Source: Thermoplasmatales archaeon SW_10_69_26
GTDB lineage: Archaea > Thermoplasmatota > SW-10-69-26
Direction of reading: 5' to 3'
Assembly: GCA_003009755.1 (NCBI GenBank)
Contig: PXUB01000032.1
Location: 1 to 64,000 of the forward strand
Length of the DNA stretch: 64,000 bases
Part shown: positions 1-64,000 of the stretch, in pieces
Numbering within the stretch: position 1 is the first letter of the stretch
Layout of the letters: every line of letters begins with the position of its first letter
Translations under genes and position numbers: made by a program
Notes under the pieces: model-generated
The model's database searches: none
The model's input: only the letters and a program-made list of their open reading frames with translations
Told to the model about the DNA's origin: nothing

Positions 1-52
1 CGTCCGGGCGATCTCAGGTGCGTCCGAACCCGGCGGGTTCGGACAGCATCCG

Positions 53-159
53 TCGAAAACCCACAGGGGGTTTCCTTCCTCGGGCTCCGCGACCTTGCCA
101 CGCTCATTCGCACGGGCTTGGCGCCCGTACTCTCGGAAGACCGTGGCCGGTCTCCCGAG
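53..159. repeat. Dispersed hairpin-rich repeat family A, copy 1
   Basis: Near-identical to the reverse complement of 46375-46480 (shared gctcattcgcacgggcttg...cgcccgtactctcggaagaccgtggccggtctcccgag); three stem-loops. Confidence 0.85.
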
Positions 160-193
160 GGCGCGAGAGCTTAAGCAAAACAAGACCGGCAGT

Positions 194-808
194 CTAGGGC
201 TCCCACCGCAACCGCACACCGCAGTGGTGCGAGGCCGGATCCACGACGTAGTTCGGCACCAGGTCCGCCGGCTCGAGCCCGACCGCCAGCTGCTTGGTCA
301 ACACCGGGTCGGTGCGCTTGCCGGCGACCACGTCCTCGACGTAGGTCTCCAGCGTGATGCGATCCTGGGTGTGGGCCTCGTCGAAGCCGGGGACGCGGCC
401 GACGATGACCAAAGCCTCCAACCCCAGCTCGCGGACGAGCACCTTGCGCGCCTCGTACAGCAGCCGGCCCAGACCCTTGCCGCGGTGGTCGGGGTGGACC
501 ATGATCTCCAGCCCGTAGAGGACATCGCCCTCGGGGTCGTGGTTGGGCAACGTGGACCCGCCGGTCGCCTCCATCCAGGTGTGGTCGGCCATCGCCGCCT
601 GCTCGGTGACGCGCATCGTCGTCGACGAGCCGACGAGGTCGCCGTCGAGCCGGACGAGGGTCTGGCCGTCGGGGAACCGATCGAGGTGGGCGTGCACGTG
701 GTGGGCCCGCCAGGCCGTCATCGAGGCGTCGGCGAACACCGTCTCGCTGAGCGCCACGATGCCCTCCACGTCCTCGCGGGCGGCGGTCCCAGCCCGCAGG
801 TGGACCAT
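194..808 (-). CDS. GNAT family N-acetyltransferase
   Basis: Acetyl-CoA motif A VHPDHRGKGLGRLL; DPVL..QL..G segment as in YkwB-like GNATs; acidic composition. Confidence 0.85.
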   Translation of the reverse strand: MVHLRAGTAAREDVEGIVALSETVFADASMTAWRAHHVHAHLDRFPDGQTLVRLDGDLVGSSTTMRVTEQAAMADHTWMEATGGSTLPNHDPEGDVLYGLEIMVHPDHRGKGLGRLLYEARKVLVRELGLEALVIVGRVPGFDEAHTQDRITLETYVEDVVAGKRTDPVLTKQLAVGLEPADLVPNYVVDPASHHCGVRLRWEP

Positions 809-934
809 CCTGGCAACCCATCACCGTCCGCGCGGGAAAGCCTTCCCCTCGGCGGCCAGCCCCCGCACGCCGTCCTCGATGCTTCGAAGGACGCACCACA
901 AGCGTTAACAGCGCGCGAGTGCCGAAGGGGGACC

Positions 935-1906
935 GTGCCGCGTCGGGCCTACACCATCTTGGCCGTCGTCGTCCTCCTCACGGCGGGCTGTTTGGGAGCC
1001 GGTCCCGACCCCGTCTCCGAGAACGCCGACGACAGCGAGGAGGCTCCCGAGGGGGACGGCTCGTCGGATCGAGGCTCCTCGGACGAGGGATCCTCCGACG
1101 ATCGCTCCAGCGAGGAGGACGCCAGCGACGACAACGAGACCTCGGCCGGCAGCGACGACAGCTCCTCGGGGGAGACCCGCAGCTGGCCCGATCCCGACGA
1201 GGCCTCGATCCGGCCCGGTGTGCAGGTGACCGGCACCGGCCAGTGCACGTCCAACTTCCTCTACCGCACGCCGGACAACGCGACGCTGATGCTCGGCGTG
1301 GCGGCTCACTGCGTCGCCGATGCTCCCCAGCTCGGATCCAACGGTTGCAGCGACCAGGTCGACCCCCTCGAGCCGGGCGCCCAGGTCGACATCGAGGGTG
1401 CCAGCCAACCGGGGGTCCTCGTGTACTCCTCCTGGTTCGCGATGCAGGCCGCCAACGTCACGGACACCACGATCTGCAACGAGAACGACTTCGCCCTCGT
1501 CGCGATCGATCCCGCCGACCGCTCCAAGGTCCACCCCGCCGTCAGGGGGGTCGGCGGACCGACGGGGCTGGCCAGCGACGTCGCGATCGGCGACGAGGTG
1601 CGCTGGTACGGCTCCACCTCGGCGAGCCCACGGACGACGGCCACCAGCCAGCACCGCGGCACGGTCGTCTCCTCCACCAACTGGACCTTCGAGGCCTACA
1701 GCGCCTCGCCCGGCATCCCGGGCGACAGCGGCTCGGGTGTCATGCTCGGCGATGGAGGCGCCGCCGGCGTGCTCGTCACCGTCGAGAGCGTCTACCCGGC
1801 CGCCAACGGGGTCACCAAGCTCCCGCCGGCGCTGGCGTTCGCGGCCGACCACGGGGTCTCCGTCGAGCTCGTCACCTGGGACCAGCTGTCAGGGCCGCTC
1901 GCGTGA
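935..1906 (+). CDS. Secreted lipoprotein, trypsin-like (PA clan) serine protease
   Basis: GTG start at 935, lipobox LLTAGC, Asp/Ser-rich linker, triad motifs AAHC / NDFALV / GDSGS. Confidence 0.85.
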   Translation: MPRRAYTILAVVVLLTAGCLGAGPDPVSENADDSEEAPEGDGSSDRGSSDEGSSDDRSSEEDASDDNETSAGSDDSSSGETRSWPDPDEASIRPGVQVTGTGQCTSNFLYRTPDNATLMLGVAAHCVADAPQLGSNGCSDQVDPLEPGAQVDIEGASQPGVLVYSSWFAMQAANVTDTTICNENDFALVAIDPADRSKVHPAVRGVGGPTGLASDVAIGDEVRWYGSTSASPRTTATSQHRGTVVSSTNWTFEAYSASPGIPGDSGSGVMLGDGGAAGVLVTVESVYPAANGVTKLPPALAFAADHGVSVELVTWDQLSGPLA

Positions 1907-2744
1907 GGGCGCCTTCTCGGCTGCATCCTGTCGCGTCGGGAACCGGGCGATCTCGATCCCACCCGGCCGATCCAGGAAGGCCGCCGCGGCCCCGCTGGCG
2001 AAGGCCAACGCCTCGCCCGCGTCCGACAGCTCGAGCAACCCGTGCACGAGCGCTGCGTCGAAGACGTCGCCGGCACCGGTGGGGTCCTCGACGACGATGG
2101 GCGTGGGCCGTGCCCGGTGCTCGGTGCCGTCCCGGGCGAGCGCGCCCTCCGAGCCCATCGTGACGACCGCCATCGCCGAGCACCGCGAGCGCAGCGCCCG
2201 CGCAGCCTCTCGCGGCTCGTCCGTGCCCAGCCAGGCCGACAGCTCGTCGATCGAGCCACGGATCACGTCCACGGCCGGCAGGCCCTGGCTCGGCTCGCCG
2301 TTGGCCACCTCCCGCCAGCCCCACATGTCCCGCGATCCCAGGCTACGCACGAAGCCCTGCACGTCCAGCAGCGTCAACGCCTCGTCCGGCAGCGGCAGAT
2401 CGGCTGGGATCTCACCCAACACCGGTCCCAGCAGGATGCCCTCGTAGCCGTCGAGCACGTCGGTGCCGTCGAGGGCTCGGGAGGGGCCGGGCCGGGCGTG
2501 CTGGGTCCGCTCGAGCCCGTCGTAGGTGTTCTTGAACTTCGTCGGGCGCAGCGCCAGGCGCACGTCCGCCATCGGCAGGCCGGCCCGCCGCATCGTGAGG
2601 TAGGCCGTCAGCGGGGCGTAGCCGATCGGATGGACCTAGCGCCAGCGAGGCGTACAACAGCGTGCCACCGGGACGGCGCTCGGCGAGCAACCCGGTCTCG
2701 TTGACGTCCTTGGTGGCGTTCCCGACGACGCAGACCCGAGCCAC
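1889..2744 (-). pseudogene. PfkB family carbohydrate kinase, frameshifted near 2635
   Basis: N-terminal VVGNATKD...PGGTLLY lies in one frame; the C-terminal DPTGAGDVF PfkB signature lies in another frame that starts after a TAG. Confidence 0.75.
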
Positions 2745-2789
2745 GGGCTCCTAGCGAGGCGGCCCGGGTTCAATGCGTCGATGGGCACC

Positions 2790-3218
2790 CTAGGCGCCGA
2801 AGTCGATCGTGATCGCGTTCTGGGCGTCCACGACGCCGGCCTCGCAGTGGAACCACAGGCCCGTCCCCTCCTTGACGGGGTGGTCCTCGGCCAGCGGTTG
2901 CTCGCCGCCGGGCGTGGGCGCGATGTCGGCGTAGGCCGTGCAGCCCTCGGCGGCGTCGATCCCCGTCACGATGCCGCTGTCGGCGAGGCTCGACGTCGCC
3001 TGGCAGCCGCCCAGCGCCGCCCGCTCGGGCAGCGGGACCAGCGACTGCGTCGTGTCGAGACCGATGTTCGGCGCCGGGGCAGGCGTCTGGCCGGCGCCGA
3101 CGGCGACCGTGCATCGGTAGGTGTCCTCGCCGACCTTCCCGATCTCGGCGTCGGCGGGGACGACGATCGTGAGCAGGCTCAACGCGACAAGGATCCTAGC
3201 TACTCGCATCGTGGTCAC
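2790..3218 (-). CDS. Secreted hypothetical protein (4 Cys)
   Basis: Signal peptide, acidic; overlaps the upstream gene. Confidence 0.7.
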   Translation of the reverse strand: MTTMRVARILVALSLLTIVVPADAEIGKVGEDTYRCTVAVGAGQTPAPAPNIGLDTTQSLVPLPERAALGGCQATSSLADSGIVTGIDAAEGCTAYADIAPTPGGEQPLAEDHPVKEGTGLWFHCEAGVVDAQNAITIDFGA

Positions 3219-4299
3219 CTCGATCCAACAGCGGGGGATCCGGGAGGTCGGCGCCGCCCACGTAGGGGTGGTGCTCGCCGGGGTCGGCGTAGGCGTAGTC
3301 GGCCACGACCGGCGTCGAGGAGCCGTAGGCGTCGACCATGCGCTCGACGCCGAACGTGTACGTGCCCGGGTCGGTCCCGCCGAAGACGTGGTGGTCGCCG
3401 GCGCCGGAGCTCGCGGGTCCCTGCCACGTCATCTGGGCCATCCGGCAGTCCGCCGGGAGCCTGGCCCCGCACACGCCACGGGCGGTGTCGGTGCTGGCGC
3501 AGGTCCCGACGCAGGCCGTCTTGAACTCGGCCAGGCCCGCGACGCCGTACAGTCGATCCTCGACCGCCGTCTCGAGCTCGGCGCCGTGCATCGCCTTCGC
3601 CCCGGCGAACACCTCGTCGTCGCCCACCTGCGTGCTCGGCTGGTGTTGCACGTTGGCGTGCCCGTCGCCGAAGTCCTCGCTGCCGACGGCCAGCGGCGTG
3701 CCAACCCGCAAGCCGACGTCGGTCACGTTCTCGTCGGCGATGACCTGCAGGCGGGTCTCGTCGACTCCGCCCATCCAGAGGCCGTGGTGGTCGACGCCGG
3801 CCTCGGTCCGTTCCGGCAGCTCCAAACGGCTGGCGCAGGCCAGCGGGCAGGCCCGCTCGTCCCCGTCCTCGCTGGGCAAAACGGCCGACAGCGCCTGTCC
3901 GTCGTCGGGCACCGTGTAGGTAGGGGTCGGCATCGATTCGCCGGCCACGACGGTGCGTTGGCGGTCCTGCGAGTCGAAGGTGGCGATGGCGAAGAGGCCA
4001 TCGTAGCTGCGCTGCTCGTCGAAGGCGACGAACCCCATCGAGATCACGGTCCCGTCGCGGGGCCCGTCGCCGACGAGGTCGATCCGGTACAGGGCCGGCC
4101 CGGAGAGCTCGACGGTCAAGCTCACAGTCGTGCCGCCTTCGACGGTCTCGTCGACGACGACGGGCAGATCCGATCCGGGCCCGTCGAGGACGCTGGCGCC
4201 GGCGGTGGCCGCCGAGCCGACCAGCGCGACGACCGTCGCGAGCGCGATCGCTCGCCTGTAGCCGGCGCGGGGCTCGGGCGGTTTGCTGGAGCCTCCCAT
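3196..4299 (-). CDS. Secreted hypothetical protein
   Basis: Signal peptide RRAIALATVVALVGSAATA, acidic, paired Cys residues. Confidence 0.7.
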   Translation of the reverse strand: MGGSSKPPEPRAGYRRAIALATVVALVGSAATAGASVLDGPGSDLPVVVDETVEGGTTVSLTVELSGPALYRIDLVGDGPRDGTVISMGFVAFDEQRSYDGLFAIATFDSQDRQRTVVAGESMPTPTYTVPDDGQALSAVLPSEDGDERACPLACASRLELPERTEAGVDHHGLWMGGVDETRLQVIADENVTDVGLRVGTPLAVGSEDFGDGHANVQHQPSTQVGDDEVFAGAKAMHGAELETAVEDRLYGVAGLAEFKTACVGTCASTDTARGVCGARLPADCRMAQMTWQGPASSGAGDHHVFGGTDPGTYTFGVERMVDAYGSSTPVVADYAYADPGEHHPYVGGADLPDPPLLDRGDHDASS

Positions 4300-4380
4300 G
4301 GTCTCCCGTCGCGGGCCACCCCATCACCGGCTGATGAACCTAGCCTTTCCGTTCCCGGCAGGCGAACGGCGAGGCCGCGC

Positions 4381-5628
4381 TCAGGCCTGGTCGAGGGCGT
4401 CCAGGATGCGCTTGTAGGTGCGCTGGATCGTCTCGTCCTCGGGGGCCGTGTTCAGCAGCACGCAGGCGCTGGTCTCGACCTCGCGCCGGAAGAACTCGGC
4501 CTGGGCCTCGTGGTCGGGCTTGAGCAGGTAGGGGTTGTACCAGGGTTCCTGGTCGTAGGTGCCCCAGTCCTCCTCGGGTCCGGCGCCGGGCCGGATCTGG
4601 TAGCGGCCCTCGCGCAGCACGTCGACGGCCTCGTCGGGGTCCAGCCAGACCTCGGCCGGGGCTTCCTCGTCCCGGCGGAGGAGCACGATCAGGTTCAGCG
4701 AGGCCTGGTCGGCGACCTTGTCGGGGCCCAGCATCGCCTCGCGGGGCAGCAGGCCGCGCGAGTTGCCGAACCCCCACAGGCAGAAGTCCTCGCCGTGGTC
4801 CTCGATCTGGCAGGCCTCGCCGTCCTCGTGCCGGCAGTTCCCGGGGTCGGTGCGCACGTTCTCGAGCTTGTGGTTCTCGAAGATCGGGCGCAGCCACTCC
4901 TCCTCCTCGGCGTTCTCCGTGCGGACGTAGAGGCTCTTCTCCGGCTGCGTGACGGTCAGCGGTGCCTGGCTGGAGCCATCCTCGGGGTGCTGGATGTACA
5001 GCCAGTCGTCGCCGACGATGCGGCCTTCGGGGTGCTGGAACAGCTTGTTGACCTGGGTCGTCTTGCCGGTGCCGGTCGGGGCCACGAGCACGATGCCTTT
5101 GCCGTTCACCTCGGCGCAGGCGCCGTGGATGCTGTGCGTGTTGAAGTCGCGTTCGAGGACCTGGGCCGCGATGCCCAGCGCCCACGATTTGCACTGGCCG
5201 TAGTACTCGGTGTTGACGAAGACGGCGGTCTGGCGCTCGGGACAGTAGTAAGCGTGCGGGTCGGCGAGGCCATCGCCTTGCCCAGAGGACGTGCTGAGCA
5301 CGTCCGAATCGCTGCCCTCGATCCCGTTCACGCTGTAGAGGAACCCGTGGGGCAGCACGGATCCGTCGTTGGGGCCGGGCCACCAGTTCTCCTGCCAGAA
5401 CTCCATCTGGTGGGCGCTGTTCGTCACCAGGCGGACGAGGACGCCGTTGATGTTCGCGTCCCAGCTCCGCCGCGTCTGCGGGTCGAGATGCGGCTCGACC
5501 TCGGCCAGGAGCTCGTCGAGCTCCTCGGGGGACAGGTCACGCGTCGCCTCGACGCGACCCGTCTGCTCGGTGTCGTAATTGTTCAGCTCTTGTTCGTCGC
5601 TGTCGGGGGGGACGAGCGTTGACGCCAG
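4381..5628 (-). CDS. HPr kinase/PEP carboxykinase-like P-loop protein
   Basis: SIHGAC...LVAPTGTGKTT Walker A and VGDDW motif; start uncertain (CTG at 5628 after GGAGG). Confidence 0.75.
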   Translation of the reverse strand: MASTLVPPDSDEQELNNYDTEQTGRVEATRDLSPEELDELLAEVEPHLDPQTRRSWDANINGVLVRLVTNSAHQMEFWQENWWPGPNDGSVLPHGFLYSVNGIEGSDSDVLSTSSGQGDGLADPHAYYCPERQTAVFVNTEYYGQCKSWALGIAAQVLERDFNTHSIHGACAEVNGKGIVLVAPTGTGKTTQVNKLFQHPEGRIVGDDWLYIQHPEDGSSQAPLTVTQPEKSLYVRTENAEEEEWLRPIFENHKLENVRTDPGNCRHEDGEACQIEDHGEDFCLWGFGNSRGLLPREAMLGPDKVADQASLNLIVLLRRDEEAPAEVWLDPDEAVDVLREGRYQIRPGAGPEEDWGTYDQEPWYNPYLLKPDHEAQAEFFRREVETSACVLLNTAPEDETIQRTYKRILDALDQA

Positions 5629-5696
5629 GGGGAACGCCTCCGTGACAGGGAGCCACAGACGTCGATATAGCCTTTGGCCCGGAGATGCCGAGGCGA

Positions 5697-7160
5697 TCAG
5701 CGGAAGTCGACGGTCTCGGTCTCGTACCAGTTGGCGTACAAGCGAGCCAGCACGGACACCCCCTCTCCGATGTCCACCTGCAGCCGCCAGTCGCCGGGCG
5801 AGGCCTCGACGTTGCTCGAGAGGCTCAGCCGCTGATCCTGGAACTGCGAGGCGTTGTGCTCCAGCACGACGGTCCCGTTGGCGTCCGTCAAGGTCAGGCG
5901 GAACTCGGGATCGACGTCGGGCTCGTGCACCGCGAAGGACCGGGGCGCGATCTGCACCGTGCGGGCCTGTTCGGGCACGTCGAACGTCCGATCGATCTCG
6001 GCGGGGCCGCTCAAGAACGATCCGCCGCGGGCCGGGATCTGGTCGACCTGGACCCGGCGGGGGATCTCCATCTCGCCGTGGTAGGCCTCCCCCCAATCCT
6101 CGAGCGTGAAGTTCAGGGTCGGATCCTCCTCGCTGGCCGGGGTGATCCGCCAGGATACGAGGTGCTCGGCCCGAGGCGAGTACTCCCACGTCGCGAAGGG
6201 TTCGTCTCGACCGCTCAGGTAGGCCTCGACCGCGAACGTCGTCGTCACGGACCCGTCCGGCAACGGCGCGCGCAGCGAGAGGTGGCTGAGGGCCTGGTAC
6301 TCGTCCCCGCGTTCACCCACCGAGCTCGAGCCGGACCACGTCTTGCCCTCGCCCAGCGGCCACGACCAGAACGAGGAGAGCACGTTGGAGATGTAGCCGC
6401 TTTGCGGGGCGATGTCGCCGTCACGCCAGCCCTGGAAGGGCAGCATCAGGACGCGATCCTCGACGCGGACCGGGCTCAGCTCGCGCTGGGTGTTCGGTTG
6501 CGAGGTGTCGTCCGTGGTGTAGACCACCTTGGAGGAGCCCTGCTCGGAGCGGAAGCTGCCCTCGTATGTCCACCAATCGCCCTTCGTCCACGACGGCGGC
6601 TGGTTCCAGCCCTCGTGGAGGCGAGCATCGACCAGCTCCCACGTCTCGGCGGCTCCGTCCGGCGGATCGATCTCGGCGTAGGTGAGCAGCGCCGGGGATC
6701 CCGCGGACAAGCCGAACACGGCCAGCTGCTCGCCGTCCTGTGTGCGAGCGACGCCTTCCAGCTCCCGGTCGGCGTCGAGGGGCCCCTCGTGGGGGGTCTG
6801 GCTCCAGGTCACGGTGACGTCGGCGCCCGCGATGCGGGCCTCGTGCTCGTCGCCATCCTCGATCGGGAACGGGAACGCGTTCGAGAAGCCCTCGGCGCGG
6901 GGTTGGTGCTCCTCGTCGAACTGCGTCAAGGGGCTGGTGAGGTTCGGCCGGGAGAGGTTCCACGCCAGCAGATCCGTACCCTTGGGGGTGTGGTTGTAGA
7001 CGAGGAACGTCTCCCGGGCCGTCTCGCCCTCCTGGGTGAGCTCGTAGGTGAGCAGCTGGCCGGTGGGCCAGTCGGGGTCCTCGACGGTGGCCCGATCCGG
7101 GCTCGTGCAGCCCGCCAGCGGACCTGTCAAGAGGAGGATCGCGAGAAGGACCCGACGCAT
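5697..7160 (-). CDS. Secreted lipoprotein of unknown function with an internal duplication
   Basis: Lipobox PLAGC; two related segments WPTGQLLTYE...FPFPIEDG and WTKGDWWTYE...WSWPLGEG. Confidence 0.75.
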   Translation of the reverse strand: MRRVLLAILLLTGPLAGCTSPDRATVEDPDWPTGQLLTYELTQEGETARETFLVYNHTPKGTDLLAWNLSRPNLTSPLTQFDEEHQPRAEGFSNAFPFPIEDGDEHEARIAGADVTVTWSQTPHEGPLDADRELEGVARTQDGEQLAVFGLSAGSPALLTYAEIDPPDGAAETWELVDARLHEGWNQPPSWTKGDWWTYEGSFRSEQGSSKVVYTTDDTSQPNTQRELSPVRVEDRVLMLPFQGWRDGDIAPQSGYISNVLSSFWSWPLGEGKTWSGSSSVGERGDEYQALSHLSLRAPLPDGSVTTTFAVEAYLSGRDEPFATWEYSPRAEHLVSWRITPASEEDPTLNFTLEDWGEAYHGEMEIPRRVQVDQIPARGGSFLSGPAEIDRTFDVPEQARTVQIAPRSFAVHEPDVDPEFRLTLTDANGTVVLEHNASQFQDQRLSLSSNVEASPGDWRLQVDIGEGVSVLARLYANWYETETVDFR

Positions 7161-7282
7161 CGTTGGCCGCGAGCCCCTGGCCGAGGTTAAAGCTTCCGTG
7201 TCCGGCCCGCGTCCAGGCTCCCGTCCACGGCGCCTCCTGCCCCGGGGGGAAGGTTAAGGGACCCGTCCAGGGTGGTGAACGC

Positions 7283-8125
7283 ATGAAGCTGGGTGTCCAC
7301 GCGTCGATCCGCGGCGGGGTCCAAAGCGCCCCCGAGCGCGCTCGCGACTTCGGGGCCGAGTGCCTGCAGATCTTCACCAAGAACCAGCGCCGCTGGGAGC
7401 CCTCGGGCCCGATCACCGACGAGGAGGCCGAGGCCTTCCGCGAGCAGATCGACGAGCACGGGTACGAGCTCGCCGACACCTTCGCCCACGGGTCCTACCT
7501 GATCAACGTCGCCAGCGACGACGACGAGCAGTTCGACAAGAGCGTGGACGCGCTCGTCACCGAGCTCGAGCGCGCCAGCAAGCTCGACCTGCTCGGCGTG
7601 TGCTTCCACCCCGGCTCGCACAAGGGCGCCGGCGAGGAGTTCGCGCTCGACCGCGTCGTCGACGGCATCGAGGCGGCTCTCGAGCGCAGCCCCGACGACA
7701 CGCTGCTGCTCGTCGAGGGCATGCCCGGCGCCGGGACCCAGGTCGGCGACGACCTCGAGCACCTGGCCCACTGGATGGACGCCTTGCCCGCCGACCGCGT
7801 GGGCCTCACGCTGGACACCTGCCACCTCTTCGTCGCCGGCTACGATCTGCGCCCGGACGCCTACGAGGCGACGATGCAGGATCTGGCGTCCACGATCGAC
7901 CTCGACCGCGTCGAAAGCTGGCATCTCAACGACGCGCGTCACCCCTACGCGTCCGCCAAGGACGGTCACGCCGCGATCGGCGACGGCGAACTCGGCTTGG
8001 CCGCCTTCGAGGCGCTGCTCTCCGACGAGCGCTGGGCCGGCCTGCCGGCGAGCCTGGAGACCTCGCCCGACACGTACGAGACCGACCTCAAGCGGCTGCG
8101 CGACGTGCGCAGCGTCGACGCGTGA
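7283..8125 (+). CDS. nfo: Endonuclease IV
   Basis: LGVHASI, QIFTKNQRRW, HGSYLIN, FHPGS, DTCHLF, HLND and DGH motifs. Confidence 0.93.
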   Translation: MKLGVHASIRGGVQSAPERARDFGAECLQIFTKNQRRWEPSGPITDEEAEAFREQIDEHGYELADTFAHGSYLINVASDDDEQFDKSVDALVTELERASKLDLLGVCFHPGSHKGAGEEFALDRVVDGIEAALERSPDDTLLLVEGMPGAGTQVGDDLEHLAHWMDALPADRVGLTLDTCHLFVAGYDLRPDAYEATMQDLASTIDLDRVESWHLNDARHPYASAKDGHAAIGDGELGLAAFEALLSDERWAGLPASLETSPDTYETDLKRLRDVRSVDA

Positions 8126-8206
8126 ATATACTGCCGGACGTCGTTGGGAGATCCTCTCGTTGCCCTCAGACCGGCGCGAGCGCTTCGGCGAAACCAGTCC
8201 GGCAGT

Positions 8207-8791
8207 CTAGCGTCGACGCAGGTGCTCTCGGTAGGAGCGCCCGAGCTCGGTCAACACCAGCCGACCGTCGTCGGGCTCGATCAGGCCGCGATTTTTGAGC
8301 CCGTTCAGGGCGGCCTTGTCGTGATCGTCGACGGCGTCGAGTTCGATGTCCTCCTCGCTGAAGGCGACGAGCTGGTCGCGTTCGTCCTCGGCCAACAACC
8401 GCTCGAGGGGGGCCTCGCTCAAGATCGGCAAGGGCGTGTGGCCCTCCTCGTAGAGGAAGTGCATCGGGACGCCCTCGTTCATGCAGGCCAGCATGCCGGC
8501 CGCCGACAGCAGGTTGGCGTCGGGGCCGGCGTTGATCTGGGCGAGCACCTCCTCGCCGTCGACGTCCGCGATCGCTTCCTGGATCGTCTCGACGGCACCC
8601 ATGAGGTCGTCGGCCGGGACGCCCGTGACCTCGACGGGGGCGCCCAACCCCTCGGCCAGCTCGCAGACGTGCTGGGCCGCCTCGCCGTCGGGGTCGGTGG
8701 CCAGCACGTGCAAAGCATCGAAGCCGAGGTGCGCGAACGCGGCCCTCGTCCCGCCCTCGCGGGAGCCCTCGAGGGACACGAGCACGCGCAC
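8207..8791 (-). CDS. Divergent CARF-like domain plus compact wHTH protein
   Basis: Rossmann-like layout paralleling the neighbouring gene (AQINAGP...LSAAGMLAC...LPIL); C-terminal LKNRGLIE...LTELG wing. Confidence 0.65.
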   Translation of the reverse strand: MRVLVSLEGSREGGTRAAFAHLGFDALHVLATDPDGEAAQHVCELAEGLGAPVEVTGVPADDLMGAVETIQEAIADVDGEEVLAQINAGPDANLLSAAGMLACMNEGVPMHFLYEEGHTPLPILSEAPLERLLAEDERDQLVAFSEEDIELDAVDDHDKAALNGLKNRGLIEPDDGRLVLTELGRSYREHLRRR

Positions 8792-8809
8792 GGGGCTTCC
8801 CTCGCGATC

Positions 8810-9454
8810 TCACTCGTCGCGGGCTGCCGGTTCGAGCAGGAGATCGGCCGAGGGCGGGACCTCGAGGTACTCCATGCGCGCGTCCTCTGCGCGCTGGCCG
8901 GTCACGAGACCGCGCTCCTTCAGGGATTTGACGTGGTGGCTCACGGTCGCCTTCCGAAGATCCAGGACGTCCGTGAGGTCACGCTGGGAGACCTTGCCGT
9001 TCCGTTCGGCGATGGCGCTGAGGACGTTGCGCTGGGCATCCGTCAACAGCTCCTTGTAGCTCATCGTCATCAACGGAAGGGCCTCCGGCGGTTGGCTCGC
9101 GTCGCGGAGGTCGGTCGTCTCGGCCCGCAAGCCCTCGAGGACGGAGGTCAGCAGCGCCGCGCACGTGAGCACGGCGGTTCCGCCCGTGATGTTGAAGACG
9201 ACGTCGCTAGGGTCGACCTCGGTGACCTCGTCGCGGATCGTCTTCGTCGCCTCGAGCATGTCGAAGGCGTCGACCTCGATCGTCTCGCAGGGCAGTCCGA
9301 TGTTGCTGCAATGCTCGGCGACCTCCTCGGCCGCCTCGTGCGATCGCTCGTCCGCGTCGTGGAAGACGCAGACCCGCTCGATCGGCGCATGGTGGCGTAG
9401 GCTCGGCAGGAACTTCTCGGGCGTGAAGCCTAGTGTTCCGAAGACGGTAACCAC
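8810..9454 (-). CDS. Csa3-like CARF-wHTH transcriptional regulator
   Basis: CARF motifs TLGF and FNITGGT; wHTH SQRDLTDVLDLRKATVSHHVKSLKERGLV. Confidence 0.85.
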   Translation of the reverse strand: MVTVFGTLGFTPEKFLPSLRHHAPIERVCVFHDADERSHEAAEEVAEHCSNIGLPCETIEVDAFDMLEATKTIRDEVTEVDPSDVVFNITGGTAVLTCAALLTSVLEGLRAETTDLRDASQPPEALPLMTMSYKELLTDAQRNVLSAIAERNGKVSQRDLTDVLDLRKATVSHHVKSLKERGLVTGQRAEDARMEYLEVPPSADLLLEPAARDE

Positions 9455-9661
9455 GGTGTTTCCTCGAACCCCTCTCCCCCAGGCCCGCCGCGTGGGTCTG
9501 GGGTAACCACCGATAGCACACTCCCTTGTTTATGCGTTTCCCTCCTGTCCGACGGGTTCCCGGGAGGGGCGGCCGCTGGACCCTAGGATGTTCTATGAAG
9601 GTGCGAACGGTCAGGCGACAGCGGCTTGGTCGTCGAGGTCCTCGGTCCTGTCGTGGATGGG

Positions 9662-10390
9662 ATGCCCGCGAGAAACGACATCGACGTAGCCCTCTTCGAC
9701 CTCGACAACACGCTGATCCCTTTCCTGGGCCCGCTTCGCCGCTGGGCGCAAGCCTGGGCCGACGAGGCCCACCCCGAGGGACCGGACCCGGTCCGGGAGG
9801 CGCTGTTGGACGTGACCCTCGACGACGCCGAGGATCCCAAGCGAGCGATCCGCGTCGTCACCGACCGCTTCGACCTGCACGACGAGGCCCCCGAAGCCAC
9901 CGAGCGTGCCCAGCAAGTGTACTGGCGAGCGCTCACCCCCTACCCGGGCATCCGCGGGACGCTGGCCCGGCTGGCCAGCGCCGAGGTCCCGATGGGGGTC
10001 GTCACCGACGCCCCCCGCGAACCGGCCGCCGTCCGCCTCAGCGCCACCCAGCTCACGCGGTTCTTCGACGTCGTCGTCACCCGCGACGACACCGACGGTG
10101 GCAAGACGAGCCCGCGGCCGTTCCACCTCGCGCTCGACGTTCTCGACGCCGACCCCGAGCAGGCGATGATGGTCGGCGACTGGCCCGCCTTCGACGTCCG
10201 CTGGCCCAGCCGGCTGGGCATGGTCAGCGTGCTCGCCGCCTGGGGCACTGGGGCCCTACCCGAGCACGCCCGATGCAAAGCCCAGCCCACGCACGAGGCC
10301 GAGAACCCGCGCGAGCTGCGATCGATCGCGCTCGACGAGATGCCCACCGCGGCCGAGCGCCGAGAGACCGTGCAAGCCGGCCTCTGTTGA
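9662..10390 (+). CDS. HAD family hydrolase
   Basis: FDLDNTL, VVTD, K, VGDWPAFDV motifs. Confidence 0.9.
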   Translation: MPARNDIDVALFDLDNTLIPFLGPLRRWAQAWADEAHPEGPDPVREALLDVTLDDAEDPKRAIRVVTDRFDLHDEAPEATERAQQVYWRALTPYPGIRGTLARLASAEVPMGVVTDAPREPAAVRLSATQLTRFFDVVVTRDDTDGGKTSPRPFHLALDVLDADPEQAMMVGDWPAFDVRWPSRLGMVSVLAAWGTGALPEHARCKAQPTHEAENPRELRSIALDEMPTAAERRETVQAGLC

Positions 10391-10539
10391 CGATCACCGT
10401 CGCCGAGCCGAGCGGGGCGGCCGCCGCCCACGCCCACGTGCATCCCCCCTCCTGCGGGCACGGGATGCGGCGAGCCCCGCTCCTCGGCCTTCCCCCCGCC
10501 GACCGCACCGTTGAAAGCCACGCATCGGTTTCCCCGGCC

Positions 10540-10938
10540 GTGGCGTTCGAGACGACGGTCAAGCTCCGCTTCTACGACATGGACCGCGCCGGCATGGTGT
10601 TCCACGGCGCCTACACCCGGATCTTCCAGGATGCCTTCGAGGATCTCATGGAAGAGGTCGGCCACGTCGAGAAACAGCTCGAGGACGAGCTGGGCGTCCG
10701 CGTGCCCGTCGTCGACCACCGCATGCGGTTCCCGGCTCCGCCCGAGGGCGACGAGCTGACCGTCGAGGTCACCGTGCCCGAGATCGGCGAGGCCTCCGCC
10801 ACGTTCCACCTACAGGCGCGCGAGGGCGAGCGGACGGTCGCCGAGGCCGACATCACCCGCGTCTGCATCGGCGAGGACGGCGAGGCCACGCCGATCCCGG
10901 AGCCCGTGCGGCAAGGCTGGGCCAAGCACCGGGGATGA
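10540..10938 (+). CDS. Acyl-CoA thioesterase (4HBT/hotdog fold)
   Basis: LRFYDMDRAGMVFHGAY motif; GTG start about 25 nt after TTGAAAG. Confidence 0.88.
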   Translation: MAFETTVKLRFYDMDRAGMVFHGAYTRIFQDAFEDLMEEVGHVEKQLEDELGVRVPVVDHRMRFPAPPEGDELTVEVTVPEIGEASATFHLQAREGERTVAEADITRVCIGEDGEATPIPEPVRQGWAKHRG

Positions 10939-10944
10939 GGCGGG

Positions 10945-11625
10945 TCACTCGGGCTTGACGAGCGCCCGCGCCGGCGCTCCATCGCAGTCCTCGACCTTCA
11001 GGGGCAGGCAGGCCAGCTCGACCGGGCCGCCGGTCACGCCGCCGAGGTTCAAGCCCTCGAGGATCCACGTGCCGGCCTCGAGCAGCGCCCGGTGGACCGG
11101 CGTCTCGTTGCGCTGGTAGCCGGCCACGGAGAGGTAGTCGATGCCGACGAGGTCGAGGTCGGCCTCGGCCAGGTGCTCGGCCGCCTCGGTGGACAGGTGG
11201 GCGAAGGTGTCGACGAAGTCCTCCTCGTGCCACAGCGCCGGGCTGTTCCGCGTGCGGATCAGCAGCCGGTCCACGCTCTCGAGGTCGACGTCGTCGAAGT
11301 GCTCGGGATCGACGATCGCCGCATCCTCGACGTGGACGACGTGGGCCGATCCCAGGCCGACGTCCGGGTCGATCTCGTCGATCGTCGCGCCGTCACGCAG
11401 GTAGTGGGCCGGCGCATCGACGTGCGTGCCCGCGTGGCTGCCCATCGAAAGCACGCTCACGCGGGCAGGGTCGCCCTCCTCGAAGGGCTTGATCGTGGCC
11501 TCGAGGGCGTTCATGAACTCCTCACGGGAGCCGAACTCCTCGAGGATGACCTGCTCGCCGCGCTCGCGCTCCGCGTCGGGGGCCGTGTCGAGGGTGGGCG
11601 TCGAACTGTCGGTCTGCTGCTCCAT
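10945..11625 (-). CDS. Cyclase family (kynurenine formamidase-like) protein with a foreign RpsA-like N-terminus
   Basis: HAGTHVDAPAH, GIDYLSV, ILEGL and DGAPARA motifs; the first ~50 aa resemble actinobacterial ribosomal protein S1. Confidence 0.75.
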   Translation of the reverse strand: MEQQTDSSTPTLDTAPDAERERGEQVILEEFGSREEFMNALEATIKPFEEGDPARVSVLSMGSHAGTHVDAPAHYLRDGATIDEIDPDVGLGSAHVVHVEDAAIVDPEHFDDVDLESVDRLLIRTRNSPALWHEEDFVDTFAHLSTEAAEHLAEADLDLVGIDYLSVAGYQRNETPVHRALLEAGTWILEGLNLGGVTGGPVELACLPLKVEDCDGAPARALVKPE

Positions 11626-12179
11626 GCCGGTACCGGTTCTCGCTTGTGGGTGGCGGGCTGCGGAAAATGGGCGACCGCAACGGCCTGTTGGGCCCGTGGA
11701 TGCGGACGCCCAACAGGGCAGGCGGCCTCCGGGAACTCGCTGGGCACGCAGTTGTCGTAGGTGCCGCCCGGGAACACGCTCTCGACGGACAGCGTCGCCG
11801 AGTAGTTCTCCGTCACGCCGCTCCCCGTCTCGACGGGGATCTCGTAGGAGGCCGACTGGTTGTACGGCTCGGTCTGGTAGTTCCCTGCCTGGATCGGGAA
11901 CGCCTTGGAGGCGTTGCCCGGCTCCACGGAGGCGTTGTCCGGTGCGTCGCTGGGCAGCTCGGCCGAGACCGTGGCGTTCACCGGCGCCTCGACGTCGGTC
12001 GCGCAACTGAAACCCTCACCCTCGAGGGTGGCATTGAACGCGAACGTGAGGCTTTCCCCGGCCTCGATCTCCTCGCCGGCCGGCACCTTCTCCTGGCTGA
12101 CCGTGAACGAGGCTTCCTGGGCTCCCGCTGGGAGAGCTAGCGCGAGCACGAGCATCAACGCCCAGATGCGGCCTTGCAT
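11511..12179 (-). CDS. Secreted protein, probably truncated near 11720
   Basis: Signal peptide and acidic beta-rich body with N-x-S/T sequons; composition switches abruptly to R/P/S-rich read-through after SEFPEAA. Confidence 0.6.
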   Translation of the reverse strand: MQGRIWALMLVLALALPAGAQEASFTVSQEKVPAGEEIEAGESLTFAFNATLEGEGFSCATDVEAPVNATVSAELPSDAPDNASVEPGNASKAFPIQAGNYQTEPYNQSASYEIPVETGSGVTENYSATLSVESVFPGGTYDNCVPSEFPEAACPVGRPHPRAQQAVAVAHFPQPATHKREPVPAWSSRPTVRRPPSTRPPTRSASAASRSSSRSSAPVRSS

Positions 12180-12272
12180 CGCCGGGTGAAATCGAGCCTG
12201 GTTCATCAGCCTGTTGGAGCTCGTCGGCATCGCCGTAACCTTCATCGCGGGCGACGAGCTGGCCAGGTCACC

Positions 12273-13007
12273 GTGCACCGGGCTCGCTTCGTGGATCCGA
12301 CCGGCGCCGTGCGTCGAGGACGATGGGAAGGCGATCAAGTCACCTTCGCCGACCGCCGCTACGCCGTCGACGAGGTCGACCTGCTGGCGCCCGCCGAGCC
12401 GACGAAGGTCGTCTGCGTCGGGCTGAACTACAGGGACCACATCGAGGAGGGCGACCGCGAGACGCCCGACCGGCCCTCGCTGTTCCTGAAACCGCCGAAC
12501 GCCGTCGCCGGCCCGGGCGACGTGATCGAGCTGCCGCGCGGCAAGGACCGCGTCGAGCACGAGTGCGAGCTCGGCGTCGTCGTCGGCGAGCAGTGCCGCA
12601 ACGTCGCCGCCGAGGACGCGATGAGCGTCGTCGCCGGCTACACCTGCGTCAACGACGTCTCGAACCGCGACGACCAGCGCTCGGAGCGCAACTGGGTCCG
12701 CGGCAAGGCCTTCGACGGGGCGGCACCGATCGGGCCCGTCGTCGCCAGCCTGGATCGGGTGCCCGACGACGCCACGATCGAGACTCGCGTCAACGGCGAG
12801 ACCCGCCAGCGGTCCTCGATCGACGAGCTGTTGTTCGACGTGCCCACGCTCGTCGAGGAGATCACCCGCTACATGACGCTCGAGCCGGGCGACGTGATCA
12901 GCACGGGGACGACCAGCGGTGTCGCCCCGCTCGAGGACGGCGACGAGGTCGAGATCGAGATCGAGGGCGTCGGCACGCTGGCCAACCCCGTGCGCCGGGA
13001 ACCCTGA
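12273..13007 (+). CDS. Fumarylacetoacetate hydrolase family protein
   Basis: CVGLNYRDH, FLKP, HECELG, NDVSNRD, GDVISTGT motifs. Confidence 0.92.
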   Translation: MHRARFVDPTGAVRRGRWEGDQVTFADRRYAVDEVDLLAPAEPTKVVCVGLNYRDHIEEGDRETPDRPSLFLKPPNAVAGPGDVIELPRGKDRVEHECELGVVVGEQCRNVAAEDAMSVVAGYTCVNDVSNRDDQRSERNWVRGKAFDGAAPIGPVVASLDRVPDDATIETRVNGETRQRSSIDELLFDVPTLVEEITRYMTLEPGDVISTGTTSGVAPLEDGDEVEIEIEGVGTLANPVRREP

Positions 13008-13183
13008 CGCGAGACGGGCCCGCGCTCGTCCACGTCCGGCTTGGGGTTGACCACCCACCGAACGGGTGCCCACCCGATGGCGCCCGCGGGCAAAATCCGA
13101 GACCAAGAGGAGGCCGCCGACCTGCGTAAGGTGCCCTGAACGGTTCCCCCGCCAGTTAACAGCTGTCGGTCCCTGGCCCGAAC

Positions 13184-13675
13184 ATGGCCAGCGAGCGCGG
13201 TGGGTTCTCGGCTCTCCAAGTCGCCATCCTCGCGGGCGCGCTCCTCGTGGTGGTCGTGGGCGCCGACGTGGCCCTGAACCGCACGATCAGCCTCCAGGTG
13301 GAGCAAGCCGACGACTGGCAGACGATCGGCCAGATCCCGCGCGAGCGGTCCGACGTTCGCCACCATGACACCCTGATCGAGGTCAACCGCTCCGACGAGG
13401 TCGACGTCCGCATCGTCGTGGACAACCAGCATCTCGCCACCTTCGAGGCCAGCTACGACATCCGCCACCACACCGAGCGCATCGCTTCGGGGCCCCTCGC
13501 CGCCGACCGTCTCGGCGTCAGCGAGGAGCGGTTCACGGTCACCGGCGACACGCTGTTGCCCGACTCACCGGAGGAGGGTTGGGATCGATCCCGCCCGGTC
13601 CGCGTCGATCTCCGCCTGACCGTCGACGGCAACAGCGCTGACGCTTGGCTCGACGTCGAGGAGGTGCCCCGATGA
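13184..13675 (+). CDS. Membrane-anchored hypothetical protein
   Basis: One N-terminal TM helix; ATGA overlap with the next gene. Confidence 0.65.
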   Translation: MASERGGFSALQVAILAGALLVVVVGADVALNRTISLQVEQADDWQTIGQIPRERSDVRHHDTLIEVNRSDEVDVRIVVDNQHLATFEASYDIRHHTERIASGPLAADRLGVSEERFTVTGDTLLPDSPEEGWDRSRPVRVDLRLTVDGNSADAWLDVEEVPR

Positions 13676-14076
13676 CGCGCACCGTGTTCCACATGCGCAA
13701 CGTGCTCGTCACGATCGGCATCCTGACCGCCGGGATCGGGATCGTCTACTTCGCCGCCGAGTTCATCGACCAGATCAGCCCGTGGAGCCGCATGGCCAGC
13801 CTCGCGCTGCTGGCCGTCATGTGCACCGCGCTCGGCCGCCACTTCGAGGCCGAGGAGGCCGACAGCGAGCTCGTCGACCGCGAGGGCTGGCGATGGCTGC
13901 GCGTCCCGACCGCCCTCTACGTGCTCGGGCTCGTGGCCGCGCTCGGCGCCATCATCGTGTTCCTCGGGCTCGAGGACCTCAGCCGCCTGGTCAAGGCCGC
14001 GATCGCCATCGCGCTCGGGCTCGGCATCGTCGTGGTCGGCGCCCGCCGGTTCGACGAGCCCTCCGCCGACGGCTGA
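13672..14076 (+). CDS. Four-TM membrane protein
   Basis: Four hydrophobic segments; translationally coupled to the upstream gene. Confidence 0.7.
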   Translation: MTRTVFHMRNVLVTIGILTAGIGIVYFAAEFIDQISPWSRMASLALLAVMCTALGRHFEAEEADSELVDREGWRWLRVPTALYVLGLVAALGAIIVFLGLEDLSRLVKAAIAIALGLGIVVVGARRFDEPSADG

Positions 14077-14139
14077 GAGCCACCGATCCTGGGACCGTCC
14101 CAGCCCTCGCCAGGGCCGCCCGTTCCCCTCTCTGGCCCC

Positions 14140-15537
14140 TCAGCCGGGCAGCGAGCCGTCCGGCTGCAGCACGCGACCCTCCAGCTTCTCGGGCACGTCC
14201 AAGCCCAGCAGGTCCAACAGCGTGGCGGCGCCGTCCGTCGCCTGCATGTCGTCGACCGTCCCCGAGAACCGATCCCCGGGGTCCGAAACCACGATCAGAC
14301 CCTCGCTGCTGGCGGTCGCCTCGTGTCGACCGCGTGCGGGGTCGGTGAGCACGGTCTCGTGGCCCAGCGAGGCCTCGCAGCGGTAGGCCAGCTCCTCGAC
14401 GTAGACGAACAGGTCCGGGCCCTCGTCGACGCGGGCGCCCTCGTGGACCTCGCCCGGCGCGATCGCCTGCGCCGCCAGGTGGCCATCGCCGGCGTCGATC
14501 GCGGCCAGCTCGGCCTGCAACTCGTCGCGCAGCGCCTCGTAGTCGAGCGGGGGCACCGTGCCCTGAGGCTCGCGCCCGGCCACGTTCAGGTGGATGTGGC
14601 CGGCGGCTCCCCCGGCGGCCCAGGCTTGCGTGTTCGCCCAGTCGACCCGCTCGGCGTCGAAGGCCGTCGGCGCCTCGGGCTCGTCGGCGAGGGACAGATA
14701 GCCCTCGCGGCGCAGCCAGGCGTTGAGCTGCACCGTGCCCTGGCAGGCCTGGGCTCCCTGGACGCTTGCGACCACGATCGCGGTGTCGTCCGGCAGTGTC
14801 TCCACGAGGTCGCCGATCCGCTCGTCCAGGCGCCGGTGGTGGGCGCGGACGGCGTCTCCGGTGTCGTCCTCGTGCAGCGCGTGCTCGGTGTCGTGGGTGC
14901 TCCAGGCGGTCTCCTGCACGAGCCGCGGCGAGCGGGCGACCATCGCGAACAGATCCCACGAGCGCTCGGCCAGGTGCTCGGCGACGTCGAAACGCTGCGC
15001 GAGCGCCGCGCGAGCGCGATCGAGCTTGCTCTGGCGGTCGGCCTCGGCCGGCGGCTCGGTGAAGAACGCCTCGCCCAGGGCGAGCTCCTCGCCAAGCTCG
15101 GGCGGATGCGTGACGGCGGCGTCCGGGCCGGGCGCTGGCGAGCCCGCCACGACGGTACCGTCGACCGGTTCGACGGGGAACGTGTGCGGCAGGCCGACCA
15201 ACGCGAGATCGCACCCGGCCTCGCCGGCCCGCTCCCACACGGTGGCCTCGTCCAGCGCGAGCGATCCGACGCGGGCGCCCTCGCCGTAGGGCGCCTGGCG
15301 ACCCTGTCGGGTGATCGTCCAGTCGCGGTTCGTCTCGCCGGTCAAGCCCAGTTCGCCGGGGTTCTGTCCGGTGAGGAACGACGTCCACGCGGGGATCGGC
15401 TCCGGCGGGTGCGTCGAGGCAAGGGGCCCGCTGACGCCGTCCTCGGCCAGCTCGGCCAGGTTGGGCATCGCGTCGGCGAGTTCGTCGAACACCAGCGACG
15501 GGTCCGCGCCTTCGAGACCGATGACGGCGACCTTCAC
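14140..15537 (-). CDS. Alkaline phosphatase superfamily (type I phosphodiesterase-like) protein with degenerate active site
   Basis: VIGLEGAD, STHPPEPIPAWTSFLTGQNPG, LNAWLRREGYL, VDWANTQAW and IHLNVAGREPQG segments. Confidence 0.85.
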   Translation of the reverse strand: MKVAVIGLEGADPSLVFDELADAMPNLAELAEDGVSGPLASTHPPEPIPAWTSFLTGQNPGELGLTGETNRDWTITRQGRQAPYGEGARVGSLALDEATVWERAGEAGCDLALVGLPHTFPVEPVDGTVVAGSPAPGPDAAVTHPPELGEELALGEAFFTEPPAEADRQSKLDRARAALAQRFDVAEHLAERSWDLFAMVARSPRLVQETAWSTHDTEHALHEDDTGDAVRAHHRRLDERIGDLVETLPDDTAIVVASVQGAQACQGTVQLNAWLRREGYLSLADEPEAPTAFDAERVDWANTQAWAAGGAAGHIHLNVAGREPQGTVPPLDYEALRDELQAELAAIDAGDGHLAAQAIAPGEVHEGARVDEGPDLFVYVEELAYRCEASLGHETVLTDPARGRHEATASSEGLIVVSDPGDRFSGTVDDMQATDGAATLLDLLGLDVPEKLEGRVLQPDGSLPG

Positions 15538-15622
15538 GGGGATCGGCGGACCAGGAGGGGGACGCGTAGAAAAGGGTGCGGGTGGAGGGCACGGAGGGTG
15601 GCCGAGGGCACAGAGCAGGGGC

Positions 15623-15660
15623 CAACCACAGAGGCACAGAGGACACGGAGGATACACAGA
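15623..15660 (+). repeat. 9-bp-periodic purine-rich repeat (cacagagg/cacggagg)
   Basis: aaccacagaggcacagaggacacggaggatacacaga; similar in style to the arms of repeat family B. Confidence 0.5.
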
Positions 15661-15670
15661 AGAAGGACCG

Positions 15671-15799
15671 ATGGAAGAGAGCGTCTCCGGGTTCAGCGAG
15701 CGCGGCACCTGGAGCGACATCGTGGAGCACGGCGAGCGGATCACCCGGAAGGACGGGATCGCCGTCACCTCAGCCCTCCCAACGCTTCCGAGAGTGTAA
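15671..15799 (+). pseudogene. 5' fragment of a haloarchaeal DUF5828-like gene
   Basis: MEESVSGFSERGTWSDIVEHGERITR matches my recollection of that family's N-terminus, then the similarity stops. Confidence 0.55.
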
Positions 15800-15837
15800 G
15801 CAAACCGTTAATGCGTAGGCGCGGCTCACGTCCCCCC

Positions 15838-16071
15838 GTGGCCGAGGGACGCGTCCTCGTCGACGTCCACCGCGAAGAGCCCCCCGAGGGCCAGCGGCAC
15901 CGGATGTGCAAGCACTGCCCCTACTGGTACGGGGCCGAATCCGACGAGTACGGACCCTGCTCCATCAAGACGGCCCGCGGCGAGGAGCGCTACCTGACGT
16001 TCGGGACCTGGGACTGCGACGAGGGCATGACCGACCCGATCGAGGACGGGGACGGAGGGGACGAGGGATAG
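15838..16071 (+). CDS. Small Cys4 metal-binding protein
   Basis: CKHC...GPC...WDC in 77 aa; TTAATG box about 30 nt upstream; first gene of an overlapping operon. Confidence 0.65.
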   Translation: MAEGRVLVDVHREEPPEGQRHRMCKHCPYWYGAESDEYGPCSIKTARGEERYLTFGTWDCDEGMTDPIEDGDGGDEG

Positions 16072-16904
16072 CCGAGATCTCCCCGCTGGACGGCTCCACG
16101 ATCGACGACGCCGAGCCCCTGCGCGAGTTCTGGGGCTACGGCGAGGCGTCCTTCGCCGAGCTCGTCGACCTGTGCGAGGGCTGTGCCCGCGTCGCCTACG
16201 TCGACGACGAGGCCGTCGGCATGACGTTCGCCTTCCCCTGGCATCCCGTCGGCTGGATCGGCAGCGTGCTCACGCTGCCGGACCACCGCGGGCACGGCAT
16301 CGGGCAAGCCGTCACCGAGGCCGGCATCGAGGCGCTGGGCACGGCCGGTTGCGAGACGGTGAAGCTGTACGCCACGCCGAAGGCTCAACCCCTGTACGAG
16401 CGCATCGGGTTCACCGGCGAGGCGGCCTTCACGGTCGCCCGCGGCGGCGCCCGCCGGGGCCGCGATCCCGACGTCGACCCGCTGGCCGACCACCTCGACG
16501 CGGCCCAGGAGCTCGACCGCGGGGTCTTCGCCGCCGACCGATCGGCGTTCCTCGCATCCAAGCTCGAGCGCTTCCCCGACGCGAGCGTGGCCGTCACCAC
16601 CGACGACGGCGAGCTGGCCGGCTACGGCATCGCCCGCCCCGGGCCGACGGTGACCGAGATCGGGCCCGTCGTGGCGCGCGGCGGCGACGCCAACGTCGCC
16701 CAGCGCCTCGTCGACGGCCTGCTCACCCGGGTCCCCGACCAGGACGTCGAGGTCACCTACCCCCGCGAGGGCTGGGCCGCCTCCTCGAGCTGGTCCTGTC
16801 GGGGCTTCGTCTCGATCGACGAGCCGTTGCAGATGCGGCTGGGCCCGGCCACCGAGGAGCACCGCGATGCGATCGTCGCCGCAGGAGGGCAAGACGTTGG
16901 CTGA
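16068..16904 (+). CDS. Two-domain GNAT acetyltransferase
   Basis: LPDHRGHGIG...LYATPKAQPLYERIGF, then a second GNAT-like domain (FAADRSAFL, IGPVVA); start uncertain (ATA at 16068). Confidence 0.82.
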   Translation: MAEISPLDGSTIDDAEPLREFWGYGEASFAELVDLCEGCARVAYVDDEAVGMTFAFPWHPVGWIGSVLTLPDHRGHGIGQAVTEAGIEALGTAGCETVKLYATPKAQPLYERIGFTGEAAFTVARGGARRGRDPDVDPLADHLDAAQELDRGVFAADRSAFLASKLERFPDASVAVTTDDGELAGYGIARPGPTVTEIGPVVARGGDANVAQRLVDGLLTRVPDQDVEVTYPREGWAASSSWSCRGFVSIDEPLQMRLGPATEEHRDAIVAAGGQDVG

Positions 16905-18108
16905 CCCCATCGAGCTGTACGACACCGGCGAGCATCGCGTGCGCGAGCTCGAGACGATCGAGCCCGACCGCGTCCGCCTGTACGTGTGCGGCATCAGCGT
17001 CTCCGGCCCCCCGCACGTCGGCCACGGCCGCAGCTACGTCATCTTCGACGTGCTGCGCCGCGTGCTCGAGCACGCCGGCTACGAGGTCGACCACGTCCAG
17101 AACTTCACCGACGTCGAGCACGCGATAATGAAGCGCGCCGAGAAGCGCGGCCTCGAACCGCTCGCGTACGCCGAGCAGATGATCGAGGCCTACTTCGACG
17201 CGATGGACCGCATCGCGATCAAGCGCGCCGACCGGTTCCCCCGCGTCACCGACTACATCGACGACATCATCGACGCCACGCGCACCCTCGAGGACCACGA
17301 GTGCGCCTACGAGATCGACGACGGCGTCGCCTTCCGCATCTGCGACGTCGAAGGCTTCGGCACCCTGCTCGGCAAAGTCCCAGCCGACGCCGTCGTCCAC
17401 GAGGTCCCCGAGGAGCAGTGGAACGGCCGCGAGACGCCCTTCGACTTCATCGTGTGGCGCAACACCGACGACCTGGGCGTCACCTGGAAGACCAGCTTCG
17501 GCGAAGGCCGCCCCGGCTGGCACACCGAGTGCGCGGTCATGGCCAACGATCTGCTCGGCGAAACGATCGACATCCACGGCGGCGGCGCCGACCTCGTGTT
17601 CCCGCACCACGAATGCGAGCGGGCGATCGCCCGCTGCCTCTCCGACGGCGAGTTCGCCAACTACTGGGTCCACAACGGCCTCGTCACGCTCGACGAGGAG
17701 AAGATGAGCAAGAGCCTGCGCAACTCGGTGCCGCTGTCCGGCGCCATCGACGACCACGGTCCCGCCCAGGTGCGCCTGGCCTACCTCAGCGAGGACTACC
17801 GCGAGACGATGGAGTGGAACGACGCCCGCCTCGCCGACGCCGACGAGCGCGTCCAAGCCCTCCACGACGCCCTGCAAGAGGCCGCCGAGGGCACGCCGGC
17901 GGGCGCCGCCGCCGAGCTACGCGACGAGGCGATCGGTGCCTTGCGCTCGAACCTGGACTTCCCCGCCGCCCTCGAGGCGCTGGACACCGTCGGCCAGCAG
18001 CACACCGACGCCCCCGGAGCCCGGCAAGCCCTGATCGAGGTCCTCGACGTGCTGGGCTTGGCCGAGCTGGAACCGTTCGCGAGCGAGGTCGGGTCCGATG
18101 ACCCGTGA
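16897..18108 (+). CDS. cysS: Cysteinyl-tRNA synthetase-like ligase with shortened C-terminus
   Basis: YVCG, HVGH, GRPGWHTEC, DIHGGGADLVFPHHE and KMSKS motifs; 403 aa from TTG; no anticodon-binding tail visible. Confidence 0.85.
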   Translation: MADPIELYDTGEHRVRELETIEPDRVRLYVCGISVSGPPHVGHGRSYVIFDVLRRVLEHAGYEVDHVQNFTDVEHAIMKRAEKRGLEPLAYAEQMIEAYFDAMDRIAIKRADRFPRVTDYIDDIIDATRTLEDHECAYEIDDGVAFRICDVEGFGTLLGKVPADAVVHEVPEEQWNGRETPFDFIVWRNTDDLGVTWKTSFGEGRPGWHTECAVMANDLLGETIDIHGGGADLVFPHHECERAIARCLSDGEFANYWVHNGLVTLDEEKMSKSLRNSVPLSGAIDDHGPAQVRLAYLSEDYRETMEWNDARLADADERVQALHDALQEAAEGTPAGAAAELRDEAIGALRSNLDFPAALEALDTVGQQHTDAPGARQALIEVLDVLGLAELEPFASEVGSDDP

Positions 18109-18895
18109 CCTCGACTCCTGGCACCAGGAGATCCCCGCCGTCGCCGCCCACCGCGGCGGCCGCAACATCGGTCCCGAGAACACGATCTACGGCATCCTCG
18201 AGGGCCTGGGCGCCGGCGCCACGCACCTGGAGATCGACGTGCGCGGCACCGCCGACGACCACGCTGTCTGCTTTCACGACGACAACGCCCAGCGCACCTG
18301 CCGTGAGGACGTCGAGATCGCCGACCTCACGCTCGAGGAGGTGCGCGAACTCGATCCCTGCACCAAGTGGAGCGAGCTGGCCGGCATCGCCACCGGCGAG
18401 CAGGACCCACCCCAAGGGATGCGGGCCCGGCACTTCCAGGTGCCCGAGCTGCACGAGATCCTGGAGCTGTTCAGCGGCGTGCCGACCATCCTCGACCTGA
18501 AGGACACGGCGCCCGTCGGCGTGGTCGTCGACGCGATCGAGGAGGGCTGGCAACGCGAGAAAGACCTGCTCTTGGGCGGCTTCGACGACGACAAGATCGA
18601 CGAAGTGGCCAGCCAGCTCGACGGCGTGCCCCGCACGACCGGTCGCGACGAGGCCGAGGCGTTCTTCTCGGGGGAGACGATCGAGGCGGAGGCCCTCATC
18701 ATCCCGCCCACGCACGAAGGCATCGACCTCGTCGACCAAACCACCGTCGACCGCGCCCACGACCAGGGGGCCGCCGTCTGGGTCTGGACGATCAACGACG
18801 CTGCCCACGCTCGCCAGCTGTTCGAGCTGGGCGTCGACGGGATCATCACCGACGAGCCCGACAAGCTGGCCCGGGCCCGCGCCCGGTCGATCTGA
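18098..18895 (+). CDS. Glycerophosphodiester phosphodiesterase
   Basis: AHRGG, PENT, EIDV, FHD, WTIND, GVDGIITD motifs. Confidence 0.9.
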   Translation: MTRDLDSWHQEIPAVAAHRGGRNIGPENTIYGILEGLGAGATHLEIDVRGTADDHAVCFHDDNAQRTCREDVEIADLTLEEVRELDPCTKWSELAGIATGEQDPPQGMRARHFQVPELHEILELFSGVPTILDLKDTAPVGVVVDAIEEGWQREKDLLLGGFDDDKIDEVASQLDGVPRTTGRDEAEAFFSGETIEAEALIIPPTHEGIDLVDQTTVDRAHDQGAAVWVWTINDAAHARQLFELGVDGIITDEPDKLARARARSI

Positions 18896-19448
18896 GACCC
18901 CCAGCGCCACCGCTCGAAGGGGACCTCGAGCGGGAGCCGCGGCGACCTCAGCCCGGCAGGCGCGTCGTCGTCACCGATTCCGAGGCCAAGGTTCCATCCT
19001 CGAAGAGGCGAGCCCGACGGGTGAGGAAACCCGCGGCTGTGTCGAAACGGACGTGGCTAGTGCATCCCATCCAGCGGCGGGGAGCCCCCCCGCCGTTGAA
19101 AAGGGTTCCGAAGCCGACGCGCCCTGAGGCCCCGTCCCGTGGCGTCATCCGGCGGGCCCGGGAGGGGCCTTCGCCGAGGGAGCCGCCCCGCTCGGCCTCG
19201 TACACCCTCGCCCGGCGGACCACCGTTCCCTCGTCCACCTCGACGCGGATCCGATGCTCGGGGTCCTCGCGATCGGGCTCGGTCCGACGGGCGAGTTCGG
19301 GCATGGGTCGGGCACGCACCTCGACGGAGATAAGCCATCACACGGCCGCTACCTGCGCGTTACGCAAGCGAGCCTGCGAACGCTCTCGCGACCACGAGGT
19401 GGCGAAAACGAGACCCGAGTCGGGCCAGGCTCGGCTTGCATCGCGCGG

Positions 19449-20636
19449 TCAGGCATCGGGTGGGGTCCAGCGTCGGCCGATCCAGAACCCCACGGCGAGC
19501 GCCGTCAGGTGGAAGGCCGGCGTGTAGCTCTGCAGGTAGAACCACCCGACGTTGGCCTCCCAGAACACGAAGAAGCCGAGCAGCGGCCAGGACGCGCGGG
19601 CCCGGCTCGCGAGCGCGCCCATGAGGCCGAAAGCGCCCGCCGAGCCGCCCGACCACGTCCGCCGCCAGGCCTCCTCGAAGAACGCGACGTCCGGCAACGC
19701 GGCCACCAGCGCGTGCAGGAGGACACCGGCCGCGATCGCGCCCGCCAGACCGCTGGCGAGGAACACCGCCGCGGCCCGCCCGGTGCCCTCGCGCACCTCG
19801 ACAGCCAGCCCGAACAAGGCCAACAGCGCCGTGACGTACACGAACTGGACCAAATCGTGGTTCAGGAACGGCGCGGTCGCCAGCGAGAGGGCGGCCTCGA
19901 GCGGCGCCCGCGTCAGATCGGGGATCTCGTAGAGGAACGGCTCGACGGCGCGCTGGTCGAGGCCGAACCCGTCCCGGGTCTGCTCGCCCCAGGCGAGGAA
20001 GACCGACCACCCGACGGCGAGGTACCCGAGCGTCGCCGGAGCCCGAAGCAACGCCTCCGGCAGACCGGGCCACGCGCGGCGAGCCGGCACGCTGGCCCAC
20101 GGGAAGTAGGAGTCCAGCGGGTCGTCCCCGGGCCGAACGGGATCGGGAACCTCGCGGATCGCCCACCAGGCCGACAGCAGGATGGTCGCGGGCGCCAGCA
20201 GAACCACGGATCCGAAGCCCGCCCACGCGGCCAGCCCGCCAGCCACCAGGCCGGCCAGAGCCCCGGCCGCCCACGCCCCTCGCGTAACTCCCGGCAGGTG
20301 GTGCAAGCCCCAGACGGCCACCGCGCCGGCGGCGCCCGCCAGGGGGTGCGTGACCCATCGGACGCGATCCGGCAACGCGAGCGGGTCGAAGCAGGCCAGC
20401 ACCAGGAACGCGAGACCGGCCAGCGGCAGGGCCGCGTCGAGCACGTGGCGGGGGCCCAGCGCGTTCCCGCGAGCGCGGAGGGCGACGAGGGTCGCCAGGC
20501 CGCCGAGGAGCCCCACAGCCAGGGCCCACGGTTCCCCCGGCGCCAGGTCCGCCAGGCCCATCGGGGCCGCGGCCGCGAGAGCCGCCAGCGTGAGGCCGGC
20601 GGCCCGGCGGGTGCGCGATCGGTGGCCCTCCCGCAT
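19449..20636 (-). CDS. Rhomboid-like intramembrane protease with extra N-terminal TM helices
   Basis: Multi-TM; WSGGSAGAFG (GxS motif) and FHLTAL histidine. Confidence 0.6.
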   Translation of the reverse strand: MREGHRSRTRRAAGLTLAALAAAAPMGLADLAPGEPWALAVGLLGGLATLVALRARGNALGPRHVLDAALPLAGLAFLVLACFDPLALPDRVRWVTHPLAGAAGAVAVWGLHHLPGVTRGAWAAGALAGLVAGGLAAWAGFGSVVLLAPATILLSAWWAIREVPDPVRPGDDPLDSYFPWASVPARRAWPGLPEALLRAPATLGYLAVGWSVFLAWGEQTRDGFGLDQRAVEPFLYEIPDLTRAPLEAALSLATAPFLNHDLVQFVYVTALLALFGLAVEVREGTGRAAAVFLASGLAGAIAAGVLLHALVAALPDVAFFEEAWRRTWSGGSAGAFGLMGALASRARASWPLLGFFVFWEANVGWFYLQSYTPAFHLTALAVGFWIGRRWTPPDA

Positions 20637-20796
20637 CGGCGAGAGGGAGGACCCGAGCCGTCAAGAGGCCTGCGACGTCGAGCGGAGAGCGACACCGGGA
20701 TCGGCGAGCTCGTACTCGTCGGGGACGCCCTGCCTGACACGGGAGCGGAACGCGGCCCGGGGTGGAAACCCCCCGCCTCCCGAGCCGTCCCTCGGA

Positions 20797-21222
20797 TCAG
20801 ATCGGTCGCAGCCCACCGATCTGCTCGAGGATGCCCTTCTCGTCGGTCTGGATCCAGGAGGCGACCAGCTTGCCGTCCTCGAAGCGGTCGATCTCGATGC
20901 CGGAGGCCTCGACCCCCTCGTCGCTGGGCGCGACCCCGAACAGCGGGCCCGCGTGCGTGCCCCGCATCGTCCAGCGGACGGCTACCCGGTCGCCGTCGAC
21001 GAGCACGTCCTCGATCTCGAAGGACAGGTCCTCGAAGGCCTCCCTGGTGCTCTCCGCCAGCCCCCGGTAGAGGTTGGGGCCTGTGAAGTCCCCGGGGAGC
21101 TCGTCCTCCTCCGGCAGCGTGTAGTCCTCGGCCACGAGATCGTCCGCGACGGAGGGGTCTTCGCCGTTCCAGACGCCGTCGATGAGCCGCCGGATCCGCT
21201 GCTCGAGGTCGGAACCAGGCAT
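20797..21222 (-). CDS. SnoaL-like ester cyclase
   Basis: AFEDLSFEIED...GDRVAVRWTMRGTHAG...FEDGKL. Confidence 0.88.
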   Translation of the reverse strand: MPGSDLEQRIRRLIDGVWNGEDPSVADDLVAEDYTLPEEDELPGDFTGPNLYRGLAESTREAFEDLSFEIEDVLVDGDRVAVRWTMRGTHAGPLFGVAPSDEGVEASGIEIDRFEDGKLVASWIQTDEKGILEQIGGLRPI

Positions 21223-21272
21223 CGCTGCGCGGTAGGTGAGCCTCTTGCTTGAAGCCTGTGCGGGAGGGCCAG

Positions 21273-21440
21273 CGCGCTGTAAGGATAAGAAACGGGGGGG
21301 CCACCAAGTACGCGAAGGGACGCCAGGGCACAAAGGAGAGCAGCTGCCGTTACGAAGCTCCCGGCCGGCGAGTCACAGGTCCTTCGTGGCCTTGGCGATC
21401 CTTCGTGTCCTTCGCGGCCCCTGCTTAACGAGACAGCCGG
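21273..21440. repeat. Dispersed MITE-like hairpin repeat family B, copy 1
   Basis: Inverted near-identical copy at 47695-47856; long internal palindrome; ends CTGT.....TAAG in inverted orientation. Confidence 0.85.
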
Positions 21441-21454
21441 GAGGACCAGGCCCG

Positions 21455-23650
21455 TCACAGGTACTCGGCGAGGCTGCGCTGGTCGGCAGGCCGGGCCTCG
21501 ATCCCGAGCCGGTCGAGCAGCTTGGTCAACAGTTCGAGGTAGTAGTCCTCGTCGAGCTCGTCGAAGGCGCCCGGCCAGGCGACGTCGTAGCCCCCTTCGG
21601 TCTTCACGTAGGGGATCTGGTCGCCTTGGGAGACCTCGCGGCCTCGGCGCTGGGCGGCGCGGGCGACCTGGGCGGCGACGTGGTTCGTGGCCTCGTAGGC
21701 GTCCGGGTCCTTGCCGAGTCGCACCCGCATCACGAAGTCCTCGCGATCGTAGCGGGACAGATCCAGCGCCTGGCTGGCGATCTCGTCCACGTCCTCGCGG
21801 TCCTCCAGCCGGGCGCGGGCCACCTCGTCGAGCGCCGCGTCGAACAACGGCGCCCGCGAGCTGCCCTTGAAGGCGACGCCGTGACGCTCGATCCGGCCGT
21901 CCTCGTGCAGCAGGAGGTAGTTCTTGCCCTCGTGGAACCAGCCGGCCTCGAAGGGGTCGGCGTCCACGCTGAGCACGGGCTCGGCGCCGATCTCCTCGGC
22001 CAGCACGCGGTTGACGTGGGCCTCGATCGGGTCCGGATCGATCCGGCCCTCGGCGTAGACGCCGTCGGTGTCGGTCTCGATCTTGGCCTCGCCGAGCAGG
22101 TCCTCGACTTCTTGGATCAGGTGCCGGGCGGTGCCGACGATCGCCATCGCGACCGGGAGCGAGGCGTACCGGGCGTGCCGGCTGGCCATGACGCCGTACA
22201 CGCTGTTGAGGATGACCTTGATCATGCCCTGTCGGCTGGTGTCTTGGCTGCCGCCCTCGTCGGCGCGGGCCTTCTGCTTGAGTTCCAGCCGGTAGGCGAG
22301 CAGCTCGCCCAGCTCCTCGGCCAGCGGCGAGCGGCCCTCGATGGAGACCTCGTGCCGGGTGCCGCGGTTCGGGTCGGGCACGCGCAGCGTGAGCGTGTCG
22401 GCCTTGCGGTGGGCCTCGAAGCCGCCCTCCCTCACGGTGCCCTCGTAGCGGGTGTTGTCGGCCCCAGCGCCGAGGGCGACGAGGATCGAGGGGTACATCG
22501 AGGCGAAGTCCACCAGGGTCACAGGGCGGAACAGGCCCCGCCGGTAGATCTCGACGATGCCGCCCACGAAGCCCTCGCCGCCGGTCTGCTCGTAAAGATC
22601 GGGGAACCGCTGTTCGTTCGTGCCGTCCGAGATGACGCTCTCCTCGACGAAGATCCGTCCCTGGAGGGTGCGGGCGTGGAAGCTGGCCGTCGCCTCGGCG
22701 ATCGTCTGCAACGGGGCGCCGTAGAAGTCGGCCAGCTCGACGTCGTTGGCCAGGTAGGGCTGGCCGATCTGGCGCGACAGCTCGACGTCGTTCTCGTTGT
22801 ACCGGGCCAAGCGGCCCTCCTCGGCCAGCTTCACCGTGTTCGTGACGTCGGCCTCGAGCACGTCGAGGCCGTGCCACTCGGCCACGGTCTCCAGCGAGCG
22901 GTCCTTGATCCCGATCAGGGTCTGGTCGGCTCGCACCTTGTCGTACACGTCGTACAGCAGCCGCCCGACGACGCGCTGGCCTTTGCCCCACCGAGCCTCC
23001 TCGATGCGGCCCCCCTCGCGGTGCAGGGGCGTCTCGTCGAGGTCGTGGGCCTGCAACCGGGCGCGCAGCCGCGGCAGATCGTAGCGGGCGACGTTGTAGC
23101 CGGCGAGCACGTCCGGATCGTGCACCTCCAGCGCCCCCAGGAACGCCTCCAACACGGCCCGCTCGTCGGCCGGATCGACGACGCTGGTCGGCGCCTCGTC
23201 GTCCCCGGCCCAGGCGATCGAGACGATCGGGGCGTCCTCGTCGGGGAACCCGGACCCGGTGGTGCGCTGCTCGATGTCGACGTGCAGGCTCGACAGCTCG
23301 CCGTTGGGGAACCGGCGGTAGTAGTCGGGCCGGTCGAGCAGGACGCGGTGGACGAACGGGATGTGGGCCTCGGCGACCTCGTCCTCGGACCGAGCGTGCG
23401 CTGCGTCGGCCAGCTCGCGCACGTTGGCGAACTCGGCCCTCACCCACGTCTCCTCGTCCAACGTCGACAACGGCCGGCGCGTGACCTCGCGCTGGCGCAG
23501 CGGCTCGTGCCCGAAGGGCTCGCGAGCATAGCAGTAGGGATCGATCGGGGCCTCGACCCGCGTCGGGCCGCCCTGGGCCCACACCCGCAGGTACTGCTCG
23601 TTCCCCTCGATCGTGCGCTCGGCCGCCAGCGGGACGTCCACGCTGGGCAA
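21455..23650 (-). CDS. polB: Family B DNA polymerase (divergent) with 3'-5' exonuclease and PIP box
   Basis: Exo motifs VDIE, GYNVARYD, YNEND; Pol motifs DFASMYPSI, KVILNSVYG, ETDTDG, KNY; C-terminal QRSLAEYL. Confidence 0.92.
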   Translation of the reverse strand: MPSVDVPLAAERTIEGNEQYLRVWAQGGPTRVEAPIDPYCYAREPFGHEPLRQREVTRRPLSTLDEETWVRAEFANVRELADAAHARSEDEVAEAHIPFVHRVLLDRPDYYRRFPNGELSSLHVDIEQRTTGSGFPDEDAPIVSIAWAGDDEAPTSVVDPADERAVLEAFLGALEVHDPDVLAGYNVARYDLPRLRARLQAHDLDETPLHREGGRIEEARWGKGQRVVGRLLYDVYDKVRADQTLIGIKDRSLETVAEWHGLDVLEADVTNTVKLAEEGRLARYNENDVELSRQIGQPYLANDVELADFYGAPLQTIAEATASFHARTLQGRIFVEESVISDGTNEQRFPDLYEQTGGEGFVGGIVEIYRRGLFRPVTLVDFASMYPSILVALGAGADNTRYEGTVREGGFEAHRKADTLTLRVPDPNRGTRHEVSIEGRSPLAEELGELLAYRLELKQKARADEGGSQDTSRQGMIKVILNSVYGVMASRHARYASLPVAMAIVGTARHLIQEVEDLLGEAKIETDTDGVYAEGRIDPDPIEAHVNRVLAEEIGAEPVLSVDADPFEAGWFHEGKNYLLLHEDGRIERHGVAFKGSSRAPLFDAALDEVARARLEDREDVDEIASQALDLSRYDREDFVMRVRLGKDPDAYEATNHVAAQVARAAQRRGREVSQGDQIPYVKTEGGYDVAWPGAFDELDEDYYLELLTKLLDRLGIEARPADQRSLAEYL

Positions 23651-24090
23651 CGCAGGGGGGCGAGGGGTAAGAATGGATGGGTCGAGATGCTCCCAAACGC
23701 CGCACAGAGTAACGCGACAACGTAGGCTCGGATGGCAGGAGCGTTGTCGGTATCGGTGGACACAAGGTCGGTCGGTGCCGGATCTTCGGCGTCGTCTTAC
23801 TCGAGGATCCCTGTCGGGTCAGGTCGTGAACGGCCGAGAGGGCCTTCGCCTCGTCACGTGGTTCCCCGCACGTCCGTCCGTAGAAATGGAGTAGCCCTCG
23901 CATACCGATTCCCAAGCGGCGATCGGCTTGGTGAGATGCCCGATGATAGCTGAGTGATTCTCAGCCTATGTCAGTAGTACCACTCACCACGAACCAACCC
24001 CTAGCCAGGGACCCTCCCTTGCGATTGACCCGAGGTGTCGCGTCCGTGACATCCCCAACCCAAAGTAAGGCTCGCTGGGTCAGGCCATGC

Positions 24091-25944
24091 ATGGCTCGCG
24101 GGGCATGGCTCGTGGGTGGCTTGGCTCTCCTCGTGCTCGCGGCGTCCTCGGTCGTGGCCCAGACCGCTGAGGATCCAGCGGGCCAAGCCTGCGTAGCCGT
24201 GGACGAGGCGGCCGAATGTCGCACGCTGGCGGTCAGCGGTACGGGTGATGCCTCCTGTCGACCGTTCCTTGCCGCGTGCGCGTCGGCCAGTGGGACGGGC
24301 AACGCCTCCGCCTGCGAGTTCCTGTGCACCGCCGTGGCCCCGTTGGGGGACGCCACCGGTGATCACCCGGTATCAGTTACCGGCGAGTGTCGCGACGATG
24401 CCGGCCAACCGTACCGTGATTGCGCGGCGGTCGGCGTCACGGACGATGCGGAGGGCCATTACGCGGCCGTCAGCGTGACCGGGGAGGCCGACTGTCGGCG
24501 ATCCAAGGCCTGCACGGCCGCTTCCGGCACGGGGAACGCGACCGCCTCCCGGCTTGCCCTCACGGGCACGGGCGATGCCACCGGCCGAACCCCCATCTCT
24601 GCGAGCGGCGAGTGCCGCGAGCATGCCACCGAGGCCTACCGGGACTGCCTTGCCCTCGAGACCGGCGAGGATGCCCACGGTCACCACGCGGGCGCCAGCG
24701 TGACCGGTGATGCGTCCGGCTGCATCGCGGCGAGCGCTACGGGCGAGGCGGAAAGCGGCTGTCACGAGCTGTTCGAGGTCGGGGATGCCGAGTGCACGCC
24801 GCATCCGCCGATCCGGATCACTGAACGGGTCGGCGAGCGCGGGTTCGAGTGGGTGAACCCCGCGACCGGCGAGCGGGAGATCCGCCCGGGGAGCGGTGTC
24901 GTTCGAGGCTCCGGGACCGCTGGGGATCCCTACGTGATCGAGGGCTGGTGCATCCAAGCGCCCCCCGCGGTCTCGACGCCCGAGGGTCCCACGGCTGGCA
25001 TCGTCATTCAGGGTACCGAGGCTCACGTCCAGATCCGGGAGTCCTTCGTCTACGGTGTCCCGCACACCGAGCACCAGGTGTACGGGGTCCCGGTCGACCA
25101 ATTCACTCGCGGGATCGTGCTTGATGGCGTCGGCAACGCCACCGTTCAGAACACGACGATAGCCTACCACGGTCAGGGTCTCGTGGTCGACAGTGCAAGC
25201 CAGACACACCTCCAGGCCAACACCGCCCACAGCAACACGGGGAACGGTTTCTTCATCACTCACTCGACGGAGACCCTGATCAAGAACAACACCGCTACGA
25301 ACAATGGCGCCTCAGGGATCTATGCCAACGAAGGAGATGGCGGAGAGATCCTATCGAACACTGTGACACTGAACCGCCGAGAGGGGATCCGGATCGAAGC
25401 CGATGCGGCCATCCGGAACAATCTCGCGCACGACAACTTCGTCGGTATCGTCTCAACCTCCGAGCAGGAGACACCGATCGCCTCCAACACGGCGATCGAC
25501 AACGATGTCGCTGGGATCGTAATCGGCTCGAGGAACCACGCCTTCGAAAACACGATGCGCGATAACGGCATCGCTGGCATCGCCGCCGTCTTCGGCTCCA
25601 GCGATAACACGATCGAGGACAACCTCGTCGCGGGAGAGCACGAGGTGGGGTTCCTGCTCGGAACGGACACAGCGGGGAACCTGCTATCGCAGAACAACAT
25701 CACCGGCAACGAGAACGGGGTTTGGGCCGAGGAAGCCGAGAGCTTGGCGATGCACGAGAACAACGTGTGGAATAACAGCGCCACAGGCCTGAACGTCGTC
25801 TCGATCGACGAGCCCGTCAACGCGACGCACAATTGGTGGGGCTGTCCCGACGGGCCCTCGGCGCAGGCCTGCGACGGGGTTGCGGGTGAGGCGATCGTCG
25901 ATCCGTGGTTGAGGGAGCCCGTTGCGGCCGCCGGGCTCAGGTAG
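24091..25944 (+). CDS. Secreted right-handed beta-helix (NosD/pectin-lyase-like) protein with Cys-rich N-terminal repeats
   Basis: Signal peptide; repeated S.TG.A.C units; GSGTAGDPYVIEGW; N..GI repeats; NATHNWWG. Confidence 0.85.
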   Translation: MARGAWLVGGLALLVLAASSVVAQTAEDPAGQACVAVDEAAECRTLAVSGTGDASCRPFLAACASASGTGNASACEFLCTAVAPLGDATGDHPVSVTGECRDDAGQPYRDCAAVGVTDDAEGHYAAVSVTGEADCRRSKACTAASGTGNATASRLALTGTGDATGRTPISASGECREHATEAYRDCLALETGEDAHGHHAGASVTGDASGCIAASATGEAESGCHELFEVGDAECTPHPPIRITERVGERGFEWVNPATGEREIRPGSGVVRGSGTAGDPYVIEGWCIQAPPAVSTPEGPTAGIVIQGTEAHVQIRESFVYGVPHTEHQVYGVPVDQFTRGIVLDGVGNATVQNTTIAYHGQGLVVDSASQTHLQANTAHSNTGNGFFITHSTETLIKNNTATNNGASGIYANEGDGGEILSNTVTLNRREGIRIEADAAIRNNLAHDNFVGIVSTSEQETPIASNTAIDNDVAGIVIGSRNHAFENTMRDNGIAGIAAVFGSSDNTIEDNLVAGEHEVGFLLGTDTAGNLLSQNNITGNENGVWAEEAESLAMHENNVWNNSATGLNVVSIDEPVNATHNWWGCPDGPSAQACDGVAGEAIVDPWLREPVAAAGLR

Positions 25945-26729
25945 TGGCCGGCCCGTCGGTAAGGGGACAACGAGGGCTGAGGCTCCCCGGGGAAGGTGGG
26001 GGCCGGCGAGCGCCAAGCCGGTCGAGCTGTCAGCGCCTGCGATCCCCCTCGCCCGGGGACGTCGCCGGCTCCGATCGGGATCCAGTCAGCCCTTAGACCA
26101 TGGCCACTGAGACACGCCGAGAAGAGCTTAGCAGCTGTTCGCCACTCGGATCCGGGGGTCTGGCTGCTTTCGGGATCTCTCCTCTCTGAGATGGGAGAAG
26201 AGAACGATCATCCCCACTTGGCCGACTCCCGGGGTGATCCTCTGCGGCCGGCACTTCCGCGCGCCTTCACCCACGGCCTTCACTTTCCCGAGTGGTTTCG
26301 CCGCTCGTGGCCGACGACGCGGACATGCAAGCGCCCGACGACCGCCCCGTCGGCACAGCAACGTCGGGGTACCGGGGTTCCCGCCCGAGGCGAGGGGAGC
26401 GGTTCCGGGACGGTGCGCCCTGGAGGACGAGGTCGGGGACGCGCGGGCGGTGCCGGTCGGCGAGCGCGTGCTGTGTCGGGGGGCCGGCGACGACGCTCGT
26501 CGAGGTCGAGGGGTTCGTGGACGAGGTCCTCCCCGTCGAGGTCGAGGCGGAAGCAGTGGCGACCGGTTAGCTTCTGCCTCGAGAGCACGGCCGATCACCA
26601 GGGAAGCTGATTGATCGCGGGGATCGCTGCCGACGGCGGATCCCCGCGTCTGTGGAGGACGTAGCCTCGCCCAGCTCGTTGCCGCGGAGCCGGCGCGCTG
26701 AGGAACATTTATGCGTTTCCGAGAGGGTG

Positions 26730-28667
26730 ATGGCTTTGGGAGGCATTCGCTTGGATCCCCGCAAGCTCGCCTGCGTCCTCCTCGCCTCGTCGATGATCGT
26801 GCCCGCAACCGCCGCGTTGGAACCCGCGCTGGCGGAGGACCCCGACGACGGGGGGGAGCCCGCCCTCTTCCAGGTCGGGGCCAGCAGCCGCGACATCACG
26901 CCCGAGACCGCTCAGTTCCTCGGGGGTTCCTGGGTCGGCCGGGAGACGGCGGAGGTCGATGCTCCCCTCAAGGTGCGGGCGATGGCGGTCGGGAACGGCG
27001 ACACGGGCGTGCTGTTCGCCGAGGTCGACAGCCAGGGGATCTTCGCGGGCTACCAGCAGGGCCCCTACGGAACGGTCGCGATGCGGGAGGCCGTCGCGGA
27101 GCGCACCGGCGTACCCGCCGAGAACGTCGTCGTCGCGTCCAGCCACACGCACGCGGCCCCGACCCTGATGGGCATCTGGGGCCCCACGGACACCGACTAC
27201 CTCCGGCACGTTTTCGACCAGACCGTCGACGCGCTCGTGGACGCCTGGCAGACCCGCGAGGCCGCGCACCTCCACGTGAGCGAGACGGACAGCAGCGACC
27301 TGATCGGCACCCACCTGCAGTCGAGCAACCGCATGCCCGGCTGGCCGGCCGACGGCGACTTGTCGGTGATCCGGGCGGTGTCCCCGCAGGGCCACGACGT
27401 GGCCACGTTCCTGAACTTCGGCGTCCACCCCGACATCGTCACTGGCATGAAGATGTCCCCCGACTGGCTGGGCGAGGCTCGGGCCTTCCTGGACGAGCGC
27501 CTGGACACGACGACCGTGGCCGCCGTGGGCACGCTGGGTCGCCAGGAGACCGCGCTGGACAGCTACTACGACGACTCCTACCAGCAGATCGACCGCTACG
27601 GCCGCCTGATCGCCTCTCGCGCGCTACGGACGATGGACGAGGCCCAGCCGGTGACGACGGACACCCTGGACGGGGCCATGCAGTACGTCTCGTTCCCGCT
27701 GACGAACGGGGCCCTGGCCGCCCTTTTAGCCGAGGAGGCCACGGGTGTCGAGGAGCCCACTCGGTCCACGATCGGCTACCACGGCATCGACCGCGCGGTC
27801 ACGCCGCCCTACATGATCGGGGACAACCTCGGGACGTGGACCGGCGTGCTCCGCATCGGGGACCAGCTCGTCTTCAGCCAGCCCGGGGAGGCCTTCCCCG
27901 AGGTGACGCACGCGTTCCGCGACAACCTGCAGGACTGCAGCTCCGATTTCGTGCTCGGCATGGCCCAGGACCAGCTCGGCTACTACTGGCCCGCCTGGGA
28001 GACCCCGTTCGCGGCCCCGATCGGTGACTTCGCGATCTTCAACGTCAACCCGGCGCTGGGGGACATCGTGGCCCGGCACGCCCTGCTGGCGGCCGAGGAG
28101 GTCGGCTGCTCGACGACGCCCTACGCGGTCTCGTCGACGCCGTCGAACACGTACACGCTCACCGACGACTACCCGTTCGCGGTCAAGGACTTGGCCTTCC
28201 CCGAGGTCACCACGCCCGGCGAGCCGGTCCTCTTCGAGGCGCTGTACTCGGACCGCAACGGCGAGTACGAGAACTTCACCTGGAGCCTGGGCGACGGTAC
28301 GGCAGCATACGAGGACCGGTTCTCGCACATCTACGACGATCCAGGCACCTACGGAGCCCAGGTGGCCGCCCGCTCGGCCGAGAACGAGACCGCGACCTGG
28401 ACCGTCGACGTGCAGGTTCTCCCCGCGCCCGCGGTCGCGATCGACGCCACCTCGGTGGACGAGCGGACGGTGCAGCTCGAGGCCAGCCTGACCGGCGGCT
28501 CGGGCACGATCCTGCAGGCGACCTGGGCACTGGGCGACGGGTCCGCGGCGGCCGGATCGACCGTCACGCACACCTACGACCAGCAGGGCACCTACACCGT
28601 GACGGTGGACGTGACGGACACCAGCGGCCTGACGGCGAGCGCCGAGCGGACCGTGACCGTCGGCTGA
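26730..28667 (+). CDS. Secreted neutral/alkaline ceramidase-like hydrolase with two PKD domains
   Basis: VGASSRDITP, SSHTHAAP, FGVHP and QPGEAFPE motifs; two W.LGDG...H.Y...GTY PKD repeats. Confidence 0.8.
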   Translation: MALGGIRLDPRKLACVLLASSMIVPATAALEPALAEDPDDGGEPALFQVGASSRDITPETAQFLGGSWVGRETAEVDAPLKVRAMAVGNGDTGVLFAEVDSQGIFAGYQQGPYGTVAMREAVAERTGVPAENVVVASSHTHAAPTLMGIWGPTDTDYLRHVFDQTVDALVDAWQTREAAHLHVSETDSSDLIGTHLQSSNRMPGWPADGDLSVIRAVSPQGHDVATFLNFGVHPDIVTGMKMSPDWLGEARAFLDERLDTTTVAAVGTLGRQETALDSYYDDSYQQIDRYGRLIASRALRTMDEAQPVTTDTLDGAMQYVSFPLTNGALAALLAEEATGVEEPTRSTIGYHGIDRAVTPPYMIGDNLGTWTGVLRIGDQLVFSQPGEAFPEVTHAFRDNLQDCSSDFVLGMAQDQLGYYWPAWETPFAAPIGDFAIFNVNPALGDIVARHALLAAEEVGCSTTPYAVSSTPSNTYTLTDDYPFAVKDLAFPEVTTPGEPVLFEALYSDRNGEYENFTWSLGDGTAAYEDRFSHIYDDPGTYGAQVAARSAENETATWTVDVQVLPAPAVAIDATSVDERTVQLEASLTGGSGTILQATWALGDGSAAAGSTVTHTYDQQGTYTVTVDVTDTSGLTASAERTVTVG

Positions 28668-28734
28668 CAGGCTCCGCGGGCAGGTTCGGGTGGGGGACCC
28701 CGTGCCTTTTTCCTCCCGAACGGGTTCCCGGCCC

Positions 28735-30120
28735 GTGGACGGCGAGCCCGAGACCCCCGACGACCGCCCCGTCGTCACGGTGAGCGAGCTCAACACGAAG
28801 GTCTCGCAGATCCTCGAGGGGCAGCCCGAGCTGGGCAACATCTGGCTGCGCGGCGAGGTGTCGAACTGGACCGGCCCGCACGGCGCCAGCGGCCACGCCT
28901 ACTTCCGCGTCAAGGACGACGACGCCGAGATCGACTGCGTGATGTGGCGCCGCAACGTGCAAGGCCTCTCGATCGAGCCCCAGGAGGGCATGGAGGTGCT
29001 GGCCCGCGGCTCGGTCGGCCTGTACGAGAAGCGCGGCAGCTACCAGTTCTACATCGAGGAGATGGCCGAGGCCGGGCGCGGGGACCTGTACCTGCGTTAC
29101 CAGCGGCTCAAGGACCGCCTCGAGGAGGAGGGCCTCTTCGATCCCGAGCGCAAGCAGCCGCTGGGGGCCTTCCCACGCACGATCGGCGTCGTCACGAGCC
29201 GCGAGGCCGCCGGCCTGCAGGACGTGCTCAACGTCATGCGGCGCCGCAGCCCGCACGTCGACGTGCTCGTCTCCGACGCCCGCGTGCAAGGCGAGGGCGC
29301 CTCGTCCACGATCGTGGAGGCGATCCAGCGCCTCGACGACCACGCCCGCCGCGGCCACGACGTCGACCTGATCGTCGTCACGCGCGGCGGCGGCTCTCTG
29401 GAGGACCTGTGGGCGTTCAACGAGGAGGAGACCGTGCGCGCCGTGGCCAACAGCCGGCTGCCGATCGTCTCCGGCGTCGGCCACGAGACCGACACGACCC
29501 TCACCGACCTGGCCGCCGACGAGCGCGCGCCCACGCCGAGCGCGGCCGCCGAGGTCGCCGCGCCCAGCCGCGAGGAGAGCCTCGAACGCGTCGACGAGCT
29601 CCGTCGGCGGCTGGCTCGCCGTGTCCAGCACGTCGTCGATCTGAAACGCTCGCGCGTCGACGGCCTCGCCGACCGGCCCGTGCTCTCCCGCCCGGGCGCG
29701 CTGTTCGCCGAGGCCAACCAGCTCACCGACGAGCTCGCCAGCCGGCTGCCACGCGCCGTGCAGATCCGGCTCGACGAGGCCCGCGCCCGGATCGACGCCC
29801 TGGCCAGCCGCAGCGTGCTCTGCAGCACGCAGGGCGTCCTCGGCGACCGGGCCCGCCGGCTGGAGAACCTCTCCGCTCGGGTGCCCCGCGCCGGTGAGCG
29901 CACGCTCGAGCAGTCGAAGAACCGCGTGGGTCAGCTCGCCGGCCGGCTCGACGCCTTGTCCCCGCTCGAGGTCCTCGAGCGCGGCTACGCGTCCGCCAGC
30001 ACCGACGGCGAGCCCGTGCGCTCGATCGCGGACGTCGACCGGGGCGACGAGCTCGACGTCCGCGTCACCGACGGCACGATCGTCAGCGAAGTCACCGACC
30101 ACGAGGAGGCCAAGCGATGA
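28735..30120 (+). CDS. xseA: Exodeoxyribonuclease VII large subunit
   Basis: WLRGEVSN, SGHAYF, RGGGSLEDLWAFN, GVGHETD, PTPSAAAE motifs. Confidence 0.95.
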   Translation: MDGEPETPDDRPVVTVSELNTKVSQILEGQPELGNIWLRGEVSNWTGPHGASGHAYFRVKDDDAEIDCVMWRRNVQGLSIEPQEGMEVLARGSVGLYEKRGSYQFYIEEMAEAGRGDLYLRYQRLKDRLEEEGLFDPERKQPLGAFPRTIGVVTSREAAGLQDVLNVMRRRSPHVDVLVSDARVQGEGASSTIVEAIQRLDDHARRGHDVDLIVVTRGGGSLEDLWAFNEEETVRAVANSRLPIVSGVGHETDTTLTDLAADERAPTPSAAAEVAAPSREESLERVDELRRRLARRVQHVVDLKRSRVDGLADRPVLSRPGALFAEANQLTDELASRLPRAVQIRLDEARARIDALASRSVLCSTQGVLGDRARRLENLSARVPRAGERTLEQSKNRVGQLAGRLDALSPLEVLERGYASASTDGEPVRSIADVDRGDELDVRVTDGTIVSEVTDHEEAKR

Positions 30121-30431
30121 GCGAGGAACCCGAACAGCAGCCGCTCACCGGCGACGACGCCGGCGGAGCCGACGAGGAGCCCACCGAGCCCGAGGCGCCC
30201 GAGCGGGCGCCCGACGCCGCCGAGATGCCCTTCGAGGAGGCCGTCGAGGAGCTGGAGACGATCGTCGAGGAGCTCGAGGACGGCGAGCTGTCCCTCGAGG
30301 ACGCCATGGACCGCTTCGAGCGCGGCCTGGGCCTCGTCGAGGCCTGCCGGGGCAAGCTCGAACGCGCCGAGCTCAAGGTCGAGGAGCTGCTCGACGACGG
30401 CACCACCGAGGACCGGGACGGCGGCGGGTGA
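30117..30431 (+). CDS. xseB: Exodeoxyribonuclease VII small subunit
   Basis: FEEAVEELETIVEELEDGELSLEDAMDRFERG...C...LERAE; overlaps xseA. Confidence 0.93.
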   Translation: MSEEPEQQPLTGDDAGGADEEPTEPEAPERAPDAAEMPFEEAVEELETIVEELEDGELSLEDAMDRFERGLGLVEACRGKLERAELKVEELLDDGTTEDRDGGG

Positions 30432-30524
30432 GGACCTCGGGTTCGCTGGTGAGGGGGACGAGCACCGCCGCTCCGACACCTTGATACAGGGCTCGCGGCC
30501 TGAGGGACCCCACGTGGCCTCCCC

Positions 30525-31421
30525 GTGACCCCTGCGGAGCCCGACCCCGAAGCCGACGAGGACCTCGACGATGCGGATGCGTCGCCAGCGGGCGAACCCG
30601 GCGAGGGTGAGGCGTCCCCGCAGGCCCCGGACGTCGAGGGCGACGACGAGCCCGAGGAGGACCGCGAGCCCGAGGTCCTCATCCTCGGCACCGCCCACGT
30701 CGTCCCCCTCCACCGGGCGATCCAGCACCACGTCTTCGAGTTCGAGCCGGACGCGGTCGCGCTCGAGCTCGACAGCGAACGCCTGCGCGGCCTGCTGAGG
30801 GATCCCGAGGACCGACCCGATCCCGGGTTCGGCTACGGGTTCATCCAGCGCTTCCAGGAGCGCGTGGCCGACGACCTCGGCGGCGAGGTCGGCGAGGAGA
30901 TGCTGGCCGCCCGCGAGGCCGGCATGCTGTTGCAGGTGCCGGTCGCGCTCGTGGACAAGCCCGCCCGCGACACCGTCAGCCGCCTGCTGGACGAGATGGG
31001 CTGGGGGGAGCGGTTGAAGATCGCTTGGTCGCTGTTCCGCAGCTGGCTGCCCGGCTCGGGCATCGAGGACGAGCTCCAACGCGCCCTGGAGGGCGATCCC
31101 GAGCTCGTCGAGGAGGTCGCCAAGGACTTCCCCACGGTGAAACGCGTGCTGATCGACGAGCGGGACGAGCACATGGCTCGCCGCGTGCTCGAGCTCGTCG
31201 ACAGCTATCCTCGGGTCGTGCTGGTCGTCGGCGACGCCCACGTGCCCGGCATCGTGAAACGCCTGGAGCGAGGCGTCGACCGGATCGAGACGGTGCGCGT
31301 CAAGGAACTGCGCGAGCACACCGACACCGGCGCCGGGTTCAGCGTCGAAGCCAACACGACGATGGGTCCGCCGCCGAGCAACACGGGCCTGATGGGCCCG
31401 GGCTCCGCTCGCGAGGACTGA
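30525..31421 (+). CDS. TraB/GumN domain protein
   Basis: LGTAHV, VALELD, GEEM, LIDERDEHMA, VVGDAHVPG motifs. Confidence 0.88.
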   Translation: MTPAEPDPEADEDLDDADASPAGEPGEGEASPQAPDVEGDDEPEEDREPEVLILGTAHVVPLHRAIQHHVFEFEPDAVALELDSERLRGLLRDPEDRPDPGFGYGFIQRFQERVADDLGGEVGEEMLAAREAGMLLQVPVALVDKPARDTVSRLLDEMGWGERLKIAWSLFRSWLPGSGIEDELQRALEGDPELVEEVAKDFPTVKRVLIDERDEHMARRVLELVDSYPRVVLVVGDAHVPGIVKRLERGVDRIETVRVKELREHTDTGAGFSVEANTTMGPPPSNTGLMGPGSARED

Positions 31422-31441
31422 GTCGGGTCCCCGGTTCGGGG

Positions 31442-31645
31442 CTAGTCGTCGGCGATCGTCTCGAGGTTGGCCTCCATCTCCTCGAGAAGCTCCTTCGACC
31501 GGCGGATGTGCTTGAGCGCCTGGTCGGGGTCCTCGGCCTCCGTGACCCAGCGAAGCAGCGTCTTGAGATCCTCCATCGACTTCTTCAGCGCCAGGTCGAT
31601 GGCATCCTCCTCGAGCCCTTGGCCGCCGCGGTCGGAGACCTTCAT
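31442..31645 (-). CDS. Small helical hypothetical protein
   Basis: 67 aa, acidic and amphipathic; ATGA overlap with the upstream gene, preceded by GGAGTG. Confidence 0.6.
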   Translation of the reverse strand: MKVSDRGGQGLEEDAIDLALKKSMEDLKTLLRWVTEAEDPDQALKHIRRSKELLEEMEANLETIADD

Positions 31646-32418
31646 GATGAACCACTCCGTTGCTCGCGCGCGTCCGCCATGTCGTCGCTGTCGAACGTGT
31701 AAGGGATGGTGTCTCGGCTGAACAGGTCCGAGATCGCCTTGCCGGACTCGACCTTCCAGAACATGACCGAGTCCTCGTTCGACGAGTGCGCCTCGTGGTC
31801 GGGGTCCTCGTGGGGGTTCACCATCGGGAGCGGCGAGTTCACGAGCCCGAAGAGGTGGCCGGCTTCGTGGATCGAGATCGAGCGCACGACCTCGTACCGC
31901 TCGGCGCGGTCGCACACGATCGCCCCGTTGCTGCACGTCAGTTCCTCGATGCGGTCCATGAACAGGGCGAAGGCTTCGGCCTGGTAGGCGAGGCCGCCGG
32001 TCGACTCCTGCTGGTACTTGCCCTGGAGGAACAGCGCGTGCATCGCGACCTGACGATCGTTCGTCTCCACGTCCCGGTGCTGGCTGTGCAGCTCCCGCAG
32101 CTCGCTGTTGCTCCAGGCGTACTCGGACCCCTTGGCGGGCAGGTCGGCGCTGGTGCGGACCTCGACGTTCTTGTTCGTGATCCGCTGCAGCTGCTGGCGG
32201 ACGTCCTCGTCGACGCTCGTGCTCGTGTCCCAGTTCGAACCGGGCGAGTGGTCGAGCTCGACGACGAGCTTGCGCTGGCCGGTCAGGTAGGTCTCGTAGT
32301 TGCTGCCGGGATCGCCGGCGGGTCCGCCGTTCTGGATGTCCTGGAACGCCTGGGTGCAGCCGCTCAACCCGGCGACGAGGACGAGGATCACGATGGCCTT
32401 CGGCAGGAGGCCCTTCAC
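31642..32418 (-). CDS. Lipoprotein zinc metalloprotease (HExxH)
   Basis: Lipobox GLSGC; HEAGHLFGL, downstream His and SVM Met-turn. Confidence 0.8.
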   Translation of the reverse strand: MKGLLPKAIVILVLVAGLSGCTQAFQDIQNGGPAGDPGSNYETYLTGQRKLVVELDHSPGSNWDTSTSVDEDVRQQLQRITNKNVEVRTSADLPAKGSEYAWSNSELRELHSQHRDVETNDRQVAMHALFLQGKYQQESTGGLAYQAEAFALFMDRIEELTCSNGAIVCDRAERYEVVRSISIHEAGHLFGLVNSPLPMVNPHEDPDHEAHSSNEDSVMFWKVESGKAISDLFSRDTIPYTFDSDDMADAREQRSGSS

Positions 32419-32504
32419 AACCGCTATCAGGCCCGAGCGCCCGAAAAAGCTTGCCGTTTTCGCCCCACGGTCTCCGGGCGCGGAATGCCGAGACCGGCGC
32501 GAGG

Positions 32505-33647
32505 TCAAAAGCGCCAGTAGCCCTCCCGTTCCCACGGGGGGTCGTCCAGTCGGTCGGCGGCGACGTCGCTGGGCCAGTGATCGAGCCGAGCCTGGCGGGC
32601 CTCCTCGTCGACGAGCGAGGCCACCCGCACGCCCAGCAACCGCACCGGTCGGTCGACGTCGGCCTCGTCGAACAGCTCGAGCACGACGCGCTCGATCACG
32701 TCGCCGTCGTCGGTGGCCGCCGGCAGCGTGCGTTGGCGCGTGAACGTCTCGAAGGAGTGCAGGCGGACCTTGAGCGCGATCGTGCGCCCCTGGTTGTCGG
32801 TGTCGGCCAGCCGGCGCGCGGTCTCGGCCGCGATGGCCCCCAACGCGTCCCGCGCCTTCCCCGGCGTGACGTCCTCGGCGAACGTCCGCTCGGCGCCGAC
32901 GCTTTTCCGCTCGCGCTCGGCCGTGACTGGCCGCTCGTCGTGGCCGCGCGCCAGCTCGACCATGCGCGGCCCCCAGGCCCCGAACCGGTCCTCCATCGCT
33001 TGGGGATCCTGCTCGGCGAGGTCGGCGACCGTCTGGATGCCCATCGGGTCCAGCGCTTCCCGGGTCTTGGGTCCGACGCCGGGGATCTCGTCGGCGTCCC
33101 GCGGCGCCAGGAAGGCTTCCACCTCCGAGGGCTGGACCACGGTGAGGCCGTCGGGCTTGTCCTCGTCGGCCGCGATCTTGGCCGCGAGCTTGTTGGGCCC
33201 GACCCCGATCGAGCAGGTGAGATCGCGCTCGTCCCGGATGCGGCGCCGCAGGGCCTCGGCCAAGCGCTGGGCGGCCGGCCAGTCCCCGTCGACGCGCTCG
33301 GTGACGTCGGCGTAGGCTTCGTCGATCGACACCGGCTCGAGCACGTCGACCGCGTCCCCGACGATGGCGAACACCTCGCGGCTCTCGGCCTCGTAGGCGT
33401 CGAACCGTGGCCGAAGGTAGACGCCGTGGGGGCAGTTGCGCCACGCCTGCGAGATCGGTTGCGCGCTGTGGACGCCGTAGCGGCGCGCCTCGTAGCTGGC
33501 CGCCGCCACGACGCCCCGCCCGCTGCCCTCCTCGGGGTCGGCGCCCACGATCACCGGCTTGCCTTCCAGGGACGGGTCCTCGCGCTGCTCGATCGAGGCG
33601 TAGAAGGCATCCATGTCCAGGTGGAGCACGATGCGGTCCCGGGTCAC
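32505..33647 (-). CDS. dinB: DNA polymerase IV (Y family)
   Basis: HLDMDAFYASIE, SYEAR, SIDEAY, AKIA...KPDG; clamp-like QARLDHW near the C-terminus. Confidence 0.95.
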   Translation of the reverse strand: MTRDRIVLHLDMDAFYASIEQREDPSLEGKPVIVGADPEEGSGRGVVAAASYEARRYGVHSAQPISQAWRNCPHGVYLRPRFDAYEAESREVFAIVGDAVDVLEPVSIDEAYADVTERVDGDWPAAQRLAEALRRRIRDERDLTCSIGVGPNKLAAKIAADEDKPDGLTVVQPSEVEAFLAPRDADEIPGVGPKTREALDPMGIQTVADLAEQDPQAMEDRFGAWGPRMVELARGHDERPVTAERERKSVGAERTFAEDVTPGKARDALGAIAAETARRLADTDNQGRTIALKVRLHSFETFTRQRTLPAATDDGDVIERVVLELFDEADVDRPVRLLGVRVASLVDEEARQARLDHWPSDVAADRLDDPPWEREGYWRF

Positions 33648-33686
33648 CGGCGGCCCTCCCGTCGGCCCGTCGCCGAGCGTGCCATT

Positions 33687-35027
33687 CTAGGCCTGCCCGG
33701 CGCGCTCCAGCGCGGCCTCGATGGCGTCCTCGATGCCCGCGGATCGCTCGACCGCGTAGGGGGCCGGATCCTCCAACGTGGCTACCTCGGCCGGCAGCGC
33801 CTCGAGCTGGTCGGCGAACCGCTGGCGGGCCACCTGCGTCGCCTTGGCCGGGTCCCGGTAGGTGAGCGGTTCCAAAAGCGGCTGGCCGTTGCCCTCCTCG
33901 TCGACGCGAGCGATCACGTCGCCGATCATGCGGCCGTCCTCGAAGCGTCGGTACACCTGCTTGGCGGCCGGCAGCGTGCGCTTGCCCTCGCTGGTCTTCA
34001 TGACGGGCTCGCCCTCGTAGGCGGCCAGCTTGTAGGAGAGGTTCAGCGAGGGCGCATCGTCGGAGACGACCATCGAGGTGCCGACGCCGAACCCGTCCAC
34101 CGGCGCCCCCTCGGCGAGGATGCGCGCGATCTCGTGCTCGTCGAGCCCGCCGGACACGAACACGTCCACGTCCGCCAGCCCGGCCTCGTCCAGCCGGGCG
34201 CGAGCGCGCTCGGCCTCGGCGACGAGATCCCCGGAGTCGATGCGGACGCCGCCGATCTCCACGCCCTCGTCGGCGAGGTCCTCGGCCAGCTCGATCACCA
34301 TCTCGGTCGCCTGCTGGATGTCGAAGGTATCGATCAACAGCGTCGTGCCGTCCGGGAACGACCGCGCGAAGGAGGCCAGGGCCTCCCGCTCGTCGCCGAA
34401 GGCCTGCACGTAAGCGTGCGCCATCGTCCCGAAGCAGGGGATCTGCATCTCGCGGGCGGCGGACACGAGCGAGGTGCCGGCGAACCCGGCCACGTAGGCG
34501 GCGCGAGCCGCCGCTCGGCCCGCATCGAGGCCGTGGGCGCGCCGCGCCCCGAAGTCGACCATCGCGGCGGAGGCCTCGGCCTGGTCGAGGGCCAGCTGGC
34601 AGCGAGCCGCCTTCGAGGCGATCACCGTCTGCAGGTGGATCGTGTTCAACACGAGCGTCTCGACGAGCTGGGCCATCACCAGCGGGGCCTCGATCTGGAC
34701 GATCGGCTCGTAGGGGAACACCGCCGTGCCCTCCGGCATCGCCCGCACCCGGCCCTCGAAGGAGAACCCGTCGAGGTAACCGATCAGATCCCCCGACAGG
34801 CCCTGCTCCTCGAGGAAGGCCAGGTCCTCGTCGGTGAACGTGAACCGGTCGAGCCGCCGAGCCAGCGCCTGGGTCCCGCACACCGTCAGGAACCCGCGAT
34901 CGGTGGGGAGACCGCGGACGTGCAGGTCGAACACGGCCTCGCCCGTCTGCCCGTGGTCGAGGTAGGACTGAGCCATCGTGAACTCGTACAGGTCGGTGAA
35001 CGTGCCCAGCGGCTCAGCAGGAGGCAT
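33687..35027 (-). CDS. pncB: Nicotinate phosphoribosyltransferase
   Basis: TDLYEFTM, DFGARR, GTMAHAY, LIDTFD, GVRIDSGD, FGVGT, YKL motifs. Confidence 0.93.
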   Translation of the reverse strand: MPPAEPLGTFTDLYEFTMAQSYLDHGQTGEAVFDLHVRGLPTDRGFLTVCGTQALARRLDRFTFTDEDLAFLEEQGLSGDLIGYLDGFSFEGRVRAMPEGTAVFPYEPIVQIEAPLVMAQLVETLVLNTIHLQTVIASKAARCQLALDQAEASAAMVDFGARRAHGLDAGRAAARAAYVAGFAGTSLVSAAREMQIPCFGTMAHAYVQAFGDEREALASFARSFPDGTTLLIDTFDIQQATEMVIELAEDLADEGVEIGGVRIDSGDLVAEAERARARLDEAGLADVDVFVSGGLDEHEIARILAEGAPVDGFGVGTSMVVSDDAPSLNLSYKLAAYEGEPVMKTSEGKRTLPAAKQVYRRFEDGRMIGDVIARVDEEGNGQPLLEPLTYRDPAKATQVARQRFADQLEALPAEVATLEDPAPYAVERSAGIEDAIEAALERAGQA

Positions 35028-35077
35028 CGTGGCCCGGATGCGGTCTCCCTGCCTTGATTTTCGCTGTCCCCCGCCGG

Positions 35078-35093
35078 GTCCCGCCCGTGGGAC
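35078..35093. promoter_or_regulatory. Candidate operator palindrome GTCCCG-N4-TGGGAC between pncB and the aldolase gene
   Basis: Same motif occurs upstream of gap and otsB. Confidence 0.55.
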
Positions 35094-35226
35094 TCGGTGA
35101 AAACCACAACCCCGGACCGCGCCTCGTCCGTGGGCCCCGACGTGATCGCATGCCCGGCCCCCGCTCGCCCACGGCCCCCCGCGAACCACGCCTCTCGACC
35201 GACCCGCCTACCGCGCTCGGTGCACC

Positions 35227-36621
35227 ATGAGCCCGCCCGACCCCTGGTCGAGGTTCCCGGAGGGGGCGCTCGACGCCGTCGAGGTCACCGACGGCCAGGC
35301 CCGCGTCCTCGACGACAAGCGCGTCCGCGAGGACCTGGTCGGTCCGCTGGTCACCGTCGCCACCTTCGCCGCCGGGGAACGCAAGGCCACCGCCCAGGCC
35401 CTGATCCGGTCGTTGGCGCACGAGGTCGGCATCGAGGAGGCCTCGATCCACGAGCTGTACCGCGCCCGGGGACGAGGCGAGGTCGAGGGGTTCACCGTGC
35501 CGGCGATGAACCTCCGCACGATGACCTACGACATGGCCCGAGCTGCCTTCCGCGCCGCCGAGCGCGAGGACGTGGGCGCGCTCGTCTTCGAGATCGCCCG
35601 CAGCGAGATCGGGTACACCGGTCAATCGCCGGCCGAGTACGCCAGCGCCGTCCTCGGCGCCGCGATCCGCGAGGGCCACCGCGGCCCCGTGTTCCTGCAG
35701 GGCGACCACTTCCAGTTCGATCCCGAGGCCGTGGCGGAGGACGCCGACGCCGAGCAGGCTCGCATCGACGACCTCGCCGAGGAGGCGATCGAGGCCGGGT
35801 TCTACAACATCGACGTCGACGCCTCCACGCTCGTCGACCTCGACGAGGCGGACGTGGCCGACCAGCAACGCCCCAACGTCGACCGCACGCTGACCACGCT
35901 GGCCCGGATCCGGTCGCTGGAGCCGGTGACGGTGAGCGTCGGCGGCGAGGTCGGCGAGGTCGGCCTCGAGACGACGACCGAGCCCGAGCTGCGGGTCTTC
36001 CTCGAACAGCTGGACGACGGCTGCCAGCAGCGGGGCCTGGAGGGCATCAGCAAGGCCAGCGTGCAGACGGGCACCCAGCACGGCGGCGTCGTGCTCCCCG
36101 ACGGATCGTTGGCCGAGGCCGACGTCGACGTCGAGGCCGTGCGGCGCCTGTCGCGCCTGGCCCGCGAGCACGGTTTGGCCGGGTGCGTCCAGCACGGCGC
36201 CTCCACGCTGCGGGACGAGCTGTTCGCACGGTTCCCGGAGGCCGGCGCCGCCGAGATCCACCTGGCGACCGCCTTCCTCAACCTCGTCCTCGACCACGAG
36301 GCCTTCCCCGGCGAGCTGACTCGCCGCATCGAGGAGCACCTGGACGAGCATCTCGCCCACCGGCGCACGCCGGAGGCCACCGACGAGCAGTTCGTCTACC
36401 GCCACCGCAAGCGCGCGATGGGAGCCCTCAAGGAGCCGATGTGGCGCGTGGCCGAGGACCGCAAGCAGGCGATCTTCGCCGACCTCGAGGAGCGGTTCTC
36501 GTTCCTCTTCGACGAGCTGGGCGTCACGGGCACCACCGACACGGTCGACACCTACGTCACGCCGGACCCGGTCGAGCCCACCGTCCCCGAAGCGTGGCGA
36601 GCCGACCTCGCGGGCCGGTGA
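35227..36621 (+). CDS. fba: Class II fructose-bisphosphate aldolase family protein
   Basis: FTVPAMNLR, QGDHFQ, IDVDAS, GGEVGEVG, GTQHGG, VQHGAS, EIHLAT motifs. Confidence 0.85.
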   Translation: MSPPDPWSRFPEGALDAVEVTDGQARVLDDKRVREDLVGPLVTVATFAAGERKATAQALIRSLAHEVGIEEASIHELYRARGRGEVEGFTVPAMNLRTMTYDMARAAFRAAEREDVGALVFEIARSEIGYTGQSPAEYASAVLGAAIREGHRGPVFLQGDHFQFDPEAVAEDADAEQARIDDLAEEAIEAGFYNIDVDASTLVDLDEADVADQQRPNVDRTLTTLARIRSLEPVTVSVGGEVGEVGLETTTEPELRVFLEQLDDGCQQRGLEGISKASVQTGTQHGGVVLPDGSLAEADVDVEAVRRLSRLAREHGLAGCVQHGASTLRDELFARFPEAGAAEIHLATAFLNLVLDHEAFPGELTRRIEEHLDEHLAHRRTPEATDEQFVYRHRKRAMGALKEPMWRVAEDRKQAIFADLEERFSFLFDELGVTGTTDTVDTYVTPDPVEPTVPEAWRADLAGR

Positions 36622-36625
36622 TCGC

Positions 36626-37570
36626 GTGCCCGACCGAGAAGAGATCGTCACCCTGACGCTCAACCCGGCCCTCGACCAGGTCTGCTGGGTCGACGAGATC
36701 GAGGAGGAGGTCAAGATCCGCGCCCACGGGTCCTCCTTCGAGCCCGGCGGCGGCGGGATCAACGTCGCTCGCGCGCTGCACCAGCTCGACGTCGAAACCA
36801 CCGCCTACTGGTCCCAGGGCGCCGAGACCGGCCACATGATGGGTCGCCTGCTGGACCAGGAGGGCGTCGACCACCACCCCGTGGACATCGAAGCCACGAC
36901 CCGCGTGAACCTCGCCGTGTTCGCCGACCACAACGGCGACCGCGAGCTGATGTTCAACATGCCCGGCGCCCCCCTCACCGCGGACGAGGTGGACCGTTGG
37001 CTGCACGTCGTCGACGGCATCGACGCCCGGTTCGCCGTCCTCAGCGGCAGCCGCCCGCCCGACAGCGGCCACATCTACGGTCAGATCACGCGCCAGCTCA
37101 CCCGGCGATCGAAGGTCATCCTGGACACCAGTGGCCCGGGCCTCGAGCAAGCCCTCGAGGAGGGGGTGTTCCTCGCCAAGCCCAACCGCGAGGAGCTGAT
37201 CGCCCTCGCCGGCCGGGACGCGGCGACCCCCAGCGGTCTCGAGGCAGCCGCTCGGGACCTGATCGAGACCGGCATGGCCGAGATCGTGGTCGTCTCCCTG
37301 GCCGGCGAGGGGGCCCTGGCGGTGACCGATGGCGGCAGCGTGCGCGTGGATGCCCCGGTCGTCGAAGCCAAGAGCAACGTCGGCGCCGGCGACAGCATGG
37401 TGGCCGGCCTGACGCGCAAGCTCTCGGGCGGGTTCCAAGTCGAGGAGGCGGTCCGCTACGGGGTGGCGGCCGGCGCCGACGCCGCCCGCCGCCCCGGGAC
37501 CGAGCTGTGCACGCGTGACGGCGTGCGAGAGCTACTCGCCGGCACCACGCTGCACCGGTCCCTCCCGTGA
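36626..37570 (+). CDS. pfkB: 1-phosphofructokinase/PfkB family hexose kinase
   Basis: TLTLNPALD, PGGGGINVAR, KPNREEL, VGAGDSMVAG motifs. Confidence 0.9.
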   Translation: MPDREEIVTLTLNPALDQVCWVDEIEEEVKIRAHGSSFEPGGGGINVARALHQLDVETTAYWSQGAETGHMMGRLLDQEGVDHHPVDIEATTRVNLAVFADHNGDRELMFNMPGAPLTADEVDRWLHVVDGIDARFAVLSGSRPPDSGHIYGQITRQLTRRSKVILDTSGPGLEQALEEGVFLAKPNREELIALAGRDAATPSGLEAAARDLIETGMAEIVVVSLAGEGALAVTDGGSVRVDAPVVEAKSNVGAGDSMVAGLTRKLSGGFQVEEAVRYGVAAGADAARRPGTELCTRDGVRELLAGTTLHRSLP

Positions 37571-39379
37571 GCGCAACGCCTCGACGGCCGGCAGATCCTC
37601 GCCCGCCAACGCCGACAACAGGGCACCGCCCGCCAAGGAGACGTGATCGAAGCGATCCCGGGGCACGCCCAGCTGGGTTATCGCCTGCACCGTGTGACCG
37701 CCGCCGATGACGCTGTAGGCGTCGGCCTTGCCGGCGGCCGAGAACACCCGGTGGGTGCCCCGGTCGTAGGGCGTCTCCTCGTAGACGCCCATCGGGCCGT
37801 GCACGAGCAGCGTGCCGGCGTCGTTGGCGTGGTCGGCGAAGCTGTCGGCCGTGTCCTTCCCGATGTCGCGGATCCGGCCCCGGGCCGGCAGCTCGTCGAC
37901 GGGGACCTCGAAACGGTCGCCGTTGCGGTGGACCGCCACGTCGGTCGGCAACCGGATCCGGTCGCCGTAGGTGTCGAAAAGCGAGCGGGCCTGGCGGCCG
38001 TGCTCGCGGTAGCCGTGCTCCTCCAGCAGGGCTCGGGTGCCTTGCCCGGTGTTGACGCCGTCGGCTTCGAGGAACGAGGCCGCCAACAGGCCCCCGACGA
38101 GCACCTCGTCGACCCGGTCGCGCGCCAGCTGGTAGGCCATCGCATCCAGGCTCGCGCCCGGCTTGGCGCCGCCGAGCACGGCCACCCGCGGCTCGTCCTG
38201 GCGGCCGACGCGTTCGAGCGCCTCCAGCTCGGCCAACAGCCCCGGCCCGGCGAGGGCAGGCAGCAGTTCGGGGAACCCGACCAGCGAGGCGTGCGAGCGG
38301 TGGCACGCCGGGAACGCCTCGTTCACGAACACGTCCACCCGCGAGGCCACCGCCTGCACCCAATCGCGCCGGGCGTGCCCGCCGGGGCTGATGTCGGACA
38401 TCTCGCCCTCGGCCCGGCGCACGTTGCCCAAAAGCAAGACCTCGCCCGGCGCCACCGATCCGGCGGCCTCGAGCGCCCGATCGTCGTCGATCGCCTCGAC
38501 GTGGTCGACGGGGACCGCCAGCCTCTCGTCCAGGATCGCGGCGTGCTGGCCCAAGTCGAGGAAGTCCTCGCGCCCGGGGCGGCCTTGGTGGGCGAGGACG
38601 ACGACGCCGGCGCCGCGGTCGAGCAGCGTCTGGATCGTGTCCGCGGCCGCTTGCAACCGATCGCGGCCGACGATCCGGCCGTCCTCGACCGGCTCGTTGA
38701 CGTCCACCCGCAACAGGACGCGTCGATCCGTCAGCTCGGCGTCGTCGATCGTCGCCAGCAACCCGCTGGCGGCCTCGACCTCGGTCGGGGTCGGCGTCGG
38801 CACGCGCGCGCTCCGGCCGTCCTCGGCGTCGGTTCGGATCACGTCCAGCACGCGGCGAGCCAACAGCCCCAGCACCGGCTTGACGAAGCCGGTCCACCGG
38901 CTCAGGCGCTGGCGCCCGGTCTCGTCCAGGCCGCGGGCGCGGGCCTCCAGCACGAGCAGGCAGTTGTCCCCGTGGCGTTCGTGGATCGACAAGGACACCA
39001 CGCCCTTGGCGCCCGAGCCGGTGTGGGCCAGGAACCGTTCGGGGGTGAGGCTCTCGACGAGCTCGAGCGGGTTCCAGAACCGGCCCACGAGCCCGACCAC
39101 GATCTCGCGCCCGGGGGCCTCGGCCAGCGGGACGCAGGCGGGGTGGTCGAGCAGGTCGCCGACCGTCGTGTCGGGGGCGATCGGTTCGCGGTCGCCGGAC
39201 TGGAGGAAGGACAGCGCCATCTGCGGGAGCTCGCGCAGCCACGTGGCCGCGGCCAGCAGCTGGTCGTCGCCGATCTGCGCCGGCCGGATCGCCTCGTAGA
39301 CCTCGTCGGCGGGCGCGTCGACGGCGACCGAGCGCACCAGGCGCACGTCGTCGTCGGGGAGGAAACGATCGTTGAGCAT
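37532..39379 (-). CDS. pgk: Phosphoglycerate kinase fused to an N-terminal SRPBCC/DUF2867-like domain
   Basis: LLRVDVN, AHQGRPG, HRSHASLVGF, GGAK, DIG, GPMGVYE, GGGHT motifs after a ~190 aa extra domain. Confidence 0.88.
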   Translation of the reverse strand: MLNDRFLPDDDVRLVRSVAVDAPADEVYEAIRPAQIGDDQLLAAATWLRELPQMALSFLQSGDREPIAPDTTVGDLLDHPACVPLAEAPGREIVVGLVGRFWNPLELVESLTPERFLAHTGSGAKGVVSLSIHERHGDNCLLVLEARARGLDETGRQRLSRWTGFVKPVLGLLARRVLDVIRTDAEDGRSARVPTPTPTEVEAASGLLATIDDAELTDRRVLLRVDVNEPVEDGRIVGRDRLQAAADTIQTLLDRGAGVVVLAHQGRPGREDFLDLGQHAAILDERLAVPVDHVEAIDDDRALEAAGSVAPGEVLLLGNVRRAEGEMSDISPGGHARRDWVQAVASRVDVFVNEAFPACHRSHASLVGFPELLPALAGPGLLAELEALERVGRQDEPRVAVLGGAKPGASLDAMAYQLARDRVDEVLVGGLLAASFLEADGVNTGQGTRALLEEHGYREHGRQARSLFDTYGDRIRLPTDVAVHRNGDRFEVPVDELPARGRIRDIGKDTADSFADHANDAGTLLVHGPMGVYEETPYDRGTHRVFSAAGKADAYSVIGGGHTVQAITQLGVPRDRFDHVSLAGGALLSALAGEDLPAVEALRSREGPVQRGAGE

Positions 39380-39403
39380 GGGAGGCGGAAGGCTTGACGG
39401 TCC

Positions 39404-40426
39404 TCAAGCGGTCTCCTGATCCCACATGTCCATGACGAGATCCGCGGTGCGCACGCTGTAGCCCCACTCGTTGTCGTACCACGAGAGGACCTTGACCATG
39501 CGCTCCTCGCAGACCTTCAGGCTCGGCGCGTCGACGACCGCGCTGTAAGGGGTCGTCTGGTAGTCGACGCTCACCAGCGGCTCGTCCTCGACGCGCAGGA
39601 TCCCCGCCAGCTCCTCGTCGGCGGCCTCGCGGTAGGCGGCGGTGACCTCGTCGGCGCTGGCGGTGTCGTTCATCCGCACGGTGAGGTCCACGACGGAGAC
39701 GTTGGGCACCGGTACCCGGATCGCCATCGCGTCGAGGCGGCCCTCCAGCTCCGGCATGACGGACCCGATCGCCTTGGCCGCCCCCGTCGAGGTGGGGATC
39801 ATCGAGACGGCGGCGGCGCGGGCGCGCCGCAGGTCGTCGTGCTCCCGGTCGAGGAGGACCTGGGAGTTCGTGTAGGCGTGCGCGGTCGTCACGAGGCCGT
39901 GCTGGATCCCGAACCGGTCGTGCAGGACCTTGGCGGTGGGGCCCAGGCAGTTCGTCGTGCACGAGCTGTTCGAGACGAGGCGATCCTCGCCGGGGTCGTA
40001 GGTGTCGCCGTTGACGCCGAGGACGAGCGTGGCGTCGACCTCGTCCTTCGGCGGTGCCGACAGCACGACGCGGTCGGCCCCGTTGTCGAGGTGGGTCTGC
40101 AGATCCGCGCGGTGCCGGAACTGGCCGGTGCACTCGATCACGTAGTCGACGTCGAACTTGTCCCAAGCCAGGTTGCTGGGATCGGGTTCGGAGAGCACGT
40201 GGAAGTGATCCCCGTCGATGACGAGGTCGCCGTCGACGAGCTCGACCTCGCCCTCGTAGGTCCCGTGCAGGCTGTCGTGCTTGAACAGGTGAGCCAGCGT
40301 CTCGTTGTCGGTCAGGTCGTTGATCGCGGCGATGTCGATCGGGTCCTCGTGGTCCAGCAGCGCCCGCAGCGCCAGGCGACCGATGCGTCCGAACCCGTTG
40401 ATCGCGATCCGAGGAGCCCGCGGCAT
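39404..40426 (-). CDS. gap: Type I glyceraldehyde-3-phosphate dehydrogenase
   Basis: INGFGRIGR, SSCTTNCL, PTSTGAAKA, WYDNEWGYS motifs. Confidence 0.96.
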   Translation of the reverse strand: MPRAPRIAINGFGRIGRLALRALLDHEDPIDIAAINDLTDNETLAHLFKHDSLHGTYEGEVELVDGDLVIDGDHFHVLSEPDPSNLAWDKFDVDYVIECTGQFRHRADLQTHLDNGADRVVLSAPPKDEVDATLVLGVNGDTYDPGEDRLVSNSSCTTNCLGPTAKVLHDRFGIQHGLVTTAHAYTNSQVLLDREHDDLRRARAAAVSMIPTSTGAAKAIGSVMPELEGRLDAMAIRVPVPNVSVVDLTVRMNDTASADEVTAAYREAADEELAGILRVEDEPLVSVDYQTTPYSAVVDAPSLKVCEERMVKVLSWYDNEWGYSVRTADLVMDMWDQETA

Positions 40427-40469
40427 GGCCCGCCGTTGGCCCTGGCTGGAGATTAAGGCTGGTTGCCAG

Positions 40470-40483
40470 TCCCACGCCTGGGA
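40470..40483. promoter_or_regulatory. Candidate operator palindrome TCCCA-N4-TGGGA upstream of the gap TATA-like box
   Basis: Perfect palindrome 44 bp before the ATG; CTTAAT on the minus strand at 40452-40457. Confidence 0.6.
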
Positions 40484-40484
40484 G

Positions 40485-42893
40485 CTAGCGGGCCAAGCGG
40501 ACGCTGTCGCCCTCGCCGATCCGGCGCACATCCTGCTCGAGCCCGATCTCCACCGGATCGCGGCCGGCGGCGTGCGAGGTGACGGCCACCTCGTCCTCCC
40601 GGACGCGTGCCTCCAACAGGTGGCCGCGGTACCGCAGCTCGACGGACACCGACTCCAGCGGGTCGGGGAAGGCGGGGTCGAAGGCGAGCACGTCCTCGGC
40701 GACCGACAGACCGGTGTAGCCGCGCTGCACGAGATCGATCGCGCCCGTCATCGAGCCCAAATGGATGCCCTCGTGCGTGGTGCCACCCTGGATATCCTCC
40801 ACGTCGGCGTCCAGGGCCCGCTGGAACAGCTGCCAGGAGCGGTCCGGGTCCAGCTCGGCCAACGCCCAGGCGTGCAGGAAGTAGCTCAGCGTGGATCCAT
40901 GCGAGGTCCGGTCGATGTAGTACTCCACGTTGCGAGGGATGTGGGCCTCCGGATCGAAGCTGTAGCCCAACCGGTCGAAGATGCCGGCCAACCGGTCGGG
41001 GGAGAACAGGTAGAACAGCATCACCACGTCGGGCTGCTTGGACGCCTTGTAGCGGTTCGCGTCGTCGTCCTCGGCCTCGAGGATGCGGTCCAACCGCTGG
41101 ATATCGTCGTAGCGCTCTTCGTAGCCCTCCCAGTCGAACTCCTCCAACCGGTGGTAGCCCTCGAACTGGCTGACGAGCCCGTCGTCGGCGATCGGGACGA
41201 ACAGGTTGCGGCTCACCTCGTCCCAACGATCGAGCTCGTCGTGCGTGAGCCGCAGCTTCTCCACCAGCTCGGCGCTGCGGTCCTTGGGCAGGATGTCGAG
41301 CACGTCCAGCCCCCGCTCGAGGCACCAGGCGGCCATCACGTTCGTGTACGCGTTGTTGTCCAGGCCCGGCTCGTCGCGCCACGGGTAGCGAGTGTGGTAC
41401 TCGTCGGGGCCGACGACACCGGTGATCTCGTAGGCGCCGCGCTCGTGGTCGTACCCGGCGAAGCTCGCCCAGAACCGAGCGATCGACAACAGCATCTCGG
41501 CGCCGTACAGCGCCAGGAACTCCATGTCGCCGGTCACGTGGTAGTGATGCCAGACGCTGTAGGCGATGGAGGCGTTGATGTGCCGTTGCAAGTGCGTCTC
41601 GTCGGGGATCCAGCGCCCCGAGCGCGGGTTGAGGTGCAGCTGTTGGCTCTCCTCCTCGCCGTTGGAGCCGCTTTGCCAGGGGAACATCGCGCCCTCGTAG
41701 CCCTGCCGGCGGGCGCGGCGCCGAGCCTCGTCGAGGCGGCGGAACCGGTAGCGCAGAAGCGAGCGAGCGATCTGCGGCACGTGGAAGTTCAGCGTCGGGA
41801 ACACGAACATCTCGTCCCAGAAGATGTGGCCGCGGTAGGCCTCGCCGTGCCAGCCGCGCGCCGGCACGCCGACATCGAAGTCGGTCGTGTGGAAGCTGGC
41901 GGTCTGCAGCAGGTGCAAGATGTGCAACCGCAAGGTGCGGGCCACACGGGCCTGCTCCACCGAGCCCGAGACGCCGACCTGCAGCCCGAAGCGACCCCAC
42001 AGGTGCCGCCAGTGCGTCGTGTGCCGGGTGTAGAGGTCCAGGAACCGCGGGGCGCGCGCGAGCTCGCGCTCCACCTCGTAGCCCGGCTCGGACGTCGCAG
42101 GGTCCCGCCCGGTGTACATCGAGCAGATCTTCTCGACGCGCACCGGTCGGCCCTCCCCGACGTGGACCGGGAACCGCTGGCGGACGCGGTCCTCCTCGGT
42201 GTCCGTCTGGCGAGCCGGTTGGATCGGGGATCCGTCGCGGTAGGCCTTCGTGCGAGCGGCTTGGGCCACCCGCACCCGGGAGCGATCGGTGTGGGTGAGA
42301 AGCCGCATCGTTTCGGCGTCCGCCATGTCGGTCCCGATCGGGTCCAGGTGCTGGCTCTCGAGATCCTGGTAGCGTTCGACGTTGGCGTTCTCGACCGTGC
42401 CGTCGATGGCGGTCTCGACCTGGATCTGGCCCGACCAGTCGAGCGGTTCGACGACCATCTGCTGCGCGGCGCGGTGGGGGTTGGCCATGCTGACGATGCG
42501 CCGGTTGACGAGCTTCGTCGTCCGGTCCTGGTCGTCGCGGAAGCGCACGCGGCGCGTCAGCATCGCGGTCTCGAGGTCGAGCACCTTCTCGTAGTCGAGG
42601 ACGTCGACCTCCTCGAGCCGGAACCAGGGGCCCCCGGCGGCGCGGAACGTGATCGGCAGCCAGTTCGGCATGTTGACGAGATCCTCGTTCTGGATCTCCT
42701 GGTCGAGCTTGACCGACGTCTGCCGGTCGTAGCCGCCGGCGAGGTACGTGCCCGGGTAGTGGACGTCGTCGGCGCTGGCCTCCGGCTCGGCACCGCGCGT
42801 GCACACGTAGCCGTTGCCGAGCGTCGTGAGCGCCTCGCGCAGCGGTTGCTCGTCGGGCGAGAACCCGCGGTAGCCGAACGTCCACCCGTTCAC
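40485..42893 (-). CDS. Glycoside hydrolase family 65 (trehalose/maltose-type phosphorylase)
   Basis: LGNGY, ARGWHGEAYRGHIFWDE, GPDEYH, KQPD, HGSTLS, EGIHLG motifs; GTG start overlaps the otsB stop (GTGA). Confidence 0.92.
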   Translation of the reverse strand: MNGWTFGYRGFSPDEQPLREALTTLGNGYVCTRGAEPEASADDVHYPGTYLAGGYDRQTSVKLDQEIQNEDLVNMPNWLPITFRAAGGPWFRLEEVDVLDYEKVLDLETAMLTRRVRFRDDQDRTTKLVNRRIVSMANPHRAAQQMVVEPLDWSGQIQVETAIDGTVENANVERYQDLESQHLDPIGTDMADAETMRLLTHTDRSRVRVAQAARTKAYRDGSPIQPARQTDTEEDRVRQRFPVHVGEGRPVRVEKICSMYTGRDPATSEPGYEVERELARAPRFLDLYTRHTTHWRHLWGRFGLQVGVSGSVEQARVARTLRLHILHLLQTASFHTTDFDVGVPARGWHGEAYRGHIFWDEMFVFPTLNFHVPQIARSLLRYRFRRLDEARRRARRQGYEGAMFPWQSGSNGEEESQQLHLNPRSGRWIPDETHLQRHINASIAYSVWHHYHVTGDMEFLALYGAEMLLSIARFWASFAGYDHERGAYEITGVVGPDEYHTRYPWRDEPGLDNNAYTNVMAAWCLERGLDVLDILPKDRSAELVEKLRLTHDELDRWDEVSRNLFVPIADDGLVSQFEGYHRLEEFDWEGYEERYDDIQRLDRILEAEDDDANRYKASKQPDVVMLFYLFSPDRLAGIFDRLGYSFDPEAHIPRNVEYYIDRTSHGSTLSYFLHAWALAELDPDRSWQLFQRALDADVEDIQGGTTHEGIHLGSMTGAIDLVQRGYTGLSVAEDVLAFDPAFPDPLESVSVELRYRGHLLEARVREDEVAVTSHAAGRDPVEIGLEQDVRRIGEGDSVRLAR

Positions 42894-44440
42894 GAGGGGC
42901 CCTCCAGCGTCCCCGCGATCGCGTCGAGGAAGGCCCGCACCGCCTCGGGGCCGGCCAAGCCGTAGTCCGCGAACGTCGGGCGGCCCTCGCCGCTCACGAG
43001 CACGCCGATCCCCTGCGGGAGCGCGTGGAAGGCGTCCTCGTCGGTGACGTCGTCGCCGACGTACACGACCGGCGTGTGGCGAGGATCGACGTCGAGCTGG
43101 TCGAGCAGGTGCTCGACGGCGCGGCCCTTGTCCCAGTCGACGTCCGGGCGCAGCTCGCGGACCCGCTTGCCGGGCGCGATCCGCAGCTCGGGGCTCTCGC
43201 CGGCCACGGCTTCCACGGTGCCACGCACGCGCTCGACCTGCCCGTCGGGGACCTGGCGATCGTGCACCGCCAGGGAGAACGGCTTGGGTTCGAGCACGAG
43301 CCCGTCCACGTCGCCCAGCTCGTCCTCGATCCGTTCCCGGGCGGCCTCGAGCGCGGGGACGAGGTCCTCGGCGACCCCGTGACGGGTGCGCTCGCCGCCG
43401 GGTTCGCGGATCTCCAGCCCGTGGCTGCCGGCGTAGATCAGCTCGTCGAGCCCGACGCGCTCGCGGACGTCGTCCAGCCCGCGCCCGCTGACGACCGCCA
43501 CCGGGCACCGCTCGGCCAGGCGAGCCACCGCCGCCCGCATCTCGTCGGAGATCGCGGCCCGATCCGGGTGCTCCACGATCGGCGACAGCGTTCCGTCGAA
43601 GTCGAGGAACACGACCGGGCGGTGCCGATCGACGCGCTCGAGGATCTCGTCCGCCGCGAGCGCGTCCGGCCGATCGGCGGGATCGCGGACGGGCACGTCG
43701 ATCTCGTCGAGGCTCGCGACGACGCGATCGGCCCCGCTGTCGGCCAGCGCCTGGGCGTGCCCGACCCGGTCGACACCGACGACGAGGCCGAACCCGCCGC
43801 GCCGGGCGGCCTCGACACCGGCCGCCGAGTCCTCCAGCACGAGGCAGCGCTCGGGCGCCGCCACCATGCGGCGGGCCGTCTCCAACAGCGTCTGGGGCGA
43901 GGGCTTGCCGGCCAGCCCCTCGTCGGCGGCCACGATCCCTCCGACGACGACGTCGAACCGCTCGCCCAGGCCCGCCGCGGCCAGGACCCGGCGAGCGTTG
44001 CGGCTGGCCGAGAACAGCCCCGCCGGGATCTCGGCCTCCGCCAGGTCGTCGAGCAGGGCCGTGGCGTCCTCGTGGACGGTGACGCCCTCCTCGTCGAGCA
44101 GCTCGTGGAAGCGCTCGTTCTTCGCCTCCGCGATCGCTTCCACCGAAGCCAGCCCCGGCTCGTCGGCCGTCTCCGGCAGCTGGATCCCCCGAGACGCCAG
44201 GAAGTGACGGATGCCACGTCGGCGGGGTTTGCCGTCGACGTGCTCGGGGTAGTCCTCCTCGGTGTCGAAGGGCGCCAGGTCCTCGCCCTCCCGCGCGGCC
44301 CGCTCCTCGAGCACCCGATCGAAGATCTCCTTCCAGGCGAACGCGTGCAGCCGGGCCGTCTGGGTGATCACGCCGTCGAGATCGAACAGGACAGCGTCCG
44401 TCGACGCCGGGTCGACCGCGATCCTCGTATCCCGCGACAC
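42890..44440 (-). CDS. otsB: Beta-phosphoglucomutase-like HAD fused to trehalose-6-phosphate phosphatase
   Basis: FDLDGVIT...GKPSP...EDS, then FLDFDGTLSPI, SGR, YAGSHG, WDKG, GDDVTDEDAF. Confidence 0.9.
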   Translation of the reverse strand: MSRDTRIAVDPASTDAVLFDLDGVITQTARLHAFAWKEIFDRVLEERAAREGEDLAPFDTEEDYPEHVDGKPRRRGIRHFLASRGIQLPETADEPGLASVEAIAEAKNERFHELLDEEGVTVHEDATALLDDLAEAEIPAGLFSASRNARRVLAAAGLGERFDVVVGGIVAADEGLAGKPSPQTLLETARRMVAAPERCLVLEDSAAGVEAARRGGFGLVVGVDRVGHAQALADSGADRVVASLDEIDVPVRDPADRPDALAADEILERVDRHRPVVFLDFDGTLSPIVEHPDRAAISDEMRAAVARLAERCPVAVVSGRGLDDVRERVGLDELIYAGSHGLEIREPGGERTRHGVAEDLVPALEAARERIEDELGDVDGLVLEPKPFSLAVHDRQVPDGQVERVRGTVEAVAGESPELRIAPGKRVRELRPDVDWDKGRAVEHLLDQLDVDPRHTPVVYVGDDVTDEDAFHALPQGIGVLVSGEGRPTFADYGLAGPEAVRAFLDAIAGTLEGPS

Positions 44441-44482
44441 GATCCCCCGTTGCCCTCGGGGGCACTATGGGCTGACCCCCGT

Positions 44483-44496
44483 TCCCAGTCCTGGGA
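44483..44496. promoter_or_regulatory. Candidate operator palindrome TCCCA-N4-TGGGA upstream of otsB
   Basis: Perfect palindrome 43 bp before the GTG start. Confidence 0.6.
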
Positions 44497-44596
44497 CTCG
44501 CCGAGCCCGGCGTCCGTTTCCCCTCCGAAACCGTCGCTTGGCCCCACCAGGCGGGCCTTCGCGACCCCCAAGGGCCGGAGCCAGCCATCCGGGGAC

Positions 44597-44932
44597 GTGT
44601 TCCTCGAGCCGGAGGATCCCGGGGTCGACGAGGAGGCCGTTGGCTCGGCGGTGGCCAACCCCTGCGATCGCCAGATCCTGGCCCTCGCCCAGCGGGGCCC
44701 GGTCGCGGCGAAGACGATCCTCGAACGGACCAGCATCCCGAAGAGCACCCTGTACCGCCGCATCGACCGGCTGCAGGAGCAAGGCCTCCTGGAGGTCGTC
44801 TCCTCCACGATCGAGGACGGCCACCGGATCGACCGGTACCGGTGCCCACTGCAAGGGATCGGCATCCGCATCGAGGACGGGGAGATCCACCTCGAGTGGT
44901 CGGCCCGCCGACCCCAAGCCGAGGACGCTTGA
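44597..44932 (+). CDS. ArsR-like winged helix-turn-helix protein
   Basis: RQILA...IPKSTLYRRIDRLQEQGLL...Y. Confidence 0.82.
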   Translation: MFLEPEDPGVDEEAVGSAVANPCDRQILALAQRGPVAAKTILERTSIPKSTLYRRIDRLQEQGLLEVVSSTIEDGHRIDRYRCPLQGIGIRIEDGEIHLEWSARRPQAEDA

Positions 44933-44986
44933 CCAGATGTTCGGCCGACGCAGCCGTTTTCGAGCCTCACCGTCAACGCGGGTACG

Positions 44987-45403
44987 ATGAGCGTCCAGGA
45001 CATCGCCCGAGATCGCGTGGTGACGGCCGACCCCCACACGGCCGCCGAGCAGGTCGCCCGACAGCTCAAGGAGGCCAACGTGGGCTGCGTCGTCGTGACC
45101 GAGGACGGCCAGCCGAGCGGGCTCGTCACCGACCGGGACCTGGTGACGCGGGTCGTGGCCAACCTCGGCGCCGCCAGCGGCCTCACCGCCGGCGACATCA
45201 TGACGCCCGAGGTCGCCACGATCGAGGCCGACCAGGGCATCTTCGAGCTGACCGAGCTGATGCGGCGGCAGGGGATCCGCCGCGTCCCCGTCGTCGACGG
45301 CGGCGACCTCGACGGGATCGTCACCTTGGACGACGTCCACCGGCTGTTGACGACCGAGCTCTCGAACCTCGCCCATGTCATCGAGAAGGAGTCGCCCGCG
45401 TAG
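44987..45403 (+). CDS. CBS domain pair protein
   Basis: GLVTDRDL, DIMT, IRRVPVV, GIVTLDD motifs. Confidence 0.92.
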   Translation: MSVQDIARDRVVTADPHTAAEQVARQLKEANVGCVVVTEDGQPSGLVTDRDLVTRVVANLGAASGLTAGDIMTPEVATIEADQGIFELTELMRRQGIRRVPVVDGGDLDGIVTLDDVHRLLTTELSNLAHVIEKESPA

Positions 45404-45404
45404 G

Positions 45405-46337
45405 ATGATCGAGCGAATCCTCGTCGGGACGGAGGGAAGCCAAGCCGCCGACAACGCCGTCTCGACCGCGCTCCGGCTCGCCCGCGCCGCCGACGCCGAG
45501 ATCCGGGCCGTGCACGCCCGCGAGACCCCGGAGGGTGCTCGACGCCGGTCCGCCGCCGGCCGACAGGTCGCCCACCAGCGCGAACGCGCCGGCGAGCGGG
45601 TGCTCGAAGCGGTCACCGAGCGCGCCGGCAAGGTCGACGTGCCCGCCACGACCGTCATCGACGACCGACCGCCGGCCGAGCTGTTGCTCGCGCAGGCCCG
45701 CGAGTGGGGTGCCGACCTGCTCGCGATCGGGGCCCAAGGCGAAAGCGGGTTCGAGCGAGCGATCCGCGGCAGCGTGGCCGACCAGCTGATCCGCGGCTCG
45801 CCGGTGCCCGTCCTCACCGTGCACCAACCGCCCTCGACCGACCCGCTGGACCCGATCGAGCGCCTGGTGGTGCCCTCGGACGGCAGCTCGGCCGCCCTCA
45901 GCGCAGCGCCGGTCGCCCGCGCCCTCGCCCGAGCCACCGGGGCCCGCCTCGACCTGGTGTTCGCTGTCCCGCCCCGGATCGAAGGCGGCGAGCTGCTGGG
46001 CCCGACCGACGACATCGAGCAGGCCGCCGCCACGCTCGCCGACGACGCCCTGGCCCCCCTCGAACGACGCTACCGGGGGACCGAGATCGAACGCGAGCGC
46101 CGTGTCCGCCACGACGCCCCCCACCGGGCGATCGTCCACCACGCCGACGAGAGGGACGCCGACATGATCGTCATGTCCACCCGCGGCCACGGATCGCTGG
46201 AACGAGTCCTCTTGGGTAGCGTCGTGGACAAGGTGCTTCGAACCTCGAACGTCCCCGTCGTCACGGTCAACCCCCCCGGCGAGGACGACCGCGTCGCCAG
46301 CCCGGAGGGCCAAGGGCCACAGGGAGCGCGGACCTAG
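45405..46337 (+). CDS. Tandem-domain universal stress protein
   Basis: ILVGTEGS...GSVADQLIR...PVL and VPSDGS...LLGSVVDKVLR...PVV. Confidence 0.9.
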   Translation: MIERILVGTEGSQAADNAVSTALRLARAADAEIRAVHARETPEGARRRSAAGRQVAHQRERAGERVLEAVTERAGKVDVPATTVIDDRPPAELLLAQAREWGADLLAIGAQGESGFERAIRGSVADQLIRGSPVPVLTVHQPPSTDPLDPIERLVVPSDGSSAALSAAPVARALARATGARLDLVFAVPPRIEGGELLGPTDDIEQAAATLADDALAPLERRYRGTEIERERRVRHDAPHRAIVHHADERDADMIVMSTRGHGSLERVLLGSVVDKVLRTSNVPVVTVNPPGEDDRVASPEGQGPQGART

Positions 46338-46374
46338 CCTGCCGGACTCGATGTGCCTAACATCTCGCGGCGGT

Positions 46375-46480
46375 CTCGGGAGACCGGCCACGGTCTTCCG
46401 AGAGTACGGGCGCAAGCCCGTGCGAATGAGCGAGTCAAGGTCACGGAGGCCGAAGCAGGAAACCCCCTGCGGGGTTTCGA
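46375..46480. repeat. Dispersed hairpin-rich repeat family A, copy 2
   Basis: Reverse complement of 53-159; abuts a 5'-truncated USP gene. Confidence 0.85.
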
Positions 46481-47217
46481 TGCAGGCCGACGATGAGATG
46501 GGGCGCTGAGGCCGCCGGGTCCTCTCCGACCTCGCCGCGGAAGCCGACGGGTACGGGGTCCCGATCGAGACGACGCTCGCGGAGGGCCAACCCGCCGACG
46601 TGCTGCTCGACGAGGCCGGGGACTGGCCAGCCGACCTGCTCGCTGTCGGGACCGAAGGCCAGGGGGCGCTAGCGCGGGCGATCGTGGGGAGCGTGGCCGA
46701 CCAGGTCGTCCGCTCGGCCCCTCGACCCGTGCTGACCGTGCGCGGGGACCCCGCCACGCCCTCCACGGCCCCGATCGAACGGGTGGTGGTCCCGACGGAC
46801 GGCAGCGCGGCCTCGCGAGCGGCCGCACCGTTCGCGATCGACCTGGCTGCCTCCACCGGCGCCCGGGTCGATCTCCTCCACGCGATCCCACCCCAGCTCG
46901 AGGACGCCGCTCGCGTGGATCGGCCGGCCGCCCAGACCCGACAGATCCGCGAAGAGGTGGTCGAGGCGGCCCTGACCCCGCTCGTCGAGGATTGCCGGCA
47001 GGCGGGCGTCGACCACGAGCGCGTCGTCCGCCGGGCGCGAGCGCGGGAAGCCATTGCGGACTACGCCGACGAGACGGATGTCGACGTGATCGTGATGGCG
47101 ACCCACGGGCGATCCGGCGTCGAGCGGTTCCTGCTCGGCAGCGTGACCGACAAGGTCATCCGATCGACCGACACGCCGGTCGTGACGATCCGCCCCGGCG
47201 ACGCCGCGTGGGCGTGA
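46480..47217 (+). pseudogene. 5'-truncated tandem universal stress protein
   Basis: The USP frame extends upstream of 46600 through an in-frame TGA (46507) to the repeat edge; the first strand and helix of domain 1 are missing; domain 2 is intact. Confidence 0.7.
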
Positions 47218-47232
47218 GGGTCCCGCCGACCG

Positions 47233-47643
47233 TCACCCGCGCTCGAGGGCCTCGGCCGCCTTGTTCGGGTTCTCGACGGCGAACACGCAGCGAAGGGACT
47301 CCTCCTCGCCGTCCATGGCGACGAAGCTGGCTTCGATGTTGATGCCGGCCTGCCCCAGTTCGCTGGACAACCGGCCCAGCTGACCCGGCAGGTTCGGTAC
47401 CGTGACGACGATCGCTTCCCGCGTCTCCGGCGCGAACCCGTCCTCCTCGAGCACGACCGCGGCCTCGTCGGCGTCGTCGGTGACGAGGTGGACCGTTCCC
47501 GGCTCGGTGCCGCGCGCCACCGCGGCGAACCCGAGGATGTCGATGTCCTCCTTGCCGAGCAGCTGGGCCAGGTTCCCCAACGTGCCCGGGCGGTTGGGGA
47601 TCTCGACGACGAACTCCTTGGTCAACCCCACCTTCCTTGTCAT
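47233..47643 (-). CDS. Tandem ACT domain protein
   Basis: PNRPGTLGNL and PNLPGQLGRL...AGINIE motifs. Confidence 0.88.
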   Translation of the reverse strand: MTRKVGLTKEFVVEIPNRPGTLGNLAQLLGKEDIDILGFAAVARGTEPGTVHLVTDDADEAAVVLEEDGFAPETREAIVVTVPNLPGQLGRLSSELGQAGINIEASFVAMDGEEESLRCVFAVENPNKAAEALERG

Positions 47644-47694
47644 GTCATCCCACTGTGGAGGTCCACGCGTATCAAGCTTCGCCCCGGGCGAGGC

Positions 47695-47856
47695 CCGGCT
47701 GTCTCGTTAAGCAGGGGCCGCGAAGGACACGAAGGATCGCCACGGCCACGAACCTGTGACTCGCCGCCGGGCGGCTTTGGCACGGCAGCTGCTCGCCTTT
47801 GTGCCCTGGCGTCCCGTCGCGTACTTGGTGGCCCCCCGTTTCTCCCTTACAGCGCG
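47695..47856. repeat. Dispersed MITE-like hairpin repeat family B, copy 2
   Basis: Inverted copy of 21273-21440. Confidence 0.85.
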
Positions 47857-48031
47857 GGGCGAGGCCCTGCTCGCGAGCTCTCCCGGCGGTGTCGGGCCGC
47901 ACATGTGAGCCCGAGGCTCCGGCGTGGCCCCCGGGCGAGGCACCGATGGGTGTATCCGGGAGGAGGTGGTGGCGAGGGTCGTGTCTGGCGACCGAACCGG
48001 TGCGCTGCGCGAGGAAGCCAGCTCCTGGGCC

Positions 48032-48877
48032 ATGGACTACGTCCAACGCTCGGAGGATCTGTTCGAGCCGGCCGACGCCGACGAGGTCCGCATCGACCTC
48101 GTCACCGACCCCTGGTCGGTGTGGTGTTGGGGCCTGGAACCCGTCGCCCTCGCGATCGAGCACCGGTTCCCCGCGATCACCCTCCGCCCGGTCGTGGGCG
48201 GCATGTTCGAACGCCTGCCCCACCACGACCACCCCGAGTTCAACCTCTCTCGCTTCCTCGCCCGCGTCCAACGCATCACCGGCATGCCCGTCGCCACCGC
48301 CGCCTTCGGCGACGGCGGCCCCGAGAGCACCTACCCGGCCTGCGTCCACGCCCACGCCATGCGGCTGCTGGACGCCGACCGGGCCCTGCTGGGCCTCCGC
48401 AAGCTCCGGGAGACGGCCTGGCTCGACGGCCGCGACATCTCGGACGTCGACGTCGCCACCGGGGCCGCCCGCTCGGCCGGCTACGACCCCGAGGAGTTCC
48501 GGTCGGCCGTCGCCTCCGGCGAACCCGAGCGCGAGTTCCGCCAGCGCCTGAGCGCGCTCGAGCGCCGCGAGCTCTCCGCCTACCCGACGATCGTCGTCCG
48601 CGCCGGCGACACGACCCGCCGCCTGGAAGGCTTCGTGCCGCTGCCGGGCCTGATCGAGGTCGTCGAACAGCTCACCGGCCAGACCCACGTCCAAGCGCCC
48701 GCCCCCGACCCCGCCGAGGTCCTCGAGCCGGGGCATCGGATCGCCACGCGCGAGATCGCCGAGGTCTGCGAGCTGTCGATCGAGGCCGCCGCCGACGAGC
48801 TGGCAGAGCTGGAAGCCGAGGACGGGGTCGAGCGCGAGCGCCACGCGACCGGGGACGTGTGGACGGTGCAGGGCTGA
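48032..48877 (+). CDS. DsbA/YjbH-like thioredoxin-fold protein with C-terminal wHTH-like domain
   Basis: TDPWSVWCWGLEP (SxxC), STYPAC, AYPT cis-Pro loop. Confidence 0.8.
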   Translation: MDYVQRSEDLFEPADADEVRIDLVTDPWSVWCWGLEPVALAIEHRFPAITLRPVVGGMFERLPHHDHPEFNLSRFLARVQRITGMPVATAAFGDGGPESTYPACVHAHAMRLLDADRALLGLRKLRETAWLDGRDISDVDVATGAARSAGYDPEEFRSAVASGEPEREFRQRLSALERRELSAYPTIVVRAGDTTRRLEGFVPLPGLIEVVEQLTGQTHVQAPAPDPAEVLEPGHRIATREIAEVCELSIEAAADELAELEAEDGVERERHATGDVWTVQG

Positions 48878-49220
48878 GCTCGGGCCTGAGGCCTCGACCG
48901 CCGAGGGCCGAGCCCCGTCTTCGGCGGGCTCTCGCTCGCGGTTCGCTGTCCCCCGTGGGCGGCGAGCCGTCGTTCGTGTTCCGGCCGGGGTTGTCATCTA
49001 GGGGATCGACGTTCGCGACCAACGCGTGATCGCGGCCATCCTGCTCGTAGTCACCCTCTTCGGGCTCGTCGCCTGTGCGCTGGTCTGGCTGGTCTCCTCC
49101 GCCGGCCACTGCCAGGCCCCCCGGCGAGGATGGAGGGCCTGCCCGCTCCACCTCGTGACCTGTCTGCGGGGAGGGACGGACGGAGGCTTCGAGCCCGAGA
49201 TGAAGTGGCCGTCTCCCGTA

Positions 49221-50246
49221 GGTGCTGAACGGGACCTCTCAATCAAACTCGAACCATTCGCGGACACCACAGGCAAGCACCCCCATCGCCCGACATGAGC
49301 GACGAGGATCTCCCCGGCATCCTCTCCTTTCTGGAACGCTTTCCCGACGAGGACAGCTGCTGGGAACACCTGCGCGATGCCCGCTGGCCGGACGGGTTCA
49401 CCTGCCCGATGTGCGGCGAAGACGAGGACTGGATCTTCCTCGACGAGAGACAGCGCTGGCACTGCTACGCCTGCGGCCACCAACCCAGCATCACCAGCCA
49501 AACGATCCTCGAGAACACGAACCTCGACCTGCAAACCTGGTTCCTGGCCGCCTCCCTCGTGTTCACAACCAAGCAGGGATTTTCCAGCCACGAGCTGGCC
49601 CGCAAACTGGAGGTCCACCAGGAAACCGCCTGGTATGTCCAACAACGCCTAGGCCCTCATCGCCGGCCCCTACGCCCGGCGCTTGTTCGGGCTCGTCGAA
49701 CTCGATGAAACCTACCAGGGCGGGCAACGCGAGATGGGTGACCACGGCCGAAGCACCGCCAAAGCCACCATCATCGGCGCCGTCGAAGACCACGACGACA
49801 CCGCCGGCGAACTCATTCTCCACCACGCCGAGCAGGCCACCAGCCCGGCCGTCGACGCGCTCACCACGGAAGGAATCGACACCGACAACACGGTCGTGAA
49901 GACCGATGCCTGGAAGGCCGACTGGACCTTCGACGAGCGCAACGACGTGGACCAGATCATGATCAAAACCAGCCAGCGGGACGAGGCCGCGCACGCGCTG
50001 TTGCCGTGGATCCACGTGGTCTGGGGGAACCTGAAACGCGTGTTACGAGGCGTGCACACGACGGCCAGCCGGGCGCAACTGCAGGACTACCTGGACCTGT
50101 TCTCCTATCGGTTCAACCACCGAGGCCAGCTTTTGGAGGGCTTGGAGACAGCCTTAGAGGGTCTCGTCCAGGCCGGTCGGGTGACGCGGGAGCAGTTGAA
50201 GGGTGGGGCGGGGGCCTTGTTGTATTGAAAGCCCGCGTTCAGCACT
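49221..50246 (+). mobile_element. IS1595 family insertion sequence
   Basis: Imperfect TIRs ggtgctgaacgggacctctcaat / attgaaagcccgcgttcagcact; 8-bp TSD ctcccgta at 49213-49220 and 50247-50254. Confidence 0.92.
49295..50228 (+). pseudogene. IS1595 transposase, frameshifted near 49650
   Basis: Zn ribbon RWPDGFTCPMC...CYAC in one frame; VELDETY, KTDAW, YLDLFSYRFN in another. Confidence 0.88.
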
Positions 50247-50263
50247 CTCCCGTATGGTGGGCC

Positions 50264-51142
50264 ATGTGTCGGTTCGTCGCCTACCAGGGCCCGCCGGTCC
50301 GGCTCCACGAGATGCTCTACGAGCCCGAGCACAGCCTGATCCACCAGAGCTATCACGCCCACGAGCGCGAGGAACCGCTCAACGGCGACGGCTGGGGGGT
50401 CGGCTGGTACGATCCCCGTCTCGAGGACTGGCCCGCGACGTACCGGACGCTGCAACCGGCCTGGTCGGACGAGAACATGCGCCACGTCAGCCCGCTCGTC
50501 GAGACGCCGACCTTCTTCGCCCACGTCCGCGCAGCCTCGCCCGGTCTGCCGGTGCACCGGCTGAACTGCCACCCGTTCCGCGGGGGCCGACACGAGCACG
50601 AGGAGGCCGAGGACCTGGCGGCCGTGGAGGCCGGACGCCGGCGGATGATGTTCATGCACAACGGCGGCATCGAGACCTTCCAAGCGATCAAGCGGGACCT
50701 GCAGGAGCAACTGGCCGACGACGCCTACTTCACGATCGACGGCTCCACCGACACCGAGCACCTCTTCGCCCTCGTCCAACAGGAGCTGGGCGGGGCCGCC
50801 GCCGACCCGACGGTGGCCGACATGGCTCGGGCGCTCGAGGGCGTCCAGGGGGAAACGTCGGCCAACTTCTGCCTGACCGACGGCGAGCGGATGGTCGCCA
50901 CCCGGTACAAGCGACCCACCGACAAGACCCCTGAGAGCCTCCACGTCGGGACCGCGGGCGCCTTCTACTGCGAGGGCGCCGGCTACGGCGTCCAAGACCG
51001 GGGGGCAGAGGATGCGGTGTTGATCACCAGCGAGCGCCTGTGGAACGACGACCGAGCCTGGCGCACGGTCCCCGAGAACCACCTCGTCACCGTCGGTCCC
51101 GATCACGAGGTCACCTTCGAACCGCTGGATCCCGCCGCCTGA
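50264..51142 (+). CDS. Class II glutamine amidotransferase (EgtC/Dug3-like)
   Basis: N-terminal MCRF, HSLIHQS, NGDGWGVGWY, PAWSDEN, FAHVRAA, NCHPF, HNG, GSTDTE motifs. Confidence 0.9.
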   Translation: MCRFVAYQGPPVRLHEMLYEPEHSLIHQSYHAHEREEPLNGDGWGVGWYDPRLEDWPATYRTLQPAWSDENMRHVSPLVETPTFFAHVRAASPGLPVHRLNCHPFRGGRHEHEEAEDLAAVEAGRRRMMFMHNGGIETFQAIKRDLQEQLADDAYFTIDGSTDTEHLFALVQQELGGAAADPTVADMARALEGVQGETSANFCLTDGERMVATRYKRPTDKTPESLHVGTAGAFYCEGAGYGVQDRGAEDAVLITSERLWNDDRAWRTVPENHLVTVGPDHEVTFEPLDPAA

Positions 51143-51199
51143 GGCGGCCGATCGCGTGCGCTCGTGGGAAGCCAACCTCGACGCACCACCGCGGCCTCC

Positions 51200-51937
51200 C
51201 TACGGTCGGAAGCCTTCGAAGACCAGGTTGTCGATGTGGGGCTTGGCGGTCTCGTGCTCCGCCGACGAGCGGATCGTCCAACCGAGGACGGGCAAGCCCA
51301 GCCGTCGGGCCACCGCGACCGGCCAGTACGGGAGCCGGTCGTGGCGGTAGGCGACGAAGTCGGGCCGGCTGATCGCGTTGACGAGCAACCGCTCGAGCAC
51401 GAGGGCATTGTACCACTCGACCGGGATGTCGTCCATCGGGCCGGACACCTGGCCGCGCGGGATCGAGCTCGCGTGGCGGTGGAACCACGCCATCGACCGC
51501 GGGTTGAACGACTGCACCGCGACAGGGCCCTCGTAGCCCCTGACAGCCTCGTGAACCGCCTGCTCGAGGCGACCGGGCGCCTCCCAGTTCTTCAGCTCCA
51601 GCAACAGCGGCGCCCGCCCGGCCACCTCGTCCAGCACGGTCTCCAATCGCGGCACGCGCTGCGCCGTGCCGGCCAGCTGCAGGTCCGCCAGCTCCGCCCA
51701 GCGGCGCTCGTCGACCGGGCCCGCCTCCTCCGTCAACCGGTCGACGGTCTCGTCGTGGAACACGATCGGGACCCCGTCGCCGGACAAGCGGACGTCGATC
51801 TCGACGGCGTAGCCCGCTCGGATCGCCGCCTCGATGGCGCGCTCGGAGTTCTCCGGGACCCCGTCGCCGTGCAAGCCACGGTGGGCGATGGGCTGGTCGG
51901 TGATCCAGGCCGGCGCAGACACGGGTCGAGCTCCCAT
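51200..51937 (-). CDS. Glycerophosphodiester phosphodiesterase
   Basis: IAHRGLH, PENS, EIDV, VFHD, ELK, QSFNP, WTIRS, FEGF motifs. Confidence 0.88.
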   Translation of the reverse strand: MGARPVSAPAWITDQPIAHRGLHGDGVPENSERAIEAAIRAGYAVEIDVRLSGDGVPIVFHDETVDRLTEEAGPVDERRWAELADLQLAGTAQRVPRLETVLDEVAGRAPLLLELKNWEAPGRLEQAVHEAVRGYEGPVAVQSFNPRSMAWFHRHASSIPRGQVSGPMDDIPVEWYNALVLERLLVNAISRPDFVAYRHDRLPYWPVAVARRLGLPVLGWTIRSSAEHETAKPHIDNLVFEGFRP

Positions 51938-52000
51938 CAGGGGATCTCTGCTTAAGCCTGTCTGCGCTCCCCGTCCCCGATCGCCCGCAGCCCCGAGCCC

Positions 52001-52290
52001 GCCTTCGAGGACGAGACCGTCCCCGTCGTCACCGACGACGCCGACCTCGCCGACGAGCTGGATCCGCCCCGGTTCGTGTCCCTCGCCCTGCCGGCGGGCG
52101 AGGTCGTGGACGAGGCTCTCGACGAGCTCGTGCCCCACCTCGCGGAGGGCCACGTCGTGGCGGATGACGGCAACCCGCTGGCAGGACTCCCTCGAGCGCG
52201 ACCAGCGGCTGCGAGCGGACGGCATCGTGTTCCTCGACGCGGGGACCGTGGGCCCCCCGGGGCGTGCCGAAGAGCTCGGGATCCCGTTCG
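52001..52290 (+). pseudogene. Degraded fragment of 6-phosphogluconate dehydrogenase (NAD-binding domain)
   Basis: Across frameshifts: LADELDPPRFV / LPAGEVVDEALDELVPHLAEGHVVADDGN / WQDSLER...GIVFLDAGT. Confidence 0.6.
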
Positions 52291-52327
52291 CGTGGGCCTT
52301 TTCACGTGAGGGAAGCTAGCCTGCTCG

Positions 52328-53698
52328 ATGTCCGATCACGACGTCCTCGTCCTCGGCGGCGGCAGCGGGCTCACGGCCGCCTACCACGCGGAGGCCGACG
52401 GTCTCGACGTCGCCGTCGTCGAGCCGGGCCCGCTGGGCGGAACGTGCGTCAACCGCGGCTGCATCCCGACCAAGACGCTCATCGAGTCGGCCGACCTCGC
52501 TCGCGAGGTGCAACGCTCGGCCGCCTTCGACGTCGACGCCGGCGACCCCGATGTCGACGTGTCCGCGCTCTTGGCTCGCATGCGCGAGATGCGAGCGGCC
52601 AACGTCTCGCAAAGCGACGACTGGCTCGAGAACAGCGAACAGATCACCCTCTACCGCGAGAAGGCGCGCTTCGTCGACGACCAGACCGTCGAGCTGAGCG
52701 ACAGCGGCGAGAGGCTCGCCGCAAGCCACGTGTTCGTGGCGACCGGCGCCCGCCCGCTGATCCCGCCGATCGACGGCATCGATGACGTGGACGTCCTCAC
52801 CAACCGCACGATCCTCGACGACCTCGAGGACGCTCCCGACTCGCTGACGATCGTCGGCGGCGGCTACATCGGGCTCGAGTTCGGACACTTCTTCTCGGCC
52901 GTCGGCACCGACGTCACCATCGTCGAAGGCGGCGACCGGCTCGCCGAGCCCGAGGACAGCGAGATCGGTCACCGCCTCACCGACGCCGTCAGCGCCTACG
53001 CCGACGTGCACCTCACCACGTACGCTACGCGCCTCACCGAGAAGAGCGACCAGGTCGTCGTCGAAGGCGAAGACCGGGCGGACGGGTCCACGATCGAGGT
53101 GTCCGCCGACGAGGTGCTCGTCGCCGCCGGCCGGCGCCCGAACACCGGGGAACTGAACTTGGCCGCCACCGGCGTCGAGACGACCGATCGCGGCTGGATC
53201 GACGTCGACGAGACCTTCCAGACGACGAACCCGTTCGTGTACGCCTACGGCGACGTGATCGGGCGCGGCATGTTCAAGCACACGAGCAGCTTCGAGGGCG
53301 AGGCCGCCTACCGCAACAGCCAGGGCGGCCACGTCACCGTCGACTACGACGCCAACCCGCACGCGATCTTCACCGAGCCCAAGGTCGCCGGCGTCGGCAT
53401 GACCGAGGACGAGGCCCAGCAGGCCGCCCGCGACGTCGAGGTCGCCAAGGCCGGCTACCCGACCGTCGCCAAGGGCAACATCGTTCAGGCCGAGGACGGC
53501 TTCGCCAAGGCGGTGGTCGACCCCACCACGCGCGAGATCCTGGGCTTCCACGCGATCGGCCCCCAGGCCCCCACGCTCGTGCACGAGGTCGTGGTCGCGA
53601 TGACCGCCGGCGACGGGTCGATCGACAACATCACCGACGCCATCCACGTGCACCCGACGCTATCCGAGCTCGTGCACACCCTGTTCACGCGGTTCTGA
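52328..53698 (+). CDS. Pyridine nucleotide-disulfide reductase (dihydrolipoamide dehydrogenase/mycothione reductase-like)
   Basis: GGTCVNRGCIPTK redox CxxxxC, GGGYIGLE, GRRPN, GD, HPTLSE motifs. Confidence 0.92.
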   Translation: MSDHDVLVLGGGSGLTAAYHAEADGLDVAVVEPGPLGGTCVNRGCIPTKTLIESADLAREVQRSAAFDVDAGDPDVDVSALLARMREMRAANVSQSDDWLENSEQITLYREKARFVDDQTVELSDSGERLAASHVFVATGARPLIPPIDGIDDVDVLTNRTILDDLEDAPDSLTIVGGGYIGLEFGHFFSAVGTDVTIVEGGDRLAEPEDSEIGHRLTDAVSAYADVHLTTYATRLTEKSDQVVVEGEDRADGSTIEVSADEVLVAAGRRPNTGELNLAATGVETTDRGWIDVDETFQTTNPFVYAYGDVIGRGMFKHTSSFEGEAAYRNSQGGHVTVDYDANPHAIFTEPKVAGVGMTEDEAQQAARDVEVAKAGYPTVAKGNIVQAEDGFAKAVVDPTTREILGFHAIGPQAPTLVHEVVVAMTAGDGSIDNITDAIHVHPTLSELVHTLFTRF

Positions 53699-53699
53699 C

Positions 53700-53915
53700 G
53701 CCCTCGAGGTTTCGAGCCGACCCCAACGGGACCCTGCTCGTCTCAGCTCCCGCACGCCGAAGCCGCCGTCGTCGTGCCGGCCGGTCCCTCGAGACCTGAG
53801 GCGTGGACGGCAACGTCCCCATCGTCGACGTCGACCAGGCCGACCACCCGTTCTGCGCCGACAACGAAGCCTACGCCTGCCCGCCAGATCCGCTCGAGAA
53901 CCGGCTGGCGGCTCC
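53700..53915 (+). pseudogene. Degraded DUF1684-like 3' fragment
   Basis: IVDVDQADHPFCADNEAYACPPDPLENRL resembles the DFN.AYNP.CAYN..Y.CP..P.EN.L motif. Confidence 0.5.
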
Positions 53916-53990
53916 ATCCCACCCGGCGAACGGTTGCCCTGACCAGCGCCGACCCCGGCGTTTTAGACCCACGAACCCTCTGCCCCGCCC

Positions 53991-55367
53991 ATGGCCGACT
54001 GGCGTCAGCGCCTCGAGGACACCACCGACGAGCGCGAGGACGAGCTCACCGAGTTCCTCTCGATCCCGAGCATCAGCACCGAGGCCGCCCACCGCAAGGA
54101 TTGCCGCAAGGCGGCCGAGTGGCTCGAGCAGCACCTGATCGAGATCGGGTTCGACACGGGCCTCCACGAGGTCGACGGCGGCCACCCCCTCCTCGACGCC
54201 GAGCTCGTCGTCGACGAGGGCGCCCCGACGGTCACGATCTACGGCCACTACGACGTCCAACCCCCCGGCGACGAGGCAGCCTGGGAGACCCCCGCCTTCC
54301 AGCCGACGATCCTCGACGATCCCGACAAGGGCCGCGTCGTGCGCGCCCGGGGCGCCACCGACAACAAAGGCCAGCTGATGGCCAACCTCAACGCGGTGAA
54401 GGCCCACGCCGACGCCGGCACCCTGCCCGTCAACGTGCGGTTCCTGATCGAGGGCGAGGAGGAGATCGGCGGCGACTCGCTGCCGACCTACATCCAGCGC
54501 CACGAGGACGATCTGGACTGCGAGGCCGTGCTCGTCTCCGACACCCACCTGTGGGACGCCGACCATCCGGCGATCGTGCACGGCCTGCGCGGCATCGTCA
54601 CGCTCGAAGCCACCGTCGAAGGCCCCGATCGCGACCTGCACAGCGGCCAGTTCGGCGGCGCCGTCCTCAACCCCGCCGAGGCGCTCGTGCGCGCCCTCGC
54701 CACGCTCAAGGACGAGAACCTGCGCGTCGCCGTCGACGGGTTCTACGACGACGTGCTCGAGGTCGACGACGCCCAACGCAAGTACATGGAACAGGTGCCC
54801 TTCGACGACGAGGGCTTCCGCCAGGAGACCGGCGCGCCCGCGCTCGACGGCGAACGCGACCGCGGCCCGCTGGAGCGCATGTGGGCCCGCCCCTCGCTCG
54901 AGATCAACGGGCTCTCGGCCGGGTACGCCGGCGACGGCTTCAAGACGATCTTGCCCGCCTCGGCCACGCTCAAGCTCTCCTGCCGCATCGTCGCCGACCA
55001 GGACCCCGACCGGATCGGCCAGCTGTTGGCCGACCACCTGCGCGAGCAGGTGCCCGACACGGTCGACGTCACGATCGACGTCCTCCAAGCCAGCGACCCC
55101 TGGTACCTCGATCCCCGCAACGACGTGCTCGAGGCCGCCGCCGACAGCCTGGCCTCAGCGTTCGGCGGCGAGACCGTGTTCATCCGCAACGGCGCCTCGA
55201 TCCCGGTCGTGCCCGACCTCGACCGGTTGGCGCCCGTCGCGCTGATGGGCTACGGCATGCGCGACGAACGCCTGCACGCGCCCAACGAGTTCTTCCGGCT
55301 GGAGAGCTTCCACGCCGGTAGCAAGGCGATGGGCCGCATGCTCGAACGCCTGGGCGAGGACGGCTGA
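53991..55367 (+). CDS. M20 family dipeptidase
   Basis: YGHYDVQPP, ARGATDNKGQ, EGEEEIG, DLHSG, HAPNE motifs. Confidence 0.92.
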   Translation: MADWRQRLEDTTDEREDELTEFLSIPSISTEAAHRKDCRKAAEWLEQHLIEIGFDTGLHEVDGGHPLLDAELVVDEGAPTVTIYGHYDVQPPGDEAAWETPAFQPTILDDPDKGRVVRARGATDNKGQLMANLNAVKAHADAGTLPVNVRFLIEGEEEIGGDSLPTYIQRHEDDLDCEAVLVSDTHLWDADHPAIVHGLRGIVTLEATVEGPDRDLHSGQFGGAVLNPAEALVRALATLKDENLRVAVDGFYDDVLEVDDAQRKYMEQVPFDDEGFRQETGAPALDGERDRGPLERMWARPSLEINGLSAGYAGDGFKTILPASATLKLSCRIVADQDPDRIGQLLADHLREQVPDTVDVTIDVLQASDPWYLDPRNDVLEAAADSLASAFGGETVFIRNGASIPVVPDLDRLAPVALMGYGMRDERLHAPNEFFRLESFHAGSKAMGRMLERLGEDG

Positions 55368-55429
55368 GGGCCCCGCAGGGCGGCCACAGAGGCGAAGGTT
55401 CAAGCCGACGGCCGGCCTGGCAGGGATCG

Positions 55430-56110
55430 ATGATGCGCGCCCGGTGGGCCGCCTTGGCGGCCTTGATGCTCGTGTTCGCAGGCTGCGCCGGCAACGGCGG
55501 GACCGAGGAGAACCCCCACGCCGTGATCGAGACCAACCACGGCACGATCGAGATCCTGTTGTACGGGAACCTCACCCCGCAAACGGTGCAGAGCTTCGGC
55601 AACCTCACCCAGGAGGGCTACTACGACGACACGCGCTTCCACCGCGTGATCGAGGACTTCGTCATCCAGGGCGGGGACCCGCTCTCCAGCGACCCCAACA
55701 AGAGCGACCGGTGGGGCAGCGGCGGGCCCGGCTACACCATCGTCGACGAGTTCGCCTGCGAGGACGGGAGTGTCTCCAACGAGCTCACCGGCTACCGCTC
55801 CAACCAAGAGCCCTGCGACGACCACGGCGGGCTGGCGCTCAGCCACGACAAGCCCGGCATGGTGTCGATGGCGAACCGCGGCGAGCCCAAGACCGGCGGC
55901 TCGCAGTTCTTCATCACCGTCTCCGAGCAGCCGCGCCTCGACGGGACCCACCCGGTGTTCGGCGAGGTCGTTGACGGCATGGACGTGGTGATGAACATCT
56001 CGCAGGTCCCGACCGGCAACCGCGACCAGCCCCGCGAGGACGTCCTCGTCGAAGACGTCACGATCGAGGGCGAGCTCCCAGGCGTCGAGGTCGAGAAGTT
56101 CGACCGATAG
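55430..56110 (+). CDS. Cyclophilin-type peptidyl-prolyl isomerase, lipoprotein
   Basis: Lipobox FAGC; FHRVIEDFVIQGGDP, SMAN, GSQFFIT, LDGTHPVFG motifs. Confidence 0.93.
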   Translation: MMRARWAALAALMLVFAGCAGNGGTEENPHAVIETNHGTIEILLYGNLTPQTVQSFGNLTQEGYYDDTRFHRVIEDFVIQGGDPLSSDPNKSDRWGSGGPGYTIVDEFACEDGSVSNELTGYRSNQEPCDDHGGLALSHDKPGMVSMANRGEPKTGGSQFFITVSEQPRLDGTHPVFGEVVDGMDVVMNISQVPTGNRDQPREDVLVEDVTIEGELPGVEVEKFDR

Positions 56111-56127
56111 AGCATTTTTCTTTCAAC

Positions 56128-56208
56128 GGGGCCTTGCCGTCTCCCGAGGGGGGACAAAGAAAAATCCTCGGCAACAAAGAAACCCCCCTCGGGAGCGACG
56201 CAGGCCCC
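56128..56208. terminator. Long GC stem-loop downstream of the first cyclophilin gene
   Basis: ggggccttgccgtctcccgagggggg pairs with cccccctcgggagcgacgcaggcccc around an A-rich loop; preceded by a T-rich tract. Confidence 0.5.
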
Positions 56209-56216
56209 AGCGTCCC

Positions 56217-56645
56217 TGATCTTGGCGCTGTTGGGTCTTCGCGCAGGGCTATGGTCGCTTGACGGGCAACGGCGAAGCTCGCGGGCTCCGGGCGCCTGGG
56301 GGGCCTCAGGCCAGAGGGGAACGGGGGTTGGGAGCGATGCAGGGCCCATCGGCGTTGATGTTGGCGCTGTTGGATCTTCGCGCAGGGCTATGGTCGCCTG
56401 ACGGGCAACGTGGAAGGTTGCCAGATTATGCGGTACGACGACGGCGGGCCCGGACCCCACCGGCGTAGATCTTGGAGGCTCTGGGGCCCTTCGCGCAGGG
56501 TGATTCCTCCCTGGCAGGCAATCCGCCTCGGCCCCGAAAGAGGGATCGGCGGACCACAGGTAGCCTGACGAATCGACGGCAAGCAACGCCGACAGCCCAG
56601 CCGGCCCGGGACAGGCAGGACCACAGGTTGCCTGACGAGCAACGG
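56217..56645. repeat. Degenerate direct-repeat cluster
   Basis: ~60-bp unit at 56217 and 56356, partial copy near 56467; ggaccacaggt.gcctgacga at 56551 and 56618. Confidence 0.75.
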
Positions 56646-56831
56646 TGGAGGGTCGCCCAGCGGTGGAGGCCGCACTTGGCGTCGTCGGCTGAGGGGACTC
56701 CTAGCGCTTGGCTTCCTCTCCTCCGGGGGCCTTCCCTCTGCTTCCCTGCTTCTCTGCGCGTCTCATTTTCGACCGCGAGGGCGGCCCCGCTCGACCCCAC
56801 GGACCCAAGTTCCCCGAGCCGATGGGTCACC

Positions 56832-57425
56832 ATGGCCCTCGCCACGTTCACCACCGACCGCGGCACGATCGAGATCGAGCTCTTCGGCGATCAGGCGCCC
56901 CAGACGGTGCAGAACTTCGCCAACCTGGCCCAGGATGGCTACTACGACGGCATCCGCTTCCACCGCGTCATCGAGGGCTTCATGATCCAGGGCGGGGACC
57001 CGCTCACCAAGGACACCTCGGAGACGGACCGCTGGGGCACCGGCGGGCCCGGCTACGCGATCGTCGACGAGTTCGCCTGCGAGGACGGCACGATCTCCAA
57101 CGACTTCACCGGCTACAACGAGCCCGGCGGACCGTGCGATGACTGTGGCGGGCTGGCGCTCAGCCACGACAAGCCCGGCATGGTGTCGATGGCGAACACC
57201 GGCGAGCCGCGGACCGGTGGCTCGCAATTCTTCATCACGGTCGACGAGCAGCCGCGTCTGGACGGGACCCACCCCGTGTTCGGCGAGGTCGTCGACGGCA
57301 TGGAGGTCGTCCACGAGATCGCCAAACTGCCGACCGACCGCCGCGACCGGCCCAAGGAGGACGTCGTCGTCGAGGAGGTCACGATCGAGGGCCAGCTGCC
57401 CGGCGTCGACGTGGAGACGTTCTGA
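56832..57425 (+). CDS. Cyclophilin-type peptidyl-prolyl isomerase, cytoplasmic
   Basis: FHRVIEGFMIQGGDP, GPGY, SMAN, GSQFFIT motifs; close paralogue of 55430-56110. Confidence 0.93.
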   Translation: MALATFTTDRGTIEIELFGDQAPQTVQNFANLAQDGYYDGIRFHRVIEGFMIQGGDPLTKDTSETDRWGTGGPGYAIVDEFACEDGTISNDFTGYNEPGGPCDDCGGLALSHDKPGMVSMANTGEPRTGGSQFFITVDEQPRLDGTHPVFGEVVDGMEVVHEIAKLPTDRRDRPKEDVVVEEVTIEGQLPGVDVETF

Positions 57426-57434
57426 GGGGCGGGC

Positions 57435-57716
57435 TCAAGCCCAATCGACGTCGGCCAGCCGGCGGACGACGGACAACGCCAGGGCGGCGACCACGAGGGC
57501 GAAGATCGCCCGCCAGATCGGCACCCAGCGGGGCTGCAGCCAAGTCGAGATCGCGTCGGTGACCGCCTGGAAGGCCACGAACACCGAGACGCCGGCCACC
57601 AGCAGGGCGACGACGATGCCGCCCTTCAGCACCAGCTCCCTGCTCCCGGTGGCCTCGTCGGCGTCCTCGATCGGGGGCTCTCGTTCGGCCGCAACCTCGT
57701 CCGCGCGCTCGTTCAT
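57435..57716 (-). CDS. Small two-TM membrane protein
   Basis: Two hydrophobic helices; ATGA overlap with the upstream gene. Confidence 0.65.
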   Translation of the reverse strand: MNERADEVAAEREPPIEDADEATGSRELVLKGGIVVALLVAGVSVFVAFQAVTDAISTWLQPRWVPIWRAIFALVVAALALSVVRRLADVDWA

Positions 57717-58681
57717 CGCTCGTTCCTCCATCGCCACGCCACGGCGGCCGCCGCCAGCACGGCCAGGACGGCGGCACCGAGGGCGGGTGTCTCCTGGGCC
57801 TGGGCGTCCGCGACGTCGCGATCGCCCTGGGCCCGCTCTCGGTCCCGATCGTGCTCCTCGCGGAGGAAGTCCTCGACGCTCGGGTCCTTGACCTCGATCG
57901 TCTCGGAAGCGTTGCGGATCGAGGTGGGCGCCAGCTCGACGGTGCCCTGACCCGTCTCGACGGTCAGGTTGTCGTCCCACAGCGCGGCCTCGACCGCGTA
58001 GTTGTGCTCGTCTGGGACGTCGAGCTCGACGCTCTCGATGCGCGTCTGCTGGGGAGGGATGGGACCCAGGTCGGTCCACAGCTCGTCGGCCAGCAGGCCC
58101 GTCTCGACGTCGCGGGCCTTCACCTGGAGCCGCAACGGGCTCGAGTCCCCGTCGCCCTCGTTCGTCAGGTACAACTGGGTCTCGATTCGCACCCGGTCGC
58201 GGCTGACGTTTCGCACCATGAACTCCATCTCGGAGATCGAGACGCTCGTCTCCTGGATCGTCGGTTCCAGGGAAGCCAGGTTCCGGACCGTGACGTGGCT
58301 GCTGTCCACGATGCGCCCGCCCTCGAAGACCTCGATCTCGATCCGGTAGCCGGCCCGCCGGGGGAGCTCGAGCAGGACGCCCACGGTCACGGTCGTGTCC
58401 TCGGTCAGTGTCCGGTTGGCCGTCTCCTCGGTCTCGTCGAGGAACCCCGTCTGGGTGTCGAACGCCTTGACGCGGAGTCGCGTCTCGTCGCTCTCGGAAC
58501 CCCGGTTGTCCAGCGTAGCGTTCACCGCCAGGTCCACGGTGCCGGTCGTCACGTTCGGCGCGGCAACGTCGATCGATCGGAGGTCGACGCGGTTGTGTCT
58601 CTCCCGGTCCTCGAAGTCCCGGATGCAGCCCGTCGCGGGCACGAGCAGCGAGACGACGAGGAGCAGGGCGAGCCAGCGCAT
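57713..58681 (-). CDS. Archaeal cell-surface protein with PGF-CTERM-like tail
   Basis: Signal/lipobox ATGC, two repeated Ig-like halves, C-terminal TPALG + TM helix + basic residues. Confidence 0.75.
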   Translation of the reverse strand: MRWLALLLVVSLLVPATGCIRDFEDRERHNRVDLRSIDVAAPNVTTGTVDLAVNATLDNRGSESDETRLRVKAFDTQTGFLDETEETANRTLTEDTTVTVGVLLELPRRAGYRIEIEVFEGGRIVDSSHVTVRNLASLEPTIQETSVSISEMEFMVRNVSRDRVRIETQLYLTNEGDGDSSPLRLQVKARDVETGLLADELWTDLGPIPPQQTRIESVELDVPDEHNYAVEAALWDDNLTVETGQGTVELAPTSIRNASETIEVKDPSVEDFLREEHDRDRERAQGDRDVADAQAQETPALGAAVLAVLAAAAVAWRWRNER

Positions 58682-58747
58682 CGACGACGGATACCCCAGG
58701 CTGAGGATAAAGCCTTCAATGTGGTTCGGCGCGGACCGAACAGCGCG

Positions 58748-59233
58748 TCACTCGATCAGCAGGCGCTCGAGCTCGTCGGTCTCGGCATCCCAGACGCACA
58801 CGCTGGGCGGCGAGGCTCGGTGGACGGCGCCGGGGTTCACCACGCGCGTGTCCCCGATCCGCTCGTCGCGGAACTCGTGCGTGTGGCCGTGGACCACGAG
58901 GTCGAAGGCGCCGGCGTTCACCATGCCCTCGAGCCGGGACTCGTCGTCCCCGTGGATGAGGCCCACCCGCGCCGGGCCGACCTCGATCTGGTGGCGGACG
59001 CCGTAGTCGACGTCGACCGCGTTGTCCTCGATCGCCTGCTGGATGCGCGTGGGGTGGTCGACGTTGCCCTGCGCCAGCCAGACCCGCCAGCCCTCCAGCA
59101 TCGGGACCAGGCGGGCGGTGTTCAGGTCGCCGGCGTGCACGAGGGCCTCGACGTCGGCGTCCCCGAGGAGGCCCAGCGCCTTCCGCGTGCGGTCACGGTT
59201 GTCGTGCGTGTCCGAGATGAGCCCCAACCGCAT
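58748..59233 (-). CDS. YfcE/MJ0936 family metallophosphoesterase
   Basis: SDTHDN, HAGD, GNVD, HG, GHTH, NPGA motifs. Confidence 0.92.
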   Translation of the reverse strand: MRLGLISDTHDNRDRTRKALGLLGDADVEALVHAGDLNTARLVPMLEGWRVWLAQGNVDHPTRIQQAIEDNAVDVDYGVRHQIEVGPARVGLIHGDDESRLEGMVNAGAFDLVVHGHTHEFRDERIGDTRVVNPGAVHRASPPSVCVWDAETDELERLLIE

Positions 59234-59374
59234 CGCGTCGGTAACGCCAGACGCCTTCTTTAACGGGCGCCTTTCGGGACGGACGAGCACCGCGGCTGGG
59301 CGGCAGAACAGATCGGAGAAGAGGGGAGGCCGCGCGGGCGCGGCTGGGATAATAACGGAGGGCGGACGCGGTCC

Positions 59375-60376
59375 CTACTCGGGGACCTCGCCCTCTTCCT
59401 CTTCCGTGATCGCCGCGACCAGGGCGCCCTTGGCGTTGGCCGTGAGCGGGTTCTGGGCGCGACGCACGGAAGCGATGTCGAAGGGCAGGTCGGCCTCCTT
59501 GAGCCGCTGTTTGAAGTGCTGGCTGAAGCCCTTCGGCAGCGAGGTTCCGCCGGACACGACGACCGGGACGTCGAGGCCCTCCTCGACGTCGGCCTCGTTG
59601 ATCTCGTCGGCGATCTGCTCGATCACGTAGTCCATGTGCGCCTCGTGGTAGATGGCGAGGGCACCCTGGATGTCGCCGGTGGCGGTCTCGAAGTCCATCT
59701 CGAACTCTTCTTCCTTCTCGCGGGTGACGCGGTCGACCGGGACACCCGTGGAGTTAGCCGCCTGCTTGTCGATCCAGTCGCCACCGCGGGCCACACTGAA
59801 CTGGAGGACCGGGACGGCGTAGTACGACAGGCAGATGTTCGTCATCCCGGCACCGAACGAGACGCCGAGACCGGTGAAGTTGTTGTCCGAGAGCTCGCTG
59901 TAGACGGTGGCCATACCCTCGTTGATCGGGTGCGCGGTGTAGCCCGCGTCCTCGACCAGGGCCTGGACGGTCTTCTGGTGGTACAACGTGTCCAGGTCGG
60001 AGTCGACGGGGTTCGCGGGGCACACGAAGTAGGCGTGCTCCTCACCCTCTTCCTCGGGTTCGCCAAGGATCCGCTCCACCATCATGCGGATCATGGGGAT
60101 GGCCCATTTCTCCTTGCGGGAGAGGATCCCCTCGCTCATGGGGCGACGGGTCTCCTCGTTGAAGATGTTCGCGAAGTTCAGCGCGTCTTCGCCGACGACG
60201 AAGACCTGATCCTCCTTGCGGATGTACAGCACGTCGCTGCGAGAAAGCATCTTCTCGGCGATGTCGCTGTATTCGACCTCCACGAAGGAGTTACGCTGTC
60301 GTTTGAGGACCGTGCGGTCCCCGGAAGGCTTGGCCGACTGGATATTCATCGTGCCGACGTCGATTCCCTTTGCCAA
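59375..60376 (-). CDS. volA: Actin-like ATPase, volactin homologue
   Basis: GIDVGTMNI (phosphate 1), SFGAGMTN (phosphate 2), SGGTS (adenosine); [11 protein letters not shown] and [15 protein letters not shown] match my recollection of haloarchaeal volactin. Confidence 0.8.
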
Positions 60377-60523
60377 TGTAGATCACCACACCTCGCCGCT
60401 CAGTCCTCGCACGCGGCGATTGTACCCTCTGCTCGCCGCGAAGGGGTCCCTAAAGGCTGGGGTTCCCACTCGCGGCACTTCCCCCAACGAACATATAGGG
60501 GGTTACTGGGAGGAACCCCGCGG

Positions 60524-61399
60524 ATGTCATTGGGAGCCGAACGACTCCAGGCCTGGCGGGACCGACTGAACCCTGAAGCCTCGTCCTCGCGCGTGGGTGC
60601 CGGTTTCGGGGCGATCGCCGCCGGCACGCTACTGGCGATCCTGGGCGTGGCCCTCGTCGTGCTCAACGACATGGCCCTGCTCACACGGCCCTCGTGGCTG
60701 CGCGAGCTCGGCTTCGTGGCCGCCGCCTCGGGCCTCCCGCTGTTCTTCCTCGGGGTCACGATCACGCTCCCCTCCTCCATGTACGAGCGGGCGGCGGTCG
60801 GCATCGGCTCCCTAACCGCCGCCGCGGGGGTCATCGCCTTTTCGGTATGGTACCCCCACAACTGGCACCTCACCGTGCAGGCGCCCAACGGGTACGCGAT
60901 CGGGAGCTACCTCGTCGGCGTGACGACGCTCGCCGGCGGCACCTCCTCCTGCCTGGCCCGCCACCTGGTCAACTCCGTCCGACCGGTGCACAAGGAGCAG
61001 GCCGAGACGGAGGAGGATCGCGAATGGACCGACGAGGACGTGCGCGCGGACATCCGCTGGGCCGAGAAGCAAGGCTACACCTGGGGAGGGATCCCCGACT
61101 CCCAGCCCGAGACCGATATCACGCTGGAGAACCAGGTGGAGGCCGTCGAGTTCAAAGGTCGCGGCGACCAGGTGCTCGTCAGCGAGGAGTCCGCCCAGAC
61201 CAGCGAGGAGGGCTCCCAGCGGCTCAAGGCGATGCGCGGCCGCATGGACGAGGACCGCTCGCGCGTCGATCAGGGAACGATGGACGAGCAGGTCGGTCAC
61301 CTCAAGCAGCTCAAGGCGAAGAAGCGCCGAGAGGAGCAGCGCAAGCGCCAGTCGCTGAGCTGGAAGCTGCGCCACCCGCTCCAGTGGCTGCGCGAGTGA
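60524..61399 (+). CDS. Four-TM membrane protein with charged C-terminal tail
   Basis: TM helices with F..WYP.NW and Y..G motifs like those of haloarchaeal membrane proteins; divergent from volactin. Confidence 0.75.
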   Translation: MSLGAERLQAWRDRLNPEASSSRVGAGFGAIAAGTLLAILGVALVVLNDMALLTRPSWLRELGFVAAASGLPLFFLGVTITLPSSMYERAAVGIGSLTAAAGVIAFSVWYPHNWHLTVQAPNGYAIGSYLVGVTTLAGGTSSCLARHLVNSVRPVHKEQAETEEDREWTDEDVRADIRWAEKQGYTWGGIPDSQPETDITLENQVEAVEFKGRGDQVLVSEESAQTSEEGSQRLKAMRGRMDEDRSRVDQGTMDEQVGHLKQLKAKKRREEQRKRQSLSWKLRHPLQWLRE

Positions 61400-62407
61400 T
61401 CAGGCCAGGTTCACGACGCCGCCGGTCTCCAGCACGAAGACCACGAAGGCTCCGTAGGCAACCAACAGCGCCACCGCCTCCCAGTTCTCCAGCTCGAGAT
61501 CGGTGCGCATGAACGTGAACAACAGCACCGTCGCGAACGTCAACGCGCCGAACATCGGGATGGCGGCGGCGAAGTCGACGACCGTGGCTCCCGCGACGAG
61601 CACGCCGGCCGGGATCGCCACGCACAGGTCGAAGATGTTGGATCCCAACACGTTCGCCAGCGCCTCGATCTCCCGGTCGCGCCGCGCCGCTCGCAGGCTC
61701 ACGAACGCGTCCGGGAGGCTCGTGGCGGCCGCGACCACCGTCAACCCCCACACGTAGCTCGGGGTGCCCGCCAGCTGCCCGAGGTCGATCGCGGCCCGCA
61801 CCAGGCCCTCGACGGAGACGACGATCAACGCCAGGCCCGCCACCAGCAACCCCCACTCCTTCCACGCGCTCTCGCCGGTTGCCCGCTCCCGGCTGCTCTC
61901 GGCGACATCCGACCACTGCACGAACACGTACAGCCCGTACAGCGCCACGGGTACCAGCGCCAAGCTCCGCGTGATGGAGCCGGCCAGACGCTCGCCGGCC
62001 ACCGGCTCGTAGATCACGGCCAGCGAGAACGTGATGACCAGGACGGCCACCGACAGCATGTAGAACAGGCTCTCCTTGAACACGAGATCGCGGTTGGCCT
62101 CCATCGAATCGGCGCTCAACCCGGCCAACGCTGGCACGATCAAGATGTTGAAGATCGCCGACCCGACGATCGCGCCCACGCCGAGATCGAACTCGCCGTG
62201 GAGCAGCGTCGAGATCACGGTCGTCGACAGCTCCGGGAAGCTGGACCCGACGGCGATCACGACCGCGCCCTCGACGACGGGCGGGAGGCCGTACAGCGCG
62301 CTCAGGCGCGCCGTCGACCGCTCGAGCAACCCGCTGCCGAGCCAGACGACGGCCGAGGATGCCACGGCGAGACCGAGCGCGCCGACGAGCGAGGCCACGT
62401 CGGCCAC
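61400..62407 (-). CDS. Na+/Ca2+ antiporter (CaCA, YrbG-like)
   Basis: Alpha repeats GSSFPEL...GSAIFN and ATSLPD...GSNIFD. Confidence 0.92.
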   Translation of the reverse strand: MADVASLVGALGLAVASSAVVWLGSGLLERSTARLSALYGLPPVVEGAVVIAVGSSFPELSTTVISTLLHGEFDLGVGAIVGSAIFNILIVPALAGLSADSMEANRDLVFKESLFYMLSVAVLVITFSLAVIYEPVAGERLAGSITRSLALVPVALYGLYVFVQWSDVAESSRERATGESAWKEWGLLVAGLALIVVSVEGLVRAAIDLGQLAGTPSYVWGLTVVAAATSLPDAFVSLRAARRDREIEALANVLGSNIFDLCVAIPAGVLVAGATVVDFAAAIPMFGALTFATVLLFTFMRTDLELENWEAVALLVAYGAFVVFVLETGGVVNLA

Positions 62408-62484
62408 ATCGGCTCACGGTAGAAGAACGGTCGGTCCAGACATCGGCGTCGCTGGTGTCTGCCACCATCAGCTGAGCGGCGGTC

Positions 62485-63747
62485 TCAGCGGGGGAGCTCG
62501 TCGGGGCCGCTGTCGATCCGGTCCAACAGCCGCCGCGCCGGCTCGAACCCCGGCCGCAGCTCCAGCGCCTGCTCGAGCGCCGCCCGCGCCTCGTCGGTCT
62601 CCTCCATCATGAGGCGGGCACGAGCCATGTTCAGGTAGGGGAACTCGGGCGACGCGTAACGCTCGGCCTCGAGGGCCTTCTCGAACCACTCGATCGCCTC
62701 GGCGGGCCGACCCTGCTCCAGACGGTAAGCGCCGATGTCGTTGTAGGGGTTGCCCAGCGTCGGGTCCTCGTCGATCGCCTGCCGGCAGTCCTCGATCGCC
62801 TCCGAGAGGCGCTCCTGCTGGCTGCGGACCCACCCGCGGAAGGTGTAGGCCTCGGCGGTCGGGAGCACCTCGACGGAGGCCGTGTAGGCGAGGGCCGCCT
62901 GCTCGAGGTTGCCCAGCGTCTGCTGCACGTAGCCGAGGTGGAAAGCCACCCGGGCGCCGGCGGCGCGTTCGGGGGCCCGACGCACCAAGCCCTGGTCGGC
63001 GAGCGCGCTGGCGATCGTCTCGTCCACGCTGAGGCCGACCTCGCGCGCCAACCCCGAAGGTCGCTCGTCGGTCCACGCGGTGGCCAACAGCGCTTCCTGG
63101 CGGAGGACATCACCTGCTGTGGGGGCCGGACCGCCGGCTGCGGGCGCCAGCTCGGTGAGCGGCATCGTCGTCTGGGCGTCGCCGTGCTGGACCAACCGAG
63201 CCAGCTCGGGCTCGTCGGGGTCCGGACGCGCCACGAGCACGGTGCCGCCCTCGTCCAACCGGCGCGGCAAGCGGCGGGGAGCGCCCGGGCCGGGATCCCA
63301 CGCCACCACGCGGTCGAAACCGTTCTCGATGCCGTCGGCCTCGTCCAGGCGCACCTGCTCGCGCATCCGGAAGGGTCGCACCGAGCGCCAGCGAGCCCGC
63401 AGCGCCTCGTGCTCCTCCTCGATCCGCACGCGACCGCTGCCGTTCAACGCGTCCGCCGCCAGGCCCAGCCAACCGACGGCTCGGCCCTGCACGAGGACAC
63501 GGTCGCCCGGCGAGATGTCGGCGGCCTCCAGCATCAGCCCCGCGGCCGAGGGCGAGGGGCAGGGAGGGGCCGCCTCGACCGGCGGCAGGCACCCGATCGG
63601 GGCGTCCAGCTCGGCCAGCGGTTCGCACACGCCGGGAACGAGGAGCTTGCGAGGGGTCTGGGCCAGGGCCTGGCGAACCTCGTCGCTGGCGGGAGCCCGC
63701 CGACCGGGCTCGGACGCATCGTCGGGCCGCTGGCTGCCCTCGCTCAT
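62485..63747 (-). CDS. Degenerate PCMT-like methyltransferase domain fused to TPR repeats
   Basis: ALAQTPRKLLVP...MLEAADISPGDRVL...FDRVV...LDEGGTVL; TPRs AEAYTFRGW, GNPYNDIGAY, PYLNMAR. Confidence 0.75.
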   Translation of the reverse strand: MSEGSQRPDDASEPGRRAPASDEVRQALAQTPRKLLVPGVCEPLAELDAPIGCLPPVEAAPPCPSPSAAGLMLEAADISPGDRVLVQGRAVGWLGLAADALNGSGRVRIEEEHEALRARWRSVRPFRMREQVRLDEADGIENGFDRVVAWDPGPGAPRRLPRRLDEGGTVLVARPDPDEPELARLVQHGDAQTTMPLTELAPAAGGPAPTAGDVLRQEALLATAWTDERPSGLAREVGLSVDETIASALADQGLVRRAPERAAGARVAFHLGYVQQTLGNLEQAALAYTASVEVLPTAEAYTFRGWVRSQQERLSEAIEDCRQAIDEDPTLGNPYNDIGAYRLEQGRPAEAIEWFEKALEAERYASPEFPYLNMARARLMMEETDEARAALEQALELRPGFEPARRLLDRIDSGPDELPR

Positions 63748-63761
63748 CGCCTCTCCGTAGA

Positions 63762-63885
63762 GCCCTGGGGTCTTCAGCCTACCGCTCATGCCCAGCCTCA
63801 CCCAGGTGTCGATCCACGGCGGGAGTTGCCGCGGCCAACCGTCCACTGGACGGAACAGAAACGACTTCGAAACACCCTTCAAGGC
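63762..63885 (-). ncRNA. Candidate structured RNA or leader upstream of the TPR gene
   Basis: Complementary ends and nested stems (ccgtcca/tggacgg; ggtg..tcga/tcgacacc); family not recognised. Confidence 0.3.
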
Positions 63886-64000
63886 GTGTGTTGTTCACCC
63901 GTGCGGGTGGGAACGGACGAACCGGGGCGGGGTCGGTCGGCAACGATCCTTGCTTCTCGCCTCCCAACTGCCTCCCATAGCCTTCCGTCGGTCGGCCTCG

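Follow-up and report, generated by a model that had tools for sequence, protein, structure and literature searches.

A small four-cysteine protein, a tandem GNAT N-acyltransferase and a short paralogue of cysteinyl-tRNA synthetase (CysRS) without the anticodon-binding domain are encoded together in a conserved gene trio, which is extended by a glycerophosphodiester phosphodiesterase (GDPD) gene in the family of the window. We tentatively read this module as a tRNA-independent cysteine ligase with an Fe-S partner, acting on a non-tRNA acceptor and followed by N-acetylation; this is the reading we prefer, although we would give it not quite an even chance of being correct.

The window, that is, the whole stretch of 64,000 nucleotides that was analysed, stems from a Thermoplasmatota MAG, an archaeon of salt crusts (halite). 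At positions 15838-18895 the open reading frames and the DNA itself confirm the four overlapping plus-strand genes of the original prediction, which follow one another 5' to 3' in this order:

15838..16071, + strand: small four-Cys protein, 77 aa (GTG at 15838 to TAG at 16069-16071)
16068..16904, + strand: tandem GNAT N-acyltransferase, 278 aa (Pfam Acetyltransf_1 and Acetyltransf_18)
16867..18108, + strand: CysRS paralogue without anticodon-binding domain, 413 aa (PF01406 only)
18098..18895, + strand: GDPD, 265 aa (PF03009, E 8e-33)

The overlaps amount to 4 nt between the four-Cys and GNAT genes, 38 nt (or 11 nt) between the GNAT and CysRS paralogue genes, and 11 nt between the CysRS paralogue and GDPD genes. 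The GTG start of the four-Cys gene is backed by an N-terminal stretch that is conserved among its family relatives. For the GNAT, the start that aligns with the relatives is ATA at 16068, where these carry ATG, GTG or TTG; the alternative is GTG at 15906, the sole canonical in-frame start. The CysRS paralogue also has an alternative start, TTG at 16894, which would yield a protein of 404 aa.

The third gene product had been described as a CysRS homologue that lost the anticodon domain and kept the HIGH, KMSKS and zinc-ligand residues, and this description holds. The Pfam search found no PF09190 (DALR_2) domain in it, and its alignment to the CysRS model TIGR00435 covers positions 2-370 of 466, with a score of 329 bits against a cut-off of 340. 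The window's paralogue has HVGH and KMSKS as well as the Zn ligands C41, C222, H247 and E251. In the site table, C41, H50, H53, W218, C222, H247 and K279 are kept in all 42 short rows and K282 in 41/42; the Zn ligand E251 is replaced in 4/42. Since HIGH and KMSKS are so strictly kept, the adenylate chemistry of the short forms is probably real. In contrast, Arg at position 181 and Gln at position 254 are each found in 53/55 full-length CysRS rows but in only 1/42 short rows. The motifs YVCGISVSG and FTDVEH had been called atypical, and S44 and H85 of the window's paralogue do depart from the canonical T and D; both sites, however, vary among the relatives.

Two trees place full-length CysRS, archaeal and bacterial alike, on one side of a branch and the short forms on the other (SH-aLRT 99), both trees being built without MshC sequences so that the comparison with MshC is one of HMM and PDB scores. 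Duplicate loci were removed before the first tree was built; the second left out P0049, P0064, P0076, P0018, P0040, P0046 and the partial sequence L164. The '3 changes' of the 'short' label on the second tree are an artefact of the <455 aa threshold, which also took in three full-length bacterial CysRS (P0041, P0105 and P0019). The short genes are annotated as 'cysteinyl-tRNA synthetase' in the sources, and metabolic reconstructions that take them for cysS would be misled.

A search for a second full-length cysS had been proposed as a check, and such a gene, with canonical sequence, is present on another contig (C4) of the same genome. At the point where it seems to be frameshifted, contigs of runs X1, X2 and X4 have a 5-base insertion; with those 5 bases the frame is continuous and encodes 469 aa. 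ARAGORN reports one tRNA-Cys(GCA) in the genome, which has an Rfam tRNA match at E <= 0.01. At the same threshold no Rfam tRNA match was obtained for the other, odd calls of ARAGORN (a 'SeC' whose intron is 319 nt long and three '???'), leaving no Rfam-supported special tRNA among its calls for the genome, and it reports no tRNA in the window (none in C32 before base 67096). These data bear on the possibility that tRNA is still the substrate of the short CysRS, which might be a second isoform charging tRNA-Cys in special circumstances or, in the manner of CysRS*, an enzyme for some special tRNA; the Fe-S protein would then be its redox-sensitive regulator, and the GNAT would act on aminoacyl-tRNA or on proteins. 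Such a role would be in keeping with the catalytic core residues of the short forms, and a passage of PMC9437257 on CysRS* indicates that charging independent of the anticodon can evolve. However, the single tRNA-Cys(GCA), the odd calls without Rfam match and the absence of a tRNA from the window speak against it, as do the loss in 41/42 short forms of the Arg and Gln found in 53/55 true CysRS and the lack of an anticodon domain in every short form. We consider continued tRNA charging quite unlikely.

The trio is conserved far beyond chance. It is kept in 20/21 related genomes examined and is complete at all 11 loci of relatives, at 14/15 loci on genome contigs (L019-L033), in 4/4 further genomes of the class and at the 5/5 examined loci of a metagenomic clade of 53-54% GC. 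It is likewise complete in families f24 and f25 and, with a divergent ligase, in f32. The four-Cys gene occurs in 47/401 genomes of the phylum, and at least two CysRS-type matches were found in 43 of these 47 genomes versus 15 of the 354 without it. The expected conservation of neighbours with the ligase is thus borne out for the tandem GNAT and four-Cys genes; since these are conserved and a second cysS exists, the short gene is neither the only cysS of its genome nor a gene among unconserved neighbours.

Membership of the module is nevertheless not uniform. Two genomes of family f10 (G024 and G035) have the four-Cys and GNAT genes together with a single CysRS, which is full-length with canonical residues, indicating that the short ligase is not always needed; this pairing with a canonical CysRS only is a point in favour of a tRNA-linked function. 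In family f23 the four-Cys gene and the short ligase gene are unlinked and a GNAT of the module's family was not found in 2/3 genomes, so that acetylation does not belong to the system in every case. Across lineages, the only constant member is the four-Cys protein. GDPD had been proposed as part of the pathway, but it is an add-on of the window's family: it lies downstream of the module at 5/5 family loci and 0/6 class-level loci, being present in L019-L023 and absent from L024-L033, and is absent from the modules of other families as well. At class-level loci the trio is flanked by genes for DUF2721, ATP synthase D, TFIIB, TrmB and unknown proteins; since these flanks are not conserved, we leave them out of the module. 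No match in L019-L033 was obtained for the divergent type I phosphodiesterase of the window.

The four-Cys protein carries the motif C24-x2-C27-WYGAE-x-DEYGP-C41-x2-K44-x2-R47-x6-T54-x-G56-x3-C60-DE, whose four cysteines are invariant in the family alignment and in the 90% consensus. The family comprises 47 clusters among 1.84 billion representatives; among these 47 matches there is no fusion of the domain to a GNAT or CysRS, and the two long proteins that they include are weak matches (E 3e-5 and 8e-4). Against the Pfam HIPIP model (PF01355) the window's protein scores 19.1 bits (E 0.0017; gathering cut-off 22 bits), and 20/21 family members match at E <= 5, the best at 8.6e-5 and all below threshold. 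A wider family profile searched against the PDB matched solely three HiPIPs, 1hpi, 1pih and 2hip (E 0.085-0.25), weak matches in which the cysteines align with the first three cluster cysteines of these structures; a narrower profile gave no PDB match. The AF2 model of the protein alone is of low confidence (pLDDT 49.3), and an ESM Atlas look-up returned only small viral clusters without names at 0.91, which is uninformative. Like HiPIPs, the protein has the cysteine order C-x2-C ... G-x-C ... C with flanking aromatic residues; unlike them, it has a 2/13/18 spacing, is cytoplasmic and is encoded with a ligase and a GNAT, and the matches are sub-threshold. From these sequence comparisons we regard it as a remote HiPIP relative and a putative [4Fe-4S] protein.

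Complex prediction gave an ipSAE of 0.77 for the four-Cys protein and the CysRS paralogue in three runs, compared with 0.00 for the best of 3 controls; ipSAE is the model's own confidence, and its calibration mark, reached by 58/80 solved complexes and 2/110 mismatched pairs, was set on conditions unlike ours, which used our own alignments and a three-chain job. The runs share at least 81% of contacts, and the four-Cys protein has a pLDDT of at least 78 in the complex. The predicted interface is on the ligase only (residues 172-198, 217-219, 241-247, 250, 272, 274, 287 and 314) and maps to its CP domain and the rim of its active site. When the GNAT was kept and the ligase swapped for an unrelated protein, the score was 0.00, which is neither support for nor evidence against an interaction of the four-Cys protein with the GNAT. 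The original prediction included the Cys4 protein, which is indeed conserved with the ligase, but missed both the HiPIP likeness and the predicted docking.

On our preferred reading, the paralogue would bind Zn, cysteine and ATP to form cysteinyl-adenylate and would no longer serve tRNA-Cys, a task left to the separate full-length CysRS. The small Fe-S protein is predicted to dock on the CP domain and active-site rim of the ligase, where the acceptor arm of tRNA would lie. The cysteinyl group may then pass to a non-tRNA acceptor that is either held by the small protein or part of it, and the GNAT, using acetyl-CoA, would acetylate the amino group so freed, much as happens with MshC and MshD in mycothiol synthesis. 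A more specific version is tRNA-independent protein cysteinylation, in which the HiPIP-like protein would itself replace tRNA and take cysteine in the way that EF-P receives its residue from PoxA, with the GNAT capping the amino group. By analogy this is conceivable, though we think it doubtful. If true, uncultured Thermoplasmatota would have a protein-borne N-acetylcysteinyl thiol beside an Fe-S cluster, a new kind of prosthetic group or of redox switch.

The tandem GNAT has the acetyl-CoA motif R-G-x-G-x-G (R74-G75-x-G77-x-G79) in its N-terminal domain and, as can be seen in the alignment, a conserved GG(L/Q)E(K/V/L)G at its C-terminal end. In MshD, by contrast, the active GNAT domain is the C-terminal one. 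The AF2 model (pLDDT 93.9) shares the tandem GNAT fold with MshD, yet Foldseek finds 3ddd much closer (best match, TMq 0.84) than the MshD structures 1ozp and 2c27, which rank 30 and 36 with TMq 0.58 and 0.64. The MshD model TIGR03448 gives 17.9 bits (E 0.0015) against a cut-off of 163.1. For the ligase, the score with the MshC model TIGR03447 is 264.5 bits (266.1 and 241.9 for the relatives P0008 and P0015), where the cut-off is 485.1, and in a PDB search CysRS entries score 266 and 231 bits versus 168.6 bits for MshC. In the genome, which is 95% complete, PF02585 (PIG-L/MshB) has 0 matches and MshA (TIGR03449) none at its cut-off, the best being 136.5 bits versus 462.5. By their curated models, the two proteins are thus not members of MshC and MshD. 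A tRNA-independent logic of the MshC/MshD kind, as proposed at the outset, does remain the best frame, given a paralogue without anticodon domain, a separate cysS and conserved neighbours.

These comparisons also weigh on the idea of a free, mycothiol-like thiol, for which the short CysRS would join cysteine to a small amine (a sugar, polyol or lipid head group) and the GNAT would acetylate the product, GDPD supplying or recycling the acceptor in the window's family and the four-Cys protein being only an accessory or regulatory subunit. A truncated CysRS with a tandem GNAT is just the MshC/MshD pairing, GDPD and ligase genes overlap in 6/6 family genomes (the window counted), the genome has two inositol-1-phosphate synthase genes, and HiPIP-like small subunits are known on other enzymes. 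Set against this are the unmet MshC and MshD cut-offs together with the missing MshA and MshB candidates, the lack of GDPD in class-level and other-family modules, a phyletic pattern with the four-Cys protein, not the enzyme pair, at its centre, and a model in which this protein covers the acceptor side of the active site. We judge a free thiol unlikely; given the HiPIP likeness and the predicted docking on the active-site face, a mechanism centred on the protein is no less likely.

Alternatively, the module could serve cysteine or redox sensing or sulfur trafficking. The CysRS-like protein would then bind cysteine, or make cysteine persulfide, and pass a signal or sulfur on to the Fe-S protein, with the GNAT acetylating the small protein (at K44, for example) for control. 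The HiPIP-like partner and the constancy of the four-Cys protein across lineages would fit such a scheme, and two protein acetyltransferases, Eis and VipF, are among the tandem GNATs of related fold. However, the retention of H50, H53 and K279 in 42/42 and K282 in 41/42 short rows points to genuine adenylate formation, and we hold a sensing or trafficking role to be very unlikely.

The module is confined to several uncultured Thermoplasmatota lineages, one of them from halite, and we found no description of it in the literature, although its genes could be listed in supplements. Section 12 of a 2020 review (PMC7278568) gives mycothiol and its genes as absent from archaea, which makes the module a testable candidate for an archaeal cysteine-derived thiol or protein modification. 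Synthetase paralogues outside translation are few, those named in a passage of PMC9437257 being MshC, PoxA, the amino acid:carrier-protein ligases, YadB and HisZ. If our preferred reading is true, the module adds a class I paralogue with a dedicated Fe-S protein partner.

Compared to canonical CysRS, the paralogue aligns over the catalytic domain and keeps the residues for cysteine, Zn and ATP, but it lacks the DALR_2/anticodon-binding domain, has lost R181 and Q254 and falls on a separate side of the trees. The likeness to MshC (PDB 3c8z, 8hfm) is that of another CysRS-derived protein of ∼410 aa without anticodon domain, with Zn, HIGH and KMSKS residues kept and a two-domain GNAT as partner, and the expected chemistry, from Cys-AMP to an amide to N-acetylation, would be that of MshC and MshD. 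The module differs from that pair in scoring far below the family cut-offs, in having a ligase nearer to CysRS in the PDB, and in its extra putative Fe-S partner and tight gene linkage without MshA or MshB candidates. The CysRS* of Desulfobacterales (Mukai et al. 2017), as a passage of PMC9437257 describes it, is likewise a paralogue without anticodon-binding domain, yet it still charges tRNA and has SelC*, a special tRNA, and SelB* coupled to it; the partners here are instead a GNAT and a putative Fe-S protein. PoxA/EpmA with EF-P and the amino acid:carrier-protein ligases are truncated synthetase homologues that acylate proteins (described in the same part of PMC9437257). They too have lost the tRNA-binding domain and have a dedicated protein partner encoded nearby, offering an analogy for the predicted docking, but they are class II enzymes that act on EF-P or phosphopantetheinylated carriers, whereas the module pairs a class I enzyme with a HiPIP-like partner.

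The window (G+C about 70%) lies on contig C32 of a 2.8-Mb genome that is 95% complete; the closest public loci are labelled as Thermoplasmata or Thermoplasmatota metagenome-assembled genomes, and contigs from halite metagenome runs contain a stretch of the same genome. On the + strand, positions 15838–18895 hold four genes, each overlapping its neighbour, just as the original prediction described them, the start at 15838 included.

Genes of the module and its 5' neighbour
15838–16071, + strand: four-Cys protein, 77 aa, from GTG 15838 to TAG 16071 (open reading frame in the DNA)
ending at 16904, + strand: tandem GNAT (Pfam Acetyltransf_1 and Acetyltransf_18)
16867–18108, + strand: CysRS-like gene, 413 aa (PF01406 as sole Pfam domain)
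18098–18895, + strand: GDPD (PF03009, E 8e-33)
14140–15768, - strand: type I phosphodiesterase/nucleotide pyrophosphatase (PF01663)

The start at 15838 is supported because the N-terminal stretch is conserved in family relatives. About 30 nt upstream, in otherwise G+C-rich surroundings, an A/T-rich TTAAT motif (15805–15812) may represent the archaeal TATA box of a leaderless transcript. At the aligned GNAT start (16068–16070) the window has ATA, which shares an ATAG with the stop codon of the upstream gene, and relatives have ATG, GTG or TTG; the only canonical in-frame start in the window is GTG 15906, and with it the protein would be 54 residues longer, the extension running through the four-Cys gene in a frame that has stops in relatives. 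The PF01663 gene is divergent from the module, so that in the window a phosphodiesterase gene stands on either side. No match to the PF01663 gene was found in loci L019–L033.

The order four-Cys, GNAT, short CysRS is kept in all 11 relatives' loci (five from the same family, six from the same class), and the full trio is present in four of four further class genomes and in 14 of 15 loci from a four-Cys motif scan of 185,579 species genomes, the exception (L030) having the first two genes only. Counting the window, there are 20 complete trios among 21 genomes. A GDPD gene downstream of the ligase is confined to the window's family (5/5 family loci versus 0/6 class loci). The remaining flanking genes vary between lineages.

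A profile scan placed the four-Cys gene in 47 of 401 Thermoplasmatota genomes, distributed over families f1–f6 (19/20), f10 (2/2), f23 (9/9), f24 (5/5), f25 (10/10) and one genome of f32; none of the large families covered gave a hit (f8, 0/48; f11, 0/36; f18, 0/53; f28, 0/58; f20, 0/24). Fetched examples showed the full trio in f24 and f25, four-Cys and GNAT genes with a divergent ligase gene in f32, and four-Cys and GNAT genes in f10, where the single CysRS of the genome is full-length. In f23 examples the four-Cys gene stands alone, with an unlinked short CysRS (406–413 aa) plus a canonical CysRS, and a GNAT of the module's family was not found in two of three genomes. Short CysRS of the P0093 type form a separate metagenomic clade (53–54% G+C), in which all five loci examined, of the seven with at least 60% identity, had the full trio. 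The four-Cys protein is the sole member present in every module lineage, the ligase and the GNAT each occurring in most but not all. As a descriptive comparison among kin that are not independent, two or more CysRS-type matches were found in 43 of 47 four-Cys-positive genomes versus 15 of 354 others; several of these 15 look like split genes and seven belong to f20. Those seven of 24 f20 genomes (G047, G072, G082, G109, G113, G125 and G153), with two matches and no four-Cys gene, may represent a CysRS duplication of a different type.

CysRS lengths, counted from the aligned start, are bimodal: most module-linked copies have 392–424 aa (450 aa in L163, the f32 copy with divergent placement), and in these and related genomes the canonical copies have 466–517 aa. 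The window's short CysRS scored 329 bits against TIGR00435 (cut-off 340; model positions 2–370 of 466) and 264.5 bits against the MshC model TIGR03447 (cut-off 485.1). Its best PDB sequence matches were CysRS (8qhp, 265.9 bits; 1li5, 231.3 bits), with the MshC structures 3c8z and 8hfm at 168.6 bits. In two unrooted maximum-likelihood trees from a quick search, with MshC outside the rows (85 rows, LG+G4; 91 rows, LG+C20 PMSF), a branch with SH-aLRT 99 separated all full-length CysRS, archaeal and bacterial, from all truncated forms. The canonical copies of module genomes grouped with other Thermoplasmatota, indicating that the paralogue did not arise by recent duplication.

Residues C41, H50, H53, W218, C222, H247 and K279 are kept in 42 of 42 truncated rows and E251 in 38, whereas Arg181 and Gln254, each present in 53 of 55 full-length rows, are each found in only one truncated row. 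This pattern suggests that adenylate formation has been kept and a tRNA-related function lost. Among rows of the window's class, Arg mostly replaces K188 and K198, and Gly mostly replaces E204. Separately, five of 55 full-length rows have Asp where the Zn ligand is Cys (window position 222), namely all three f23 canonical copies (L171, L174 and L175) and two others.

The original prediction turned on a second, full-length cysS in the genome, and a TIGR00435 search located one on contig C4, anticodon-binding part included (342.8 bits, above the cut-off, positions 107–464), with its N-terminal piece in a different frame. The pieces join at a single point near base 2587 of locus L001, outside the window, and are otherwise ungapped and 71–74% identical when compared with the unbroken gene of a family relative. 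Contigs of three metagenome runs (X1, X2 and X4) carry five extra bases exactly at the break, giving one continuous 469-aa frame containing HIGH and KMSKS; an intact canonical CysRS therefore exists in the population, and the break is probably an assembly fault, not a pseudogene. That the short CysRS retains a tRNA function, as its intact catalytic residues might allow, seems quite unlikely beside this canonical copy and the loss of Arg181 and Gln254. ARAGORN found one tRNA-Cys(GCA) in the genome, confirmed by Rfam, and no tRNA in the window. It also made four odd calls (G000:C12:8344-8758, C20:25615-25691, C32:122460-122555 and C39:7126-7222), none of which matches Rfam tRNA at E <= 0.01: one is a 'SeC' interrupted by a 319-nt intron, and the anticodons of the other three have 2 or 4 bases. 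tRNA-Trp was not cleanly found. The genome has two inositol-1-phosphate synthase genes (G000:C17:26038-26364 and C2:9855-10181).

The four-Cys family is rare: a search of 1.84 billion representatives gave 47 clusters, of which 42 had E <= 1e-10. The strong hits are all 47–162 aa long and carry no fused domain. The 90% consensus of 45 rows is C..C..WYG.E....G.C..K..R......T.G...C-DE. Pfam at its own thresholds gave nothing on the window's protein (HIPIP, 19.1 bits, cut-off 22), and sub-threshold HIPIP matches occur in 20 of 21 members (best E 8.6e-5). Against the whole PDB, the family profile retrieved only three chains, all HiPIPs (E 0.085–0.25), aligned over C-x2-C ... G-x-C. Because these matches are weak but reciprocal, we regard it as probably a remote HiPIP-like, putative [4Fe-4S] protein.

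A three-chain prediction was run with the ligase, the GNAT and, as partner, the four-Cys protein (alignments A4, A3 and A2). The ipSAE was 0.77 in three of three runs, against 0.00 for the best of three controls; in calibration 58 of 80 solved complexes scored that high, as did 2 of 110 mismatched pairs, although with its custom alignments this job is unlike the calibration. Contact agreement between runs was at least 81% and partner pLDDT at least 78. All confident predicted contacts of the four-Cys protein are on the ligase, at 172–198 (CP domain, including the paralogue-specific positions 181, 188 and 198), 217–219 (adjoining W218), 241–247 (reaching Zn ligand H247), 250, 272, 274, 287 and 314. 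On the four-Cys protein they involve 2–8, 28, 31–34, 36–42, 44–46, 50–55, 57–58 and 61, covering most conserved positions. We know of no similar complex, and PDB sequence searches returned none. A sensing or sulfur-trafficking device, for which the constant presence of a HiPIP-like protein would speak, appears improbable to us, the ligase having kept its HIGH and KMSKS residues.

Among solved folds, the AF2 model of the GNAT (pLDDT 93.9) is nearest to 3ddd (TMq 0.84), an uncharacterised protein of P. horikoshii, followed by other tandem GNATs including Eis, VipF and glucosamine N-acetyltransferase, with MshD in 30th and 36th place (TMq 0.58 and 0.64). The N-terminal domain carries the acetyl-CoA motif, and the C-terminus ...GG(L/Q)E.G is conserved. 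Judged by the curated model (17.9 bits, cut-off 163.1), the GNAT does not belong to MshD.

The most economical reading, which we favour tentatively, is tRNA-independent cysteinyl transfer in a ligase/Fe-S-protein complex, with N-acetylation following it. The ligase, having kept all residues needed, would make Cys-AMP; lacking the tRNA-reading domain and two CysRS-invariant residues, it would not use tRNA as acceptor, and would instead carry the small putative Fe-S protein at the predicted acceptor-arm site. Cysteinyl transfer within this complex would precede acetyl-CoA-dependent N-acetylation. The acceptor may be a small molecule, yielding a new thiol as originally proposed, or it may be the small protein; in the model K44 and T54 contact ligase 176–178, away from the catalytic pocket, and are therefore not singled out as acceptors. 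In the window's family, GDPD might conceivably supply an alcohol or amine head group for this.

MshC and MshD follow the same logic of Cys ligation and then N-acetylation, but the module's proteins fall outside both curated families, and a free mycothiol-like thiol as its product is unlikely. According to section 12 of a 2020 review (PMC7278568), no archaeon sequenced to date has mycothiol or the genes for it. In the parts consulted, a 2010 survey of ligases resembling class I aaRS treats MshC and no archaeal CysRS paralogue of this sort (PMC2922099), a 2022 review names no CysRS paralogues other than CysRS* and MshC (PMC9437257), and a survey of cysteine-encoding systems covers SepRS-like proteins of Thermoplasmata and not the short CysRS gene, with no 'CysRS-like' hit (PMC8762117). 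Full-text literature searches, supplements aside, turned up no description of the module. For the small four-Cys protein as acceptor, the parallel is PoxA/EF-P, where the acceptor is a protein. The module may be an aaRS-derived, tRNA-independent ligase complex, a possibility we put just short of even, and its putative Fe-S partner would be unprecedented.

Follow-up and report, generated by a model that had tools for sequence, protein, structure and literature searches.

The DosR set of Mycobacterium tuberculosis includes pncB, pfkB, the OtsB1 architecture, a stand-alone CBS pair and tandem universal stress proteins (USPs). According to a portion of PMC11046441, OtsB1 is a 1327-aa protein of unknown function that carries a HAD domain, a trehalose-6-phosphate phosphatase (T6PP) domain and a GH65 domain. 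The same families are found together in the window analysed here, a 64,000-nt stretch of archaeal DNA, although the HAD/T6PP/GH65 architecture, a single chain in OtsB1, is split over two genes; fused forms of 1313-1320 aa occur among its homologues. The first-pass annotation had read the genes from pncB to an ACT-domain protein as a dormancy island resembling the DosR regulon. This analogy is partly supported: the gene list, the OtsB1 domain content and the occurrence of pfkB or USP genes beside the three-domain module in some bacteria speak for it, whereas neither the whole cluster elsewhere nor a common operator was found. We tentatively favor, with a probability of roughly 0.45, a lineage-specific, bacterial-type glycolytic and trehalose-6-phosphate (T6P) carbohydrate locus with neighboring sensor proteins, rather than a transferable island.

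Because the GC content of the window is about 70%, we used third-position GC to call the genes and afterwards compared the calls with Pfam and NCBIfam. All twelve genes of the first-pass list were recovered in place, with amendments concerning the N-terminal domain of the phosphoglycerate kinase (PGK), the 5' loss of the second USP gene, the aldolase subfamily and the GH65 specificity. The impression of an archaeal genome was correct, the 16S gene scoring 1497.8 bits with the archaeal SSU model and 1108.8 bits with the bacterial one; the source is a halite-dwelling, salt-in archaeon. As the proteins of the locus are acidic (pI 4.3-5.2; 6.3 for USP1) and the GH65 gene has a GC3 of 0.94, transfer of the module was not recent. 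The gene order is genuine and no product of assembly: independent halite-metagenome contigs of a second study, at about 98-99% identity, bridge the junctions pncB-aldolase-pfkB, pfkB-pgk, pgk-gap, GH65-phosphatase, HAD-wHTH-CBS-USP1 and USP2-ACT; no bridging contig for gap-GH65 or USP1-USP2 was among the pieces listed.

The minus-strand operon starts with a gene that joins a bPGM-like HAD domain to T6PP (42890-44440; PF02358 164.5 bits; TIGR00685 170 vs 68). The GTG start of the following gene, a GH65 glycoside phosphorylase (40485-42893), overlaps the HAD/T6PP stop by 4 nt, and after spacers of 58 and 24 nt, respectively, come a bacterial-type, phosphorylating type I GAPDH (gap, 39404-40426; TIGR01534 416 vs 367.2) and a second PGK (37532-39379). 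All three GH65 domains were detected, and the closest solved chain is 9lb6 (424.7 bits), compared with 339.8 for kojibiose phosphorylase, 257 for glucosylglycerol phosphorylase and 185 for maltose phosphorylase. The depositors of 9lb6 label it "trehalose-6-phosphate hydrolase". In the alignment, five of the six positions that De Beul et al. link to specificity carry residues of the T6P-phosphorylase motif, and the sixth falls in an indel; the motif is backed by enzyme assay, as stated in a section of PMC8537180. The enzyme is predicted from its closest chain and these residues to be a T6P phosphorylase. The HAD domain scores slightly under the bPGM-family cut-off (TIGR02009, 151.2 vs 153.35). 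HAD motifs I-IV are intact in the fusion protein, and the catalytic residues of these motifs are invariant in all aligned homologues (69-71 of 71 genome loci and 6/6 archaeal loci).

In the 615-aa PGK, the PGK domain comprises residues 211-594 only and is preceded by about 205 aa that form an additional domain (38771-39379); an independent halite-metagenome contig spans the point of fusion. At E<=1e-3 the additional domain finds 734 relatives, most of which stand alone and measure about 190-220 aa; among the best 150 of them, five Pfam-checked proteins have it fused to PGK. Its structural model (pLDDT 88) gave START/Bet v1-type folds as all top PDB matches, with a TM of only 0.3-0.4, and suggests an SRPBCC-like, ligand-binding domain.

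Convergent with this operon, on the plus strand, lie two genes 4 nt apart: a 464-aa class II aldolase-family protein (35227-36621) and a PfkB-family hexose-phosphate kinase (36626-37570; TIGR03168 261.3 vs 216.4). The aldolase passes PF01116 (43.2 vs 25.5) and the GatZ/KbaZ-like PF08013 (28.1 vs 26.7), and scores 24.2 against a cut-off of 343 with the FBA equivalog TIGR01859. Its nearest Atlas clusters are bacterial "aldolase family" proteins of about 470 aa (TM 0.93-0.94), and its best PDB match is the GatZ chain 2fiq. It belongs to a divergent class II subfamily, for which sequence points to FBP or a tagatose-bisphosphate type of compound as candidate substrate. PfkB does not reach the thresholds set for the equivalogs of 1-PFK, Pfk-2, haloarchaeal pfkB or tagatose-6-P kinase; its best matches are a handful of close relatives (98-58% identity), followed by bacterial proteins at <=47%. 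As the genome profile search gave no match to PF00365 or PF04587, PfkB is the sole phosphofructokinase candidate found.

Together, these enzymes would constitute a bacterial-type glycolytic branch. GH65 would split T6P with Pi into beta-G1P and G6P; the HAD domain would turn beta-G1P into G6P; a PGI/PMI-type isomerase, encoded elsewhere (contig C1), would give F6P; PfkB would phosphorylate this to FBP; the aldolase would cleave FBP to triose phosphates, with triose-phosphate isomerase (TIM) also encoded elsewhere; and type I GAPDH and PGK would convert GAP to 1,3-BPG and then to 3-PG, yielding ATP. As the first-pass annotation proposed, the enzymes do make up a path that starts from a trehalose-type sugar phosphate and yields ATP at PGK. 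This branch would be separate from an archaeal gluconeogenic set consisting of an FBP aldolase/phosphatase (C16, 579 bits), a divergent type II-like GAPDH (C3:50195-50983; NF003251 124 vs 185, under curated cut-offs) with TIM about 1 kb away, and the housekeeping PGK (C2:54025-55218), which is 49% identical to the locus PGK. Glycolytic and gluconeogenic isoenzymes are split within the genome, which is 95% complete and has no PF00342 or PF06560 match. There is a precedent for such a bacterial-type GAPDH in Haloferax volcanii, whose gapI is the sugar-induced catabolic enzyme (part of PMC10838023). The protein families, the operon geometry, the GH65 motif, this partition, the gapI precedent, and the recurring pfkB and the arrangement in relative G004 described below all count, at the same tentative level, for a catabolic locus.

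Several points count against it: a purely catabolic route would leave the T6PP domain without a function, although the catalytic motifs of this domain are invariant; OtsA (C17), the only T6P source found in a search that left trehalose kinase and PTS aside, has its own adjoining phosphatase; gluconeogenic PEP synthase is the commonest bacterial neighbor of the module (15/80 loci, median distance 155 bp; 3/80 in the replicate set); the type II-like GAPDH and the HAD domain fall under curated cut-offs; and, as PfkB and the aldolase lie below every equivalog cut-off, their substrates may be different ketose phosphates.

The core might instead run anabolically, as a nucleotide-sugar-independent trehalose synthase system (2 G6P -> trehalose + 2 Pi). 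HAD would convert G6P to beta-G1P, GH65 would combine beta-G1P with G6P into T6P, and the fused phosphatase would pull the reaction to trehalose, a xeroprotectant in halite, while the operon GAPDH and PGK would supply hexose phosphate by gluconeogenesis. Only this reading places all three conserved catalytic domains in one linear pathway, which would also explain the one-chain fusion (1313-1320 aa) in many bacteria. T6P phosphorylases run well synthetically in vitro: the Caldithrix enzyme does so (part of PMC8537180), coupled syntheses have been described (PMC11442529), and a yield of 93% is given in an excerpt of PMC13121652. Besides PEP synthase, the 80 bacterial loci have trehalose or glucan genes as neighbors (TreZ-like 13, MalQ 8, phosphorylase 6, OtsA 5), and a Polyangiales locus has the order gap-ppsA-GH65-HAD/T6PP. 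However, OtsA with its phosphatase and a dedicated gluconeogenic set are already encoded elsewhere, the operon GAPDH belongs to the type that serves catabolism in haloarchaea, an irreversible kinase, PfkB, shares the locus and recurs beside GH65 in bacteria, and the PEP synthase association drops in the replicate set. We regard the anabolic direction as somewhat unlikely.

The HAD/T6PP/GH65 core is widespread in bacteria and occurs in 6/400 other genomes of the same archaeal phylum, where it takes at least four distinct positions in the tree; the module is of bacterial origin with a patchy spread. Conservation of the whole cluster, which the dormancy-island claim invited one to look for, was not found: only the three-domain core is kept in 6/6 other archaeal loci and most bacterial loci, and pfkB, USP, gap/pgk and pncB each lie beside it in only 1-10% of 160 loci from bacteria or metagenomes (80 genome loci and a replicate metagenome set of 80). 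The genes also have separate histories, their distributions differing: pncB in 4/5 genomes of the same family; the aldolase in 0/5 of these and, at 40-49% identity, in 6/15 of the same class; and pfkB in 2/40, type I gap in 11/40 (best 63%) and GH65 in 3/40 relatives.

This unit-by-unit distribution suits a coincidental neighborhood of four unrelated units with no common function or control: the housekeeping genes pncB-dinB; an aldolase and a kinase that handle some ketose phosphate (tagatose-6-P or fructose-1-P, for example); the T6P module together with gap-pgk, a widespread pair; and an operon of stress proteins. In G026, G028, G032 and G038, which belong to the same phylum, gap and pgk adjoin each other without GH65, relatives with the aldolase lack pfkB, and the aldolase has the GatZ affinities given above. 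Such a coincidence seems to us unlikely, though. By tblastn, the aldolase, pfkB, type I gap and GH65 genes each have one copy in the genome and pgk has two, so their arrangement within 10 kb is not chance; the phosphofructokinase, the non-gluconeogenic aldolase and the type I GAPDH, three consecutive needs of one pathway, are the genome's only candidates and all lie in the locus. Moreover, unrelated bacteria repeatedly have pfkB, a USP gene, or gap or pgk adjoining the module: pfkB on the same strand in 6/80 genome loci (L011, L022, L050, L063, L070; L153 in the metagenome set), and a Syntrophales MAG has the order USP-pfkB-HAD/T6PP-GH65. In relative G004, the module runs up to a contig end, and at the start of another contig lie a second pgk (51%) and, behind it, a homologue of the wHTH gene (55% identical); this arrangement suggests that the three elements move as a set within the family.

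Divergent from the sugar operon, across 156 nt (44441-44596) that presumably hold promoters and an operator, is a plus-strand operon. It encodes a 111-aa wHTH protein with a GTG start (44597-44932; HTH_20 36 bits, MarR_2 31.5, TrmB 27.3), a stand-alone 138-aa CBS-pair protein (44987-45403; PF00571 92.5 bits, two stretches), the 320-aa tandem USP1 (45375-46337; PF00582 186.6 bits, two domains), whose gene overlaps that of CBS by 29 nt, and a second tandem USP, USP2 (46510-47217; PF00582 176 bits, about 1.6 domains). The gene for a 136-aa ACT-pair protein (47233-47643, minus strand; PF01842 47.9 bits, two stretches; ACT_8 24.5 bits) converges with USP2. In the glycolytic/T6P reading, these proteins, together with the SRPBCC domain of PGK, are likely a local regulator and small-molecule sensors; the sensor operon is tied to the sugar genes by position only. 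The region 44441-44596 showed neither inverted nor direct repeats, nor any motif beyond chance in common with other intergenic regions; no shared operator was found for the idea of one control unit.

That pncB through ACT form one co-regulated dormancy/hypoxia kit, governed by an archaeal regulator and matching a portion of the DosR regulon in function, is very doubtful. The family-level overlap favors it, as do the water stress expected in the halite habitat and the concentration of USP domains (4/13 of the genome's matches are in the locus). Kit items lie near the module in 25/80 bacterial loci (USP 7, pfkB 8, NarL-type regulator 5, P-type ATPase 7, pncB 2, CBS 1), four with at least two, but this figure has no null and the families are common; the 80 replicate loci gave lower counts (pfkB 3, USP 3, CBS 4, pncB 0), and the other six archaeal loci have no such neighbors except one CBS gene. 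In line with the first-pass annotation, which had seen no DosS/DosR homologue, the whole-genome search found no DosR-type regulator, the only GerE matches being marginal (25.1 and 22 bits) and on other contigs. Furthermore, pncB (nicotinate phosphoribosyltransferase, 33687-35027, minus strand; NF006696 525.4 bits vs cut-off 503) is vertically inherited within the family, with orthologues at 56-60% identity, none adjoining the other locus genes; it is followed 39 nt downstream by the co-directional dinB (32505-33647), and is probably a resident housekeeping gene outside the sugar unit. USP1 has no homologue at E<=1e-20 among 20 relatives, its paralogues being confined to its own genome, and USP2 is damaged. 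A copy of a dispersed repeat of about 170 nt (46338-46509, the 172-nt spacer between the USP genes), with 31 non-self blastn hits in the genome, those listed being 83-95% identical, and very high contig depth at its position in halite metagenomes, replaces the 5' end of the USP2 gene. The first third of the first domain is lost, similarity to USP1 extends upstream past an in-frame TGA (46507-46509), and USP2 is possibly still expressed from an internal start.

Because the window has about 70% G+C and plain lists of open reading frames were full of false frames, reading frames were chosen by third-position GC, and the resulting gene calls were then tested against Pfam and NCBIfam. Every gene named by the first-pass annotation proved to be present; it had overlooked the extra N-terminal domain of PGK, the loss at the start of the second universal stress protein gene, and the distance of the aldolase from the fructose-bisphosphate aldolase equivalog. 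The pncB gene (33687-35027, minus strand; NF006696 above cut-off) is followed by a gene for a 464-residue class II aldolase-family protein (35227-36621, plus strand; PF01116 above threshold), pfkB (36626-37570, plus strand; TIGR03168 above cut-off), pgk (37532-39379, minus strand; PGK domain in residues 211-594), a type I gap gene (39404-40426, minus strand; TIGR01534 with 416 bits against an equivalog cut-off of 367.2), a GH65 gene (40485-42893, minus strand; three GH65 domains), and a gene for a β-phosphoglucomutase (bPGM)-like HAD domain joined to a trehalose-phosphatase (42890-44440, minus strand; PF02358 and PF00702). Beyond these lie genes for a winged helix-turn-helix protein (wHTH; 44597-44932, plus strand; HTH_20), a CBS-pair protein (44987-45403, plus strand; PF00571 in two stretches), a tandem universal stress protein, USP1 (45375-46337, plus strand; two PF00582 domains), a second one, USP2 (46510-47217, plus strand; PF00582), and an ACT-pair protein (47233-47643, minus strand; PF01842 in two stretches).

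Three operons are predicted from this layout. On the minus strand, the HAD/phosphatase gene is followed by the GH65 gene, whose GTG start overlaps the upstream stop, and then, after 58 nt, by gap and, after a further 24 nt, by a pgk gene encoding a fusion protein. On the plus strand, the aldolase gene and pfkB are separated by 4 nt and are convergent with pgk, while the wHTH, CBS and USP1 genes, a repeat copy and the USP2 remnant form a third unit that diverges from the GH65 operon over 156 nt. The ACT gene and USP2 are convergent. The pncB gene is divergent from the aldolase gene and has the same direction as dinB, the gene for DNA polymerase IV; as these two (32505-35027) are co-directional with 39 nt between them, they are probably co-transcribed. 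About 2.5 kb past the ACT gene there is a fragment of an IS1595-family (ISXO2-like) transposase gene (49653-50228).

The stretch occurs in halite metagenomes from two studies, and none of the public runs listed as containing it is an RNA run. Contigs from the second study, about 98-99% identical, bridge most gene junctions of the locus, so that an assembly artefact does not account for the gene order. Among the matches listed for these contigs, no piece bridges the gap/GH65 and USP1/USP2 junctions. The source genome is archaeal, its 16S gene scoring 1497.8 bits with the archaeal model versus 1108.8 with the bacterial one. The proteins of the locus are acidic (pI 4.3-5.2), except for USP1 (pI 6.3). 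An island marked by base composition was ruled out by a G+C of 0.68-0.73 throughout, and neither tRNAs nor Rfam families were found between 28 and 54 kb of the window.

The center of the locus is the trio of HAD domain, trehalose-6-phosphate (T6P) phosphatase and GH65 protein. The HAD domain matches PF00702 (96.8 bits) and PF13419 (58 bits) and lies slightly below the cut-off of TIGR02009 (151.2 versus 153.35 bits), and its catalytic residues in motifs I-IV are invariant in all homologues from genome loci that cover those columns (64-65 of 66). The phosphatase domain scores 164.5 bits with PF02358 and 170.1 bits with TIGR00685 (cut-off 68), with intact motifs; in both domains the HAD-motif catalytic residues are invariant wherever the alignments reach. 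In the window the trio is encoded by two genes rather than as one polypeptide, while many bacteria have it fused as in OtsB1. Its homologues include split and fused forms, and fused HAD-phosphatase-GH65 proteins of 1313-1320 residues, for example from Nitrosococcus, are among the best matches of the window protein.

Homologues of the GH65 protein are numerous: there were at least 8000 scored matches, and relatives were confirmed by two contig scans, 527 in species genomes and 445 in metagenomes. Apart from one cluster at 70% identity, they share 52-56% identity with the window protein, and those that carry a name are bacterial. The members of the 70% cluster lie on JGI contigs 5-16 kb long, which are not among the loci of the metagenome scan, all of these being at most 54% identical. 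The nearest solved chain is 9lb6 (424.7 bits), named “trehalose-6-phosphate hydrolase” by its depositors, which outscores kojibiose, glucosylglycerol and maltose phosphorylases. The specificity positions (CsKP 64, 392, 394, 402, 416 and 585) were taken from a HMMER alignment with 3wiq and compared with the motifs quoted in the text of PMC8537180. The protein fitted the T6P-phosphorylase motif, which De Beul et al. validated experimentally, at five of six positions, position 416 falling in an indel and being ambiguous. The motifs of trehalose, kojibiose and maltose phosphorylases did not fit. Taking together the adjacency of the genes, the invariant catalytic residues, 9lb6 as nearest structure and the five motif positions, we read the trio as a bPGM-like enzyme, a T6P phosphatase and a predicted T6P phosphorylase.

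The window pfkB passes only the subfamily model TIGR03168 (261.3 versus 216.4 bits) and stays below the equivalog cut-offs of NF007632 (231 versus 353), TIGR03828 (236 versus 292) and NF041320 (167 versus 400). The aldolase exceeds the PF01116 threshold (43.2 versus 25.5 bits) but not that of the fructose-bisphosphate (FBP) aldolase equivalog TIGR01859 (24.2 versus 343); candidate zinc-ligand histidines were read by eye. Elsewhere, the source genome, which is 95% complete, carries an archaeal FBP aldolase/phosphatase, a first PGK, a PGI/PMI-type isomerase, an OtsA with its own phosphatase, and a divergent type II-like GAPDH gene, which matches two type II models only, both below cut-off (124 and 92 bits). 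The TIM gene is about 1 kb away from it, in the same region of contig C3 (50195-52603). Searches of the genome for the families ATP/PPi-PFK, ADP-PFK, classical PGI and cupin PGI gave no match. The locus thus holds the sole PFK candidate found in the genome, together with a non-gluconeogenic aldolase, its sole type I GAPDH and its second PGK.

A close parallel is the modified Embden-Meyerhof pathway of Haloferax volcanii, for which gapI, a PfkB-type 1-phosphofructokinase and a class II FBP aldolase are described, the bacterial-type gapI being a sugar-induced catabolic enzyme (PMC10838023). Both systems combine a bacterial-type GAPDH separate from the gluconeogenic enzymes with a kinase of the PfkB type and an aldolase of the class II family. 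However, the window pfkB does not reach the haloarchaeal equivalog (167 bits versus 400), the aldolase belongs to a different subfamily of 464 residues with bacterial look-alikes, and the entry point would be a predicted T6P phosphorylase instead of a fructose PTS. Mainly because of the gapI precedent, we favor, by analogy, a catabolic, ATP-yielding role for the locus as a whole. The locus shows how an archaeon whose gluconeogenesis is archaeal may put together a branch of bacterial-type glycolysis out of genes with different histories.

The first-pass annotation had proposed that the module phosphorolyses a trehalose-type sugar and makes ATP by substrate-level phosphorylation. This interpretation is supported in part: its enzymology is plausible and in essence that of the reading favored here. 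The strictly conserved T6P phosphatase, however, has no use in a catabolic route. The trio might instead be a natural, nucleotide-sugar-free pathway of trehalose synthesis, in which glucose-6-phosphate is converted to β-glucose-1-phosphate, this is joined to a second glucose-6-phosphate to give T6P, and T6P is dephosphorylated to trehalose (two glucose-6-phosphate giving trehalose and two Pi). Only in this direction do the three domains form one linear pathway. In vitro, T6P phosphorylases perform well in synthesis, as stated in PMC8537180, PMC11442529 and PMC13121652, and the gluconeogenic PEP synthase is the commonest neighbor of the module in the first set of 80 bacterial loci (15 loci, median distance 155 bp). 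As the main rival, we consider synthesis possible but less likely than the catabolic reading. No paper pairing otsB1 with glycoside hydrolase family 65 was found in the open-access papers searched, nor, in a filtered subset of them, one pairing otsB1 with a trehalose or T6P phosphorylase, and a coenzyme-free T6P route is termed “new-to-nature” in a 2026 abstract (PMC13121652). If the synthetic reading were true, it would: assign to the OtsB1 architecture the role of making trehalose at low cost under energy shortage; add one more route to the known trehalose pathways; and mean that, in a halite archaeon, a trehalose module is connected with enzymes of triose-phosphate metabolism and with stress sensors.

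Another related system is the trehalose catabolism of Lactococcus lactis. The lactococcal pathway obtains its T6P from a PTS and is not known to include a T6P phosphatase. A GH65 enzyme acting on T6P is partnered there by a bPGM-type HAD enzyme (PMC11442529), just as a predicted T6P-acting GH65 is paired with a bPGM-type HAD in the window. In contrast to L. lactis, the window HAD is fused to a phosphatase with intact catalytic motifs, and the predicted operon runs on into gap and pgk. T6P phosphorylases have also been characterized from Ca. Kuenenia stuttgartiensis and from Caldithrix abyssi (PMC11442529, PMC8537180).

The trio itself is a common unit. In the best 80 loci from species genomes, all bacterial, the HAD part adjoins GH65 in 67 loci and the phosphatase part does so in 71; in a replicate set of 80 metagenome loci, obtained with a different query, the numbers are 62 and 33. 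GH65 is present in three of 40 relatives and, in a sample of 400 further genomes of the phylum, in six (43-55% identity). HAD and phosphatase parts lie beside it in all six archaeal loci; as far as the available DNA reaches, these lack gap, pgk, pfkB and USP genes, and a CBS gene occurs in one of them. The GH65 tree was a quick FastTree reconstruction with midpoint rooting of 86 sequences, in which the best 80 bacterial loci were sampled and one locus (L064) was left out for a stop inside its match. In this tree at least four label changes have to be assumed for the seven archaeal rows, and the window protein groups with that of G004, a genome of the same family (support 100), the pair adjoining a group made up of halophilic alphaproteobacteria together with one Nitrospirota and one gammaproteobacterium (support 95). 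The scatter of the archaeal rows and the pairing of window and G004 fit several bacterium-to-archaeon transfers of the module, one of them before the split of the two genera.

The other genes have their own distributions. Homologues of pncB occur in four of five family genomes (56-60% identity), never beside other genes of the locus, and those of the aldolase in none of the five family genomes and six of 15 class genomes (40-49%). The pfkB gene is found in two of 40 relatives, and its best matches, outside a handful of close sequences, are bacterial and at most 47% identical. Type I gap is found in 11 of 40 (best 63%) and lies next to pgk in four further genomes from the phylum, and every genome has one pgk, the source genome two. 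Around the gap, pgk, aldolase and pncB homologues of eight related genomes there were no other genes of the locus, except for a pgk-wHTH pair in G004. In that genome, the module (locus L136, contig C72, 7-3071) reaches the contig end. The first genes on another contig (C197, locus L097) are a second pgk (51%) and, after it, a wHTH homologue (55%), then a multicopper-oxidase-like gene and a further wHTH. The G004 operon may continue across this assembly gap, which hints at conservation at the family level. The term “island” used in the first-pass annotation is not supported: the wider set of genes is not conserved across the six archaeal loci and the 160 bacterial and metagenomic loci, and the cluster is a lineage-specific mosaic.

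In the bacterial loci, tblastn found pfkB in eight of 80, USP in seven, pncB and gap in two each, and pgk and CBS in one each; several of these directly adjoin the module on the same strand, and the aldolase, wHTH, ACT and PGK N-terminal sequences were found in none of the 80. Clustering of the neighbors with Pfam checks, in which clusters resembling wrong frames (such as one of 14 loci) were left unannotated, yielded, besides PEP synthase, TreZ-like proteins (13 loci), MalQ (8), P-type ATPase (7), glucan phosphorylase (6), OtsA (5) and a NarL-type regulator (5). Associations were weaker in the replicate set (pfkB 3, USP 3, CBS 4 and PEP synthase 3 of 80), where OtsA was found in six loci. Both sets give low, raw counts of common families; the link between the dormancy-like genes and the module is therefore real in single cases and rare overall. 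Single-strand arrangements include tandem USP, pfkB, HAD/phosphatase and GH65 in a Syntrophales MAG (L070, 5261-12379), gap, PEP synthase, GH65 and HAD/phosphatase in a Polyangiales MAG (L029, 6621-13917), and the module followed by pgk and gap in a Binatia MAG (L051, 8450-16232).

The DosR regulon includes pncB2, pfkB, otsB1, the CBS protein Hrp1 and tandem USPs, and the first-pass annotation likened the locus to it. The nearby pfkB, pncB, CBS-pair and tandem USP genes do match this list at the level of family and architecture. The HAD/phosphatase/GH65 architecture is widespread, and its best-known member, the 1327-residue OtsB1 (Rv2006) of M. tuberculosis, which has the same domain content, is described as being of unknown function (PMC11046441). 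Unlike OtsB1, the window module comes as two genes that overlap, and it also differs from OtsB1 and the DosR regulon in lying, in an archaeon, within a predicted operon with type I gap and a pgk fused to a predicted sensor domain. A split, intact archaeal module among enzymes of known chemistry may offer a harmless, non-pathogenic handle on what the module does, and the locus may offer one on the PGK with a predicted sensor domain as well. The parallel to OtsB1 holds at the architecture level and the family matches are present, but a “regulon” is unsupported. As had been noted, no DosR-type regulator occurs in the window: a PF00196 search found none there and two marginal matches (25.1 and 22 bits) in the whole genome, on contigs C17 and C1. 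An 8-base word occurring twice in the divergent promoter region was rejected as a shared operator, being found five times in the window versus 3.0 expected (17 of 100 shuffles reach five), with another copy in a dispersed repeat; a repeat search found nothing common to four intergenic regions. The CBS, USP, ACT and wHTH genes are connected to the sugar genes only by position, and a “dormancy island” common to mycobacteria and archaea is, on present evidence, an analogy only.

The extra N-terminal domain of the window PGK, about 205 residues (38771-39379), has no Pfam match and is matched by no relative's PGK. Its family has 734 relatives, mostly stand-alone proteins, and in the best 150 of these, five Pfam-checked proteins carry the fusion to PGK (64%, 50%, 32%, 37% and, in a partial match, 49% identity). 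The top PDB matches of a structural model were all of the START/Bet v1 type, at low TM, and we predict an SRPBCC-like ligand-binding or sensor domain. The locus thereby exposes an uncharacterized family of PGKs fused to a predicted ligand-binding domain.

Three paralogous tandem USP genes (44-48% identical) are present in the source genome, at 45375-47217 of the window and on contig C26 (30844-31677); a search of 20 relatives from the family and the class gave no homologue of these, USP1 included, at E≤1e-20. USP2 is without the first third of its first domain (about 50-60 codons) and is preceded by an in-frame TGA (46507-46509), and the 172-nt spacer before it (46338-46509) is a complete copy of a dispersed repeat of about 170 nt with 31 non-self matches in the genome. 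Between the ACT and DsbA-like genes there is another dispersed repeat (about 145 nt, around 47695-47845), which has 48 non-self matches in the genome; in other halite metagenomes its contig depths run from hundreds to thousands.
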